Source of the DNA: Monocercomonoides exilis PA203
Taxonomy: Eukaryota > Protista > Preaxostyla
Length of the DNA: 64,000 nucleotides
Assembly (NCBI GenBank): GCA_001643675.2
Contig: LSRY02000009.1
Location: forward strand, 1-64,000
Direction: 5' to 3'
Position 1 is the stretch's first letter, and each line of letters opens with the position of its first letter. The position numbers and the translations under genes were made by a program. A model generated the notes under the pieces. The model was not told the DNA's origin. It was given only the letters and a program-made list of their open reading frames with translations, and did not search any database. Below, one piece after another: positions 1 to 64,000 of this stretch.

Positions 1-3000
1 CATAGAAATTAAAGCTTTCAGATCGTATTTCTCAGAATGAGAATGTTTTCATTGGCTTATTTTGGAATTCATAAAAGATGACGATAAGCTGAAGGAATTA
101 AATAGCAAGGAAAAGAGGCAGATAAAGAAGGAAGAAGATGAAGTTGCAAAAATAGTTGAAGGAGTTGAAAAAGAAATAATAAGAAAAAGATGATGACGAG
201 GAGGAAGAAGAAGATTATGAAAGCTATGAAGGTGGAGCAATTGAGAATTGTGAAACGCATTCAATCCTTTTAATAAAGATGTTGAAAATGACTTGAATGA
301 TGTCGACCGATAAAAACACATTATTCGATGAGTTGATTTCAGATGAAATAGACAATCTTTATCACAAAATATGTGAAAGGGAAAGAGATACAAACAGATG
401 AAGAATGAAGTCCACAAATCGTTGATTGCCTATGAGTGGTTGAACTGCTTTGTCCCTCACAAAAAGAAAATTGTGTTTGTCCGTTGGTGTTCATAATTCA
501 AACGAACGAAACGTCTGATGAGGATATTGGCAGAGAATAATTCGAAATCGAAGAAGGCGTTGACAATTGATGAAGTTGACTTCAATTGCAAAAATTTCAA
601 ATGAAATAAGAAGAAAATGACGAATTTTATGATTATGTGATTGATGTGTCGATTCTGGCAATGAGCATCTTTTATTGAAGTGAGACTGTTGAGAATGATA
701 GCGAAGGTGAAGAAAAATAGAAGATGTCAGGTTTTTCAAGTCACGTTGGGCGATAGAAAAAACTGAATGTGTTCTGAATGTGAATGACCATCCAGCTTAT
801 CAGCCCAGATAAAAGAGTCGCAACTGCAAAACATTCCGAACAAAAATGCCAAATAAACTGCTTTTCTCTTTCTTGCAAACTCATGTTAAGCATTGTCAGG
901 CTATGCAGCATGCAAAACAGATGGTAAGAAACGAATGACTTCGTTGAATGCAATCCAAACAAGAATCATCTCAAAACTTCTGGATCTTTTGCAAAGGATT
1001 TCAGGGCTTCCCTCTCTTTGTGGTATTCCTGTACTTGATCAATTTGTATTCATTGAAAGAACACCTTAAAAGAAAATGAATGAAATAAAAGAAAATCAAA
1101 CCATTTTTTTTCTTGAAATATTTTCCTATCTCCAACTCACTCGAAATGATCAGCCCACCTGGCTTTCTTGCAATATAAAATTTCCTCTTGCCACAAAAAT
1201 TCAGACAACTGGACAATAAATGGCTGGAATAGAAAGTCATTGAAAGCACAGAATCCATTGTGAAACGAGCTGTAATATCAGATTAAAACACATAATTCTT
1301 AAATAAACAAGAAATCAACTCTTTTTCAAAGACTTATTTAACGCCATTTCTTTGCTGATAGCTTTCCAACGGGTTTCGCGTAAATGGCGATGCGTTTGTC
1401 GTTAAGACCAGCTGAGTGTTTCGCTCTGTTCGCTTCCTCCATTGTCCTATGCTTCCAATTCCCTTTCCTTTCCACAAAAGAAAATCTTCTCCCAAATAAA
1501 AATCACGCAAAATAAGTCCTGAGCATAAGATATACCAAGTACACAACATTTCGCTCGAAATGAACAAGCTGTTCATTTCAACTTTTCTAACATTTTAATC
1601 GCTTTTTTTGTATCTTGCTTTATTCATTTTTCATTCAAAATATCACAGCCGATGTTGCATCATGTATTTTGCAACATATAACTTGATTCAAACTTCATGC
1701 AACTTCCCTCATCAATTCACTTTTTGGAAGCAATCGATGCAAACAGCCACCCGCTCCTCCATTTGAAGGCTAAATCCCTGTTCTTCTTCAATGCTATAAC
1801 TCGCATGAGTGCATCTGTGTTTGCGCTCAATAGTAGCTCAAATATGCTCAGGCTGCTGCAAATAATTTATCAAAAATCTTCACTAATAAAATTATAGGTT
1901 GCAGACCCTTATTAAATAACCAAACAATAAATGAATGTTTTGTTGCCCTTCGTCTTGCCTGTTTTGAGGTAAAAGAATGAAAATGATGCAGAGGAAAAAG
2001 TTTATGAATGTGCATCTTCAGGTATTTTAATCGATATTTGTGACTCTTTTGAAGTAGATGTTCCTTCAACATTCAGAAAATGAACCAATATGTTGCTTCA
2101 TCTTGATTTTTCCGAAGGCAGCAGGACCAGTAACAAATGTTTTATGGTGTGCATGGGGCATTACTGAATCACTGCTTATGCGATTTTATCTGTTCTTTTT
2201 TTATTATTATGAAATAAATAAATTTTTTATTGACTTTTGAAAGGGGCTTGGGCGATTGAACGATTTGAGGGACCTGGAGCAAAAAAGAGAAAAGCGAAGA
2301 AATGGATGAAATATGGGAAGATGTGAGATTTGAAGAGACGGGTGCGATTTGTGGAGTGGGTTGTTGAAAAGATAATCGAGAAAATTGTGGATGGAAAGGG
2401 ATTGGGGTTGGTGTTGGGATTTTGGCGTTGGAGTATCGGGAGATGTTTTGAAGGGCCAAAGGTTAAACGGGACGGTGGCTTGTTTTTTTCTTTGAAAATG
2501 AAAAGATTTGAAAGTAAGAATTCTGATGAAGAGAAGAAAAACGAAAAATAAAAGGATGAAATGCTCCTGTGGGAATGTTTGCAATGGAACGTAATTCTGA
2601 ATGAAGGCCTTTCAGTGGAATTGCTGTTGATTTGTGTGGCTTGCCTGCTGAAAGGTGTGTTGGAGAAAGAAGGAAAGGGAGGAGACTCAAAAGAAGTTGA
2701 AATGAGTTTGCTCGGCTTGAGTCATTTTCACACAACGTTCAAGTGTGTCTTTTTTTTTTCAATTTTTTATTTTTTTTTTGAAATGTATATATATTGAATA
2801 GGAAACAGACAATGAGTGATATTTGAAGGAAGAAACAGGAAGCTTCAAGCGCAATCAGTTGCAGCACGATTTGAGGGGACTTGTAAATGGATGAGTTTTG
2901 GAGAAATTGATGAAGTGTTTGATGAAGCGCAGAGATGGAGGAAGTTAGAGTAAATGAGCTGGGTTTTGGAAGAGAAGATTCAAAAGAAGTGAAAGAGGTG

Positions 3001-3910
3001 GGAACGCATGTGTATTGGAGAAGAGAATATGATGAGAGGATAAGAGAAGGGAGAGAATGACTGAACCCTGATGGATGTGATTGAAAGAAGATGAAGAAGA
3101 GGAATTTGAAGAAATCAACATTTTCAGTTTCTGAGGGGAAAGAGGAGGCAACCACTCAAGAGCATTCGATGAACGATAGATATCCAAATTATTTGATATG
3201 GCTCAATCTGTTTGTGAATTTTTTGTGTTTATGTTTTTCTTATCAATATGAAGTTCATTTGCCATATTCAATATTTTATCTCAATGACAGCATCACATGA
3301 AGCCTTTTCATTATCTTCTTCAGAAACATCATTCAATTGATTGCACATTTCTCTTTTACTTCATTTCTTCTTCTTATTCTTCTTTACCATCTTCTTCTTC
3401 ATTCAACAAAAATGAAGCAATTCTTCAATTAAACAGTGCTTTCTCCAAGTATCTTAATTTTTCTGAAAAATGTTTTTTTCATCTTTCAACGTAACTTATG
3501 TTTATTCTTTTTCTCTTTCAACAGTGTCTGTTGTATTCTAATAAATTGCTTGTATTGTTTCAAAAGCATGATAGATTTTGTTCAATTGTCAGATGAATTG
3601 ATTATTTAACAAATAACAAAAAGTGATGAAATGTTCATGTTATCAAAAAATGAAAAAGAAATGAAAATTGGAAAATATGTGAACTTCAAAAAAATTTTTA
3701 AAACATAAAAACAAATAATAAACGATATTAGAATGATAACGAATAAATGAAATAAAAATTCGATGAAGATGCAGTTTCAGATACATTTCTTAAAGGTGAA
3801 TTGTTTCTATTTCTTGTCGCGATGGTGGACTTTTAGCATTTTTATGAGTCTTCTTCAAAAATTTCTCAAGCACGTTATATTTTTCAAAACATTTTAATGT
3901 TGAAATAAAT

Positions 3911-4421
3911 AATGTGAATATGGTTTTTCATTTCATAAAATGCATTTTTATTTAATCATAAAAAAAATATTGAATATATACATATATATTTTTAAGACTC
4001 AATAAAATACAAAAACCAAAAAAAAGTCACCATTTCATGAAAATATGTCAAATTGAAAATCTCGATCACAAAAGTGGTCACTAATTTTTCTTCAGATTTT
4101 GCAACAAACAGACATAAAAAGATGTGGGGAAGCGGTTTGTGCGGAAATCTGAGAAAAAATTAGTGACCACTTTTGTGATCGCCAGTCATTTTGAAAAACA
4201 CTTTTATTAAGGTTCTCATCAGATTTGATCCGTTGAACGATCGGAACTATTATAAAACTGAAACTTGAATGACTGGCGATCACAAAAGTGGTCACTAATT
4301 TTTCAGATTTGCAACAAACCGCTTCCCCACATCTTTTTATGTCTGTTTGTTGCAAAATCTGAAGAAAAATTAGTGACCACTTTTGTGATCGAGATTTTCA
4401 ATTTGACATATTTTCATGAAA
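3911..4421. repeat. Left terminal inverted repeat (511 bp) with internal palindrome
   Basis: Starts AATGTGAATATGG. Internal arms 4033-4190 and 4268-4421 are reverse complements. GATCACAAAAGTGGTCACTAATTTTT occurs at 4064(+), 4155(-), 4278(+), 4365(-). Confidence 0.95.
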
Positions 4422-4699
4422 ATTTTCGTATAGAAATATTTATTTATTATTTATATTTTTTTTCATATATTTGTTTATGATTTATTGTTATTATGTTATT
4501 ATAATTAGTTTTAATGAGAAACATTTATGCGTTGATTTTTGGAAAAAGACAAAAAATAGTGATATCAGTTTCCAATATCAATTCATCATTTTAATAAAAT
4601 CAAATTGCATAAATACTTATTTTTGTGTGAAACATGGTGTTTTTCACCGAAAAAGAAATGTGACTTTTGTTCCATAATAAATTCAGAAAAATATAAACA

Positions 4700-7600
4700 A
4701 TGAATATTTCCAAACCTCAATCGACTCTATATTCTCGATGCAAAGTATTATGGAATGAAATTAAGCGCATCGGCGGAGATGACGTGGATTCGTTACTTGC
4801 CTATTTGTTTTATTCTTACAGGCAATCAACTTCTGTAATTAACGATTTACTGAAGACATTGAACGGTTTGATTTTTTATTTATTCATGTTTTATATAGAA
4901 AATTTCATGAACTGTCATTGTTGTTATTTTCTTAACTATTAATTCAATATTTTTCTCATGAACAGAATATCACATAAAGCTGCTGGAAGACCTGTCTGTG
5001 GTGTACAACAACGCTCCTTTGCACACTCAGACAGTAATGCTGCAAGCGCTGTCACGCAACACATCATTATCCGATTTACAAGACTATGGATATGATGTCA
5101 CAGAGGGAAAATTTATTTACGCGAAGCAAACGCTGAAGAAAAACCAAGGATTTATCATCACTCCTCTAAAACCTCATCTTCCGTCTTGCAAAAGTGGTTT
5201 GTTTTTATTTGAATTTTTTGAATAATTTTCTCTGTTCATTTTAGGCTTAAATGAACAGGGATTGGGAAAAAGGGCAACAACTGGATGTTGGCCCATTCAA
5301 CTGAAGCATCCACTTCTCTTCAATCAGCAAAGAAAAAGCAGCGAGCTGAGCCAGATTACACCAGATATATTGATGAAGAGCCTGGGAAAATGAAATTGTT
5401 ACAGAAAATTCTTCTTCAAAGAAAAAGAAATCTTCATTATCAGAAAAATCACATCAACAAAATAAAAAATCAAGTTCTATTTCGGAAAAAAATTCATCTG
5501 CATCAACTTTTTCATCGTCTGAAGCTATTGATGCTCCAATCAACACCCCAATAAGGAGAGAAAGGAGGTCAACAAAAAATAAAAAGAATAATTCAAATCA
5601 CAAACGTCACTCTTCTCCATCTCCAATACCAATTCACAAATTCTTCAAAACAAAACAATCGTCAACATATTCTTCTTCTTCTCCTCTTCCTCCTTGTTCT
5701 CCTTCTTCTTCTCCTCCTCCTCCTTCTTCTTCTTTTTCTTCTTTTTCTTCTTCTTCATCTTCTTCCTCTTCTTCAAATTCTTCTTCTTCAAATTCTTCTT
5801 CTTCTTCAAATTCTTCTTCTTCAAATTCTTCTTCTTCAAATTCTTCTTCAAATTCTTCTTCAAATTCTTCTTCTTCTTCTTCTCCTCCTCCTCCTCCTCC
5901 TTCTTCTTATTCTTATTCTTCATCTTCCCCATTTTTATCTTCATCTTCTTCCTCTTCATCCAAAAAGCAACAAAAAATGACAATCAATTCTTCATTAACT
6001 TGCAATTCTTCTTCATATTTAAGAAATGAAAATGATTGGGTGAGCAAGCAATTGCTTGAATATGTCACTTCTCCCACTCTTGTTCCTCCACAGGCATTTC
6101 AAGATCTTCTATCTTCATTTGCAAAAGACAGCAACACTTCTCCATCTCCACAAAACACTCATTCAGACGAAAGTTATAATTCAAATTGTAAAAATAATAT
6201 GAATATCATTTCAAATAATTACACAATGGATTTTCTTCCTGAAATTCAATCTCATTCTCCATCAATTTCTTCAAGTGTCAAAACCACTTCAATCGCTTCA
6301 TCAAAAACAAAGAAAGGATTAAAAAATCTTGGAAATACTTGCTATCTTGCCTCTCTCCTTCAATGTATATCTTCAATCACTTCACAAAAACAATCAATAA
6401 TTAAAACCATTTCATTTCAAAACAATTTATCTTCTCGAGTATTGAGTGTTTGTCAACAACTTACCAAAGATGGAATGACAGTGCGTTCATGGGTCCCATC
6501 ACTGATCAACAAATGGGAAGACTTTTGTGGATATAGAAGCAGACAGCAACAAAATGTCATCGAGGCGTTTGACAATCTTCACCAACTTCTTCAAAAAAAT
6601 GAGTTAATAAACAAGGATACCTTCAATCCTGTTTTAATCACACATTTCAAATGCCAAAAATGTCAAAAAATCACATCACACTTCAATGAAATTTGTGACA
6701 ATGTCGTTATCAATTCTTCTTCTCCTCACAACGGCCTATCTTCTCTTTTTGCGACTGAAGTTTTAAACGAAAAGAATTGTGTTTATTGCGATGAATGCAA
6801 GGAAAAATGCTGTGCTGCGAGATGGGAGGAAATGGCTGCATTTCCAGAGGTGCTAGCCCTCTGTCATGAATGCACTGATTCTGCTAGTTCAGCACCTTCG
6901 AGAACATTACTAATGGAAACAGACAGAGTCAATCAGCGCACGTTTTGTAAAGGATTTTCTTCTAAAGATATTCAACATCTTCAAAAAGATAATCAAGAAA
7001 CAATCATATATCATTTTTCTGGACAAATACTATTCAAACGTCTGGATCAACAAAACGGACATTACATCGCAGTTGTGAAAAGAAAAAGTGGAATCAATAG
7101 TTTTTGGAATATTTGCAATGATGAAAGTGTTTCTGAATTCGATAGTGACAAATGGAGTTCTTCATGGAAAGATCTTTATGTTCAAGGCTACGTTCCTTCA
7201 CTTTCATTCTACATCAAGGAAAAAACAAAACCAACACTGTCAACTCTTCAATTTGGTGGTTCATCATCTTCTTCAGAAACATCAAATAATAACACTTCAA
7301 ATAACTCATCATCATCGTCAACAACAACAACTGCTACGTCATCTGCATTCATCACACCACCTCATCGAACAACTTCCATTCCTCCACTCTCTTCGTCAAT
7401 TTCAACAAGTTATGGATTGGAAGCACTGAAAGAAAAACGAAAGAAAACGGGCATCTTTTCTCCCAACGAAAAGAGATTAATCTTCAAGCCCAAGACGAAA
7501 TTATGGAAAGAGTTTACAGAAGAAACAAATATCAAAATTTCTCTTTCCCACTTCTACAAGCTGACATCAAACTTCTCGAAAGCGAAAAGGCGTACTGATC

Positions 7601-8712
7601 TGTGTGGAATGTGTGAGAAGTTGAGCTATTTGGAGAATAAACTCAAATCTTCACAAAACAAAAATGGACTTTCTTCTGCTGAATTTCACACACTCAAACT
7701 TCTTCGTCAACATCGACTAGTTGCAGAAATGCAACGAAAACATTATCAATCAACAGTCGACAATCTGAAAGAGGGAGAAGCAGTCTTCGTCTTCGACTTT
7801 AAAGAAAAATGGAAACTCCCTATCAGAAAAAATCAACTTCAACAGGAATTCTTCAATTATCAACAAGTTTCTCAATTCACAATCATCTCTCTTCAAAAAA
7901 TAAATAATCAACTTGAAAAACGAACATTCAACTTCTTCTCCGACTGCCTCTCAAATGATCACAGATTTGTCATTGAGTGTCTGGAATCTGTGATCAAAAG
8001 GCACTTCTTCTCAGACACTCACACTTTTAAGTTCTTCTGCGATTCGGTACCACACAACCGAAATCGCTTCCTTCTTCACTTCATCCTCTCCAAACAATCG
8101 AAACTTCTCAAAAAGAAAAATACTCAACTCAACTTCTTCGCTGAGCACCATGGAAAAAATATCTGTGATAGTGAATTTGGTGCGTTAGTGAATGCAATCG
8201 ACAACAATCTTTCGACTGAACACATCACCACACTTCATGATTTGATCAACTTCTTCGAAAACAATATGAACACTTCGACATCAGCTTCTTCAACTTCACA
8301 ATCAAACATTTTCTCAACATCATCATCGAACTCTTCACCATCTTCAACATCTGTCAATAACTTTGAGCATGAGAGGTACTTTGAAGAGTATGTACCATCT
8401 CAGCAAATCTCATGGCCGTCATTGTCAGTCCCTCACATGAAGGACTACTTATATTTTGAGCGCAAGGGCTCATTTGTCTCTGCTTCAGCTGTTGGATATC
8501 TTCCTCAACGCTCTCTGGTTGCCCTCGAATCTTCAACAATGAAAGAAAAAGTTCAAAGATCAAGAAAGTCATTTCACTCTGATATCACATCATCTAACTC
8601 TTCTCTTCTTTCTCAATCTTCTCAAGATCTTCTTTCAAGGAGATTTGAGCTTCTTCTTGACTCTTCTTCTTTTAATGAATCTCAAAATTGTTCTTTTGGT
8701 GTCCCTTATTAA
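4700..8712 (+). CDS. Sola2-like DDD transposase with embedded USP (peptidase C19) domain; 3 exons, two apparent frameshifts in the 5' part
   Basis: Exons ~4700-4865, 4966-5196, 5245-8712 (GT-AG; the exon 1/2 junction is in frame). Frame is open 5386-8712. USP: GLKNLGNTCY (Cys 6340), QQNV, two CxxC, GHYIAVVK (His 7060), WNICND (7117). Transposase: CGMC (7603), VFDFKEK (D 7795), FCDS (D 8041), FFAEHHGKNICD (D 8167). Frameshifts sit at G-runs near 5264 and 5385. Confidence 0.85.
5670..5960 (+). repeat. Coding TCT/TCTTCAAAT low-complexity tract (poly-Ser/Asn linker)
   Basis: Repeats of tcttcttcaaat read SSSN in the transposase frame. The poly-F and poly-K ORFs in other frames are artefacts. Confidence 0.85.
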
Positions 8713-9608
8713 GAAACTAGTTGTTGTGTATGCTTAGCTGGCACTCTATCGGAAGGGTGCTGGACATGACTGTTCGTATTAGATATTGCAGCCCGAAGGC
8801 TGCAATATCCGGACCTGGATACGACGAACAGCCTCCCAGGTGCACAACAGTTAGAATCCGATTGTTTTCTTGTGCTTTTTGTCCCTATAATGTCCCTATT
8901 ATTGAATTGGTTATTATCCCTATAATAATTGTATTTATCGAGATTCATTAATAAAGAGAGTTGTGAGGGAATTCATTGATCTTTGGGTAAGGTTTTTGGA
9001 AGGGAGAGTTGTTGAGAGTGTGAAATGTTGTTTTATCATTGTGTCTGTCTTTTTTCTTTGTTGGATTTGATCTTTTTGAGTCAAAGTTAGAGAAATATCA
9101 GAAAGGGGAGAGAGGATAAAAAACAGATGGAAAATAGACAAGTTAGTTTTTGTACTTTTTATATAAGTATTCTTTTTTGTTTGGAATTGTCTTTGATACC
9201 ACGAATTTGTTAAATTTGTACTATTTCTTCTTATATTTTTTATTGTTCAAAATTGTTGATATTTAGTTGATATTTGGTGATTGTTTAATGATTATGTGAT
9301 TGAATTATGTTTCTTTTGAAAGTTGATGAATCTGATTAGAAAATTTCTGACTGTTTTCAATTTTTTAATGATCAATATTGTGAAGTACTTTTTGTTTTTT
9401 ATGTCATTTTGATTGCAAAACGATTGTTATTTTTTAACGTATATTTTTCACTTTTCATAGTAAATTTTTCCACTTGTTCACTAAACAATTTATTGATAAA
9501 CATGTTATATATTTATAAAGATATCAACAAAAATAAATTTTTCATAATAATCGATAATATTACAAAACAAATTTCAAAAATATATCATCATACAACAAAA
9601 AGCAAATA

Positions 9609-10124
9609 TTTCATGAAAATATGTCAAATTGAAAATCTCGATCACAAAAGTGGTCACTAATTTTTCTTCAGATTTTGCAACAAACAGACATAAAAAGATG
9701 TGGGGAAGCGGTTTGTTGCAAAATCTGAAGAAAAATTAGTGACCACTTTTGTGATCGCCAGTCATTTCAAGTTTCAGTTTTATAATAGTTCCGATCGTTC
9801 AACGGATCAAATCTGATGAGAACCTTAATAAAAGTGTTTTTCAAAATGACTGGCGATCACAAAAGTGGTCACTAATTTTTTCTCAGATTTCCGCACAAAC
9901 CGCTTCCCCACATCTTTTTATGTCTGTTTGTTGCAAAATCTGAAGAAAAATTAGTGACCACTTTTGTGATCGAGATTTTCAATTTGACATATTTTCATGA
10001 AATGGTGACTTTTTTTTGGTTTTTGTATTTTATTGAGTCTTAAAAATATATATGTATATATTCAATATTTTTTTTATGATTAAATAAAAATGCATTTTAT
10101 GAAATGAATAACCATATTCACATT
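9609..10124. repeat. Right terminal inverted repeat (516 bp) with internal palindrome
   Basis: Reverse complement of the left TIR, ending CCATATTCACATT. The 26-bp motif occurs at 9640(+), 9731(-), 9855(+), 9946(-). Confidence 0.95.
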
Positions 10125-11099
10125 TTATGACAATTATAAAAGCGACAATAATAGCAATCAGTGCGATAATTTACATCAAAAATGTGTCAGCCCGCGAATG
10201 GAATATCAATGAAAATTAAAAAATATAAAATCCACATTCAGAAATTTATTTGAAAGCGATTCTTTTTTTCATGAGTATTTTTTTGTGATTCAACTCGTAA
10301 ACATCAAATGCTTGCTGTTCATTTCGTATGCGGCACAAGGCACATATTGCAATCTGTTCTATGCATCGAACGCAAACTCTGAAGCGAATATAAACCGAAT
10401 ATTAGTGGATGAAAAGCGAGAGACGAACGACACGCTTTTTCGGATGCAAACCCCTCTGTGTAATTCGCTCGCAAGTTCCACTTACCGGACAGTCTGTACA
10501 CATACAATGGGAGAGAGTGTGGCAGCTTTATGGGGTCATATTTTGGATGTAACACATTGCTGATTCAGATTAGTGTGGTGTTAGCAGTGGAAAAAGAGGA
10601 TGCAATGGTTTCATCCAAGGGCTTAACATGACAACTTTGGACATGTTCAAATTGACATCGTGTGTGGCAGATGCGCTGGAGAAGGAGAAGATCATCCGGC
10701 CGAATGAGATTGTGATTGTGGAGCAGATGCAGTGCATGTCACTTGAAGAGGAGGTATTTGAAGAGGCGAAGCTTGATGCGCCCAGAGCAGCAAACTTTGT
10801 GGACCAGCAAGTGAATACAGCTATTTTCGGTTAATTTTAGTTTTTTCTTTCAAGATTGCCTGGATTTTCGAAGGAGAGGGAGGTCAGGAAAGCAGAAAAG
10901 AAGGCAAAATATTTTGAGCTTGATTAAAGAAAAGAAAAAAAATTCCAAACAGATCGACTTTGGCAATGACGAAGATTTGAAGCGATGTGGTGTGAGTTGA
11001 ATTTTTCTTTTAATAATAACAAAAAATTTTTGTGTGTTAATTTTTTAATGTATTTTTGAATTTTTGAAATTTTCTGAACTTTTTCCATCATTTATTATG

Positions 11100-14000
11100 A
11101 ACTTCATCTTTTTCTTGTGAGTTGGCCGAATCGGTCATTATATGATGTGTTTATTTACAATCTTCATCGAATTTTTTGTTTGGGCCCCCTCTGCATAAAA
11201 ATCACCGATTCATTCAATCTTTCCAGTCAGATTGGACTCATTCAAACAATTGCTAATAAGCTCTGTACAAGATGTGATGAAGGCGCTATTCCTGACTTGA
11301 TAATGTTTGTCATATTTTTATCTTTTTGTTTTCATTGTTTTTATCATATTTCTTGTTTTTATTTTTTTTAACTTTTCAAACCCTCATTTTAATTTTTACA
11401 ATTTATTGATACGTAAACATATGAACAATCTCTTTTTTTGTTATAATTTCATTCAGTTTCTTCTTTTTAGAGTGGGCAATGGGTCTCCTCCACGATCACC
11501 TACCACCGTTTGTGTCATCATTGGAGTCAGAGCTGATGAAAAAGACTGAACCGGGAACCCTCTTCTGCGCATTTGGCTTCCTCTATTGTCACTGTGTTGC
11601 AGCTGACTGTTCATTCCACATGAAACGAGACTTCCTCTTCTCACAGACCACTAAACATTTCTTCTCTTCGTCGTCAACTTCTTCTTCTTCTTCTTCCTTC
11701 TCAAATCAGTCATCCACAAACCGCTTTGTAGTTTCCATGATCGAAAAAGTCAAATATACATCGCAAAATGCAGGAATTATCTTCTCTTTCCAATAAAAGT
11801 TCTCCTCTTTTAATGTCACTCCTTATCTTCTGTGAATGACACTCCATTCAAACACCACAGATCTCCTTCTCCTCCTCTTTTTTTTCTTACTTTGCCTCAA
11901 TAAATGATTTCAGCTTCCATCAAATGCTCTCTTTCCTCAAATATCCTCGACAGATAGAACATCTTTTTTGTGTAACATCACAAGCACAACCAGAGCTGCC
12001 ACGAGCCATCAATATGTGGATTCTTGCAGATCTTCAACATCTTCCAACTCATTCCAACGTTCTTCTTCTTTTGCAAGAACCTCCTTCCACCAAAAGGACA
12101 TCATTAGGCAGATTTCTTTGTTTCATTTACAACATTCAACCACTTTCGCATCTGCAGCCAGCTCCCCAATCAAAAAAGTCGTCTCTTTCTTCCTTTTTAC
12201 TCAATTTGTGCCACAGCTGCTGGGTATTTCAAGCACAGGTATTTATTAACAAAAAACAATAGACAGAAAAATGGAGTCTTTTGCATCATTTATTTTATTT
12301 AGCTAACAGCAGCGTCGGATGATGAGTTGAAGAAATTATTGTTCCCAAATGAGAAATTCATTAATGATATGGAGGTTATTTAGAGAAAGAAGGAGGAAGA
12401 GAGAAGGAGAGAGAAAAAGTGAAAAAGAAGGAAGAGAAATTGAAAAGACTGAAGATGAAGATAAAGAGATATCTGCGGAGCTATGCAGATGAAATATCAA
12501 CACTTTCTTCTTCAGCCTCTTCTTCTACACCAAATTCTGTTCTGAAGCTGCTCTCACATCAATCCATAGCATCCACCACTTCTCGGCTCCAATCAGAAAA
12601 CACGAGAGCCTTCGGCGTTTGGTTGCAGATTATTCCAATGACAGACGATTTGACAGAAGAATGTGTGTTTCCGGTGTGCGAATGTTTATGAGATAGAAAC
12701 AGACAAATGAAACAGAACAGGCATGGTCATAGAAATAATCATTATCATTGACATCAATACAGAAATCATCATCATCATCACATTTTTCTTCATCTTCCTC
12801 TTCATCCGAACAGTCAGAAGTGAATTCATCACAAGAAAGAGCAGAAAAAGCAGAAATTGATGAAATCATTGAACACTTCAAAAGAAAACATGCGCCGCGT
12901 CTGCTACTTCCTATGTTCGTTCCTCCACAAGAAGTAACCCTACAGAATCCGTCTTATGTGTCACGAAGACAAAGACAGAGAAAAAGCAATCAAAATTCTA
13001 TACAAACATTTTTGACTTATTCGACTGCTGGCAAAAGTACAGTAACAGGAACATCTCCTTCTTCATTGCCGAATAAATCTTTTCTTTCTCTTCCTCAGTC
13101 ATCTCCTTCACCCTCTCCTTCATCTTCATCTTCCTCATCTTCATCTTCATCTTCTTCATCTTCTCCAGCAGTAACTGACCTCTCTATCCATCCAAAACCA
13201 CCTCATCGCTCTGAAATTGCTATGGCGCGATGCATAAGAGCAACGCATCCTCTCTTCCTCAGATGCTATTTCAACCGCTGTGCACAAGTGGCTGCTGCTT
13301 CTGGTGCTTCGCGTTCTTCTTCCTCCTCTTCTTCTGTCAACCAATCAGAGCCAATTTCATTCAGAATCCATTCTTCTGCTTATTCCTCCATTCCACCTGC
13401 CATTTCAGCCACTTCTTCATTCAATTCCCCCACCTCCTCCATCACAAAGACACAAACTTCAACCTCTTCTTCTTCCTCTTCTTCTTTCTCTTCTTATTCT
13501 TATTCTTCTTCGTTGCTGCGCTTTTCTTGAAACAGATTTCCGACAGGCAAAGAGCAGCAGATTAGGAGGATGAAGCAATCGTTCGGAAGTGGAAGGAAAA
13601 GGCAACACTTTTTTCTCGCACAAGATGTGTTTGAAGCGCTGCAGCTGTTTGCAGAGTTTCGGATGGTGGAGCGGTATTCGGAGAATCTGGAGAAAAGGAT
13701 GAGAGAAAGAGAAAGAGAGAGAGAGCGAAGGAAAGAAAGAGAGGAGCAAGGAACGAGAGAAGAGAGGAGAGAATAATTAGAGAACTGATTAAGATGAGGA
13801 AGGCATTGAAATCTACAAATGATGAAAATAACAATGATGATGAAAAAGAAAATAAAGTGAAAGCAGAAGAAAATGAGAATTTATCATTGATTAGAAGAGA
13901 TTCTTTGAATGAAACCAAGAAAAATGAAGAAAGTGAATGCTTTTCCGACAGCTCCATCATCAGTGATGAAGAAGAGCGAAGAGAGAAGAGACACAAACAG

Positions 14001-16920
14001 AGAGAGAAACAGAGGTTGATGCGAAGGTATTACTAGGTGCTTGAGCTTCAACGTGTTTCTGTTGTGAATGAAGTGCTTTTGATGGTCAGGCCAAACCTGC
14101 TGCTTTCTCCTGCACCGATTAACGAGTCGATAAAAAGACCAGGAATTACTGTGAACGCTGTAAAAAATGAGGGGGATGGCGAAAAGTATGAGAAAGAAGA
14201 GAAAGAATGGAATAATTCTTTGAATGAAAATGGAAACAAGGAAGAATTTGAAGGAGATGAAGATGGAAAAGATGAGGAAAAGAAGTGATTTTGGAGGATT
14301 TAATGAACAACCCCAAAGCAGTATTTTCAAAAGCAAATATAATCAAACAGAAGCAGAAAAGAATGAAAACACGAAAGAATCAATTCAAAACGGTAAAAAA
14401 AGACGAAACGCGTTCAGATGAGCCAAAGCCAGAGCCTCTTTCATCGCTAGCTCAGCAAAAACAGCAGCAACAGAACATAACAACAATTTCCCCCACCTTC
14501 ATCTTCTCCTTCTCCTCAACATATACAATCCTCTTCAGAACGAGGCACCTTTGGAACAATACACTTTACGCGAGGGAAGCGAATGGACGGTGGATGAAGA
14601 GGATTCGGAGGGAGAGCTTTGATTGCGTACAGCCAAGAGATGGAGATGGGGAGAGGGGCTGTTGGTACACCTACAACTCCGCTGTCACCTGCTGTTGGAG
14701 GAGGAGGAATTGGAGGAGGAGGAGGATGGGTGACGTTGAGTGTGATGGGAATGAAGGATTTGAACAAAGAAGTGACAAGGGCGATGCAAGATGAGCTTCA
14801 GAATGAGAAAGGGAAAGTGGACGATGAAGAGGCGAAGATCATGTTCAGTTCATTGGAATCTAATGATCAGAGAGAAAAACTGCTTCGGCTGATGAAACAA
14901 CAGGAAATACAGAAGAAGAAAAAGGAGAAAAAAGAAAAGCGGGAGCGCAGGAAAATTGAGAAAGAAGAAAAAGACAAGAATCTGTTTAGCAGCATCCAAG
15001 GAATACTGCAACCTTAAATTGAGATAGGCACACCAATTAACCAGAAGGAGAACAAAATGGCAAGCGAGGCGCAACAAGAGTCAAAAGAAACCCAGACGCC
15101 GGTTTTGACAAGAGAGCTGAAATTGGACTGCATGCTGAATGATTTAGCTAATTCTGACCTGGAAGATTTGAGCGATGAACTGGATTTGCCTTGCCGCTAT
15201 GCGCGAATCAAAAGCGAGGAAAACGGTCAATTTGTGTGGAAGATGCGGAAGGTTACTGTGTATGATGTACTTGATGCGAGGCAGATGAGAACGCGGTTGG
15301 ATCTGATGAGGCTCTGAAGAGCGGGCTGAGGCAGAGCAGGGCGGAGTTGAGAAGAGGAAGGGGGATGAAGTGGAGGGGCTTGTGGCCATACAAAGAGGAA
15401 ACAGAAATTACACACAGAAAGGAAAGAAAAGGAACAGGGAAAGGATCGCTTCTGCTGTTTCAGAAGGAGAAATGGACAAGAACATTCAGTCAGAGCAGCG
15501 TGCCTGGAAGAAGAGATGCACTGTCGAAGCTGTTTTCTTTGCTGTCGTTATCAAAATTTGAGTCTTTCTTCACGTTGAAGAAGAATTCAATGGCAATGGA
15601 TCTGATGCAGAAATAACCTGCCCTCAATTCGGTTGCGCCTTTTGATTCAGCTGCTGATCTTGCTGTAAATACAAACATTGCTCTTCATCCTCTTTCTCAT
15701 TGCGCCTCTTCACTTGTCGATTCATCCTTTTTAATGAACATCCAACTTCAATCTTCTCCTTCTCTCAGAACATCTTTATCTCCTTCACTGCAGTCCCAAG
15801 CTAAACTTCCATCTTCTACTAGTCTTGCTGATCCTGGCTCTCTTTCTCTACTCTCACGTCCTGCTCTATTTTCGTCTCCTTCTCTTTCATTCAGCTCCCG
15901 TCAAATTCATCATCAGGCCTCATCTTTTATTTTCTTTTCCGAAACGCAAAAGGATTATATATTCTATAACGAAATATCAGCTGAAATTATATGTCAATGG
16001 AAGTGATTCAATATCAAACCAAGAATAGCCGATCATTGGGTGCACAATCTTTAAAGATCGAATCTGACATTTTTCATTTGGAAGTTGAAAGAATTCTCAG
16101 AAAACAGAAAGATCAAGGCAGAAGACAATATTTGGAATTAATGATTATATGGATGATCTTCGAGAGATCGCATTATAACATGCACCTTCAGTGAGCAATT
16201 GAAGATGAAACAGAGAAAGAAAGCAATTTTGAAGAAAAGGCATATTTGAAGGATAATTCTATGAGATGAGAGCTTCGAAAGCCAACAGGCAAGTTGGAAT
16301 CAGTGAAACAAAAGAAACAGATATTTTTGAAGAGCTTGTTGATATGCTTGAAGAAATGCATGTTGAAGAGAAAAAATAGTGATTCCTTAGGAAACAAGTG
16401 GAATTTGCATTTGATGAAAAGGAGAAAATAGAAGAGGAAATATCGAAGAAATATTTATATTTGAGCTGACGTTAAGTATTTTGGTAAAATTAAGTGATAT
16501 GTTCTTCAGTTGAAGAAGCGATGAAGTCTCATGTATTTTTCTATGACATGGAAAATGGCGAAAATGAGAAAATGAAGGAAAGGAAAGAACGTAAGAAAAA
16601 GTTTATCATTTCCAGTGATTATGGTGTCAACTGCGCTGAAAGTGAGAGGTTGAGTTGGAACAAATGTTGAGGAAAGGAGGGTGAGGGAGGCGTCTTGGAG
16701 GAGGGAATGAAGCCGTTGAGGGCAAACTCGATGGATGCGCATGGGGTCTGTTGGGGTCTGCCACAGGCATCAGCATCGACATAACTTCCACCATTTGCAA
16801 CGACTTTATTCTGGTCGATGAGGGGGAGCAAGCTATTGAACTCAGCTTTTCTAATTATCCACGATTTCGTTGAACGGTTGATGAAGCAATTGAACCGAAT
16901 TAAAGGAAAGGACATTTGTT
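11100..16920 (+). pseudogene. Fragmented long low-complexity (Ser/Glu/Lys-rich) hypothetical gene
   Basis: Chain of + strand ORFs (12748-13530, 13570-13776, 13794-14036, 14037-14288, 14619-15017, 15057-15317) broken by stops and frameshifts. Composition resembles the intact genes at 39-48 kb. No domain recognised; boundaries approximate. Confidence 0.4.
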
Positions 16921-17309
16921 AGCTGTTCAAAGACGAAAAGAAAAAAGAGAAATAACTATTATTAGTAAATTGGTTTCAATAATTTTGTTTTCTTATCGTT
17001 TTTTCGTTCTTATTTTAAATTTTTTCTTTTCAATGTTTTGTTTTTTCAGTTTAGAAATATCTATTTTCCTTTTAAAGATTGATTTTTCTTTTTTTTTTTG
17101 AAACTTGATCAAAAAACTCTTTTTAATGAAAAAAAGGTATGTTTTTTTGTTCTTATAAATTTTACAAATATATATGACAGAAATAAATGCTAAATACTTG
17201 CAAAAAAACAAATTAACTCTTTGATCAATAAATACCACTATAGATTTATTTTTTCAATTTTTGATCTTTTTTTATGATATCAAAAAAAATCACCCATATG
17301 ACCTGACTT

Positions 17310-18240
17310 TAATTTGTGTACCATGTCTTTTGAAAGTTTCATTAAAGAAAGGTGAAGGCGTGGAAATTCAATTGGAAGTGGAAGTGGCTTTACTGGCTTT
17401 GAGCAATATTTTTTTAAGTGTATGTTAATTTTTATTTCATTTTTGAAGTTATTGATTTTTTCCGATTTTTATTAGGAAGTGCCAAAAGAACTGTATTTGA
17501 ATGAAATCAAAGAGATAATCCAATATCATCAAGAGCATCACAACCTCACTCGACTTGCCTATCAATCTTCTTGGAATTTTTTGATTTTCAGATTGGTCAA
17601 TGATGAAAGCTTGGATGAAGTGATTGTGAATGAACTGCATTTCGCAAGAGAAGCATCAAGAGAATTGGAAGAATTGTCGAAATGTGTGGATTGGAAGAGA
17701 AAAGAAGAAGAAATGTGCAAATAAGAAGCGAATGGAGTGCAAGTTATTAAGGGATGGATGAAAACATTGGTGTGCTTCTATGAAAACTGTCTGTTGTGGA
17801 ATGAAGAATATGTTGGACTTTTAAGCAGCATTGTTCGGATATATCGAACAGCGAAGGATAAATTCAGAGAAATTAGCTGCTGGTGTGTTTTTTCCTTGAG
17901 AAATGCAGCGAGTGACGGAGCTGTACCAGTTGATGACTTGCTGAAAAGTGGAGCAGTTGATGCTGTTTTGGAGAAGATTCTGCAACAAACATTAAATAAA
18001 GATTTTATGCGTGATTATTTGGATTTCTTTTTGAAGATTTCAGAAAGACAAAAAGACGAGGAGAAAGACAAACTGAAGGAAGCGAAAAGAAAAGAGTTGA
18101 AAAGAAAGATATTTGAAGAGCTTGAAGAAGAAGGATACGAGGATATCATCACAAGTTTTCATGGAACTTTTTGTTTTCTGAGCAGAATACACTATCTTTT
18201 TTTGTCGTTGGATGTTTCAGTTTATTTTGTAAACGTTTAG
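17310..18240 (+). pseudogene. Repeated ~430-aa gene family, copy 1 (5'-truncated, internal stop)
   Basis: Family motifs KELYLNEIKEIIQYHQEHHNLTRLAYQS, ELHFAREASRELEEL, EEEGYED, YFVNV*. In-frame TAA at 17722. Upstream exon retains only CVPCLLKV...ALLALS. Confidence 0.85.
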
Positions 18241-18489
18241 CCAAATTCTTTTCATTTGGCTTTGTTTCTCTAATTTTCAATTTTTCTTTTTTTTTTTCAT
18301 CATTTCACTGACGCCAAAGATTATACAAAATGAAAGGCTTTCTTTCAAATTATTAATTTTGCAAGCATAATTTTGTTATCAAACAAATAAATAAAGCAAA
18401 AAATCATCAATTTGTTGGGAAATCTTTCATAAAGAACCAAATAAAAATTGTTTCTTTTCAAAAATTCTCGTTCAGAATAATGTTTTGTG

Positions 18490-19017
18490 GGTAAGATGTA
18501 ACATATTGGGTCCCGATTTTTATTGTGAAATAAAACCAATATTTCACCAAATTTGACACACGAAAATATTATCATTTTCCTTATGATGTTTTTGGTTTTG
18601 GAAAATTGTGATTTTTATAGAAAAATCCTATCAGTTAATTATTTGTAAATCATAATCACTCAATTGGTGTGACAAATCTTTTCAAAAATTTTTATGGATA
18701 ATGAAAAGAAAACTTCAAAGATGACGAAATATCTACAGATTCTGTTAATAACGACAATTTTTTTTGTGGATTTTTTGATAAAAGGATAATTTAGAAGAAA
18801 ATCCGTTGGTTTTTGTATAAAATATTTTATGTTTTTATAAATATTTGTAAATACTGGTTTAATTTTTGGTAACGAAACTGAAATTCACAACTTATTTGTT
18901 AATCGTTGAAACTTAATTACACATTTATTAATCGAATTTTCAACAATGAAGTATTTTTTTTAATAATTCAAGATGATTTCTATGAAAATTTTCGGACCCA
19001 ATAAGTTACACTTTACC
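18490..19017. mobile_element. 528-bp non-autonomous element (MITE), Merlin-type ends
   Basis: TIRs GGTAAGATGTAACATATTGGGTCC / GGTAAAGTGTAACTTATTGGGTCC (21/24). Perfect 8-bp TSD GTTTTGTG at 18482-18489 and 19018-19025. AT-rich non-coding interior. Confidence 0.85.
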
Positions 19018-22000
19018 GTTTTGTGTGTGATTATTAAAGTGAATATCACGCGAAGACATCAAATAAAAATCAGATTTTTTTATCTTGTTCAATTTTGATG
19101 AAATGAAGAAATAAAAAAGAGAATTAAATTGATTTTCATTTCTCTCTTTTCTTTTTTGGAAATCTTCATCTAATCATTTGTTTGCTCGAATTTTTCATTA
19201 AAAAATCGTTATTCACTTATTCATTCATCTGCTTCTAAGCCTCTTCTCTTCTCTTTTGAAATGTCTCTAGCAGCTCCAGTGTCTTTCATGATATTTCCAC
19301 ATTCAAGCTGATCTTAGTAAAGCTGAAGAAGAGAAATTTAAAATCTTTTTTTAAAAGGAGTTATAGACACAAACGCAAACGGAAAGAAAATAATGATTTT
19401 TTGTATGTATGGTAGAGAATGAAAAGATTGAAGAAAATAGAAGTTGAAAAAGAAGAAATTATGTGATAATTGATTGAAGAAGAAAGAGGAAGAAGAAGAA
19501 GAGGAAGAAGAAAAGGAAGAGGAAGAAGGAGGAGAATGAGGAGAAGGAGGAAGCGGATTCTTCGATTCCAACGTTTTCTTCGAAGTTTCTGGTATTTTCA
19601 AATTTTTGTTTTTGATAAGCGAAATGTGAATGAGAAGTGTGGCCGATGGATAACTTCATGGGATGCTCAAAATTAAGAAAAGCTGAGAAGATATATAAAT
19701 TAAAACGTATAAATAATATTGAAGCCAATAAGAAACATGAGAACCAGAAAACAGAAAATGATGAATTTTGAAATTGAATAAATATCGATTTTAATAAGAA
19801 AAACAAAAAGAATAAAAAAATAATGAAAAAAAAAACATTTCAATAATATTCACTTTTTCTTCTCCCTTTAATTTTTTATCCCCTTCCATCTTCATCCACA
19901 CCTTGAAGCATCAACGGAACATCCTTCCTTCAGCCTAGTTGGAATCACATTCGACGACAAAACCAAAACGGCATCAGAAACTCTTCTTTCACCTCTTTTT
20001 GGATCGATTTCAATGTTTCTGTTGAAAGAGCTGCTAAAACACAAACAGCATTTCTTCAGTTGGTTTTGTATCTTCCTTTGTTCTTTTGACAAGTTAAATT
20101 GCAACTCGCTCGCAAAATGTGTCAAGTCAAAAACAAAAAATTCCAAACGAGTTCAGAGTCTTTTCAGACTGATTATTTCTCCGATAGCTTTCTTGATAAG
20201 CGATTTTTTTCCTCTGAATACTCGTTTTATTGCTTCAGAAGTCTTAATGCGAAGAAAGTCGAAGGCAGAAAAGTCGAAACAGAAGAGCAATGAGACAAAA
20301 GAATGGGAAATGGAGGAATGATTTTGAGAAGAGAGAAAGGAGAAGAAGCAGTGCGCGAAGGGATATATGTGCTTAACTGCAGGAGAGAAAGAGAGGGCTA
20401 AGTCGGCTGTTACAAATGCTCTGGAGGCGGAATTGAAGGTTTTGAGTTCATTTTGTTCAAAATAATAAAAGGAAAAATGAAAATAATTAATTTTAAATAA
20501 TAATAAAAAACATGTAAATTGGAAGTATTAATGAAAAGAAATTATTGTGATTGAAAATAAATGCATAAATAATACATAAAGCCACATATAAACCATTAAC
20601 AAACCTTGTACGCAAGTGTGCCTTCTTGAACAGCTTTCCTTCCCTCCACCGTCCTTCACAACACGTCTCTTTCTTCCTCTTCTCCTCCTCCTTCTGCCCT
20701 TTCAGCAACCTCTTCGCCTTCTCCCTCTTCCACTCTCTCATCACATCCACCAGCTCCATCTGGTTCACCAGCACAAATGCTGCTTCTGTTTCGACTTCTC
20801 TTTCTTTCCTAAATCAGCCTGTTAAAATGTACAAGTTCATTCGCATAGCCCAACTGCTCTTGTATTTCCCAGCTGTACTGTGAACAGAACCAGCCGCCAA
20901 AGACAGCCGACCACCCGTTCCTTGTACATTAGTAGCGTTTGTCTGTCACTTACTGCTTTTCTCGTGTTTCTCAGGCAAAGCATAAGTTTTTTCATGAAAG
21001 ACAAAACGCATTCGAGTTCGGTTGATATAATTTCGCGTTGTTTGGTGGAAAATGAATCGTCAATTCGAAATTCTTCTTCTTATTCTTATTCTTATTCATC
21101 ACCTTCTTCACCTTCTTCACCTTTTTCTTCTTCCTCTTCCTCTTCTTCACTCTCCTTCCTCCATTTCCTTCACCTCCTTCTTTTCCCTCCACAACAGCTC
21201 CGTTTGCATCAGTTCTGTTGCCTGCGCCAGTGCCCAACCCGCTGCCAAGCCCTGCATCTATCGCATTCCCTGTTCCAACCAAAGCCCCAGCTCTAGTCAA
21301 GACTTCCTTCCTTTGTTTGTTTCTCGGCTTCTTCTTTCCACAAGAATGATCTTCTTCGCACAGCACATCGCCCACGTGGAAGCCCTTCCGCCGGCAGAGT
21401 GATTGGAGCAGGTGGGGAGCCCTTGCAGAGTGCAAGGGAATACTCGCACTGCTTATGTTGGATGTACGGCGCACAGAGAAAGGCAAAGACACAATGGGCG
21501 AAGGCTTTGGCTACACGAAGGCATGTCATATTCTTCGGTGAAAGGGAGGAGGTGTGAAGTGGCGGAAGCGTTGTGTGAAGATTAAGATGGAAATTCTGCG
21601 GAACGATGTTGTGAGGAAGTCGTAGATGAATGAGGTTTCAAAGAATGGAGCTTCAGTACAAGATGTGTTGCATCATCCATTACAGCTGAGGATGGCAATC
21701 GGAAAGATATCGAATCACGCTCGGCTTCTTCATGAATAGAATTTTCATGCATAAGGCCCAATCTCTTGGAGAAGCACTCGCTTTAAGGAAATTTTCACTT
21801 TACACCTTTATTTACGTTTCAATGAGAAAAATGTGCCAATGATAATGGTTCAGAGCCAATGGCTTAAACTACATTTAAAACTCCTCTTTCAAGCATTCCA
21901 TCAACTTGCCTTTAAACGTATTCTTCTTTGGCGCATCTTTAGGCATCTGTATGTCATTTTTTAATGAAGAAGAACCAAAATATTCAGAAAAATGCTAATA

Positions 22001-22789
22001 CCAGTTTGATTATCGAGCAAGAGGTTTGCTTATTTGTAAATGCATCTAAATGAGAAAAGTCGTCCTCCTTAAACGATTCAATGAATGATTCAATTATTTC
22101 TTGAAACAGCTTGACAGCAATTCGAATATCCAATACTTTATCTGTGAAATTGGTAAATCCGTCATTTTTTCAAAAATTCAAATTACCATTGTTCTGTAGA
22201 TTTCTTAAATTCATTGTCACAATTATCACTGCTGCAAAATTGTATTATCAATGAACAGGTTGAATATTATTCGAAATTTGCAAATTTCACCTAAAATATG
22301 AAGATTACAATTCTATAAAACCCTTTAGAAATATTTTCAACTCATGTCGCTGTGGCTACTGTTATAATTAGCAAGGAGAAGCTCCATACACCTCAAACTT
22401 CTCTTTTTTATCTAAAAAACTTATGATCAATAAATAATAATATTTGAGGTTTTTTTCCTTAACATTGTCAGAATACTAAGGCTTGGTTAGAATATTATAA
22501 AATCTTGTTGTTTATCATATTATATATTGTTCATAAGTCACATGAGTATGACAAATTGCAAAAATGGTTTAAAGAGGAATAAAAAAAAACATTTTTTGAT
22601 CAATATAGTCATTTTCGAATTTTCATTAAAAAAGTAACTTATTTGTATAAAAAAGCCGAGAAAAAAAGAAATATATTTTTGAATATTATTAATAAAAAAA
22701 ATAACAATAATAATAAAATTTAAGGTTTGTATTCATACACCATTTATTATTTATATTTGGTAAACTAATTATTCGAAAGTGTTTAACCA

Positions 22790-23536
22790 ATCATTTAAAA
22801 TTGTAAAACTTTTTATTCGAAATTGGAAAACTTCTTATTCAAAATCAATAAATTTAAGTATTTTTAAAAAAACTATTTGTGAAAAAATGATTTTTTGCTG
22901 AGTATCGGAAAGTGAAAATAATATTAAATTTTTTCATTATCAATAAAAAGGATAAAAAAATAGAACCTCTAAAATTATTATTTGTGAATAAACATGGAAA
23001 TTTCTGATTTTTCAGAAAAAAATCGTCATCCATGAAATCGAATAATTTTCAAATAAATAAATCTCACATTATTTGATTACACATCATTCAATCAAAATAC
23101 ATTATTTATTTACATAAATATTCAGAAGATCAATAAAAACAATAGAAGAATTCCGAATATGCATTTATGGATTGATTCACTAATAAAACATTCTTGTTTC
23201 CAGTTTGTAAAATTGATGCAAATAATTTTGTTTATTGAATAATTCATTTACTTACAATGTGAGATTTATTTATTTGAAAATTATTCGATTTCATGGATGA
23301 CGATTTTTTTCTGAAAAATCAGAAATTTCCATGTTTATTCACAAATAATAATTTTAGAGGTTCTATTTTTTTATCCTTTTTATTGATAATGAAAAAATTT
23401 AATATTATTTTCACTTTCCGATACTCAGCAAAAAATCATTTTTTCACAAATAGTTTTTTTAAAAATACTCAAATTTATTGATTTTGAATAAGAAGTTTTC
23501 TAATTTCGAATTAAAAGTTTAACAATTTTGAATGAT
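22790..23536. repeat. Long inverted repeat / fold-back: 281-bp arms, 185-bp spacer
   Basis: 22790-23070 is the reverse complement of 23256-23536. The few mismatches lie in the outer ~70 bp. No TSD seen. Confidence 0.9.
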
Positions 23537-23749
23537 AAATGATAAATTTAATTGTCTTATCTTTTGCTCCGAAATCTTCATAAGATTCAACATTGCAATT
23601 TTCGTTGAAAATATTTTCTATGTCTGTAATTTCATCAATTTCTTCTGTAATTTCTTCTTCTTCTACTTTTAAAGAAACAGGAACAATATCCTTTTCAAAG
23701 CACAGATTTTTTTTTACTGCATGAACGTCAAATCAAACGTTGATTTCAC

Positions 23750-24470
23750 AAAAATTGTGAAAGATATACATGCGTTAATCTGATCCTTGTGCTAAATAAA
23801 GGGAAAGTGCATAGCAAATGTTGTTATTATCCTTCAATTGTGTTTGTTTATGCACCAGTTTCTGGGTTTCGGAAATGTCTTTTTTCACACACATTGATGT
23901 TTATATCCAAGTGTTTCCAGTCAAGAATAATCGCGCTATTGATCGGATATAATTAATATTCCAGCTTTGATGTCTTATTTGATAATTGGAATTAAAGTAT
24001 CCTTTTTTCCGTTTGGAGCGACAACCATAAACCATTTTTTTTCTCTCCACCTCCCTCTGATATTTCCACACTTCAAAAAATCCACACTTGCTTTTTCTTT
24101 CTTCCTATCCTGTTCTCCCGTTTTTTCCAGATTGCTTCATCAATTTCAACTGTTGTTCACTCGCCTCCAATCACTTGCTGTCTTTCGTTCCACATTTATG
24201 AGCAAGCGCACCGAATCACACTTCCCCAGTATCCGACTGTGTCTATTTAAACAAAAAGAAGCAAAGAAATTGTTTTGTTTTGAATACCTAGCCAGTAATA
24301 TAAACAATTCAGAAAAGTCATTCTTAGTCCAATCTTTATTCTGCTAAAAGATGTTCCTGAAAGAATGCTTTTTTTGATCTTGTATTTTGGACAAGTGTAA
24401 TAGTGATAATTCTTATCATGATAAATTCGTTGATAACATTTGGAAATTGGGTTCATTGAAAGGTTCATGC
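23750..24470 (-). pseudogene. Decayed Merlin (IS1016/IS1595-like) DDE transposase
   Basis: Manual minus-strand translation: KKSILSGTSF...VIGGE*TTVEIDE(24150-24136)AIWKKRENRIGR...QVWIF...DTLIPIIK*DIKAGILIISD(23947-23942)Q*RDYS*LETLGYKH...FRNPETGA*TNTIEG(23847-23830). Motif order matches Merlin; multiple stops and frameshifts. Confidence 0.85.
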
Positions 24471-24899
24471 AATCATTTCTCTTTTGAAAAATTTCTGCAA
24501 ACTATTTTCATCCGAAAAGAGTTTTTTTTTTAGGAAAAAAATATTTCTCTCTTCAAAAAAATTTCGATCGAGAACAATGAGATCAACAAAAAATTCGTTG
24601 CTTTTATTTGGTTTTTGTGAAATTTTTATTGTGTTTAGTTATTAATTTGAAATTTTATATTCAATAAAAGAATTTCTAAGGGTTTAATTTTTTTGAATGT
24701 TCTTTTATGCTATTGATAAACTTATCGAAATATAATTATTAAAATGTTTTTTGGCTGGGATGATATAAACGGATCATACCAAAAAAGAAGGAAAGATAGA
24801 TAGATTGATAGAAAAAAGATAAAGAAAAAAAGAAAAACATAAAAACAAAAAGATCGAAAAAGAACGATTTTTGAGTTCAAAAATTGAATGAGTTTCATT

Positions 24900-26380
24900 T
24901 TATAAAACATTAACATAAAAATCTGAAATATTCAATGATATTTTAAAATAATATCGTCTGTTAAGAAAATTCAGTGTTTCATGAAGGCTTGTGATGACAT
25001 CTTCATACCCCTCTTCTTCCATCTTTTCGAATATCTCTATTTTTGTTTACTTTCTTCCCTTTTCATCAGCTTCACCATCTGTTTTTTCTTTCAATCTTAC
25101 TGAAATGGCCAAAAAGAAACTCAAACAATCCCAAGAAACTTCACCTTCCAAAGTTGATTGCTTCATTTCCTCCAAAACAACTCCAATGTTTCCACATTTC
25201 AACAAAGTGCAAACCCTTGCATGTTTCATTTGTGATTCAATTCTTAATGAATCGAAGCATTCATTGCAAATTTCTTTGTAATTATCTCTTGACGCTCGAA
25301 ATAATTGAACGACTCTGCCGACAAGGCCAGCAAATACTTCATTTCTTAAATTGCACGATAATATGTTTTCTTCCATCACAAAGAACCATCTCTTAATAAT
25401 TAGCACTTCTTTCATTTCTTTTTCTCCATTTTTCTCTTCTTTTTTCAACCAATTAACATATTTTGAAAGTTCATCCAATTCCTTTGTTGCCTCTCTTATA
25501 AAATGCAGCCCATTCATAATTAAGCTTATCAAACTTTCGTCACACAAATGTCGATCAATCAAAAACTGCCAAGCAGATTGATAGGAAAGGCGAGTGAGGT
25601 TTCGATGCTCTTGATGATATTGGATTATATCTTTGATCTCATTTAGGAAAAGTTCTTGTTCGACAAACTAATAAGAAATAAGAAAAATATCAATAAATGA
25701 AGCAAAAACAATTTAATAAATTTATCAATTTAAAAATCACACATTCCACTTGGAAATATTACTCAATGCCAAAAGTGCCTTTTTCACTTCCTTTTGGGCT
25801 TCATCGCTTTCTTCTTAATTCGATGCAACTTTCAGAAGGCAGGACACACAAACCGAAAGCAAATGGGATGTGAAGTTGCCGCTCAGAGAAAGATAGCATT
25901 CGCAAAGATCAACAAGAAGCTTATCATCCTTTTCTTCTTTTTTCTTTTCTTTCTCAAAAATCATCTCTTTTAATCTTCCTCTGAATTAAGAGAGATAAAA
26001 GCCAATACCACATTCATTTCTCAGCACAATGCGGTATCCCGCATGCTTCAGCAGCACGAGAGCGTTATCCATCGATAGTTTCTTTTCTTCAATCTTTTGG
26101 TGTATTTTATTGACAGTTCTTCTGTAAACACAGATGTGAATTTTTCTTCATCCATCTCTTCCATCAATGCATTCATTTCAAGAATTTTTTCTCTGTTCAC
26201 CTTCATCGAAATGCTCCAGCTCAGAAAACAATGCTTCAAAATTACAAAGAAAGAAAGAAATTCAATAAATATGAATTCAACTGTAACAACGATTGCAAAC
26301 CAGTGAAATTTTCGGTGACGCTCATTTCCTTCGACTTTTTGCAAAATGCATCATTCGGAAGACATCAACATTCTTATCAA
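24900..26380 (-). pseudogene. Repeated gene family, copy 2 (frameshifts and stops)
   Basis: Same motifs (LHFIREATKELDEL, EEEGYEDV, DFYVNVL*) and same intron positions. Stops at ~25047 and ~25816. 5' end approximate. Confidence 0.85.
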
Positions 26381-27930
26381 TCCAAATGAAAAGAATAATC
26401 GAGACAGAGAAACAATGACAAATATTAAATTTTCAAAACTATCTGGAAAATGTCTTTCCTCATACCATTCTTTTTGTGCAAGTACTTTTGGCAAGGTATT
26501 GCAGAGAAAAAGAACACTTTATCCTTGTTGGTTTGTTGTTATGTATTCTTTGATCTGACACTTATCTTTGAACACGAATGGAAATTTTTTTTAAACAAGA
26601 TGAGAGTTTGTTTTTTAATATATCTTTTGGAATGTGGGATATAATTTTGTGTGGTGGAACGAGACAGCGACGGCTGGGAATTGATTTTGGAATTGAGAGA
26701 GATGATCTTAAAAAAAACATCTTGGAAGGAAATTCAAAATCCAAAAAAAAACATTTGAAAAATTTGATGTTTGCATTTTTTATAGTTATTGTTCGTTGAG
26801 AAGATATTTTTATTCATCACTTCTCAGAGTGCAAGAATCTGATTAATTATATAAATGGCCATTCCTTTGCTTTTCTGAGGAGAATATCAGAAGAGTGCTG
26901 GATGCCGAGAGACAATCAGTAGATGGGAATTGCATATTTTTTGTATTCAATTGGAACAGGAGAAGAAAACAAATTCGATTTCAAAGCATTTTGATGAGAA
27001 TGAAACTAAGAATGTCTTCAATTGAACAGCTTTTGGAAAGAAAAAAATGCAAAATATTTATTTCCTGCGGAAAAAAATGAATGACAACATCGAAAGCAGA
27101 ATATTTACGTGGGAATAAAGGATGATGGAGAAAGAAGCACTGTGAAATAATGGAAAAGGAGATTGGCAGCATCTGTGATTGACAATCCTCTGCATTTGCG
27201 ACAGAAAGGACAGGCGTGAACTTTTGACGGAATTTTTATAATCAATGCAATACTTATAACTGTTATATTTATTTTTACTTAAATATTTTTTCCATTCCAG
27301 ACATCATTTTTTTATGTTGAGCTTCATTCCCAAGGACAATGCATTTTAAGCAACATTTTTGCGGATTATGTGGTTTCTTCTCCTTCTCCTTCGTTTTCTT
27401 CATTGACTACATTTTTTTAATTTGGCTGATGATAAGAACGTCTTCGTATTTGAAAATTTGTTGTTTGAATAGCCATCAAATGCTCGAACTGCTACATGAA
27501 TAGATCGTCTATCTGTTGTTGCTATTGGCTTTTATTTCTTCGATTGGATTGACTGACTTGCGTTCATTTTCAACAAGAAAGAAGTTCTTCTTATTTTCAA
27601 TCACACGCAAATCAGACCCCTCCACTTTTAGCTCGCCTTTTGGAAAGAAATCCGACTTTCCCGCCTTCGTAGCCATCCTTGGCATTCACTTCAACTTTCA
27701 AAGTGGACATACACAATTGCAAATTCTAACAATGAGTTTATTCATCTGCTCCTTCTCCATTCAGCAGCCTTTGAAGAGTTCATCTGGTTCGTTTCATATC
27801 ATTTTGTGACAAATATCACACTCCCCTTCTTCTTCTTTTTCCTCCTCCTCCTCTTCTTCTTTGTCTCCTTCTTCTTCTTCTTCTTCCTCATTTTCTTTCT
27901 CTTCTTCTTCATCATCATCTTCATCATCTT

Positions 27931-28041
27931 CTTCTTCTCTGTTGTGCCAGAGAGTGAATGGTGCTTGTCATTCACTTGTCTTCTGCCACACCAACATACA
28001 TTTCCCAACACATTTGCCATCTTCAAAAGGTTATTCATTCA

Positions 28042-28118
<77 letters not shown>
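27931..28118 (+). repeat. Dispersed ~110-bp repeat, copy A, between a TCT tract and (CA)38, followed by an A-rich tail
   Basis: Closely matches 34144-34275. Hairpin AGTGAATG-N8-CATTCACT at 27953-27976. (CA)n at 28043-28118. Confidence 0.85.
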
Positions 28119-28119
<1 letters not shown>

Positions 28120-31093
28120 TAAAAAAAAAAAATAAATAAATATATAAATAAAATATATATAAAAAATAAATAAATAAATAAATAAAAATAAAAAAATAAA
28201 AAATCAGCTTTTATTGTGTTTTGTGAGCCATGCGATTGATGAGATGCTCGGCATCGAGGAAGAAGAAGATGATGATGAGAAAAGCAACTGTTGGAGGCTG
28301 AGAAGCCATTTGGTTTGTTCGACAAAGGGCAACTTCAATCTCAGCAAGGCCGAGTCATTGTTTGGTCTCTATCAGCCAGGCGGAGCAGAAGAGTCTTTTG
28401 TTTGAACATGGATAAAGATCAAAAGGAAGTGGCACTTATTTTTTATTAATATTTAGGAAAGAAAGAAGAAGACTTGCTGTTGGAGAAGAATGACTGAAAT
28501 GGAGCAAAAGAGAAGAAGGAATGAGACATTTATTGTTGGATGGATGGTTCACTCGACCTTCAGGCGAATGGGATGCAGAATCGATTTTGTAAGGTGAAAC
28601 AACAGATTGGAGAATATCATCTGTCTTTGTCTACGGCAATGGTGCAAATGGAGATATTTTATGGAGGAAAAGAAAAAGTGTCATTGTTGTTGTCGAAGGG
28701 AGAAATAAAAACAGCTCAACAATTTCAGCTGATGCCAAGGAGCACCAAACCGGCTGAGAAGACAAAAAGATGAAAAAAGCGAATAAGAATTGCATGTTCA
28801 GCTGAATTGACAGGAAAACGTTGTGAAAATACATCGATCGAAGATTATTCATGCATCAACATTATTTCATCTGATAGCGCGCCAGTCGCAACAGAAATGT
28901 TTCAATGGCCAATGACTGTTTCATTCAACGCACAAAATGTTTTTTCTGATAGCGCTATTAATTTTGGTGATTCTCGTTTTGCTGAATATTCTGCTGGAAA
29001 TACAGCTGACTTCTTCTCATATGGCTCAACTTCACCACAAGCCACTCCGACAGAGAGAGGAATTTTATTCACTATTTCTATTCATCATCTTCTTCATCTT
29101 TTGTTGCCAACAACCATTTTTCGGTGATTTTTATCTTCATCTTCTTCCTTTTTTGGGATAGTGATTAAGTGAAAATTGAGCGAATCTGATTAAAATCCAT
29201 TCTTTTTGAGCATTGCTCGAATAGATATCCATTTTAGAAATTCTTTTTTGGAAAACATTTCTGACATTCACATTAACACAGATGAATGAAACATGGAGAA
29301 GATGGTTAAAGATTAAAAAAGTTACACAGAGAAGACAAGAAAGTCAGTCCAACCGAAAAGAGAGACAAGTCACTTTCACAGAAATGGATTTGGCACTTTC
29401 TTTTCATTGAGTATTTTTTTGGAGAATTATTATCAAGTTCTGACAGAACAACTATTTGATTCGGAATTCAATTTGTGGGACATTTGAAGCAGAAGGCAGG
29501 TATTGAATATCCAATGGCATTTGTATCTTCATGATTTTCTTCATCTTCATTGACAATTCAATAAACTCTCTCAATCACTGATTTATTCTTCAACATTTCA
29601 TCCATCTTTCGATGGAACAGTTGATTTCTCATTCATTGTCCATCTCTCTTGAAGCTAATCTCTTTCGATCAAAATCATCATTTTTCATCTTCATCACCAT
29701 TTTCCAAAAACACATTTTGTTTCATATTCTTCACAACAAACTATCAACAAACATGAAACGTTCAACATCTGATTTTTCTTCGTTCTTCTTGTTCTTCTAT
29801 CATCATCATAAAAAAAAAAGCATGAGAGTTTTAAACAGAATTTCTTCATTTTCTTCTTTTTCTTCTGCATTTTGAGTGTCTATGAAAACAGAAAAATTGG
29901 AGAATGGAAGAGAAAAGGCAAAGGAAGACGTTCAATCGAACATATCAACCATTTACATCAAAGCTGTGAATTCATTCGCTATGTCTTTTCAATTCATTCT
30001 CAACAAGCCAATAAGAAAGGTTTGACATTTGAAGGTATACATTGCATTTGTATTGGGTTTGAGAAAAAAGGGGATTTGGAAGAATGGATTTTTGGAACAT
30101 TTCATGAATTGAAGAAAAATGGAGAAGAAAAGAAGAGAGAAAGGAAAAGAACAATTTTGAACAGAGAATGAGAGAGATCAGTCAAGGAAACTGAATAAGG
30201 ATGGAAAATGTTTGATGAATGAAGAAATATTTATTTACGCGACAACATAGCAGCCGAAGGGGAAATGCAATTGGAGCAGAACTTTTGGATGATTTTGTGA
30301 GAAAAGAATGTGAGTGAGGCATCCTCTTCTTCTCCATCAATAAGAAAAAGCAGAAGAAAACAGAATGATGAAAGAAAAAGGAAGAGAAAGAGATAGAATT
30401 TGAGTGAAATTATGAAGAATTGTATTTTGAGATGAAATGAATGAAACGAGTGTTATTATTCAAGAAGAAGAGATTAAAGGAATCAAGAGAAAAGCGAAGG
30501 AAGACAAAAGAAAAGAAAAAGAATAAAGAAATATGAAAGACTGAACAAAAATGAGAAGAATGTGAAGAGCAATTAATTCTGATTGACTTGTTCTTTCATT
30601 CCCATTCTGAAATGGAGCATTGGATTGGATTCTTTTTCAGCCATATTACATATAGAACTCATGAAGTTGAAATCTGTATTCTTCAACAAGCATTTCTTCA
30701 TTAATGCTTTTGCATTCTTCTCAAGAATTGTCATTTTATTTCTTCTTCTTCTCTTTTCGAGTTGATTGAATTTGCAGAGAGAAAGAGAAAAAGCAGAGTT
30801 ATCCAGAATTTTCAAGAGGAATTGTATGTGAAGTTAAATTTTCTTTATTCAAATAAAAGAATCTTTTTGAAGAAAATGTTATGAAAATCTTTGTTTAATG
30901 AAGATTCTTGATGAAAATAATTGAAAAGATAAGAATGGAATTTTTGCTTTTTCTTTTCTATTTTTTTTTTTAATAAAAAAGGAAACAAAAGCAATAATAA
31001 AAATTTTTCAATCTATTTTTTGTAATTTTGCGAAATGATGATAATTGAAAAAGACAGTTTTTTGAGTGAAAAAATAAAATGAATTGAATTAAG

Positions 31094-32527
31094 TTAAACA
31101 TTGACAAAATATTCAGAAATATCCATCGATAACTCATTGCAACCATTTTTGCATAGAAAAGAAAATATTCCATGAAAGCTTGCAATGATATCTTCGTATC
31201 CTTCTTCTTCCATCTTTTCATATATCTCCATTTTTGTTACTTTTCTTTTCGCTTCTTCCATTTCATCCTTCTTCTTGGCTTTCATTTGTCTTGAAAAAAT
31301 CAAAAAGATATACAAAAAATTACTTATAATGTTATCTTTCAAAGTTGGTCGATTCATTTCATCTATAAATGGATTAATGGCACTTTCCTTCACAAAAGCA
31401 TCAATTTCCATGTTTCTCTTTTCTGCTGCATATTTAAGTGAAAAGAGGCATCCATTGCGAATTTCTTCATATCTGCACCTTGATGAGCGAAACACCTGAA
31501 CAATGCTGCCGATGAGTCCAGCAAGTTCTTCGTTCCACAATCTGAATATTTGAAGGTAATAAGCAGTATTATTGAGCCATCTCCTGATAATTATCAATTC
31601 TATTCTTCCATTTACTTCTTCTTTTCTCTTCCAATCCACACATTTCGACAACTCTTCCAATTCTCTTGATGCTTCTCTTGCGAAATGCAGTTCATTCACT
31701 ATGACTTCATAGCTTTTGTTTCTGATAAATCTTTTTATCAAAAACATCCAAGCAGATTGATAGGCAAGCTTTGTAAGATTCTGATATTCCTGATGATACA
31801 GGATAATTTCTTTGATTTCATTCAAATATAGTTCTTGTTCGATAAACTTATTAAAAACGGAAAAAATAAATAATATCAATAAGAAAAAAGTTTTCATACA
31901 TTAAATCCTAAAGATGCCAAAGCCAACAACGCAATTTCCGCTTCTTTTTGAGTCTCCTTGTTTTCCTCTTTATTCAACGCAACTTTTAGGAGACAAGGCA
32001 TACAAATCGATAATGATTCATGTGGGAAATCATAGCTCAGAGAAATATAGCATTCGCAAAGATCAATAATAAGCTTTTCTTTTTTTTCTTCTTTTTCCTT
32101 CTTCTCTTCTTTGACAATCATCTTCTCAAATCTTTTGTTCAGCGAAGACGAATCAAAACATGGATTCCACACGTTTTTCAGCGCTTTGCAATATCCAGCA
32201 TGTTTCAGCAGCAAAATTGCATTTTCCATTGACATTTTCTTTTCTTTAACCATTGTGTGAATTTCATCAAACAGTTCTGTCTTGAAAACGGATTTCCATT
32301 CTACTTTATTCATTCCATCAATTATTTCATTCATTTCTTCAATTTTCTGTTTCTGCACAATTTCACCGCAGCGCTCAAGCTCAGAAAACAAATCTTTAAT
32401 CAATTTATTAATTACCGAAAGCGCTGAACATTCAAAAAATTGAAAAAATTCACAAACTTAAAAACTTTCCTCCAAAGGATAGCTCCTGAACATCATCATT
32501 GGATTTGTCTTCATCACACACATCCAT
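31094..32527 (-). CDS. Repeated gene family, copy 3, intact (438 aa, 3 exons), unknown function
   Basis: join(32527-32458, 32393-31900, 31846-31094). GT-AG introns of 64 and 53 nt restore one frame ending YFVNV*. Confidence 0.85.
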
Positions 32528-34143
32528 TCTGTCTATTATGGTGAAGATCAATTTGCTGCAAAATTTCAAATTAAAAACAAAAACAAAACAACAAACAATG
32601 TTGATGATTGACAAAATCAAAATACAATTGTCAAACTCAATTTCTTTGCTTTATTGGGTAAAAAAATCTATGTTAATAAATAAATCACAAAGAAGCCAAC
32701 AGTATTGGCAGTATTTTGCCAAATACGAAAGAGTTTAATTTCTATCTGATCGAACCAACAATAATTTATTCCAAGAATCTGGATTGAATTTTGAATGAAT
32801 AGTTGAACGAATTGAAAAATATCCAACATGTTTGGAATTGAATATCAAAATAACTTCCGTTTATCTATTTTGAGCCGCATGAAGAAGATACAATAAAGCA
32901 TTTTAAAGAACTTTTCAAAGAAGAGGCAAAAAAGCGACAGTTTGACACTTAATTTAATGCATTCCAACACAACTGCAAACTTCAATTTGAACAAAAGCAT
33001 TTTAATTTTAAACGTTTGTTCAAGTCAAAGCAATAAGGATAATTTTATAATTAGTTCGTTTCTTGAGTGGGCTAGTAAAGCTGAATGAAAATTGATGGAG
33101 GGATTCAAGCTTTCATCAATTCACATTTTTTGATGCCAGGGCGAACGATAGTTGGAAACATTAGGAACCGTGTCAAGACAACAATGGACAACATTGTTAA
33201 TTGAGCATTGAAAGAGATTTTTCCAAAAGATTTTGAGGTTCTGCGAAGATGAAAGAATTCGAGATGGTGAAGGAAGATTAATGCAATATGCGGAACCAAG
33301 CTCATGCGGAATTTTGAGTACGTTTAAATCTATTAAAAACTTCATGGTGTTACCACTTGACGTGTATTTTTCTGCAAAGACACTTGTTACCTTTTTTTGG
33401 AAAATACATCATTTTGGGTTGATTTGATGGTTATTGTTGATTCACCGATTTCGGCGTGGACTTCGAAGCAAAGGCGGAAACAATACGTACGATGCCGAAA
33501 TGAGTCCTACAAGATAGTACAGACTACGATTGAGGTGTTTGATGAAATTGGGGTACGTTATCCAATTTATGAATTATTTATTCATTTTTTTCATTTTCTA
33601 TTTTTTATATTCTGATTTATTTTGCAAATTTATAAATAATTTTCACTCAAAAACTGATTCTTCCTATAGATTATCACCAATTCATCTGAAGCAGCATTCA
33701 ATCGCTTTGTGAATGGGCTCACATTCATCTTGTTTGTTTCATTGAGCTTCTGACAACATCTGCCTTTTGAAAGTGTTTGTCTTGTTTCCTTCCATCTGAA
33801 TCAATGAATCATTCAGAAAACAACTGGAAGGATTCCAAATTGAAGGAAAGTGACGATAAAGAGAGGCAAATCCTGCTGATGCATGCGGGGTGGGGAAAAG
33901 GAGAAGAGGGAAGAGAAGAGAGAAGAGAAGAGAGAGAAGAAGAGGAGATAAGAGATATCAGGTTGTTAAGAGAGGGAGCGGAGAAGATTGAAAGAACAGA
34001 TAACGAAAAAGAAGAAAGAAGAAAGAACAAAAAGGAAGAAAAAAGATGAATCATTGTCATCTCCAACTGTTTCATCAACTTCTCCTTCTCCTTCTCCTTC
34101 TCCTTCTCCTTCTCCTTCCTCTTCTTCTTCTTCCTCCTCCTCC

Positions 34144-34275
34144 TCTTCTTCTCTGTTGAACCAGAAAGTGAATGGTGCTTGTCATTCACTTGTCTTCTGC
34201 CACGCCAACAAACATTTCCTAACACATTTACCATCTTCAAAAGCACATTCATTCATCACATACACACACACACAC
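34144..34275 (+). repeat. Dispersed ~110-bp repeat, copy B
   Basis: Same core as copy A with identical hairpin (34167-34190), TCT/CCT tract upstream and short CA tract downstream. Confidence 0.85.
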
Positions 34276-34551
34276 TCACCTGTTACTGCGACAGATGCAA
34301 ATGAATGCATGCATGAAGCCATTTGAAATTCGAATGAAATAATAAAAAAGAAATGAGTTGGTTAAAAGAAATGCCTGAATGCTATTCTTCGAGTATTTCT
34401 GAGAGTTTTGGTGCAAAAGCAAAAGAGCAGAAAGTTTAAGACTCAACATTATTACACAGGTTTGTTGTTTTTCACAACATGGCTTTTCATTTTCATTCAC
34501 TTATAATTTGAACGAACATCAAAAGAAATTAAAATATGAACAATTAATAAT

Positions 34552-35040
34552 GGTAAGAGGGTACATAGCGACCGGTATAAGAATTGTGTTAAAAAAGAAC
34601 TATTGACCTTGAAAAACATATTTACGGATGTTAAATTCTCAAATAGGAGAAACATTCGATAAAAAGCTGAAATTTTTTAGTATTTATAAAGCAGGAGTTA
34701 TTAAAAATTAATGATAAAAACCCTAAGATATATTAGAGAGATTATTTTTATTAGGTTTTTATTAGAAATAAAGATTATCCACTTGTCAATGTGTTTATTA
34801 GGGTTATGTTAACGTTAACTTTTAATTTAATCAACTGATTAGGGTTTTTTTTATTTCTAGTGGGGAAGTTTTTTTAATAAACATTCCTGTTGGATTTATA
34901 AAATAGGTTTTCTCAGCTTTGAATCACTGTTATACGAAAATTACTCTCGAAATATCATAATTGCATTAATTGATAATCGTTTGAATAAATAAAAACTTGA
35001 AAATCGATTTTTTTTTCAGGTCGTTATCTGCCCACTTACC
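34552..35040. mobile_element. Probable ~490-bp MITE with GGTAAG termini
   Basis: GGTAAGAGGGTACATAGCGACC at 34552 vs reverse complement GGTAAGTGGGCAGATAACGACC ending 35040 (18/22). AT-rich interior; no TSD recognised. Confidence 0.55.
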
Positions 35041-35156
35041 ATTTCATTTCCAATATTTTCGCATCCTATGATATTCAATCCAGAATAACAAATATTATGT
35101 AAATTCTTGAATATTATTATTATATCTCAAGATCCAAAAAGCACAATTTATCGAAA

Positions 35157-36491
35157 ATGAGGATTTTCATGATTGCAGTGTTGAGCATGATAGGATTGCA
35201 AGGTGCACAGGAGAGCGGAGAGCAGCAGCAAGAGGAAGAGATAGATGTTGTGACTTTTGGGTCAAACATCAAACTGCAACACATCAATTCGCGCCATCGG
35301 CTGCATTCTCACGAGGTGCCATACGGTATGTTAGCTTATATATTGCGGAAGTAGTCTGTGCTTGCGTACGATACGTGCATTTTCTCTTTTTCTTTTTGAT
35401 GATGGTTTTTTGCGATTCGTTTAATATTTGATTTTTATTTGGAATGTGCTTGAGTTTGGAGGATTCACTTCATTTGTTTTGTTTTTACTTTTTTTCTATC
35501 TTTGTGATGCTTGCGTGCTTTTGTGAATGGACTGTTTTGTGGATGGAAAATTGTTCGATTTACATAATAATAATTGATTTTTATGCACACATGTCAATGA
35601 AATGTGTTGTCATGTACTGTTGCATGGACTCAACTTGTTGTTGTATTCTGTGTGGCATTCAGGACAGGGCAGCTTCCAGCAATCGGTGACGGCTTATCCG
35701 AAAGGAGATGATCCAAACTCGTTGTGGATCGTGAAAGGAGCTTTTGGGCGATCTGTAAAGAGGGGGTTTGAGCCATTGCTTGTTTTTCAATTTTCTTAAT
35801 TTGCTTCATTTGAATTCTTATGTAGAACACCTGTTGAGTGCGGAGATATAATTCGATTGGAGCATGTGAAAACGGGAAAGAACCTTCACTCTCATAGCTT
35901 TAAGTCACCAGTATCTGCACAGCAAGAAGTGAGCTGTTTTGGAGAGAAAGGAGAAGGAGACGTCTGTGTGTCTATGAGCTTGTTATTTTTGTTGTTATAA
36001 TTATTATTAAATTTTTTTTTTGAATTTTGTGTGGGTATTTGCATTCATTTTTTGTTGGCAGTGGACAATTGGAAGTTGATTTGCGAGCCAAACAGGCACG
36101 CTGGTGATGTGTGGAACAGGGGACTGCCAGTGATGCTACAGGTTTAACACTTTTCTTTTTGGTGTATATTTTGTCTCATTGATATCCTTTCTCTTTTTCT
36201 TTTATTGTGTTTGCAACTCCTTGGGAAAGCATGTTGAAACGAAGCGATATCTGTTTGCACACAAGGCAAATGTATTTCCATCACCACTTCAAGGGCAGAT
36301 TGAGGTGACAGGTTTGGCTTCAGTTTTTTAATTGATATTTCCGTTAATTTCACCACTCTTTTTTTTTCTATTTTTCGTTTTTAATAATCTGATCGGTTAT
36401 GCCCTCTAAAGCATTTGACAAGATGGATGATCCAGAAAACAAGTGGAAGACAGCTGAAGGAGTGTATTATCCACCTCCAAAGCCTGAATAA
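35157..36491 (+). CDS. SDF2: Stromal cell-derived factor 2-like ER protein (three MIR domains), 217 aa, 6 exons
   Basis: join(35157-35325, 35663-35765, 35826-35965, 36062-36141, 36230-36311, 36412-36491), all GT-AG and phase-consistent. Signal peptide, then VTFGSNIKL, RLHSHEVPYGQGSFQQSVT, IRLEHVKTGKNLHSH, SPVSAQQEVSCFG, WKTAEGVY. Confidence 0.93.
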
Positions 36492-38993
36492 AAATATAGT
36501 GCAGTGGATTGGTTTTGTAAGATTGTATTATTTGTTTTTCTTTTGCTATTGTTGGTTGTCACAATGGCGCTGTTGCTTCATTTCATAGTCGAAACAATTT
36601 TTGCGTGAATTCTTTGTGATATGTTTTTACTCATCATCCCAAGAACAGCAAAAATGGTGCCTCAAAAATATAAGAGGAGAATTGGATGCGAAAGAAAGCA
36701 AATTGACAACTTAAATGACGAAAGGTTAATTGGTTGGAAAGAAAATAAAAAATGGAATTAATCATTAATGTTTGAAGAGAAAGATTGAAATGTTATAAAG
36801 AAGACAGTAGAATAGAAAAATGAGATGGGATCAAAGTCTGAACCTCTGAAATGTCCATTCATTTATTTTTCGTACAGACTTTGCTTTTCAATATGTTTAT
36901 TCTTTTAACATTATCTTTATTATTATTATTTCGTGACAAAAATATCAGCTTTTCTTTGAGAATCTGTGAATCTCATCTTTTCCATCTTCCTCTCGCTTCC
37001 TCCAAATGGTTAACATCATCAGGTTGGTCCCAATGCAATGGCCAAATCTAGCTCAATAACTGGAACAAACGGAAAAAAAAAAAAACAGATATGAGAAAGC
37101 TTCAATAACATTTTTCCGTGCAGCTCTAACACTTTCAAAAAAGTTAAAAAAAATACAACAATTATTGTTGAATCAGTGTAAATTGTTTCTTTTCTGATGC
37201 AATCAATTATTTTTTTGAGTAAGATAATGCAACTAGCAAACAACACGATAATCGCCCACTCTGAAAACTATCTATCAGATGGAAGCGTCAAAACTGTAAT
37301 TTCTAAAATCCATTCCATTCAGATTGTTTTATTTGCATTCTGCGCTTTTATCAACTGGCTCATGGAATTTCTAGTCTGAGCATCGATCTTTGAATCACAA
37401 ATTATTATGCACTGTCTTCACTGAAGAAATTTCTTTATTAAAAATGTTAGGTGTAACTGCAACTTATTTCCCATGTAACAAAATTGAAGACCGCTTGCTT
37501 TAATAATACCCTCTGCTTCCATTTCAGCTTTTTCTAATAGTTATTCTTGTGATTTTTATCCTCTTTTTCTTGAACATTATCCATTCTTCACCTTATTTCT
37601 TTGCCATCTCCTCAATAACACTAGCACAATTTCATTAAAGCCAATCTCATGCGTAAAGCCGTGCAATGCCGCAAAAAATATGATAATCACACATTTTTTG
37701 TGACAAGAAATTCAATGAAGAAGTCGAATGGCTTCAAGGAATACGAGTTTTTGAAGATAAAGCTGACAATTAGAAAGAAGGAGAAGAAGAATGTATGAAT
37801 GAATGTTTGTATGAAAGAAGCACAGATTTTCAGTTGGCTGGTTTATCACATGTTCCAATATAGCACTAAAAGCATTACAAAAGTGATTGCATTAGCCTTC
37901 AACGCTTCGCTTCTTGCCTTTGGATCCTCCTCTCATTAGATAAAAATGAAAATGAAGTCGCAGTTTCATTTGTGTTTGTATACAAATCCATTCAAATTGA
38001 AGCAGAAACATTCACTTTATAAGTCATATTAATAAATCTTAAAAAAAGAAGAGCATGACTTCTGAAAAAAAAGCAAGAATGAAGTTTTATGAATTCCTCT
38101 TTTCAACATTCATTTGTTCATGAAATGCATTTCTTTATTTGCTAAAAAGCGTAAACATTTACTCTAACTTCTTCAGTTGTAGCATCTTCATTATGCAAAT
38201 TGTCATATCTTGTCAGCATTTGTTTGAAACTCGCAAAATAAAATTTAGAATTGATTTATTCTGCAAGCTTCACTCTTCTAATGAAAGAATGAAGTTGAGC
38301 TTATTGAACCGATATTGGATAATCTTCGCCTGCAAATAAGCATTTTACAACTGATGTTGTTCCCTCAATTTTGTAAAGATCGAAATCTCCTTTGATTTGA
38401 TATTGGATCCTATTGAAAATACACTCAAAGCAAAACAAAGTATCATTTGCCTATCAAACAAGTCAATCAGGAACAGTCAGATTATCAAAATATCAGTTTA
38501 TTTAATTATTATTTCGCTGCTTTTTATTTCTGTGCCTTCGAACTGTCAAATAATCAATAGTTGATTTTCAGCATGCTTCTGCCTTACGAGAAATCTACAT
38601 GTATTTTAAACACTTCATTTGTCTTCCTGCTCCTCTCTGTCTGAAACTGACTGACACAACAATCTCTCTGAAAATTCAATGCGCTATTCATTTTGTGAAA
38701 TAAAAAATCAACAGCTCAAATTGAAATCCAAAACTTCAGATTGAAGAAGGATCCGAAGTCGAATTTTGGTGCGAGCCACTGATTATGGTGTGCCTGTTCA
38801 TATCTTTTGGTAAAATTCCCATTGAAAGCACACCAACAAGTGCATTTCCGTCGTGAGAATTTTGAGAAATAAGCCATTTCCAGATTAAGCAGAAGAGCAA
38901 AGATGAAAACTGTTGGCTTTACAAATCAATTTCCTTATCTGCAACAAAGTTAGTTCTCTTTCTCTTTAAACAAATCTGAAGAAAACATTGTTT

Positions 38994-40446
38994 TCATTCG
39001 ATGATGATGTATTGTGTGACAATCTTCCTCGCCATTGCTCTGTTTCCATGATGCCGATGGAGCAGAGAAAGGTTGAAGGCCGCTTCGCGAAGAGGAGTTT
39101 TCTGAATATTCAGCGATAAATTGCATGTTGAAGTGGCAGCTGGAGACAAGTTCGATAAAAGCTGCTGTGAAGGCAAAATTAGTTGCTCATTTGAAGAGAA
39201 AGTAGGAGACATTTCAGCAGAATCAGATGTTGTCTGTTTGAGATGAAGAAGAGCGAAGTTCAAAGGCGTCGATGGTGCAAGTTCTTTCTGTGAATGCAGC
39301 TCAGAAAGAGACGAGGAAGGCGACTGAGATGGAGAAGATGAGTTTGGCAGTGCTGTTGCCTTTGAGGACAATTCATTCAGCGTGGCAGAAGCAGAAGACA
39401 GGAAAGAAAAGGAGTTTGGAGGAGTTAGCACTTTGGTATCAATATCAACCAATCGTTTTGCTGAAGATGAATTTGAAGAAGAGGAAGAGGAAGGCGGCAA
39501 AGGAGACGGAGATGGGGATAAAGACTGAGAAGGAGAAGGAAAAGAAGATGAAGAAGAAAAACAATGTGAAGAGCGAGGTTGCATTGATGATATATCTTGA
39601 ATAGAGGAGTTCAGTGCCTGCATGTAGAAGTGGAGGCTGTATGTGTTCAGCCCGATATGTTGAAAGGCACGCCCAAGATTGTACTCGGCTTCTGCTTTGT
39701 TCTGAACAGATAAGAAAATTGACGTCAATGAAATAGAGATAAGAAAAAGAGAAAGAATATTAAAGGAAAAAAGAAACTAATTTTGACAATTAGACTAAAT
39801 TATTGAAATTTCTCATAAAGTTTCTTCTTTTTTTCTCTTACAAATTTTACCATTTTCATCAACATTATCAACAACGCAACAGAAGTCATGCATTATTCCT
39901 TATTTCAGCACACCTCCCTCAGCTTCAAGTATCGGAGCATAAACACAAATGCCCTAAGAGCGCATTCTTGCTTGTCCTTCGTGTTCTTCGTGAGTACCCT
40001 CATCAAATAGCACAGCCCAATCATCAGACACAGAAACGGATCACTCAGCTCATCCACGTTGTATGCCTTGCTTTCTCCTTCTGCTCTGATTGCCTCTTCC
40101 TTCTTTGTCTTCCTCATCTTCCGCTTCTTCCTCTCCTCCAGTGATATCAGTGCAGCCACATAATGAGCAGTCGCCGATGCATATGCCCCGTGCGAAAAGG
40201 CATCGTTTCCAGTCAAAATCATCAAAATTGGGTGGAACGGATGGAGCGAAGATTGTCTCCGAATAAACTTCGTGTCTGCGCTGAAGTTGGTCCTGCAATG
40301 CATCCAGTGGAACAGCGTCAGAAGGAGGTTGTAGTCAAACGAGGACAAAACAGAAAATTCTTCAATCGTCTCTGGCCTGTACGGATGGATCATTTGCTGT
40401 GCAGATGCTGCGTCATCGTCTTTCTTCTTGCCTTCTTCATTCTCCT

Positions 40447-40483
<37 letters not shown>

Positions 40484-43122
40484 TTCCTTCTCCTTCTCCT
40501 TCTCCTTCTCTCTGTGCATAATTCTTCCTTCTCTCCACTTTCTGTACAGAAGCAGCTGCCTCAGCAGGCGATGCACTGCCAGCGGCACATCAAACAGCAC
40601 CGCCAGCATAATCGTCGTGCGACACAACAAATCTGACCACTTTGCTGTGAAGACTGTCTCATCCAGCGCAAAGAACAGCGAAAGAGCGCAGTCAGACTGG
40701 CCAATCACAAACAGGCTGACAATCGCCTCTTCACTCGCCACAAGCAAACTCTCCTCAAATTTTGTTGGGAAAAGATCGGTGAACGATGCTCGAGTAAGTT
40801 GAATAATCTCTTTCAGTGTCAGCTCTTCTTCATTTTCGCCTTCTCCATCTCCATCTCCTTCTTCTCCGCCTTCCTCTTCTACTTCATTCTTCTCCTCTTT
40901 CTCTTTCTTTTCCTCTTTTTCCTCATTCTCATCCTTTTCATTCTTTTCTTTTTCATTATCCTCCTCCTCATCATCTTCATCATCATCCTCTTCTTCTTCT
41001 CTCTTTAATTTCTCTTCTCCTTCATCTTCCTTTGCCTTTTTCTCTGTCCCTGTGCTTTCTTTGTCTTTCTTCCTTCTTTTACCTCTTCGTCTTCCCCAAA
41101 GTGGCTGCTTTGGTTTAATCCCATCTGTCGGCTTTACGCTCTCCTTCGCATACCATGGACGTTCTGAGGCTGTCTTCTTTTTTGACACCTTTGCCTCTTC
41201 TCCTTCTCCTTCACCTTCACCTTCACCTTCCGCTTTCTCCTTTTTCTCTTTCATTTTCCTTTCCTCCTCTTCTTTCTCCTTCTTTCTCCTCCTTCTTCTC
41301 TTTCCTGCCTCTCCATTAAACGCATCCATCAGCCTCCTGTTTGTCGCTTTGCCCACTCTTTTCTGCCGGCAGCGCTTGAGAAAGTGCCACAAAAGAGGAT
41401 AAAGTGTCTCTGCACATTTTTTGTACTGCTGCGACGTGAAGAACAGATCTGCCTGCTCAAATGCAAGGCAAAGATGAGTCAGTGGCAGAGGCAGCGGGAA
41501 ATACATCACATCTGGTGAAAAAATGGCTGCTTTGGCGTTTTCGTTGTCTGGATAGCTGATGAATGAGCTTGGAAGCTCATCAAATGAGCCACTTGAAGAG
41601 AGAAAGACAGAAGGCAGTGGAGGGATGATATCAAACGGAGTGAAGATGGAGTCTGAAGGCAACTGAGATGAATGAGAAATGTCCGAAGAGGAAGAAAAGG
41701 AAGAAGTTGGCAGAGGCGAAGATGGTGTTTGTTCTTTATCTTTTCCATCTTCCAAAATTTCTTTCTCTGTTGTTTCTGAAAATGAGGACTTTTCTGCGCT
41801 TTCTCCTAATCCGCTTTGAATCGGAGCCTCATTCTTTTTTGCTTCTTCAGAAGGCATTCCAACTGCATCTGCAGCATGCATAGAATTAGTTCCCTCAGCA
41901 GTTTCATTTCCTTTCTGTTGTTTTCCAACTTGAATGTGCTGAGCATCAAGCGGAGCATTTATGACTGCCAAGGCCTGTTCTGTTCGGCCGAGCGAGCGAA
42001 GGATCTTCGCCAGATCGATCTTCGCCTCTACATTTGACGCATCAGCAGCCACAAGCTCAATCCCAACTTCAGCTGCCTTTTCGAGCATTCCGCACTCCCG
42101 AAACGTGGACATCGCCATCTGAAGCACCGGAAGCGTGTGGAACTCGGGCAGCGCAAGGAGATGCCTCAGAATGGGAGCTGCGTCTGTGTGCAGTTGCTCT
42201 TCTGCCATTGCAGCACACACAAGCTGCAGAAGATCACCATACTCGTCAAGTGGCAACTGCATCAGCTTCGACACGCATGGTTTCCATTGCGATGTGCGAT
42301 GGAGACGCACAAAGCACACTGCTTCCTTTGCCAGAAGATCAGCGGGAACTTGCAATATATACCCTTCATCCAGTAAATGTACCTGCTCCGACGAAGAAGT
42401 TGTTGATTGAGATTTGTTAGTTAATTTTTCAAGCAGCAAAAGCACGTCCCCCCAACGTTTTTGAGCAATATAAATATCGCACAGTATGTTGACAAAATGC
42501 AGGTTCTTTGGAAATGCGCTTAATCCATTTTCTATCGTGTTTGCCGCTAATTCATATTCCTTCATTTCAAAACATATTCTTGAAATTTCTCTGAAAGACA
42601 TTATTGGCAAATCCTTTCTCTTTGTAAATGGTTTTATAGTTGTTGTGGCCTTGTTGAAATCCTTTTGACTCAAAAGAATCCTTGCACGAGCAATTGCAAC
42701 ATCAGTATTGGAGGGATCAACTTTAAGAACTCTCTGATAACAATAAGCTGCTTGATTGTTATTTCCCAGTTCAAGAGCAATTTCTGCTATGTGCAGCCAC
42801 CATCCAACATTCGATGGTCGTAAATGAGCAGCAATTAGAAAAAATTCCATTGATTTCTCTTTTTCGCCAATCTTTCAAAAAAAGAATGAATGCAATTATT
42901 AAAATTTTTAAATATTACATGCATATAAGCAAAAACCTCTTCGTAAATTATTCCAAGAGTATTATAAGGTTCAGGCAAGGAAGGAGTTTGCTTGATAATT
43001 TCTAAGTAGAGATGGATAGCCTGCTCGAATTCGTGCGATATGTAAAACTCAACTGCCTTTCCAAGTAGCTTTGATAGAGAAACTGGAATTTTTTTTATTC
43101 CTGTTCTTTTCTCTCCCTCCAT
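38994..43122 (-). CDS. GTF3C3: RNA polymerase III factor TFIIIC TPR subunit (TFIIIC102/Tfc4), 1283 aa, 3 exons
   Basis: join(43122-42937, 42871-39914, 39701-38994). N-terminal TPRs (EIIKQTPSLPEPYNTLGIIYEE, FLIAAHLRP) and C-terminal EAEYNLGRAFQHIGL...REAAFNLSLL, typical of Tfc4/GTF3C3. Confidence 0.88.
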
Positions 43123-43465
43123 TGTCGCTAATTTTAAATATTAATATTGATCTTAAACATTATGATTCATTGAAGATCATAATTTCATATGTGTTGACAA
43201 AAACTAAAAATTTAAACTTATTTTTCAAGCCCTTAAAGTTTTATGAATATTAGAATATAAATTGTTATTTAAGAGTGATGCAACTAGAAATGATCAAAAT
43301 ATTACATAAAAAAATCTAACATTTTCGCCTTTAAATGAAACGAGGCAATTGAAAATAATTAAAATGAAAGAAAGAGTTGTTATATAACTAAAAATTAAAT
43401 ATAATTCCAAAAAATAAATGTTAAAAAAATTATAAAGATAAAAATGTTAAAACTTATAAGCAGTT

Positions 43466-46336
43466 TCATGGAGTTCGAGGTGGATGAAAAGGTACAACAA
43501 GATAATCGTCTTTCAGTCCAAATTCAGCAGAGCTAATTGTCTGTGGAATGAAAGGCTGATAAATCTTTCCGTCTTCAACAGGCTCCTTCTGCAAGTATTT
43601 TTCAACAAGCTCGCTCGTCTCCACCAGAAAAGAGAGAGAAGATGGGTGTGGAATGTTTGTCTGCGCCTGCAGCCTCCGGCAGAATGACAAGTGTCGCTTC
43701 AATTTCTCACTCAGTTCTCTGTCAAACACAGACACCGCTGCTGAAGACTCTGTCTTGGTGAATGCAGATGATGTCATCTTCTCATTCTCTCCTCTTCTTT
43801 CTTCTCCTTCTCTTTCTCCTTCTCCTTCATCTATCTCTTCATCCAACGCAGGCTGAGTGGCAGGGATGGACTCAGCAGAGCCAGCCAAGCATTCCCCTCT
43901 CCACTGCACCAGCAGCTGCACAAGGGTGTCTATTAAGCTGCTGGTGACACTCAGCACATTCAGCTCCCACCCCACTTCGTCTGGGTCGAATGCCATCTCC
44001 TTCCACACACTCGCCGAAAAGACAGGAATACGCAGCATCTGGGCAGGCAGCATCACGCCTTCCTCAGCAGATTGAGAAGAGGGAGAGGAAGAAGAAGAAG
44101 AAGAAGTAGAGAAAGAAGAAGCTGAATGAAAAGCTGATGTGTGAGTAGAACTTCTACCTATTCTGATGGCATTTTGGTGTGTTTTTGGGGGCGGAGGGAG
44201 CTGTGGTGAATTTGGCGGAGAGAAAAAGGAGGATTCGTCGAAGGAGGAAGGCAGAGAAGGCGATGTGCATTCAGATTGGGCTGAGTGGAAGGCAGCTTTT
44301 GTGGCGCGGGTGTTTGAGAGATAAGAAGGAATTGGATAGGCTTTGAGGGGGCGAGGGTGGTGGGTGGATTGCTGCTGGAGAGCATATGACACAGAAGAGG
44401 AAGAGGAGGAAGAGGAGGGGGAAGAAGAAGAGGAAGAAGAAGGAGAAGTGGATGAGGATAAGGAGGAAGAAGAGGAAGAGGAGGAGGAAGTTGAAGATGA
44501 AGGAGGAAGAAATTGTTCAATCGATGAGAATGATACAAATCTTGAAGAAGAAGAAGAAAATGAAGAAGAAGATGATGATGATGATGATGAAGGAAGTTTG
44601 TTTGAAGCAGAAAGATTTTCTACAGCTTTGTAGTTTAATTCATTCTTTTGTCCTTCTCTTTCACTCAGCATGTCTTCCTCTGTTTTCATGTCCCAATTAA
44701 ACAACTTCGCAAAAAATCGCTTGAACATCGAATTTTTCTGTGAAGCAGACACTTTTTTCTCATCATTTTCTGAATGACTTGCATTTCTGTGCTTCGAAGA
44801 CGGCAGCAGCGACACGTCAATCTCAAAGTGATTTCTCTTCTTTTTGTCGCTTTGGCTGGCTGAAGATGTTGTTTTGACTGGAATCCGCTTTCTCTTTTGA
44901 GATGGGCGTGTTACTGCGTCTTCTTTCTCCTCTTTTTGGTTGTTGACTGAGCATTCCAACTGCATAGCATCTTCCTTTGCAGCAGAAAGTTCACTGCCAA
45001 CAACTCCATTTTCTGGATCAATATCACTTTTGATATCTTCTTCTTCTCCTTTTCCTTCTTCTTTCATGTCCATCATATCTTCAACATCTTCTTTCTCCCC
45101 CTCTTCCTCCTCTTCTTCAAAGTATTCATCGTCCTCTTCTTCGCTTTCTGCTTCTTCATCATCTTCAACATATGACTCGTCTTCTGTTGATTCACTATTT
45201 TCTTCATTCAACTCGTCTTCATCCATCTGTTTGCTTTGCGTATTTGACACTGTTTGCTCGTTATCCTCTTCATTCTCCATTTCTTTCTCTCCATCATTTT
45301 CCTTTTCATTGCTGTTTTTCGCCTCATTTTCCATATCCGCCTCGGCAGTCTCTTCATTTGCCTTGTTTTTCTCCGCTCTTCTTCTATTGTAATGCCTCTT
45401 CATCTTTCCTCCTCCTTTGATTCGCATAATCTCATTCTCTTTCTTCGCTTCCTGATTCGATCTTGTTCGCTTCTGCTTCGGAGGAATCCCATCTTCTGAA
45501 GCGATTGGAGGCAGCATCTCCGCATACTTCGCAGGAGACACCGTGCTCTTCCCTTCTGTTTCATTAGAAAGATCAATAAAGTCCATTGAGCTTAGCCTGT
45601 TGATCGGAGGCGGTGAGTGAAACAGAGCAAGAGGCGTTTTTTGTGGGGTCAGAAATGATTGAGGTGTTCTTGGAACAGCAGCCATCGGAAATTTTCCCAT
45701 TTTTCGAGGGGTCATTGATTGAACTTTTATTTCTTTTTGCTTTGCTTGTGATAGCATTAGTTCATCTTTGACAGCGTTTGTATGTGAAAGAGAACGTTGA
45801 ATTGTGGTCGATTGAAGTTGAAAGATGTATGAAAATATCACATCCAGCATTTGCAAAACAATCGAAATTGCTTCAACTGTTGGAAGTCGTTGCAATAATG
45901 TATATAATCTGACTGAAGTTCCAGAAATACTTGGAGTATCTTTAACTTCTTCTAAAGAATCGTTTTCAACTTTAAGAAATGTAGGTATCTTGTAGAAAAT
46001 TCCATTCGGAAGGCAAATCTGTCCAATGCATTCGCAAATTTCTTCAAATGATTTTTTTAAAAGACGAGAGAAGAAACTTCTCACTCCCGTTGAAAGAATA
46101 ATTTCGTAAGTATCGTCGCGTTGAAGATAAGCAACTCGATGTTTGGGAACCCAATACTTCTTGTTGTTGTAATCAAAATTAATTAAAGATAAGCGAAGGC
46201 CTTTTGGCCATCCATCGGGAATTATTGGTGGTTTAACAACTTCAAAAACAGTTCCACGAAGATTTGAAGTGAACGGATCAATTGCTGGCACTCTCATATA
46301 AACTCTTCGTGGCTGTATCGATTGGGTTTCACTCAT
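43466..46336 (-). CDS. Hypothetical protein, 956 aa, acidic and Ser-rich tracts
   Basis: Long uninterrupted ATG-initiated ORF; no domain recognised. Confidence 0.8.
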   Translation of the reverse strand: MSETQSIQPRRVYMRVPAIDPFTSNLRGTVFEVVKPPIIPDGWPKGLRLSLINFDYNNKKYWVPKHRVAYLQRDDTYEIILSTGVRSFFSRLLKKSFEEICECIGQICLPNGIFYKIPTFLKVENDSLEEVKDTPSISGTSVRLYTLLQRLPTVEAISIVLQMLDVIFSYIFQLQSTTIQRSLSHTNAVKDELMLSQAKQKEIKVQSMTPRKMGKFPMAAVPRTPQSFLTPQKTPLALFHSPPPINRLSSMDFIDLSNETEGKSTVSPAKYAEMLPPIASEDGIPPKQKRTRSNQEAKKENEIMRIKGGGKMKRHYNRRRAEKNKANEETAEADMENEAKNSNEKENDGEKEMENEEDNEQTVSNTQSKQMDEDELNEENSESTEDESYVEDDEEAESEEEDDEYFEEEEEEGEKEDVEDMMDMKEEGKGEEEDIKSDIDPENGVVGSELSAAKEDAMQLECSVNNQKEEKEDAVTRPSQKRKRIPVKTTSSASQSDKKKRNHFEIDVSLLPSSKHRNASHSENDEKKVSASQKNSMFKRFFAKLFNWDMKTEEDMLSEREGQKNELNYKAVENLSASNKLPSSSSSSSSSSFSSSSSRFVSFSSIEQFLPPSSSTSSSSSSSSSLSSSTSPSSSSSSSPSSSSSSSSVSYALQQQSTHHPRPLKAYPIPSYLSNTRATKAAFHSAQSECTSPSLPSSFDESSFFSPPNSPQLPPPPKTHQNAIRIGRSSTHTSAFHSASSFSTSSSSSSSPSSQSAEEGVMLPAQMLRIPVFSASVWKEMAFDPDEVGWELNVLSVTSSLIDTLVQLLVQWRGECLAGSAESIPATQPALDEEIDEGEGEREGEERRGENEKMTSSAFTKTESSAAVSVFDRELSEKLKRHLSFCRRLQAQTNIPHPSSLSFLVETSELVEKYLQKEPVEDGKIYQPFIPQTISSAEFGLKDDYLVVPFHPPRTP

Positions 46337-46430
46337 AACTTCGCTTTAAATACGAAATACAGTAAAAAAGAAAAAAAGAATTATATGATCTTCCTATAAT
46401 TATTTATGGATTTTTTTGTTGTTGAAAGTG

Positions 46431-48533
46431 ATGAATAATGAAGAAGAAAAATTTGGTACCGATAGTATGAATAGTTTAAAATTATTTTCTCAAGCTATTT
46501 CAATATCTCTTCATTCAGGAGAATTAACTGGATTTTCTTCTTTTGTCACACCAATGATGTGCTCAACACGTGTAAATCTTTCTGATTCCAGCCCTTTAGC
46601 AGGTGGGAAAAATTGTGGTGAACAAAGAGAAAATGATGCAGAATCTCCTATTGAAATATTTTCTTCAAGGGAAGATATTGATCAAGCATCTTTATTAAAT
46701 GTTTCTTTACCATATTCTTTCTCAAGCGAAGCAATGCCAATGTTGACAAAAACTTTCGTAAAGATAACGGAGCATGATGAACTTTTGAGTGAGCATTCAA
46801 CGACTGATTTGATTTCCAGTAACGTTGGAGATGATGAATTCAAAAAAGATGATGATTCTGAAGACGAAGAAAGCGAGCTTGTAACTGAAGGAGATGACGA
46901 AAAGCTTTCGGATTATGATTATTACGATGAAGTATTTGAAGAAGACTCTCAGCACGAATGTGGAACATTTACAGAGCAGGAGGAAATTCTTGGGCAGCAG
47001 TTAGTTGCATCTTCAAGTTTTGTTCCTTGTGATCCATTAATTGCAACATATCGTTCACAGAAACTTTACACAAATGAATGCGATCATTTTAATAATTCTG
47101 CACCTGATTTTGACGAATTAGAATCAAGAAGCGAAGAACAAAAATTAGAAAATGATGAGATACAAAAGGACGAAATAGAAGAAGCAAAGACACCAAAAAC
47201 ATTGGAAAATAATGCGTTTTCTGATTTTGTTGAAGTTGAGCCATTGGATCGTTCTCAAATAGAAATTGAAGCGCCTTCTGCCATTATTGAATCCCGAGAG
47301 AATGTTGTGAAAAATGATGAATCTCATCCAAAAAAGAATTTAAAATCCCCAAAGAGTCCAAAGAAACCACGTCAATCTGAAGCCTCTCAGCCGAATATTG
47401 AAATTGCTTCAAGTACATTAATTGCTTCAGCTGCTTCAAATGACTCAAGTGCTTCAGGTTCATCAACAAAGCATATTTCATCTCAAAACTCTTCTTCTTC
47501 TTCGGCAGCAGCAGCTTCAAATACATCCAGTTTGAGTGCGTTTGAGCGGCGACAGCAAAAGATCCTGGAGCTCCGGAAGCAGCGCGAGCAGGAGCGTGCA
47601 GCTGCGCAGAAGGCAGAGCAGAGCAGCTGGGACAACCGCCCTCTTCTGCCGCACGAAAAGCCAGCTCCGATGCGAAAGCTGCCGCCAGCGCCGAAGAGAG
47701 AGTATGAGGCAGTCAGTGTGGTGAACACACATCTGGACGGGGATGTAGCATTCCGAGTGAAGCAGTTGGAAGAGAGAGAGAGGGAAAAGGCGAGGGAAAG
47801 GAGCAGAGCACGCAAAATGGAGAAAGAGAAGGAGAAAGCGATGGAGAAGGGGAAAGACAAGCAAAAACCAAAATATAAGATAAAAATTGATGTAGTCCAC
47901 AATTCATCTGCCGATCTTGATAATCCTGTTCAGCCCGAAAAGGAGCAGAAGAGCGAAACATTAATACTCACTGTGAGAAAGAAGAAGAAGAAGAAGAAAA
48001 GCGCAACAGCTGACAAGCAGCCCAGCCATCGTCCTCATCACGATTCAATCGATCACCCTGGTGTCTTTCTGAAGCACATCAAAAAGCAGAAGATTCAGCC
48101 ACCGGCTATGCTAGCTGACTGCCCCGCGCTTCAGCACCGCCCGCCTCGGAAGGGGCCAGTCAGGCTGAATCTTCCTTGGCTGCTGACTCCGCCTTCGTCT
48201 GCGTATTCGCAGCACACTTCAACTGGTACATCATCTGGTTCTTCGTCATCATCATCTTCTTCTTCGTCTTCTTCGTCTTCGTCTTCGTCCTCTCCTTCTT
48301 CAGCCTCTCCTGCTTCTTCTGCCTCTTCTATTTCTTCTACTTCTCCTTCTGCTTCCACTCCATCTGCTTCCACTTCATTGCCCGTTTCTTCCTCATCGCG
48401 TCTTCGTTCTCCTTCAAAGCAAACACCAGCAAAGTCACTTCAAAGAAAGGCATCTCCAAATTCATCCTCTTCTCCATTTTGCCATAAATCACCTGGTTCT
48501 TCATTTCACACGTCTCGCCTGCCTTCTGTTTGA
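46431..48533 (+). CDS. Hypothetical protein, ~700 aa, acidic N-terminal half and basic/Ser-rich C-terminal half
   Basis: Long uninterrupted ORF. First in-frame ATG is 46431 (track start 46416 is TTG). Divergent from the previous gene. Confidence 0.75.
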   Translation: MNNEEEKFGTDSMNSLKLFSQAISISLHSGELTGFSSFVTPMMCSTRVNLSDSSPLAGGKNCGEQRENDAESPIEIFSSREDIDQASLLNVSLPYSFSSEAMPMLTKTFVKITEHDELLSEHSTTDLISSNVGDDEFKKDDDSEDEESELVTEGDDEKLSDYDYYDEVFEEDSQHECGTFTEQEEILGQQLVASSSFVPCDPLIATYRSQKLYTNECDHFNNSAPDFDELESRSEEQKLENDEIQKDEIEEAKTPKTLENNAFSDFVEVEPLDRSQIEIEAPSAIIESRENVVKNDESHPKKNLKSPKSPKKPRQSEASQPNIEIASSTLIASAASNDSSASGSSTKHISSQNSSSSSAAAASNTSSLSAFERRQQKILELRKQREQERAAAQKAEQSSWDNRPLLPHEKPAPMRKLPPAPKREYEAVSVVNTHLDGDVAFRVKQLEEREREKARERSRARKMEKEKEKAMEKGKDKQKPKYKIKIDVVHNSSADLDNPVQPEKEQKSETLILTVRKKKKKKKSATADKQPSHRPHHDSIDHPGVFLKHIKKQKIQPPAMLADCPALQHRPPRKGPVRLNLPWLLTPPSSAYSQHTSTGTSSGSSSSSSSSSSSSSSSSSSPSSASPASSASSISSTSPSASTPSASTSLPVSSSSRLRSPSKQTPAKSLQRKASPNSSSSPFCHKSPGSSFHTSRLPSV

Positions 48534-48914
48534 GCAGATGATATTTCTTTTCTTTGTTTTGTATTAAAAACAAAAATAGAAAATTTTGTGGTTGTTATTA
48601 AGGCCATTAACTTAAGGGTGAAGCAATCCTACAAATATAATTTTTTGTGAAAGCATTTTTATGTTCAAATGCTTTATTGAAAGTTAATGTTCAAAAAACT
48701 GGATGTTTTTGCTTTATCAAGGTTCATGAAAATGTTTATGAAAAAAGAAGTTTATTTCATTTTGTTTCTATTTTTTTGTCAAAACGACAATGAATTGAAA
48801 TTGTTCATTTATCATTTCCAACTTTGAACAATAATAAAACAAATTCAAAAAAGCTTTGATGCAAATCACAAATTGTTAATTTCTCAGATGTGAAAAATAG
48901 AGTGAAATGCGATA

Positions 48915-51699
48915 CAATGAGTAAAAAACCCGGGACATGGTAAAAAACCCGGACTTTTTGAATATTGTAACTGCATTTTGTTTCATTCAAATATGTTCAA
49001 TTGGCCGATATGTTTTATGTTTTATTCAGTAATTAATGAACATTTGGAGATTTTTTGAATTGAGAATTGTATTAAAAAACAATTTTTGAATTTTTTCAAC
49101 GAATTCAAAGACGTTAATGTGAAATGGTATTTCTTAAATTGTCAAAATTGTTGATGTGGGACAAAATATTTCTCTTCATGCATTTTCATTGAAAAATTAT
49201 GCACTTTTCATTGACTTTTTTGTATCAAAAAACACAATAAAAATGGATCCATTTTTTAACATTCGTGAAATGTTGGAAATTTTTATGTTTTGATTTCAAT
49301 AATTCCTTTTTGCGGATATGAAAATCAAAAATTTTTTGAAATCTGACAAAGTTTAAAAATGTTATAAAAAAAACAATTATTTCATGCTTTGTACATAAAA
49401 AGCTTGAATGTCCGTATTTTCCCCCATGTGATATTATTTAAAAAAAATGAAAGTTGCTATCTACGCAACTTAAGTTTCTTCCTATCCAATGCTCAGTGAA
49501 TTTCATCCTTTGTCTTTTCTAAATTCAGTTAACTGGAAATGAAGAATTGAAGAAATTATCACAAAAAAAAAAAAAATCAATACAAGACAAACAATGAATT
49601 CAAAGTCAAATATTTAAAAGTTTGGCAAAAAATTGGATTTGATTTTCAACAAAAAGAATTTCTAAACAAACTTAATAATATTTCCATCTATTCGTTATCA
49701 TCATGCTGTATTTTATATTTTTTGCTTTCAAATTGAGTTGTATCTTCTGCGCTTTCCTTATGCTAACTTTTCCATTCATCTTTTTCGTAATCTTCGTCAT
49801 CTTCATATAAAAAGTCGCTGTCAATTTTTTTCTTTCTTGTTCTGATGATTCTTTTGGTAAAATTGCTTCTATCAGAATTGGTACGGTGATCTTTGTCATT
49901 GAATAAATTATCTTCTGTTTGTGTGCATCCATCAATGCTGTGTTTTTCATCGATTTTGATATCCATTTTACACTTTCTTGATGATTTGATTTTCCGTTTT
50001 GGTGTGAAAGAATCAAATAGTTCCTTTTTTGCTTCATCTGAAGAAGTTATGGAAGAAGATTTTGACGGTGATCAACTTATTATTGATAGAACTTGAGAAG
50101 CTGCTAGTGGCCAGATTCCTGAATTCAGAAAAGCAGTTTTAATTACTGATGGAGTGGTCGCTGCAGCGATGGCCTCTGGTAAGACCTCAGCAAGTGCCTT
50201 TCTATATAAAGAAGATGAATCATCGATTGGAACTTTGAAATCATTGTGTAATGTTCTTTTCAATCTGGCAAATATCACATTGTCACAGGGCTGGAGGAGA
50301 TGGGTCATGTTAGGGGGAAATGTTTTTATGAAAATTCCGTTATTTTCAGTTTCCATAATGACTTCTGAACATGTATGGGAAGAATGGTTATCAAGAAGAA
50401 GGAGAGCCTTTTTCGAAGATGTCGATTGGATTTTTTGATGAATGAGAGGAATCCAATTTTGAAGCATGATGATTTTATAGATTTCAGTGGTAATCCATCC
50501 TGAAGGTGCAGCAATATAGTTAATATCGAAAAATTTTTAATTAGAAAATTCTTCTGGTATTTTCTTCTTTGGAAAAAGCAAAAAATGAGGAAGATGAGAA
50601 CCATCTGAGCACACGCAAATACATAAAGTCGCGTTTGAAGATTTTCGAGGCTCAGGAGGAGAAGGAGGGATTTGGTCCTTCAAACAGATGACCAACTTTG
50701 CAGAACTTTCTCCAATTTGTACAGAAGATTCATCGAAATTAAAAATATTTGTCACTTCGATATTGTTTCCTTCTACGATTTCTTTCACTTCTTCAAACCA
50801 GCTAATCACACTTTCAGGGCTCTGTGACCGAATTTTTGCAATTTCAAGCGGTCTTGCCAGGGCTGCCTTTAATATGGAGCTTCTTTGAACTAAATAATAA
50901 GATAATTTCGGATGGAGTTTCTCGTTTTCTTCTTCATTTGTTGATTCCGTATTTAAAATGTTAATTGCCTAAAAAAACATAGATAAAATAACTAACATAT
51001 CAAAAAAACGAAAACCATTTCCTGTATGTGCTTCATTCGAACTACAACTCCTTCTGATAATAAAGACAAAACCTGATTCTCAATTTTTTCCAGTTTTTCA
51101 GAATTTATAAGAGATGGTCTTCCTTCTTTTCCAACATCTCTGTTTTCCTTTTCAGCTGTTTTGCTTCTGTACCAATCCTGCCTTGTTATTGCTTTCGCTT
51201 TGACTTCGACGTTCACTGTCAATGGATATGTTTTCTTGATTTCAAAAATTTTTCGAGATCTGGAATGAATTGTCCGATATTCTCTTGTTGCAGCTATCCG
51301 AAGAAGCTCTTCCGAAGTAATTGATTTCTTTTCCTTTTCAAAAAAGGGAATGATCACAATGAGCAAAATGGTTAAAATATTGTTTGAAAGTCAAATAAAA
51401 CAAACCAACCGAAAACAGTTAAAAATACGGTTTGATAATTTCATTTCACTTTCAATTAGCTTTATTTCATCTTTAATTTTCAACTACAAATAAGAAATGT
51501 CGAATAATCATCTTATCTGATGAACAACAGTTGAAGGGAAGATATTCATTGAAACAATTTGAAAAGCATTAACTTTCCAACTTATAATGTTATATCAGAG
51601 CATTTTTTGTTTGAGCAAGCAAATGTTTTAATGAAAGAAAAAAGTTCTTTTTTTTTAAAGTCCGGGTTTTTTACCATGTCCCGGGTTTTTTACTCATTG
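48915..51699 (-). mobile_element. 2785-bp pogo/Fot1-like (Tc1-mariner group) DNA transposon
   Basis: Perfect 43-bp TIRs CAATGAGTAAAAAACCCGGGACATGGTAAAAAACCCGGACTTT (48915-48957, 51657-51699). TA on both flanks (48913-14, 51700-01). Internal DDE_1-type transposase. Confidence 0.95.
49763..51366 (-). pseudogene. pogo-family DD35D transposase, intron-containing, with in-frame stop(s)
   Basis: FNFDES (D 50734), SGWIT, LLLDNHSSH (D 50392), FPPNMTHLLQPCD (D 50284); 35 residues between the last two Asp. 47-nt intron 51015-50969. In-frame TAA at 50537 splits the catalytic domain. TGA at 50072 may be the true or a premature end. Start not resolved. Confidence 0.88.
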
Positions 51700-51742
51700 T
51701 AAAAGAAATTTTTTGATGAGCAAGAAAATGAAATGAATTTCT

Positions 51743-53150
51743 TTAAGCATTCACAAAATAATCATAAATATTCAAAGATAAACCAGCATTATATCTTTTG
51801 TAAAGAAATGAAACTATATCGTGAAAGCCAACTATAACGTCTTCGTATCCTTCTTCTTCCATCCTTTCAAATATCTTTCTTTTCAACTCTTTTCGTTTTG
51901 TTTCGTCCGTTTCTCCATCCGTCTTTTCTTTCAGTCTTTCTGAAATATTCAAAAAGAAATTCAAACTTTCCCCTATAAAATAATCATCCAAAGTTGATTG
52001 CTTCATTTCCTCCAAAAAAAGATCAACAGCACCTTCCTTCACAAAAGCATCAATTTCCATATTTCTCTTTTCTGCTGCTCTTCTTAATGAATAGAGGCAT
52101 CCATTGCAAATTTCTTTGTGATTGTCCCTCGATGAGCGAAATACTCGAACCATGCTCCCGAAAACCCCAACAAGTTCTCTGTTCCACAATTTGCACAAAG
52201 AAAAGAAATAATCAATAATATCGAACCATCTCCAGATAACAAGTGCTTCTTCCGTTTCTTTTCTTCTTTCTTCTTTTCCTTTCCCATCCAAATATTTTGT
52301 CGGATATTCCAGTTCATTTATTGCCTCTTTGATAAAATGCAGCTTATTCACTATCAAATCTTCCAAGCCTTTATTGTTGCGTAATCTGTTAACCAAAAAC
52401 CGCCAAGCAGACTGATAGGCTAGTCGTGTCAAATTGTGATGTTCCTGGTGATGTTGGATAATTTCTTTGATTTCATTCAAATACAGCTCATTTTTCACAC
52501 TCTTGGAAATTAGGAAAAAACCAAAAATATCAAAAAGGAAATAGAAATATTCACACATTATGCGACTCAATGCAACTCAAAGCCAGTAATGCCATTTCCG
52601 CTTCTTTTTGAGTTTCTTCATTTTCCTCCTTTGACAATGCGACTTTCAAAAGACAGCGCACACTTATTTCAGTCACTGTTTCTGGAAGGTCCATATATTC
52701 GTATTTTAATGAAAGATAACATTCACAAAGATCTGCCAGTCGCTTTTCGTTCTTTCCTTCATCATTCTCTTCATCAATCATCTCTTTAATTCCTCCTCTC
52801 AGCGAAGATTCTTCAAAGCTATAAATCGATACATACTTCAGTACATTGTTGAATCCAACATGCTTCAATAGCAAAATCATACTCTCTGAATGTGATTTCT
52901 TTTCTTCAAACATTCTGCATATTTTGTCAAACAGTTCTTTTGTGAAAACAGATTTAAATTCTTCCTCATTCATTCCATCAATCACCCCCTTCATTTCTTC
53001 TATTTTCTGTCTTTGTTCTTCCTCGTCGCAATCTCCAAGTTCGTCAAACAATTCTTCAATAAAAAACAAAGAAAAGTGCAATAAGCAAAAATTCACGTGC
53101 AATAACAATTGCAAACTATTGAACGTTTTTGTGTTGACTGTCTCCTGCAT
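51743..53150 (-). CDS. Repeated gene family, copy 4, intact (~429 aa, 3 exons)
   Basis: join(53150-53117, 53053-52557, 52501-51743). Same intron positions and phases as copy 3; ends YFVNA*. Confidence 0.82.
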
Positions 53151-55440
53151 TTTTTTAAAAAAATTAAATGTTCATGAAACAATAATATTTCAGCCATTCA
53201 TATTGAATTCGCATTTGATCGAATAGAAGAAACAGTTGAAAAATAAAAACAAAACAATCTAATAAAGTATGTGTGCTCATACTGTTTTTTCTTTTGTTGA
53301 CATTCCGGCCAAGCGAATATGGAGAAAAACAACGCTTTTTCGATTTTTCTTTATTTGTTATGGATTGAATGATCAAATTGATTTCTTTGAACGAGATTAT
53401 CCATTGGAAAGATGAGAGATTGGCAAAAGAATCTTTCCTGCAGAATAAATTGTATTATTTTGCATGCTAACGTCAATCACTTAAAAAACATTGCGAACGA
53501 TGAAATTCATTCTGTTTATTTTTGGAAATGGAAAGACAAACGAAATGCGAAAATTTAAATTTTGAATGAAAATACCAGCATGTGTGTATTTTGTATTTAT
53601 CTATATAATGTGAAGATATTTCTATCCGTATCCTTTCCAACGTGCAGGAATCAGACTTGTTGTTGAAATTGACAATCTTATCTTTGCAGAGCATGACTTT
53701 GAGAACGGACCCGATATTTTCGCTGCGATTGGAGATGAAAAGAATTTATAAAAAGACACTTTACCCTCGTCTTTGGACTATGTCGTCAAAGCATTGTCTG
53801 CTGGAGCAGAGAATGAGGTTGTGATGTTGGGAATATTTTCTGTAATAATATATTCGACATATGATATCTCGATAAGAACTTCTTCTTCTTCTTCATCGCC
53901 TTCGTCTAAGCTATCATTGTTTTCATATGTCACTCCTCGGCAAATGAAATTATATGTATTTTTTCCTTCTTGGTCATTATCTTCTTCGTGTTCTTCTTCT
54001 TCTTCTTCTTCTTTTTCTTCTTCTTCTTTGGTGATATCATCATTAGGCATTTGGTTCATTTGTGTTTTTTGAGGAATGTCACATGCATCTTTGCCTGAAC
54101 TGCTATTGGCAACGATCACCTTCTGGGCGACGATTGGAAGCCAGTTGTTGTTTGTGACATTCTCTGCTGTGTGAATGTTCCACAATCTTTTTGTTGGAGT
54201 TGTCAAACCACAATTCATGAATGGAAACTTGGGGATAACATTGAAACAAATGAAGCTGGAGAAAACCAACTTTTTTCTTTCGAAATCAAACATTTACCAA
54301 TAAATAGTTGTAATTGTTTGTTGCCCACCTGTTAAGTTTATTTTCTGAAAAAGTTACGTTTCATAAAATAAATCGAAAAGATATAATTATTATTTTTGTT
54401 TTCTTTTTAATGGGCAATGCGAGCTTTCTTTTTATCAGCAAAGTGAAGATCTTTTTAATGCGTTTTCTGTGTTGCTCTGAATCGAGAATCCATTGCTCAC
54501 CTGTTTATTTCAAAAAAGAAAGAAAGAAACATCATTCAACATTTGTGAATCGATTTTTTGATTCACTGTTTATTGGAGAAGTTGAAAAATTATCAACTCA
54601 CAGAAAAAGACGAGTTGGATAGTGAGGCAAAAAAGAATGACAAATAAGGGGAAGAGAGGCAAAGAAATGAACATGAAGGACAGTCACAGTTGAATGAGTC
54701 CTTTATTTGAGAAATCTTTCTCAAAGATTTTTGGAAGTTTGATTGATGTGATAAAACATGTCACTGAGATTGTTTTGTTCAAATGAATTGTTAGTGGAGA
54801 ATATCCTGAATAGCTTTTCTGGTCCAATCCAAAAGGAATCCAAACTTCTCTATGAAACCATTTTCATTTGTTCTTTGAATCTTTCCATCCTTTTTAAGCA
54901 ATCTTTCAACATAAGTCATTCAACAACAATGCGGGAAGTTTTTCTTTGAATTGCAACTTTTCTTTCTTTAATGGAACGTTATTTTTCTATGCAGGGCAAA
55001 GGCATGAGCAACTGTGAATGAGATTTCTGTTATTGAAGAGGAGAAAGGAGATGATCTTTTTTTGAGAACTAATTTTCAAAAAGTGAATTTGAAGATTGTT
55101 GATGTTCAATATTTTTGGTTGTGATAAAAGAAATGTCAAATACATTATGTGAGAAACATTGTTACTTTTTGAAAACAACAGAGGAAACTGAACGAGAAAC
55201 AAATAATCTCTGAGTGAGTCAAATTCTTGTTTGAGCATCCACATCAAAGAAGAAGTGGATCTTGTTGGGAAATGAGGATTTCTGATTTTCTGATCCAATT
55301 TCAAAGTTTCGGCTTTTGAAAAAAAACTCATCCCTAACAAAAGAAATACAATTTGGTGTTTTCGATTGCTTTGTTTTCTATCTTTTCAATCCAATTGGCA
55401 AGCTCAATAATACAACAGGTGATGAATATATAATGCGAAA

Positions 55441-55695
55441 TGAATGAATGAATGAAGGAATGAATGAATGAATGAAAGATAATTAAGTCACTGGAGAAGA
55501 GGATTGATCGACTTGTAAAAACAAATGAAGATCACTTTCTTTCAAAAGGAATCAAGATCGCTTGTAAAGAAGCATTTTCCAATGCTCCTGGCTTGTTCTT
55601 CTCGTCTCAAAGACAGAAGATGAACGAAAAGCATGCTCAACCAAAAATCAAATGGGAGTTATAAAATGGAATGAATGAATGAATGAATGAATGAA
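55441..55695. repeat. Two short (TGAA)n microsatellite tracts
   Basis: tgaatgaatgaa runs at ~55441-55475 and ~55670-55695. Confidence 0.7.
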
Positions 55696-56010
55696 ATAAT
55701 AAAACAATTGATCAGCAGATGTGTGGAAGCAAAGCTCCACAAGATTCTGCTTTGATCCTTCTCCAGAAAAAATGGTGTTGCAAAAGAACATATAATCAAA
55801 ACATTTCAAAAAACGCAAATGGCACAAACAACAACAACATAAAAGTGAAATCGAACAAAAAGTGAAGAAAACGGAAAATTCAAAGAAATTGACTATTTAT
55901 AAAAAATTAATAAATGCAAAAACAAAAATATACAAATGTGAAGAACAACAAAAATAATAAAATCTCTTCTCAGCTTTACAACTCGTCTTTGCTTCTGTTC
56001 TTTTCACCCA

Positions 56011-59000
56011 TCACTTTTTCGTCTTTTCACTCACGATCGTTGAAGAAGGGCGACTGTCCCTTGTTTGCCTGCCCTTCTCTTCTGACTCTTCTGACTCTTC
56101 TGATTCTTCGCAGCACATCGCATCTGTCATCGTCATCACCATCGCCTCAGCCGGGAACTTCCCAAAAAATGTTCGTTTCAGCTCCATCAGTGCGGGTCGC
56201 CCCTCAGCCTTTGCCGAAAGACAGCTCTGCATCACCCCAAACAAACCTGATTCCTCTGCCAGCTCCAGCTTCGGCCTCTCCCCATTCACAATCTTCTCCC
56301 CTGCAATCACCGCCTCATACTCCCCAAACGGAACATGAAGCGTCAAACACTCCCACAGCATCATCCCAATCGAGAATGCCACTGATTCCTTTGTCGCTCC
56401 CATCTTCTTGTTCATTTGCAGCTCTGGAGCCTTCCACCTCAAACACTCCTTTCTGAATCCTTCATCCTCCTCAAACGCTGACGAAGGTGGAGGCGAGTCT
56501 GTGAATCTCTCGCTCATCAACGAAATATTTGACGAAGAAGAAACAATACTCAATGAAGAGATTGAAGACGAATCTGAACTGTCATCAGAAGAACACTCTG
56601 AGTGCATCACAATGCAGATCACCATGTGCTCAGAGAATAATACAATGTGAGGACTCAAATTTTCCAAAGATGAAAGTGGATTTTCCATTTCATCAAATGA
56701 GTGCAGTGCTCCATTCACCACCCAGAACAAGACCTGTGCAGCTGTCATCTCCCTCTCTTGCAAACTCCCAATGGCCATCTCTTTCTTCTCGTTCCTTCCA
56801 TGCAACAACATGAACAATGAATCCCTCAGATCCACAATCAATTTCTCATGAGGCGATGAACAGGCCATTGCATCCACCAAGTTTGACATCGATGAAGTAG
56901 TTGGACACAAATCCTCCCCTCGAACAAATGTTGAATCTGAATCAGTTGAACAAGTGGTTGAAGTGGATGAGATGGATGGAGATGGGGTTCTCTTTCTTGT
57001 CTCTTCTTTCTCATCAACCTTTTCCAGCATCCACTCTGGAATCTTGTCTGAATCTCTTCCAAGGATGTATTCAGTCGATCCACTCTCAGAGAGAAGATGC
57101 TCCGATGATTCTGAATGTTGCATATTCGTATCATAAACTCTTTTCTTTATCCTCTCTTCATTCTTCTTCTCTGCCTCCCTCTCTGCTCTCCTCCACTGCT
57201 CCTCTGGTGACATCTCCATCGTCACCATCTCAAATACCTTCGGATCCTTTTTGATATTATCATCAACAATCTCTTGCAATTCTTCATTTCTTTCCTTCAC
57301 TTTCCTCCATCGAACAGCCAGAATAACAACAATTACAAGCAGAATCACAACAATAACAATGCAAACAATCAACAACCAATAAGTTTTCCCTTCTTTTCCT
57401 CCTTCAACCACTTTTTCATCTCCTGTTTTTGTTTCACTTTTGTTCTTCAGAATCTGTGGAGAAGTCTCTGTTAGTTGCTTCCCAAACAAAATCATCACAG
57501 ACACCTCTGTTTCATCTGAAGCCAATGAAATATTTTCTGAGGGAATTCTTCCAATCACTTCATTTTCTGATATGAAACTATCTTCCTCAAATGAATATGT
57601 CTCCACCAACTCCACATCCCCTGTTTCAAACGCAAGTCTGAATGACAAATCACATGGCACAAAAAGTGATCCCTTGAATTTGATAAAAAAGTTGCTACCA
57701 TTCTCATTCACAGAAACTTCTTCCAGTTTTGGAATGAAGAAAGGCGATGACCTTTCTCCTGCTATTCCACCAACGGTGCATCCGTCGTTAAGGATCCAAA
57801 GAGAAGTATTCTTCTCTTGTCCATCTCCTCCTTTCAAGCTGGTGATGGTCAATGAAGAAAAATCTGAGCAAACAATGTTTCTTCTCACTGATGGATATTT
57901 TTCTATGAATGGATTATTATTGAAGAATTCTCCTTTCTCAATTGTCACATTACCAGAAGATATGGATAATCCGCCTAATGAAGAATTCGAAATTGTTATG
58001 TATTTCATCACTAACGAAGAATTTGATGAATGAACAAGCGATCCATTCCATTGACAGATATCTGTTATTGCGTTCATATTCTCAGTTTCACTTTCATTCA
58101 TAAGCACTCCTTCAATCTCACACATGTGCATCGAAACATCCTTCATATCATACGCCTCAACAACACTTCCTTTGTCAGACAGAGAATTGCAATTTATGCA
58201 AGAACAGTTTGAAAACTCGAAATGGGCAAAGGTTGATGAAGCTGAGAGAACAGATGCTCCTTTTGAATTCCTTGAACAGTTGTTGAATGAGGAGATTCCA
58301 ATAGACACTGTTCCTGAAGTGGATCCTTGAATCGCAATGATGCAACCTTCAGATAAATTCACTCCATCTGCATCAATTCCATTTAACACAACTTCTTTGC
58401 ATTGTCCAATCTCAAACACATTTGAAATTGCTTCAACTTTTTCCAGTCTCACATTCATCAATGAAATCTCATCTCCACAAAACAGAAACAATGATTTCTT
58501 GAACAAAAGGAATGATATCGAGCAATTGTCAACATGAAGAATTCCATTTTCGATGCTCAGCAATGTTGAGTTTAGAATAACAGCTTCAATGTTTTCTGAT
58601 TGGCCAATCGAAGAAAAACCAACAAATGAAAGAGAGAGCTGACCATTTGTTTCATGGATAATAGAATTGCCTGAATACGAAAATGACTGCCCAATGTTGA
58701 ATCTCACACTTTCAATCCGAACATTCTCTGATGTTGTGATAAGATTTCCCACGTTGCCAGCAATTGTTGAATTCAAATGCACCAAAGCAGTTGAAGGAGA
58801 TTGAAGTGAGCGTATGATCACATCATGAGCATCACATATTCCAACAATTTCAGTTTCCTCTGATATCAACAGCTGTGAGTACAGAGATGGAATGATGTGC
58901 TGCACTCCAACACCCAATGACTCACAAGGAAAACGAAACTCTCCGCATTGCTTGCTGTCTTCCGAGTTTTCATCAGCAGAAGACACAAATATCGTCTCGC

Positions 59001-62000
59001 TCTGGTATTTCACCACTCTCAGCAGAAGATCTTCTTCCCCCACAAAAGAGTCTGTTGTGCAGCCCCATATCGCAAGCTCCTTCACAAATGGCGCTCTGAA
59101 ATCCAGCAAGAATTTCTCTTCAACAATTTGTGTTTCAATTGAGTGGCATCTCACATATGCATCTCTCCCTCTGAATGCAGAGTTGTCTTTGAATGTGATA
59201 TTTGACAGTACAAAATTCAGAGACTTCTCAGCTGTCGAGGTGCATTCCAGAAACATCCACCCACCTCTTCCCGTACTTGAACAGAAGCACTCAGAAATCG
59301 TGCAAAATGAGCAATCAAAGCTTCCTCCCTCATTCAGCACACAGAACATCCCTCCTCCTTTTCCACACCTCGTTCCACCACACTTCTTCATCGTTGTGTT
59401 TCGCATTACCATTTTTAAAGGGTCATCATTGGCATTTCGAATGATTGGTATATCATCGGTTGTGTTCTGGGTGACTTCTTCGAAAATACTCCATTCAATA
59501 ACAATATCTTGCTCCACTTCATTTTTATCTCTTCTTGAACTCTTTGATATCCTCAATCCACTTGCGCCTCCCAGATCGATTTGTTTCATCGTCAAATTTT
59601 TCACATTCAAAATCGTTGTTGACAAAACAGAAATAACATCCTTTGAAAAGCAAAGTAACTGCAATGTTACAAATTCCAATTGAACTGTTCCTCCATCTGC
59701 CTTTATTAGCCCATAATTCATTATTTCTTCATTATTTTCTTCATTTTTTGAGAACGAGCAGTTTTTCAGAGTCAACAATCCCTCTCTTGAGCCAACATGC
59801 ATCAAATAACTGACTCCACTTGTGAATGAAGATGGAATCACAAAGTTAATAAATTCAAAATTTGTAATTCCTAAAATCTTCATTGCTGCATCTTCTGCTC
59901 CTTCAAGCGAAAACTGACATCCCAAAGAGCATTCTCCTGTGTAATCTGATTTTATTGATATATCGCTGAGTTTAACCCTTTTCTTTAAAACTCCTTTTCC
60001 AATGATGTTAATGATCCTTTCATTTCCTTCAGGCAATCGACCCAAACAATAATCAATTGAAAGACAAGGATAATCTGAAAACCCACATGCACCCATATCT
60101 TTTCCTTTGTCTCCAATAAATACCTGTGCACCAAGCAAAAGCCAAAAATAGATCAATGGAACAGCATTCGTTGAATCACTCCCATCAAAGCCTCTCATAG
60201 AATTTAAGGAAATATCTGCCAGATGCTCAGACACAAATGGAAGAGAGGTGTTTGTGATGCTCTTTGTCAAGTTCAATGATTCAACAAACAGGTCATTTCC
60301 ATATTTTGCAACATTTGGCTTGTCTGCCTCAAAAGCAGGTGATGAGATCACAAACGAAGAAAAGCTATCGATCAACTCCAGTGCCATCCCTCCTCCAAAT
60401 CCAGTCTTTCCTTCTCCAGCTGGTGCTGTGCATCCTGCGAATGTGCATGAAACAATATCCAAATGCGTATTTCCTTTCAACTGGGCATTGATTGCCCCTC
60501 CTCTGCTTTCATCATCCATCACAGAACATCCATCAAAAACACATTCTTCGATATTAATTTTTGTATTTGTATTTTCGTTGTTACCATTATCGATGCTCAC
60601 ACAGCTTCCACTTCCAGCTGCTCTTTCGATTTCTGTGAAATTGCTGTTCGTCATGTTCAACCATTTGGTGTTCATCAACTCGCTATTTATTTCACTTCCA
60701 GGCAAAGAGATCAGCGGATTTTCGATCAAGGTGATTGATGAAGCTGAAAACGAATCAATAGCTAAGGATCCAGACTCAAAAGATAAGAATGGACATGCCA
60801 ATTCTGATGATGGATTTTGAAGAGAAACAGAACAGTGAGACAGAGTCAACGAAGAAGACAAACAAGAAATAAAAGTGGAGTGTGATGAAAGAGAAGACGG
60901 AAGAGAGAAGATAAGTTTTGACAATGCTGTTTCAAAACTTGCTGTTATCATTGCGGAGTTTGATGTTTCACTTGAATTGGACACTGTCCAGCCACTTTGA
61001 TCATCATTTCCTTTGATTTCGTGTTTCTGATCAGCAAAGGCTAATTCATCACTCATCAAAATCATTCCACTCACAGTCACTTTCTTTGGCCCTATTTGAC
61101 GTTTGATGGAGTGCTTCAAAGTCAAACAAGGGAATTGAACAATTCCACAATGTGAGTGATCTGACGCATCAGAATTGCTCACAAAGATTTCTTCTGGGTT
61201 GAGGAGATAGATGCACAGAGGAATGGTCACACTGGCGTTTCCATTGTCGTATCCTCGCATTTTGTCAAGAGAATCCAATGAATCTGTCACGCAAGTGATT
61301 TTTTGTGATTTTGCAGTCACTTCAAGGTTTGGAGAAAGAACAAAGATATCTTTTCCCCACTTAGCAGTGTTTGTTCCAAAAGAAGAGGAAATCAGGAAAT
61401 TTGGATTTTCATTCAATAATCGAAGAAGAATTCCTCCGCCAAGACCATTGGTTGTTGAACAAAAGCACCCATCAAAAGATCCACCATTCACTTTCACTTC
61501 ATTTTCGCTCCCAACACACAGCATCATAGATCCCCCATTTTCTGAACTTGTGCTTCCGCATCCTTCAAAAGTGCAAGAATCCAGATCGATGTTAATCTTA
61601 TCGTTGGAAAATGACATCACAGCTGCTCCGCTTGTTGTTCTTTCAATTCCATCAAAGGTGCATTCTGAAAGCATCAACGTCACTTCATTTGTTGAAGAAA
61701 GCGAAATCAGCGAAGTTGTTGAGATAGTCTTTGCCCAGTTCACATGTTCCATTTGCAACACCCCATTCTGAACATTTATCAGCTCTGTGGTGAATGCTGT
61801 TTCTGTTGAGTGTCCGCTTCCAACAGATATGTTCAGCCCTCTTATATGCATCTCTCCCGTTCCAGTGATCTCAAACATCCTCGAAGCTCGATTATTTGCA
61901 TGTGCTGAGTCATGCACAAGAACAAAGTCTCTGACAATCAAGGTGCCTGTTGAGACAGAAAAAAGAAGCAAACTACCGGACTCTAGTTCTGTTTGAATTG

Positions 62001-63801
62001 TTGAACTCAAATCACTTTGGCCATAAACAGTAAAACTGTCTGCTCCACAATTAAAACTATTTGTTTCGATTATTGTTCCTGTGAGTATTTCGATATCAGT
62101 CACATATTCAGGAATTAGTTGGGTCAAACAATGGCTGATGGTGCTGCATGGATGAGACTCATTTATTCCGCACGAATATGTGTCAATGGCATTCGGCTGC
62201 GTTTCAGTCGAAGACACAAATCTGATTCTTCCGCCAATATTATGAAGCCATTCACTTTTGTCAACAAAAGAAGACGTATATACGCTAACTCTGTTTGTTG
62301 TTTGCCTTGTTGAATAGCAACTTGGATCAATGTTGTTTGCTGTTGAACTTTGAAGAAAAATATCATGACCATATTTTTCGCAGGTGTTATTGTGAAAAAA
62401 ACAGAAGAAAAGCAAAATTCCATCATTATTTGTATTAATTAACACCCCGATAGCGCCTCCTCCACACATTGAATAACAATGACAAAATAGACAATTTGAG
62501 ATAATAACTTGATCAGTGCAATCCCAATGTTCAATTGCTCCTCCCCAAGAATTTGAAGAGTTATATGCACAACATTTTATAAAAAATGAATTAATAATGC
62601 ATTTCTTCTGCCTCTGAGTTTTCGTTGGACGCAGATCAATTGCCCCTCCGTCATTTCCTGAAGAACAATTTTGAAAAGAACAATCATCAACCATTGATTG
62701 CACATACACAAACTCTGCCATAATTCCTCCTCCTCCAAAGTCCGAGGCGACTTGTGCTGAGCATTGAGAAAATAATGAATGAAGAACAATGCATTCAGCG
62801 ATTTTCAAAGCATATATTGCTCCACCTCTTGTTGAAGAAATACATCTCGTAAATGATGAATTTTCAACAGTGAGAATAGCATTTGCATTGTCATGAACAT
62901 AAAGTGCACCTCCTTGTGGCGCTGTGCAATCAACCCATTCGCACAATGAAAACGATTGGCCTTCTGTTGTGTCCATTCGTTGTTTTCTTTCAAGAGCATT
63001 TGTTTCTCTTTTTCCGTAGAATGTGGTTGTGTTTTTGCAGACAAATTCTTGTGAAGAAAAAGATCCACTTGAAATTCCTCCTTCAAAAGCATTCACGCAT
63101 GCATAAATGAGGCAATTCTCCATATAACTTCGAAAACATGAATGCTCCATGTAATAATCACTTTTCTTGCCAGATTTTGCAGACATGTTCCTGAAAGCGC
63201 AGTCATTGATCTGTTCGCTGTGGCTCTTCCCTGAAACAAGAAAATTGTCTGAGGATGATACAGCCAGATCCGAAATGATGGAATTTCTCAAAACCACTGA
63301 ATTCGAGTCATCTGATGAAAATACGAGGCTGGATGAATAAACATTCTTTTGGGATAATATACTCATGTTTGTGAGGATGATTGACCCACTTTGCAAATAA
63401 AACGGAGATACTAATTTTTGGTGGGAAATGCAGGAATCCAGCATTCCCCTCGACTTTTCCGCTATAAGCATAAATTGTGAGGAAGAATGTTCAATCGCCA
63501 CATTTTTCAGTTTTGCTGAAGAGTTGAATAATCTCAAAAATGAAACAATTGTTGTTGAAGTGACTTGTTGAAATCCTTTGGTTTCGCAAAATGTGTTCTT
63601 CGTTTCTTTATTTTTTGATTCTCTGTTTTCCAGAAAATGAACATCGTTTGAATTGCCTCCCTTAGAATAAACAGGGCCATTATGCAATTGAGAAATAAAG
63701 CGAGTATGTTGGCTTTCGAAAAAATATACTTGTGTGGCATCATGCAACATTAATTTCCCGGCAAAAAGCAAACATGTGAAAAGAAATAGATGCATGCTCA
63801 T
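56011..63801 (-). CDS. Single-pass receptor-like surface protein (2596 aa): beta-helix-like Cys-rich ectodomain, TM helix, degenerate TKL-type kinase domain
   Basis: Intronless ORF with signal peptide; recurring GGA[IL]/FxxC motifs and CGxxxxPC modules. TM WLLIVCIVIVVILLVIVVILAV at ~57313-57378 followed by RWRK. Kinase C-lobe motifs LRWKAPE, FSIGMMLWE, VPF, GERP, RP. Confidence 0.88.
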   Translation of the reverse strand: MSMHLFLFTCLLFAGKLMLHDATQVYFFESQHTRFISQLHNGPVYSKGGNSNDVHFLENRESKNKETKNTFCETKGFQQVTSTTIVSFLRLFNSSAKLKNVAIEHSSSQFMLIAEKSRGMLDSCISHQKLVSPFYLQSGSIILTNMSILSQKNVYSSSLVFSSDDSNSVVLRNSIISDLAVSSSDNFLVSGKSHSEQINDCAFRNMSAKSGKKSDYYMEHSCFRSYMENCLIYACVNAFEGGISSGSFSSQEFVCKNTTTFYGKRETNALERKQRMDTTEGQSFSLCEWVDCTAPQGGALYVHDNANAILTVENSSFTRCISSTRGGAIYALKIAECIVLHSLFSQCSAQVASDFGGGGIMAEFVYVQSMVDDCSFQNCSSGNDGGAIDLRPTKTQRQKKCIINSFFIKCCAYNSSNSWGGAIEHWDCTDQVIISNCLFCHCYSMCGGGAIGVLINTNNDGILLFFCFFHNNTCEKYGHDIFLQSSTANNIDPSCYSTRQTTNRVSVYTSSFVDKSEWLHNIGGRIRFVSSTETQPNAIDTYSCGINESHPCSTISHCLTQLIPEYVTDIEILTGTIIETNSFNCGADSFTVYGQSDLSSTIQTELESGSLLLFSVSTGTLIVRDFVLVHDSAHANNRASRMFEITGTGEMHIRGLNISVGSGHSTETAFTTELINVQNGVLQMEHVNWAKTISTTSLISLSSTNEVTLMLSECTFDGIERTTSGAAVMSFSNDKINIDLDSCTFEGCGSTSSENGGSMMLCVGSENEVKVNGGSFDGCFCSTTNGLGGGILLRLLNENPNFLISSSFGTNTAKWGKDIFVLSPNLEVTAKSQKITCVTDSLDSLDKMRGYDNGNASVTIPLCIYLLNPEEIFVSNSDASDHSHCGIVQFPCLTLKHSIKRQIGPKKVTVSGMILMSDELAFADQKHEIKGNDDQSGWTVSNSSETSNSAMITASFETALSKLIFSLPSSLSSHSTFISCLSSSLTLSHCSVSLQNPSSELACPFLSFESGSLAIDSFSASSITLIENPLISLPGSEINSELMNTKWLNMTNSNFTEIERAAGSGSCVSIDNGNNENTNTKINIEECVFDGCSVMDDESRGGAINAQLKGNTHLDIVSCTFAGCTAPAGEGKTGFGGGMALELIDSFSSFVISSPAFEADKPNVAKYGNDLFVESLNLTKSITNTSLPFVSEHLADISLNSMRGFDGSDSTNAVPLIYFWLLLGAQVFIGDKGKDMGACGFSDYPCLSIDYCLGRLPEGNERIINIIGKGVLKKRVKLSDISIKSDYTGECSLGCQFSLEGAEDAAMKILGITNFEFINFVIPSSFTSGVSYLMHVGSREGLLTLKNCSFSKNEENNEEIMNYGLIKADGGTVQLEFVTLQLLCFSKDVISVLSTTILNVKNLTMKQIDLGGASGLRISKSSRRDKNEVEQDIVIEWSIFEEVTQNTTDDIPIIRNANDDPLKMVMRNTTMKKCGGTRCGKGGGMFCVLNEGGSFDCSFCTISECFCSSTGRGGWMFLECTSTAEKSLNFVLSNITFKDNSAFRGRDAYVRCHSIETQIVEEKFLLDFRAPFVKELAIWGCTTDSFVGEEDLLLRVVKYQSETIFVSSADENSEDSKQCGEFRFPCESLGVGVQHIIPSLYSQLLISEETEIVGICDAHDVIIRSLQSPSTALVHLNSTIAGNVGNLITTSENVRIESVRFNIGQSFSYSGNSIIHETNGQLSLSFVGFSSIGQSENIEAVILNSTLLSIENGILHVDNCSISFLLFKKSLFLFCGDEISLMNVRLEKVEAISNVFEIGQCKEVVLNGIDADGVNLSEGCIIAIQGSTSGTVSIGISSFNNCSRNSKGASVLSASSTFAHFEFSNCSCINCNSLSDKGSVVEAYDMKDVSMHMCEIEGVLMNESETENMNAITDICQWNGSLVHSSNSSLVMKYITISNSSLGGLSISSGNVTIEKGEFFNNNPFIEKYPSVRRNIVCSDFSSLTITSLKGGDGQEKNTSLWILNDGCTVGGIAGERSSPFFIPKLEEVSVNENGSNFFIKFKGSLFVPCDLSFRLAFETGDVELVETYSFEEDSFISENEVIGRIPSENISLASDETEVSVMILFGKQLTETSPQILKNKSETKTGDEKVVEGGKEGKTYWLLIVCIVIVVILLVIVVILAVRWRKVKERNEELQEIVDDNIKKDPKVFEMVTMEMSPEEQWRRAEREAEKKNEERIKKRVYDTNMQHSESSEHLLSESGSTEYILGRDSDKIPEWMLEKVDEKEETRKRTPSPSISSTSTTCSTDSDSTFVRGEDLCPTTSSMSNLVDAMACSSPHEKLIVDLRDSLFMLLHGRNEKKEMAIGSLQEREMTAAQVLFWVVNGALHSFDEMENPLSSLENLSPHIVLFSEHMVICIVMHSECSSDDSSDSSSISSLSIVSSSSNISLMSERFTDSPPPSSAFEEDEGFRKECLRWKAPELQMNKKMGATKESVAFSIGMMLWECLTLHVPFGEYEAVIAGEKIVNGERPKLELAEESGLFGVMQSCLSAKAEGRPALMELKRTFFGKFPAEAMVMTMTDAMCCEESEESEESEEKGRQTRDSRPSSTIVSEKTKK

Positions 63802-64000
63802 CGCTGGTTAATCAACTTTTCTGTTTGATAAAATTAAATAATACTTTTGATCGATAAAAATTGCATGCAAAATACGTTTTGTTGTTAAAAATATTTGATA
63901 TATAATGAAATGCAGCGAAGCTTTGTTATAATCACAATTCATTATGCACGATTTTTAGTATTGAAACTGAGCTAGTTGGTAGATAACCCGGGTAAATTAT

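Follow-up and report, generated by a model that had tools for sequence, protein, structure and literature searches.

Organization of the locus

The window, that is, the whole stretch of 64,000 nucleotides of Monocercomonoides exilis PA203 analysed here (contig LSRY02000009.1, positions 1 to 64,000 of the forward strand), carries the following features near its left end:

3752..3910, no strand: left terminal repeat region, outer imperfect part; from about 3752 onward it is homologous to copies located in another genomic context
3911..4471, no strand: left long inverted repeat, a nested palindrome with a 22-nt motif present four times (starts 4064, 4159, 4278 and 4369)
4674..4688, + strand: short motif TTCCATAA-TAAATT, just 5′ of the ATG and conserved across subfamilies; possible core promoter
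4700..4865, + strand: exon 1, 166 nt in all copies checked
4966..5196, + strand: exon 2, 231 nt in all copies checked; encodes an N-terminal domain also found in USP-less Sola2-like transposases
5245..8712, + strand: exon 3, with +1, +1 and −1 indels at about 5258-5380 in the window copy
6316..7158, + strand: USP/UCH (peptidase C19) domain, from Pfam, PDB matches, catalytic residues and two CxxC pairs
USP landmarks, + strand: Cys 6340-6342; QQQN box from 6544; CxxC at 6652 and 6787; His 7060-7062; Asp 7120-7122
7249..7260, + strand: QFGG motif, about 14 residues past the USP fold
7441..8300, + strand: predicted Sola2-type transposase, a CxxC...H module followed by an RNase H-like DDD core
Transposase landmarks, + strand: CxxC 7603-7614; D 7795-7797; D 8041-8043; HGK 8149-8157; D 8167-8169
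8713..8862, + strand: conserved structured element with five predicted helices, directly 3′ of the stop codon and followed by a conserved T-run
8863..9450, + strand: conserved non-coding 3′ region; mean pairwise identity among subfamily representatives falls from 0.93 to 0.63 toward its 3′ end
9556..10124, no strand: right long inverted repeat, with the 22-nt motif four times (starts 9640, 9735, 9855 and 9950)
10125..10285, no strand: right terminal repeat region, outer imperfect part

An earlier sequence-only reading of this DNA had described one long open frame combining a ubiquitin-specific protease (USP) with a transposase core. Such a frame was found in frame 1, where 1111 codons are open between 5377 and the TAA at 8710-8712, and it encodes, in this order, the USP, a Ser/Thr linker, a CxxC and the DDD core. 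A (TTC)n tract at 5670-5957, also within exon 3, encodes poly-Ser. Exons 1 and 2 are out of frame with the 5377-8712 frame because of the three indels in the window copy, and when exon 3 is read in phase only 48 codons are open for the same reason. The USP domain is thus intact in a gene that as a whole is frameshifted early in exon 3; a near-twin of this copy on contig C24 has an intact gene. In addition, Val replaces a nearly invariant Gly beside the second catalytic Asp. The exon structure was derived from sequence with the exons treated singly, and the read runs found are DNA unitigs of the same sample, which hold no splice joints and in which paralogues pile up over the window frameshifts. 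The window copy is a slightly broken member of a large M. exilis Sola2-type family, and the locus very probably represents a DNA transposon of the Sola2 superfamily that is in decay and whose transposase contains an internal USP. The features first described for this DNA held at their positions, with three corrections that concern the extent of the repeats, the exons with their frameshifts, and the Val substitution.

The USP domain

A match to the Pfam UCH family (PF00443) was obtained at nt 6316-7158 with 45.5 bits (cut-off 23.9; E 9.3e-12), covering profile positions 2-245 of 254; a UCH/C19 domain had been expected at 6316-7218. This match and the landmarks listed above agree with the full USP fold proposed earlier from the Cys box, QQ box, CxxC pairs and His box. 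The best PDB sequence matches of the domain were USP21, USP15 and USP2. Identity to the closest cellular USPs reaches only about 24%, and for this reason no donor gene could be named.

The NLGNTCY, GHY and CND motifs and the two CxxC pairs are invariant in all 23 intact copies, and the Cys, His and Asp boxes, the oxyanion Asn and the zinc ribbon remain invariant across synonymous divergences above 1. The diverged lineage L040 also matches UCH (40.9 bits, E 2.4e-10). As to selection on the USP part, a point raised by the sequence-only reading, dN/dS values of 0.13-0.22 indicate purifying selection.

The transposase domain and the position of the USP

Comparison of the C-terminal domain by phmmer with 1.84 billion representatives yielded 627 relatives, and in an alignment of 73 of them D119, D201, H237-G238-K239 and D243 are invariant. 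Among these relatives is PPL_04538 of Heterostelium album (P0100; phmmer E 8.9e-17, BLASTP 1e-24 over 253 residues), whose sequence agrees over long stretches with the published Sola2_PPa-1 transposase and is essentially that protein; the motifs fit the published Sola2_DFa-2 as well. The domain itself had no Pfam match, and DUF7869 was found in only 12 of the 73 relatives. A feature search of the ESM Atlas gave no usable match. The catalytic core has the spacing D-82-D-42-D, equivalent to 81 and 41 residues between aspartates, so that the CxxC and the D(81)D(41)D core with its HGK stand as first read.

An AlphaFold model from the single sequence was unusable (pLDDT 37), and the model built from the 73-sequence alignment (pLDDT 86.8) was used instead. 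In this model the first catalytic Asp lies on beta1, the second follows beta4 and the third sits on the helix that comes after beta5, and its best structural matches are retroviral integrases and the transposase cores of Mos1, Metnase, IstA and TnsB (Z 9-10.6). The expectation of an RNase H-like fold with Sola2 similarity at 7440-8500 is borne out by this model and by the PPL_04538 match, and the Sola2 assignment, at first made from motifs, now has the BLASTP match and the model behind it. From sequence and model, the C-terminal domain is a predicted Sola2-type DDD transposase. The dN/dS of the transposase core is 0.03-0.09, which indicates purifying selection, and neither the DDD triad nor any catalytic-core motif varies among the 23 intact copies.

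A profile of exon 2 peptides finds the N-terminal region of USP-less relatives, while pairwise BLASTP of the exon 2 peptide against PPL_04538 was negative and Pfam returned nothing for the exon 1 and exon 2 peptides. The distance from the N-terminal domain to the core is 40-120 residues in USP-less relatives vs about 730 residues here. These comparisons support a position of the USP between the N-terminal domain and the catalytic core, as in the original suggestion that it looks inserted into the transposase.

Copies of the element in the M. exilis genome

The main family has at least 115 copies in the M. exilis genome, about half of them with the long frame open, and at least 122 USP, 99 transposase and 115 high-scoring RNA element matches were counted. 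Of 20 copies checked, 15 have an intact three-exon gene. The USP lies in the same reading frame as the transposase in dozens of copies from several deep lineages, each of which has many copies. Within other Sola2 lineages, 12 cases with adjoining UCH and transposase matches on the same strand were recognized from match coordinates, and the same open frame was reported wherever both frames are intact. Together with the inverted repeats at 17 of 21 copies, these data provide the further copies with both domains and repeats that had been sought. Outside M. exilis, the UCH domain is absent from long relatives among the top 150 representatives, and none of seven metagenomic relatives from a search with a smaller alignment has a USP.

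In total, well over 150 copies from several old lineages are present in one small genome, of which the family makes up about 1%. Existing annotation covers these copies only as fragments named 'uncharacterized proteins', and 35% of the genome consists of unclassified repeats in the published assembly. The architecture of the element, its spread in the genome, its age and the purifying selection on both enzymes can all be read from these copies. The transposase-USP arrangement is kept by selection.

Inverted repeats, ends and flanking DNA

The inverted repeats enclose the frame, as first described, and measure 561 and 569 bp, against 515 bp in the first description (95.6% alike, with the outer 359 nt perfect). 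Beyond them, weaker inverted homology extends as far as about 3752 and 10285, and so does the homology to copies located in other genomic contexts. Across copies the repeats range from 175 to 1611 bp and differ between subfamilies. A search against Rfam returned only sub-threshold hairpin look-alikes, which lie in the inverted repeats. The long inverted repeats are unrelated between subfamilies despite catalytic cores that are 92-98% identical, which counts against the transposon explanation that we favour.

A search for target-site duplications of 2-10 bp at the ends of nine copies gave no match; at the window ends the best candidate is TGAA vs TGAT, and close copies share flanks. No empty site was found between the flanks searched, which held only full elements or single-arm remnants. 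Such remnants with a single repeat arm would result from recombination between the palindromic repeats. All closely related copy pairs compared share flanking DNA, some of them with the core inverted, and therefore recent growth of the family looks like segmental duplication, or else the mobile unit is larger than the piece enclosed by the repeats. The outer flanks were assessed from match coordinates.

A structured element 3′ of the stop codon

The 150 nt that follow the stop codon show strong covariation, pointing to an RNA structure of the sense strand. This predicted structure belongs to the element. None of the covariance models of Rfam 15 matched 8713-8862 even at E values up to 1. Further downstream (8863..9450), nucleotide divergence is lower than coding synonymous divergence over most of the region.

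Discussion

Sola2 DNA transposons (Bao et al. 2009) include DFa-2 of Dictyostelium fasciculatum and PPa-1 of Polysphondylium/Heterostelium (Bao and Jurka 2013, PMC3627910). The M. exilis element resembles both in its homologous transposase with an N-terminal domain ahead of the core, and it shares with Sola2 the RTDxCxxC module, the DFKE, xDxxxH(F)(K/R) and (Y/H)HGKxxxD motifs and a DDD triad of similar spacing. In contrast to DFa-2 and PPa-1, it has a USP between these two parts, and its inverted repeats are of 200-1600 bp vs 12-22 bp in the dictyostelid elements. The 4-bp AT-rich target-site duplication that is a Sola2 trait was not seen at the M. exilis ends examined. Furthermore, the element is without the Fanzor passenger of dictyostelid Sola2 and, unlike them, has a predicted structured RNA 3′ of the stop codon.

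Two other accounts of the family were weighed. It is possible, if doubtful, that the 6.2-6.5-kb repeat-bounded piece is only the central part of a unit of 10-25 kb that is mobile or becomes duplicated, with the long inverted repeats internal and not at the ends. In favour of this, the element is accompanied at about 15 places by the flanks 1013-3751 and 10286-12412. Many copies have a 2.3-kb repeat (window 10800-13100) next to them, and six copies belonging to subfamily D, the most diverged one, have it about 14 kb upstream as well, in inverted orientation; published dictyostelid Sola2 elements measure 10-15 kb with short terminal repeats (12-22 bp). However, similarity between copies with window-type flanks and copies with L032-type flanks ends at one pair of positions, about 3752 and about 10285, and the flanks contain no long open frame. 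It is improbable that the family has ceased to be a transposon and now consists of host genes, a multigene family that goes back to a fusion of transposase and USP and was amplified by segmental and subtelomeric duplication. Sister copies with common flanks, the many copies lying less than 30 kb from contig ends, the strong selection on the coding sequence and the lack of target-site duplications at the ends of nine copies would agree with such an origin. On the other hand, there are more than 115 copies, many with stops and truncations, long inverted repeats surround 17 of 21 copies and single-arm remnants occur, the DDD triad and every catalytic-core motif are invariant, and several deep lineages have many copies each. 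Copy number, repeats, invariant motifs and deep lineages form a pattern that is typical of a family of transposons; domesticated genes, in contrast, usually occur as a single copy.

As regards the transposon that we favour, the three exons of intact members would together specify a single protein, about 1,200-1,400 residues long and ordered as N-terminal domain, Ser-rich linker, complete USP, second Ser/Thr linker, CxxC...H module and DDD core. The N-terminal domain common to Sola2-like transposases would be the DNA-binding part, and the transposase would cut and paste the element. The USP would remove ubiquitin in cis, either from the transposase itself or from chromatin or host factors at the element. 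The benefit may be a shield against turnover by the proteasome or against restriction that depends on ubiquitin. A similar benefit has been proposed for the VTD and OTU deubiquitinases of Helitrons and Helentrons, which would protect transposition proteins from degradation (Erven et al. 2022, PMC9741609). The sequence-only reading suggested a counter-defence role for the predicted USP deubiquitinase, and the domain may serve one. Both systems place a cysteine deubiquitinase with conserved catalytic residues (in autonomous copies, for Helitrons) in the open frame of the transposition enzyme; they differ in the protease (USP/C19 vs VTD or OTU), in the mechanism (DDD cut-and-paste vs rolling-circle RepHel) and in the metamonad protist host.

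Other functions of the USP are less probable. We give little credence to a mainly processing role, in which cleavage of its own polyprotein behind the conserved FGG, resembling the tail of ubiquitin, would free the catalytic transposase from the N-terminal half. The GG some 14 residues past the USP fold borders a hypervariable linker and is invariant in 23 copies, the diverged lineage L040 included, as this role would lead one to expect; yet the P0010 lineage is without a GG at the matching place, and USP enzymes normally bind their substrate through the body of ubiquitin. It is very improbable that the domain serves as a ubiquitin-binding module that steers the transposase to ubiquitinated chromatin, with catalysis not being what matters. 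A position between DNA-binding and catalytic parts would be compatible with tethering, but the Cys, His and Asp boxes, the oxyanion Asn and the zinc ribbon do not vary over synonymous divergences above 1, and such invariant catalytic residues argue for retained catalysis.

Ulp1/C48 SUMO proteases are cargo of Mutator-like, CACTA and Zisupton elements. They likewise are proteases for a ubiquitin-like modifier carried on DNA transposons, but they act on SUMO and are usually separate genes or terminal fusions, unlike the USP embedded between the DNA-binding and catalytic parts of this transposase. In the literature searched, no description was found of a cut-and-paste transposase, of Sola type or otherwise, that contains a USP, in line with the earlier statement that no C19 USP-Sola transposase fusion was known.

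Transposons with their own modifier proteases are familiar (Ulp1 in Mutator-like elements, OTU and VTD in Helitrons), and by the literature searched the USP class is new for them, here as a textbook USP fold in a DDD transposase with clear selection on its catalytic residues. Independently of the USP, the covarying RNA element offers a second lead. We propose only tentatively that the transposon needs the USP to escape ubiquitin-dependent turnover or silencing and that the 150-nt structure is a new functional RNA class required in cis, which may be a ribozyme, a transposase-binding RNA or a small Pol III RNA. If this joint reading were true, the element would have two accessory functions not seen in cut-and-paste elements. 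The natural sequence variation of the family serves structure-function work and, since M. exilis can be cultured, the link between ubiquitin and transposition is directly testable.

USP domain and Sola2-type transposase core share one open frame

Analysis of the window revealed that frame 1 is open from position 5377 to a TAA codon at 8710-8712 and contains, at the places proposed in the sequence-only reading, a full USP, a linker, a CxxC pair and a D(81)D(41)D core. The UCH/C19 match expected for the USP part was obtained with Pfam:

6316-7158, + strand: UCH/USP domain (45.5 bits, cut-off 23.9)

By sequence match, the nearest solved proteins to this part were USP21, USP15 and USP2, and the codons for the catalytic Cys, His and Asp, as well as both zinc-ribbon CxxC pairs, were in place in the window copy. 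The USP is followed by a Ser/Thr linker and then by CxxC, His and three Asp residues, spaced by 81 and 41 residues. The closest database proteins were all annotated as 'uncharacterized protein MONOS_...' of Monocercomonoides exilis. A QFGG motif (7249-7260), which could act as a ubiquitin-tail mimic, lies just C-terminal to the USP fold; its GG does not vary across the main family, is shared by the diverged copy L040, and was not found at the matching place in the lineage of MONOS_18616, an M. exilis Sola2 relative.

The C-terminal domain was without any Pfam model, and an exhaustive phmmer search identified 627 relatives. In an alignment of 73 relatives, residues D119, D201, H237, G238, K239 and D243 were invariant and D53, C55, C58 and H91 almost invariant. 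The AlphaFold model built from this alignment (pLDDT 86.8) displayed the expected RNase H-like order (strand-strand-strand-helix-strand-helix-strand-helix), with the three Asp where expected. Foldseek placed IstA, Hermes and Mos1 transposases at the top ranks, and an independent structure search gave Z values of 9-10.6 against retroviral integrases and the Mos1, Metnase, TnsB and IstA cores. The assignment to Sola2, previously proposed from motifs, also held: one of the relatives, PPL_04538 from Heterostelium album, matched across long stretches the 'Sola2_PPa-1' transposase sequence given by Bao and Jurka (2013; Additional file 3), and the alignment of the window domain with PPL_04538 (BLASTP, 1e-24) runs through the CxxC and the three catalytic motifs, the same motifs being present in the published Sola2_DFa-2. 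These data identify the C-terminal domain as a transposase of the Sola2 type.

Gene structure and position of the USP domain

Alignment of ten subfamily representatives located the start codon at 4700 and showed two short introns with GT-AG borders, at 4866-4965 and 5197-5244, with third-codon-position variation confined to exons. This three-exon model was verified separately for each exon, with the exons unjoined. Exons 1 and 2 had 166 and 231 nt in all copies checked, and introns ranged from 47 to 104 nt. In 15 of 20 copies, exon 3 had an open frame of 1047-1295 codons. The copy in the window belongs to the family but carries slight damage: in its assembled sequence, three single-base indels near the start of exon 3 lead to an in-phase stop after 48 codons, and Val has replaced an almost invariant Gly adjacent to the second Asp. 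The gene is intact in its near-twin L021, on contig C24.

In relatives from other organisms that lack a USP, a profile of the exon-2 peptides matched the segment immediately preceding the catalytic domain (best E-values 2e-7 to 8e-5 against a 172-protein set). Since 40-120 residues separate this N-terminal domain from the core in those relatives and about 730 here, the USP and its linkers look inserted between them, in agreement with the earlier proposal.

Copies, lineages and selection

The search for other copies with both domains in the M. exilis assembly (82.3 Mb, 101 contigs) found many, in the same frame and in several deep lineages. USP-part matches numbered at least 122 (58-100% identity) and transposase-part matches at least 99 (83-100%), with a frame of 1050-1300 codons open in about half of the genome matches. 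L040 and at least four other diverged copies have the part order of the window copy with a 450-residue linker, and the USP of this lineage is 36% identical to that of the window. MONOS_18616, which itself begins within the end of a USP domain, retrieved about 60 additional Sola2 copies (44-100% identity to it); 12 of them had a Pfam UCH match 0.5-1 kb upstream on the same strand, and in several of the 12 both matches showed identical open-frame lengths (992, 916, 919 and 926 codons). The presence of a USP in both lineages indicates an old fusion that has since radiated. Outside the M. exilis genome, no USP was found in the long proteins among the top 150 representatives, in a Blattamonas homologue or in seven metagenomic loci with relatives.

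Giant open frames (3,000-10,690 codons), more than a dozen in number, contain the genome's best-scoring UCH domains and are unrelated to the transposon family. Examples are:

C46:204129-205403, giant UCH-bearing open frame
C18:971861-973780, giant UCH-bearing open frame
C36:2171498-2173009, giant UCH-bearing open frame

The USP motifs (Cys box, QQQN box, both CxxC pairs, GHY and CND) showed no variation among 23 intact copies, and the transposase motifs were likewise invariant. Pairwise Nei-Gojobori estimates between subfamilies, the check proposed for the USP part, gave dN/dS values of 0.13-0.22 for the USP (dS up to 1.6) and 0.03-0.09 for the transposase core. Core dS was 0.2-0.6 in almost every pair, even where the USP parts were identical, as for the window copy and L002 (dS of 0 in the USP part and 0.285 in the core, 7471-8300), and this suggests that copies have often undergone gene conversion with one another within the conserved core. 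Altogether, on sequence evidence, the fusion of a predicted USP deubiquitinase into a Sola2 transposase is real, family-wide and under selection.

A conserved structured element follows the stop codon

A predicted five-helix structure of 150 nt lies directly 3′ of the stop codon:

8713-8862, + strand: five-helix structured element
L040:2322-2465, minus strand: its counterpart in the diverged copy L040

Between subfamilies with saturated synonymous sites, the element retained 93-94% identity. In L040, the junction sequences are kept and the helices are rebuilt from different bases. Pairing-preserving changes on both sides were seen at 16 of the 45 pairs when an ordinary MAFFT alignment was used, compared with 2.0 ± 1.1 in shuffles (0 of 500 reaching 16) and 0-4 in slid controls. 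The structure was assigned to the sense strand because of its many G-U pairs. Searched with a model built from the alignment, the genome gave at least 115 strong matches and about 21 weaker ones, and those that could be placed immediately followed a copy's stop codon. Nothing resembling the element was found in Rfam. A conserved T-run is located 3′ of it.

Inverted repeats and the mobile unit

The inverted repeats reported around the gene were confirmed, with measured lengths of 561 and 569 nt instead of 515 bp:

3911-4471, left inverted repeat (561 nt, 95.6% alike to the right one)
9556-10124, right inverted repeat (569 nt; outer 359 nt match the left perfectly)

Inverted repeats flank 17 of 21 copies. 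A 22-nt motif occurs four times per repeat and is perfectly conserved in two subfamilies. Many family copies are decayed. Window-type flanks enclosing just 750-960 bp occur at four places, the first three with a single palindromic repeat arm each and the C33 piece with no repeat match listed:

C80:918334-919231, short flank-enclosed piece
C17:511060-512020, short flank-enclosed piece
C53:67217-68179, short flank-enclosed piece
C33:730552-731300, short flank-enclosed piece

These pieces look like recombination remnants rather than empty sites, and their arithmetic fits deletion through recombination between palindromic repeats. The enzyme, the inverted repeats, the 22-nt motif, the decayed copies and the single-arm remnants are in favour of a transposon. 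On the other side, no target-site duplication was found at the copy ends examined and no empty site between shared flanks, the inverted repeats are unrelated between subfamilies, and every close pair of copies compared has common flanks. A 2.3-kb flank repeat (10800-13100; at least 30 copies) adjoins many element copies. In six copies of subfamily D, the most diverged subfamily, it also occurs in inverted orientation some 14 kb upstream, an arrangement that hints at a larger composite unit. Therefore, the mobile unit may be larger than 3752-10285, and recent growth of the family may owe much to segmental duplication.

In two cases the core is inverted relative to the shared flanks (L028, on contig C8, against the window copy, and L024 against L025), an arrangement that recombination between the long inverted repeats could have produced. 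At C87:23107-32882, all stretches compared (left flank, inverted repeats, right flank and 2.3-kb flank repeat) were about 99-100% identical to the matching window stretches in 3252-13100. Either a very recent duplication or redundancy of this contig in the assembly is the probable explanation. Elsewhere in the window, four segments of 1-1.4 kb, 66-70% alike and in both orientations, probably belong to a dispersed gene or repeat family:

17304-18306
24853-26307
31032-32399
51696-53123

Relation to known transposon-borne proteases

Ulp1-type proteases are known in Mutator-like and other elements. Transposon-borne deubiquitinases are established in Helitrons and Helentrons, which carry VTD domains of shown activity and also OTU domains, and protection of transposition proteins has been suggested as their role (PMC9741609). 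The long-read genome paper of M. exilis reported a repeat content of 46%, most of it unclassified, and contains no description of the present element (PMC8767320). Our literature search retrieved no report on this transposon family and none of a USP/C19 domain in any transposase, in line with the earlier remark that no C19 USP fused to a Sola-type transposase was known. Transposon-borne modifier proteases are thus a known theme, and the USP in a Sola2 transposase is a variation on it.
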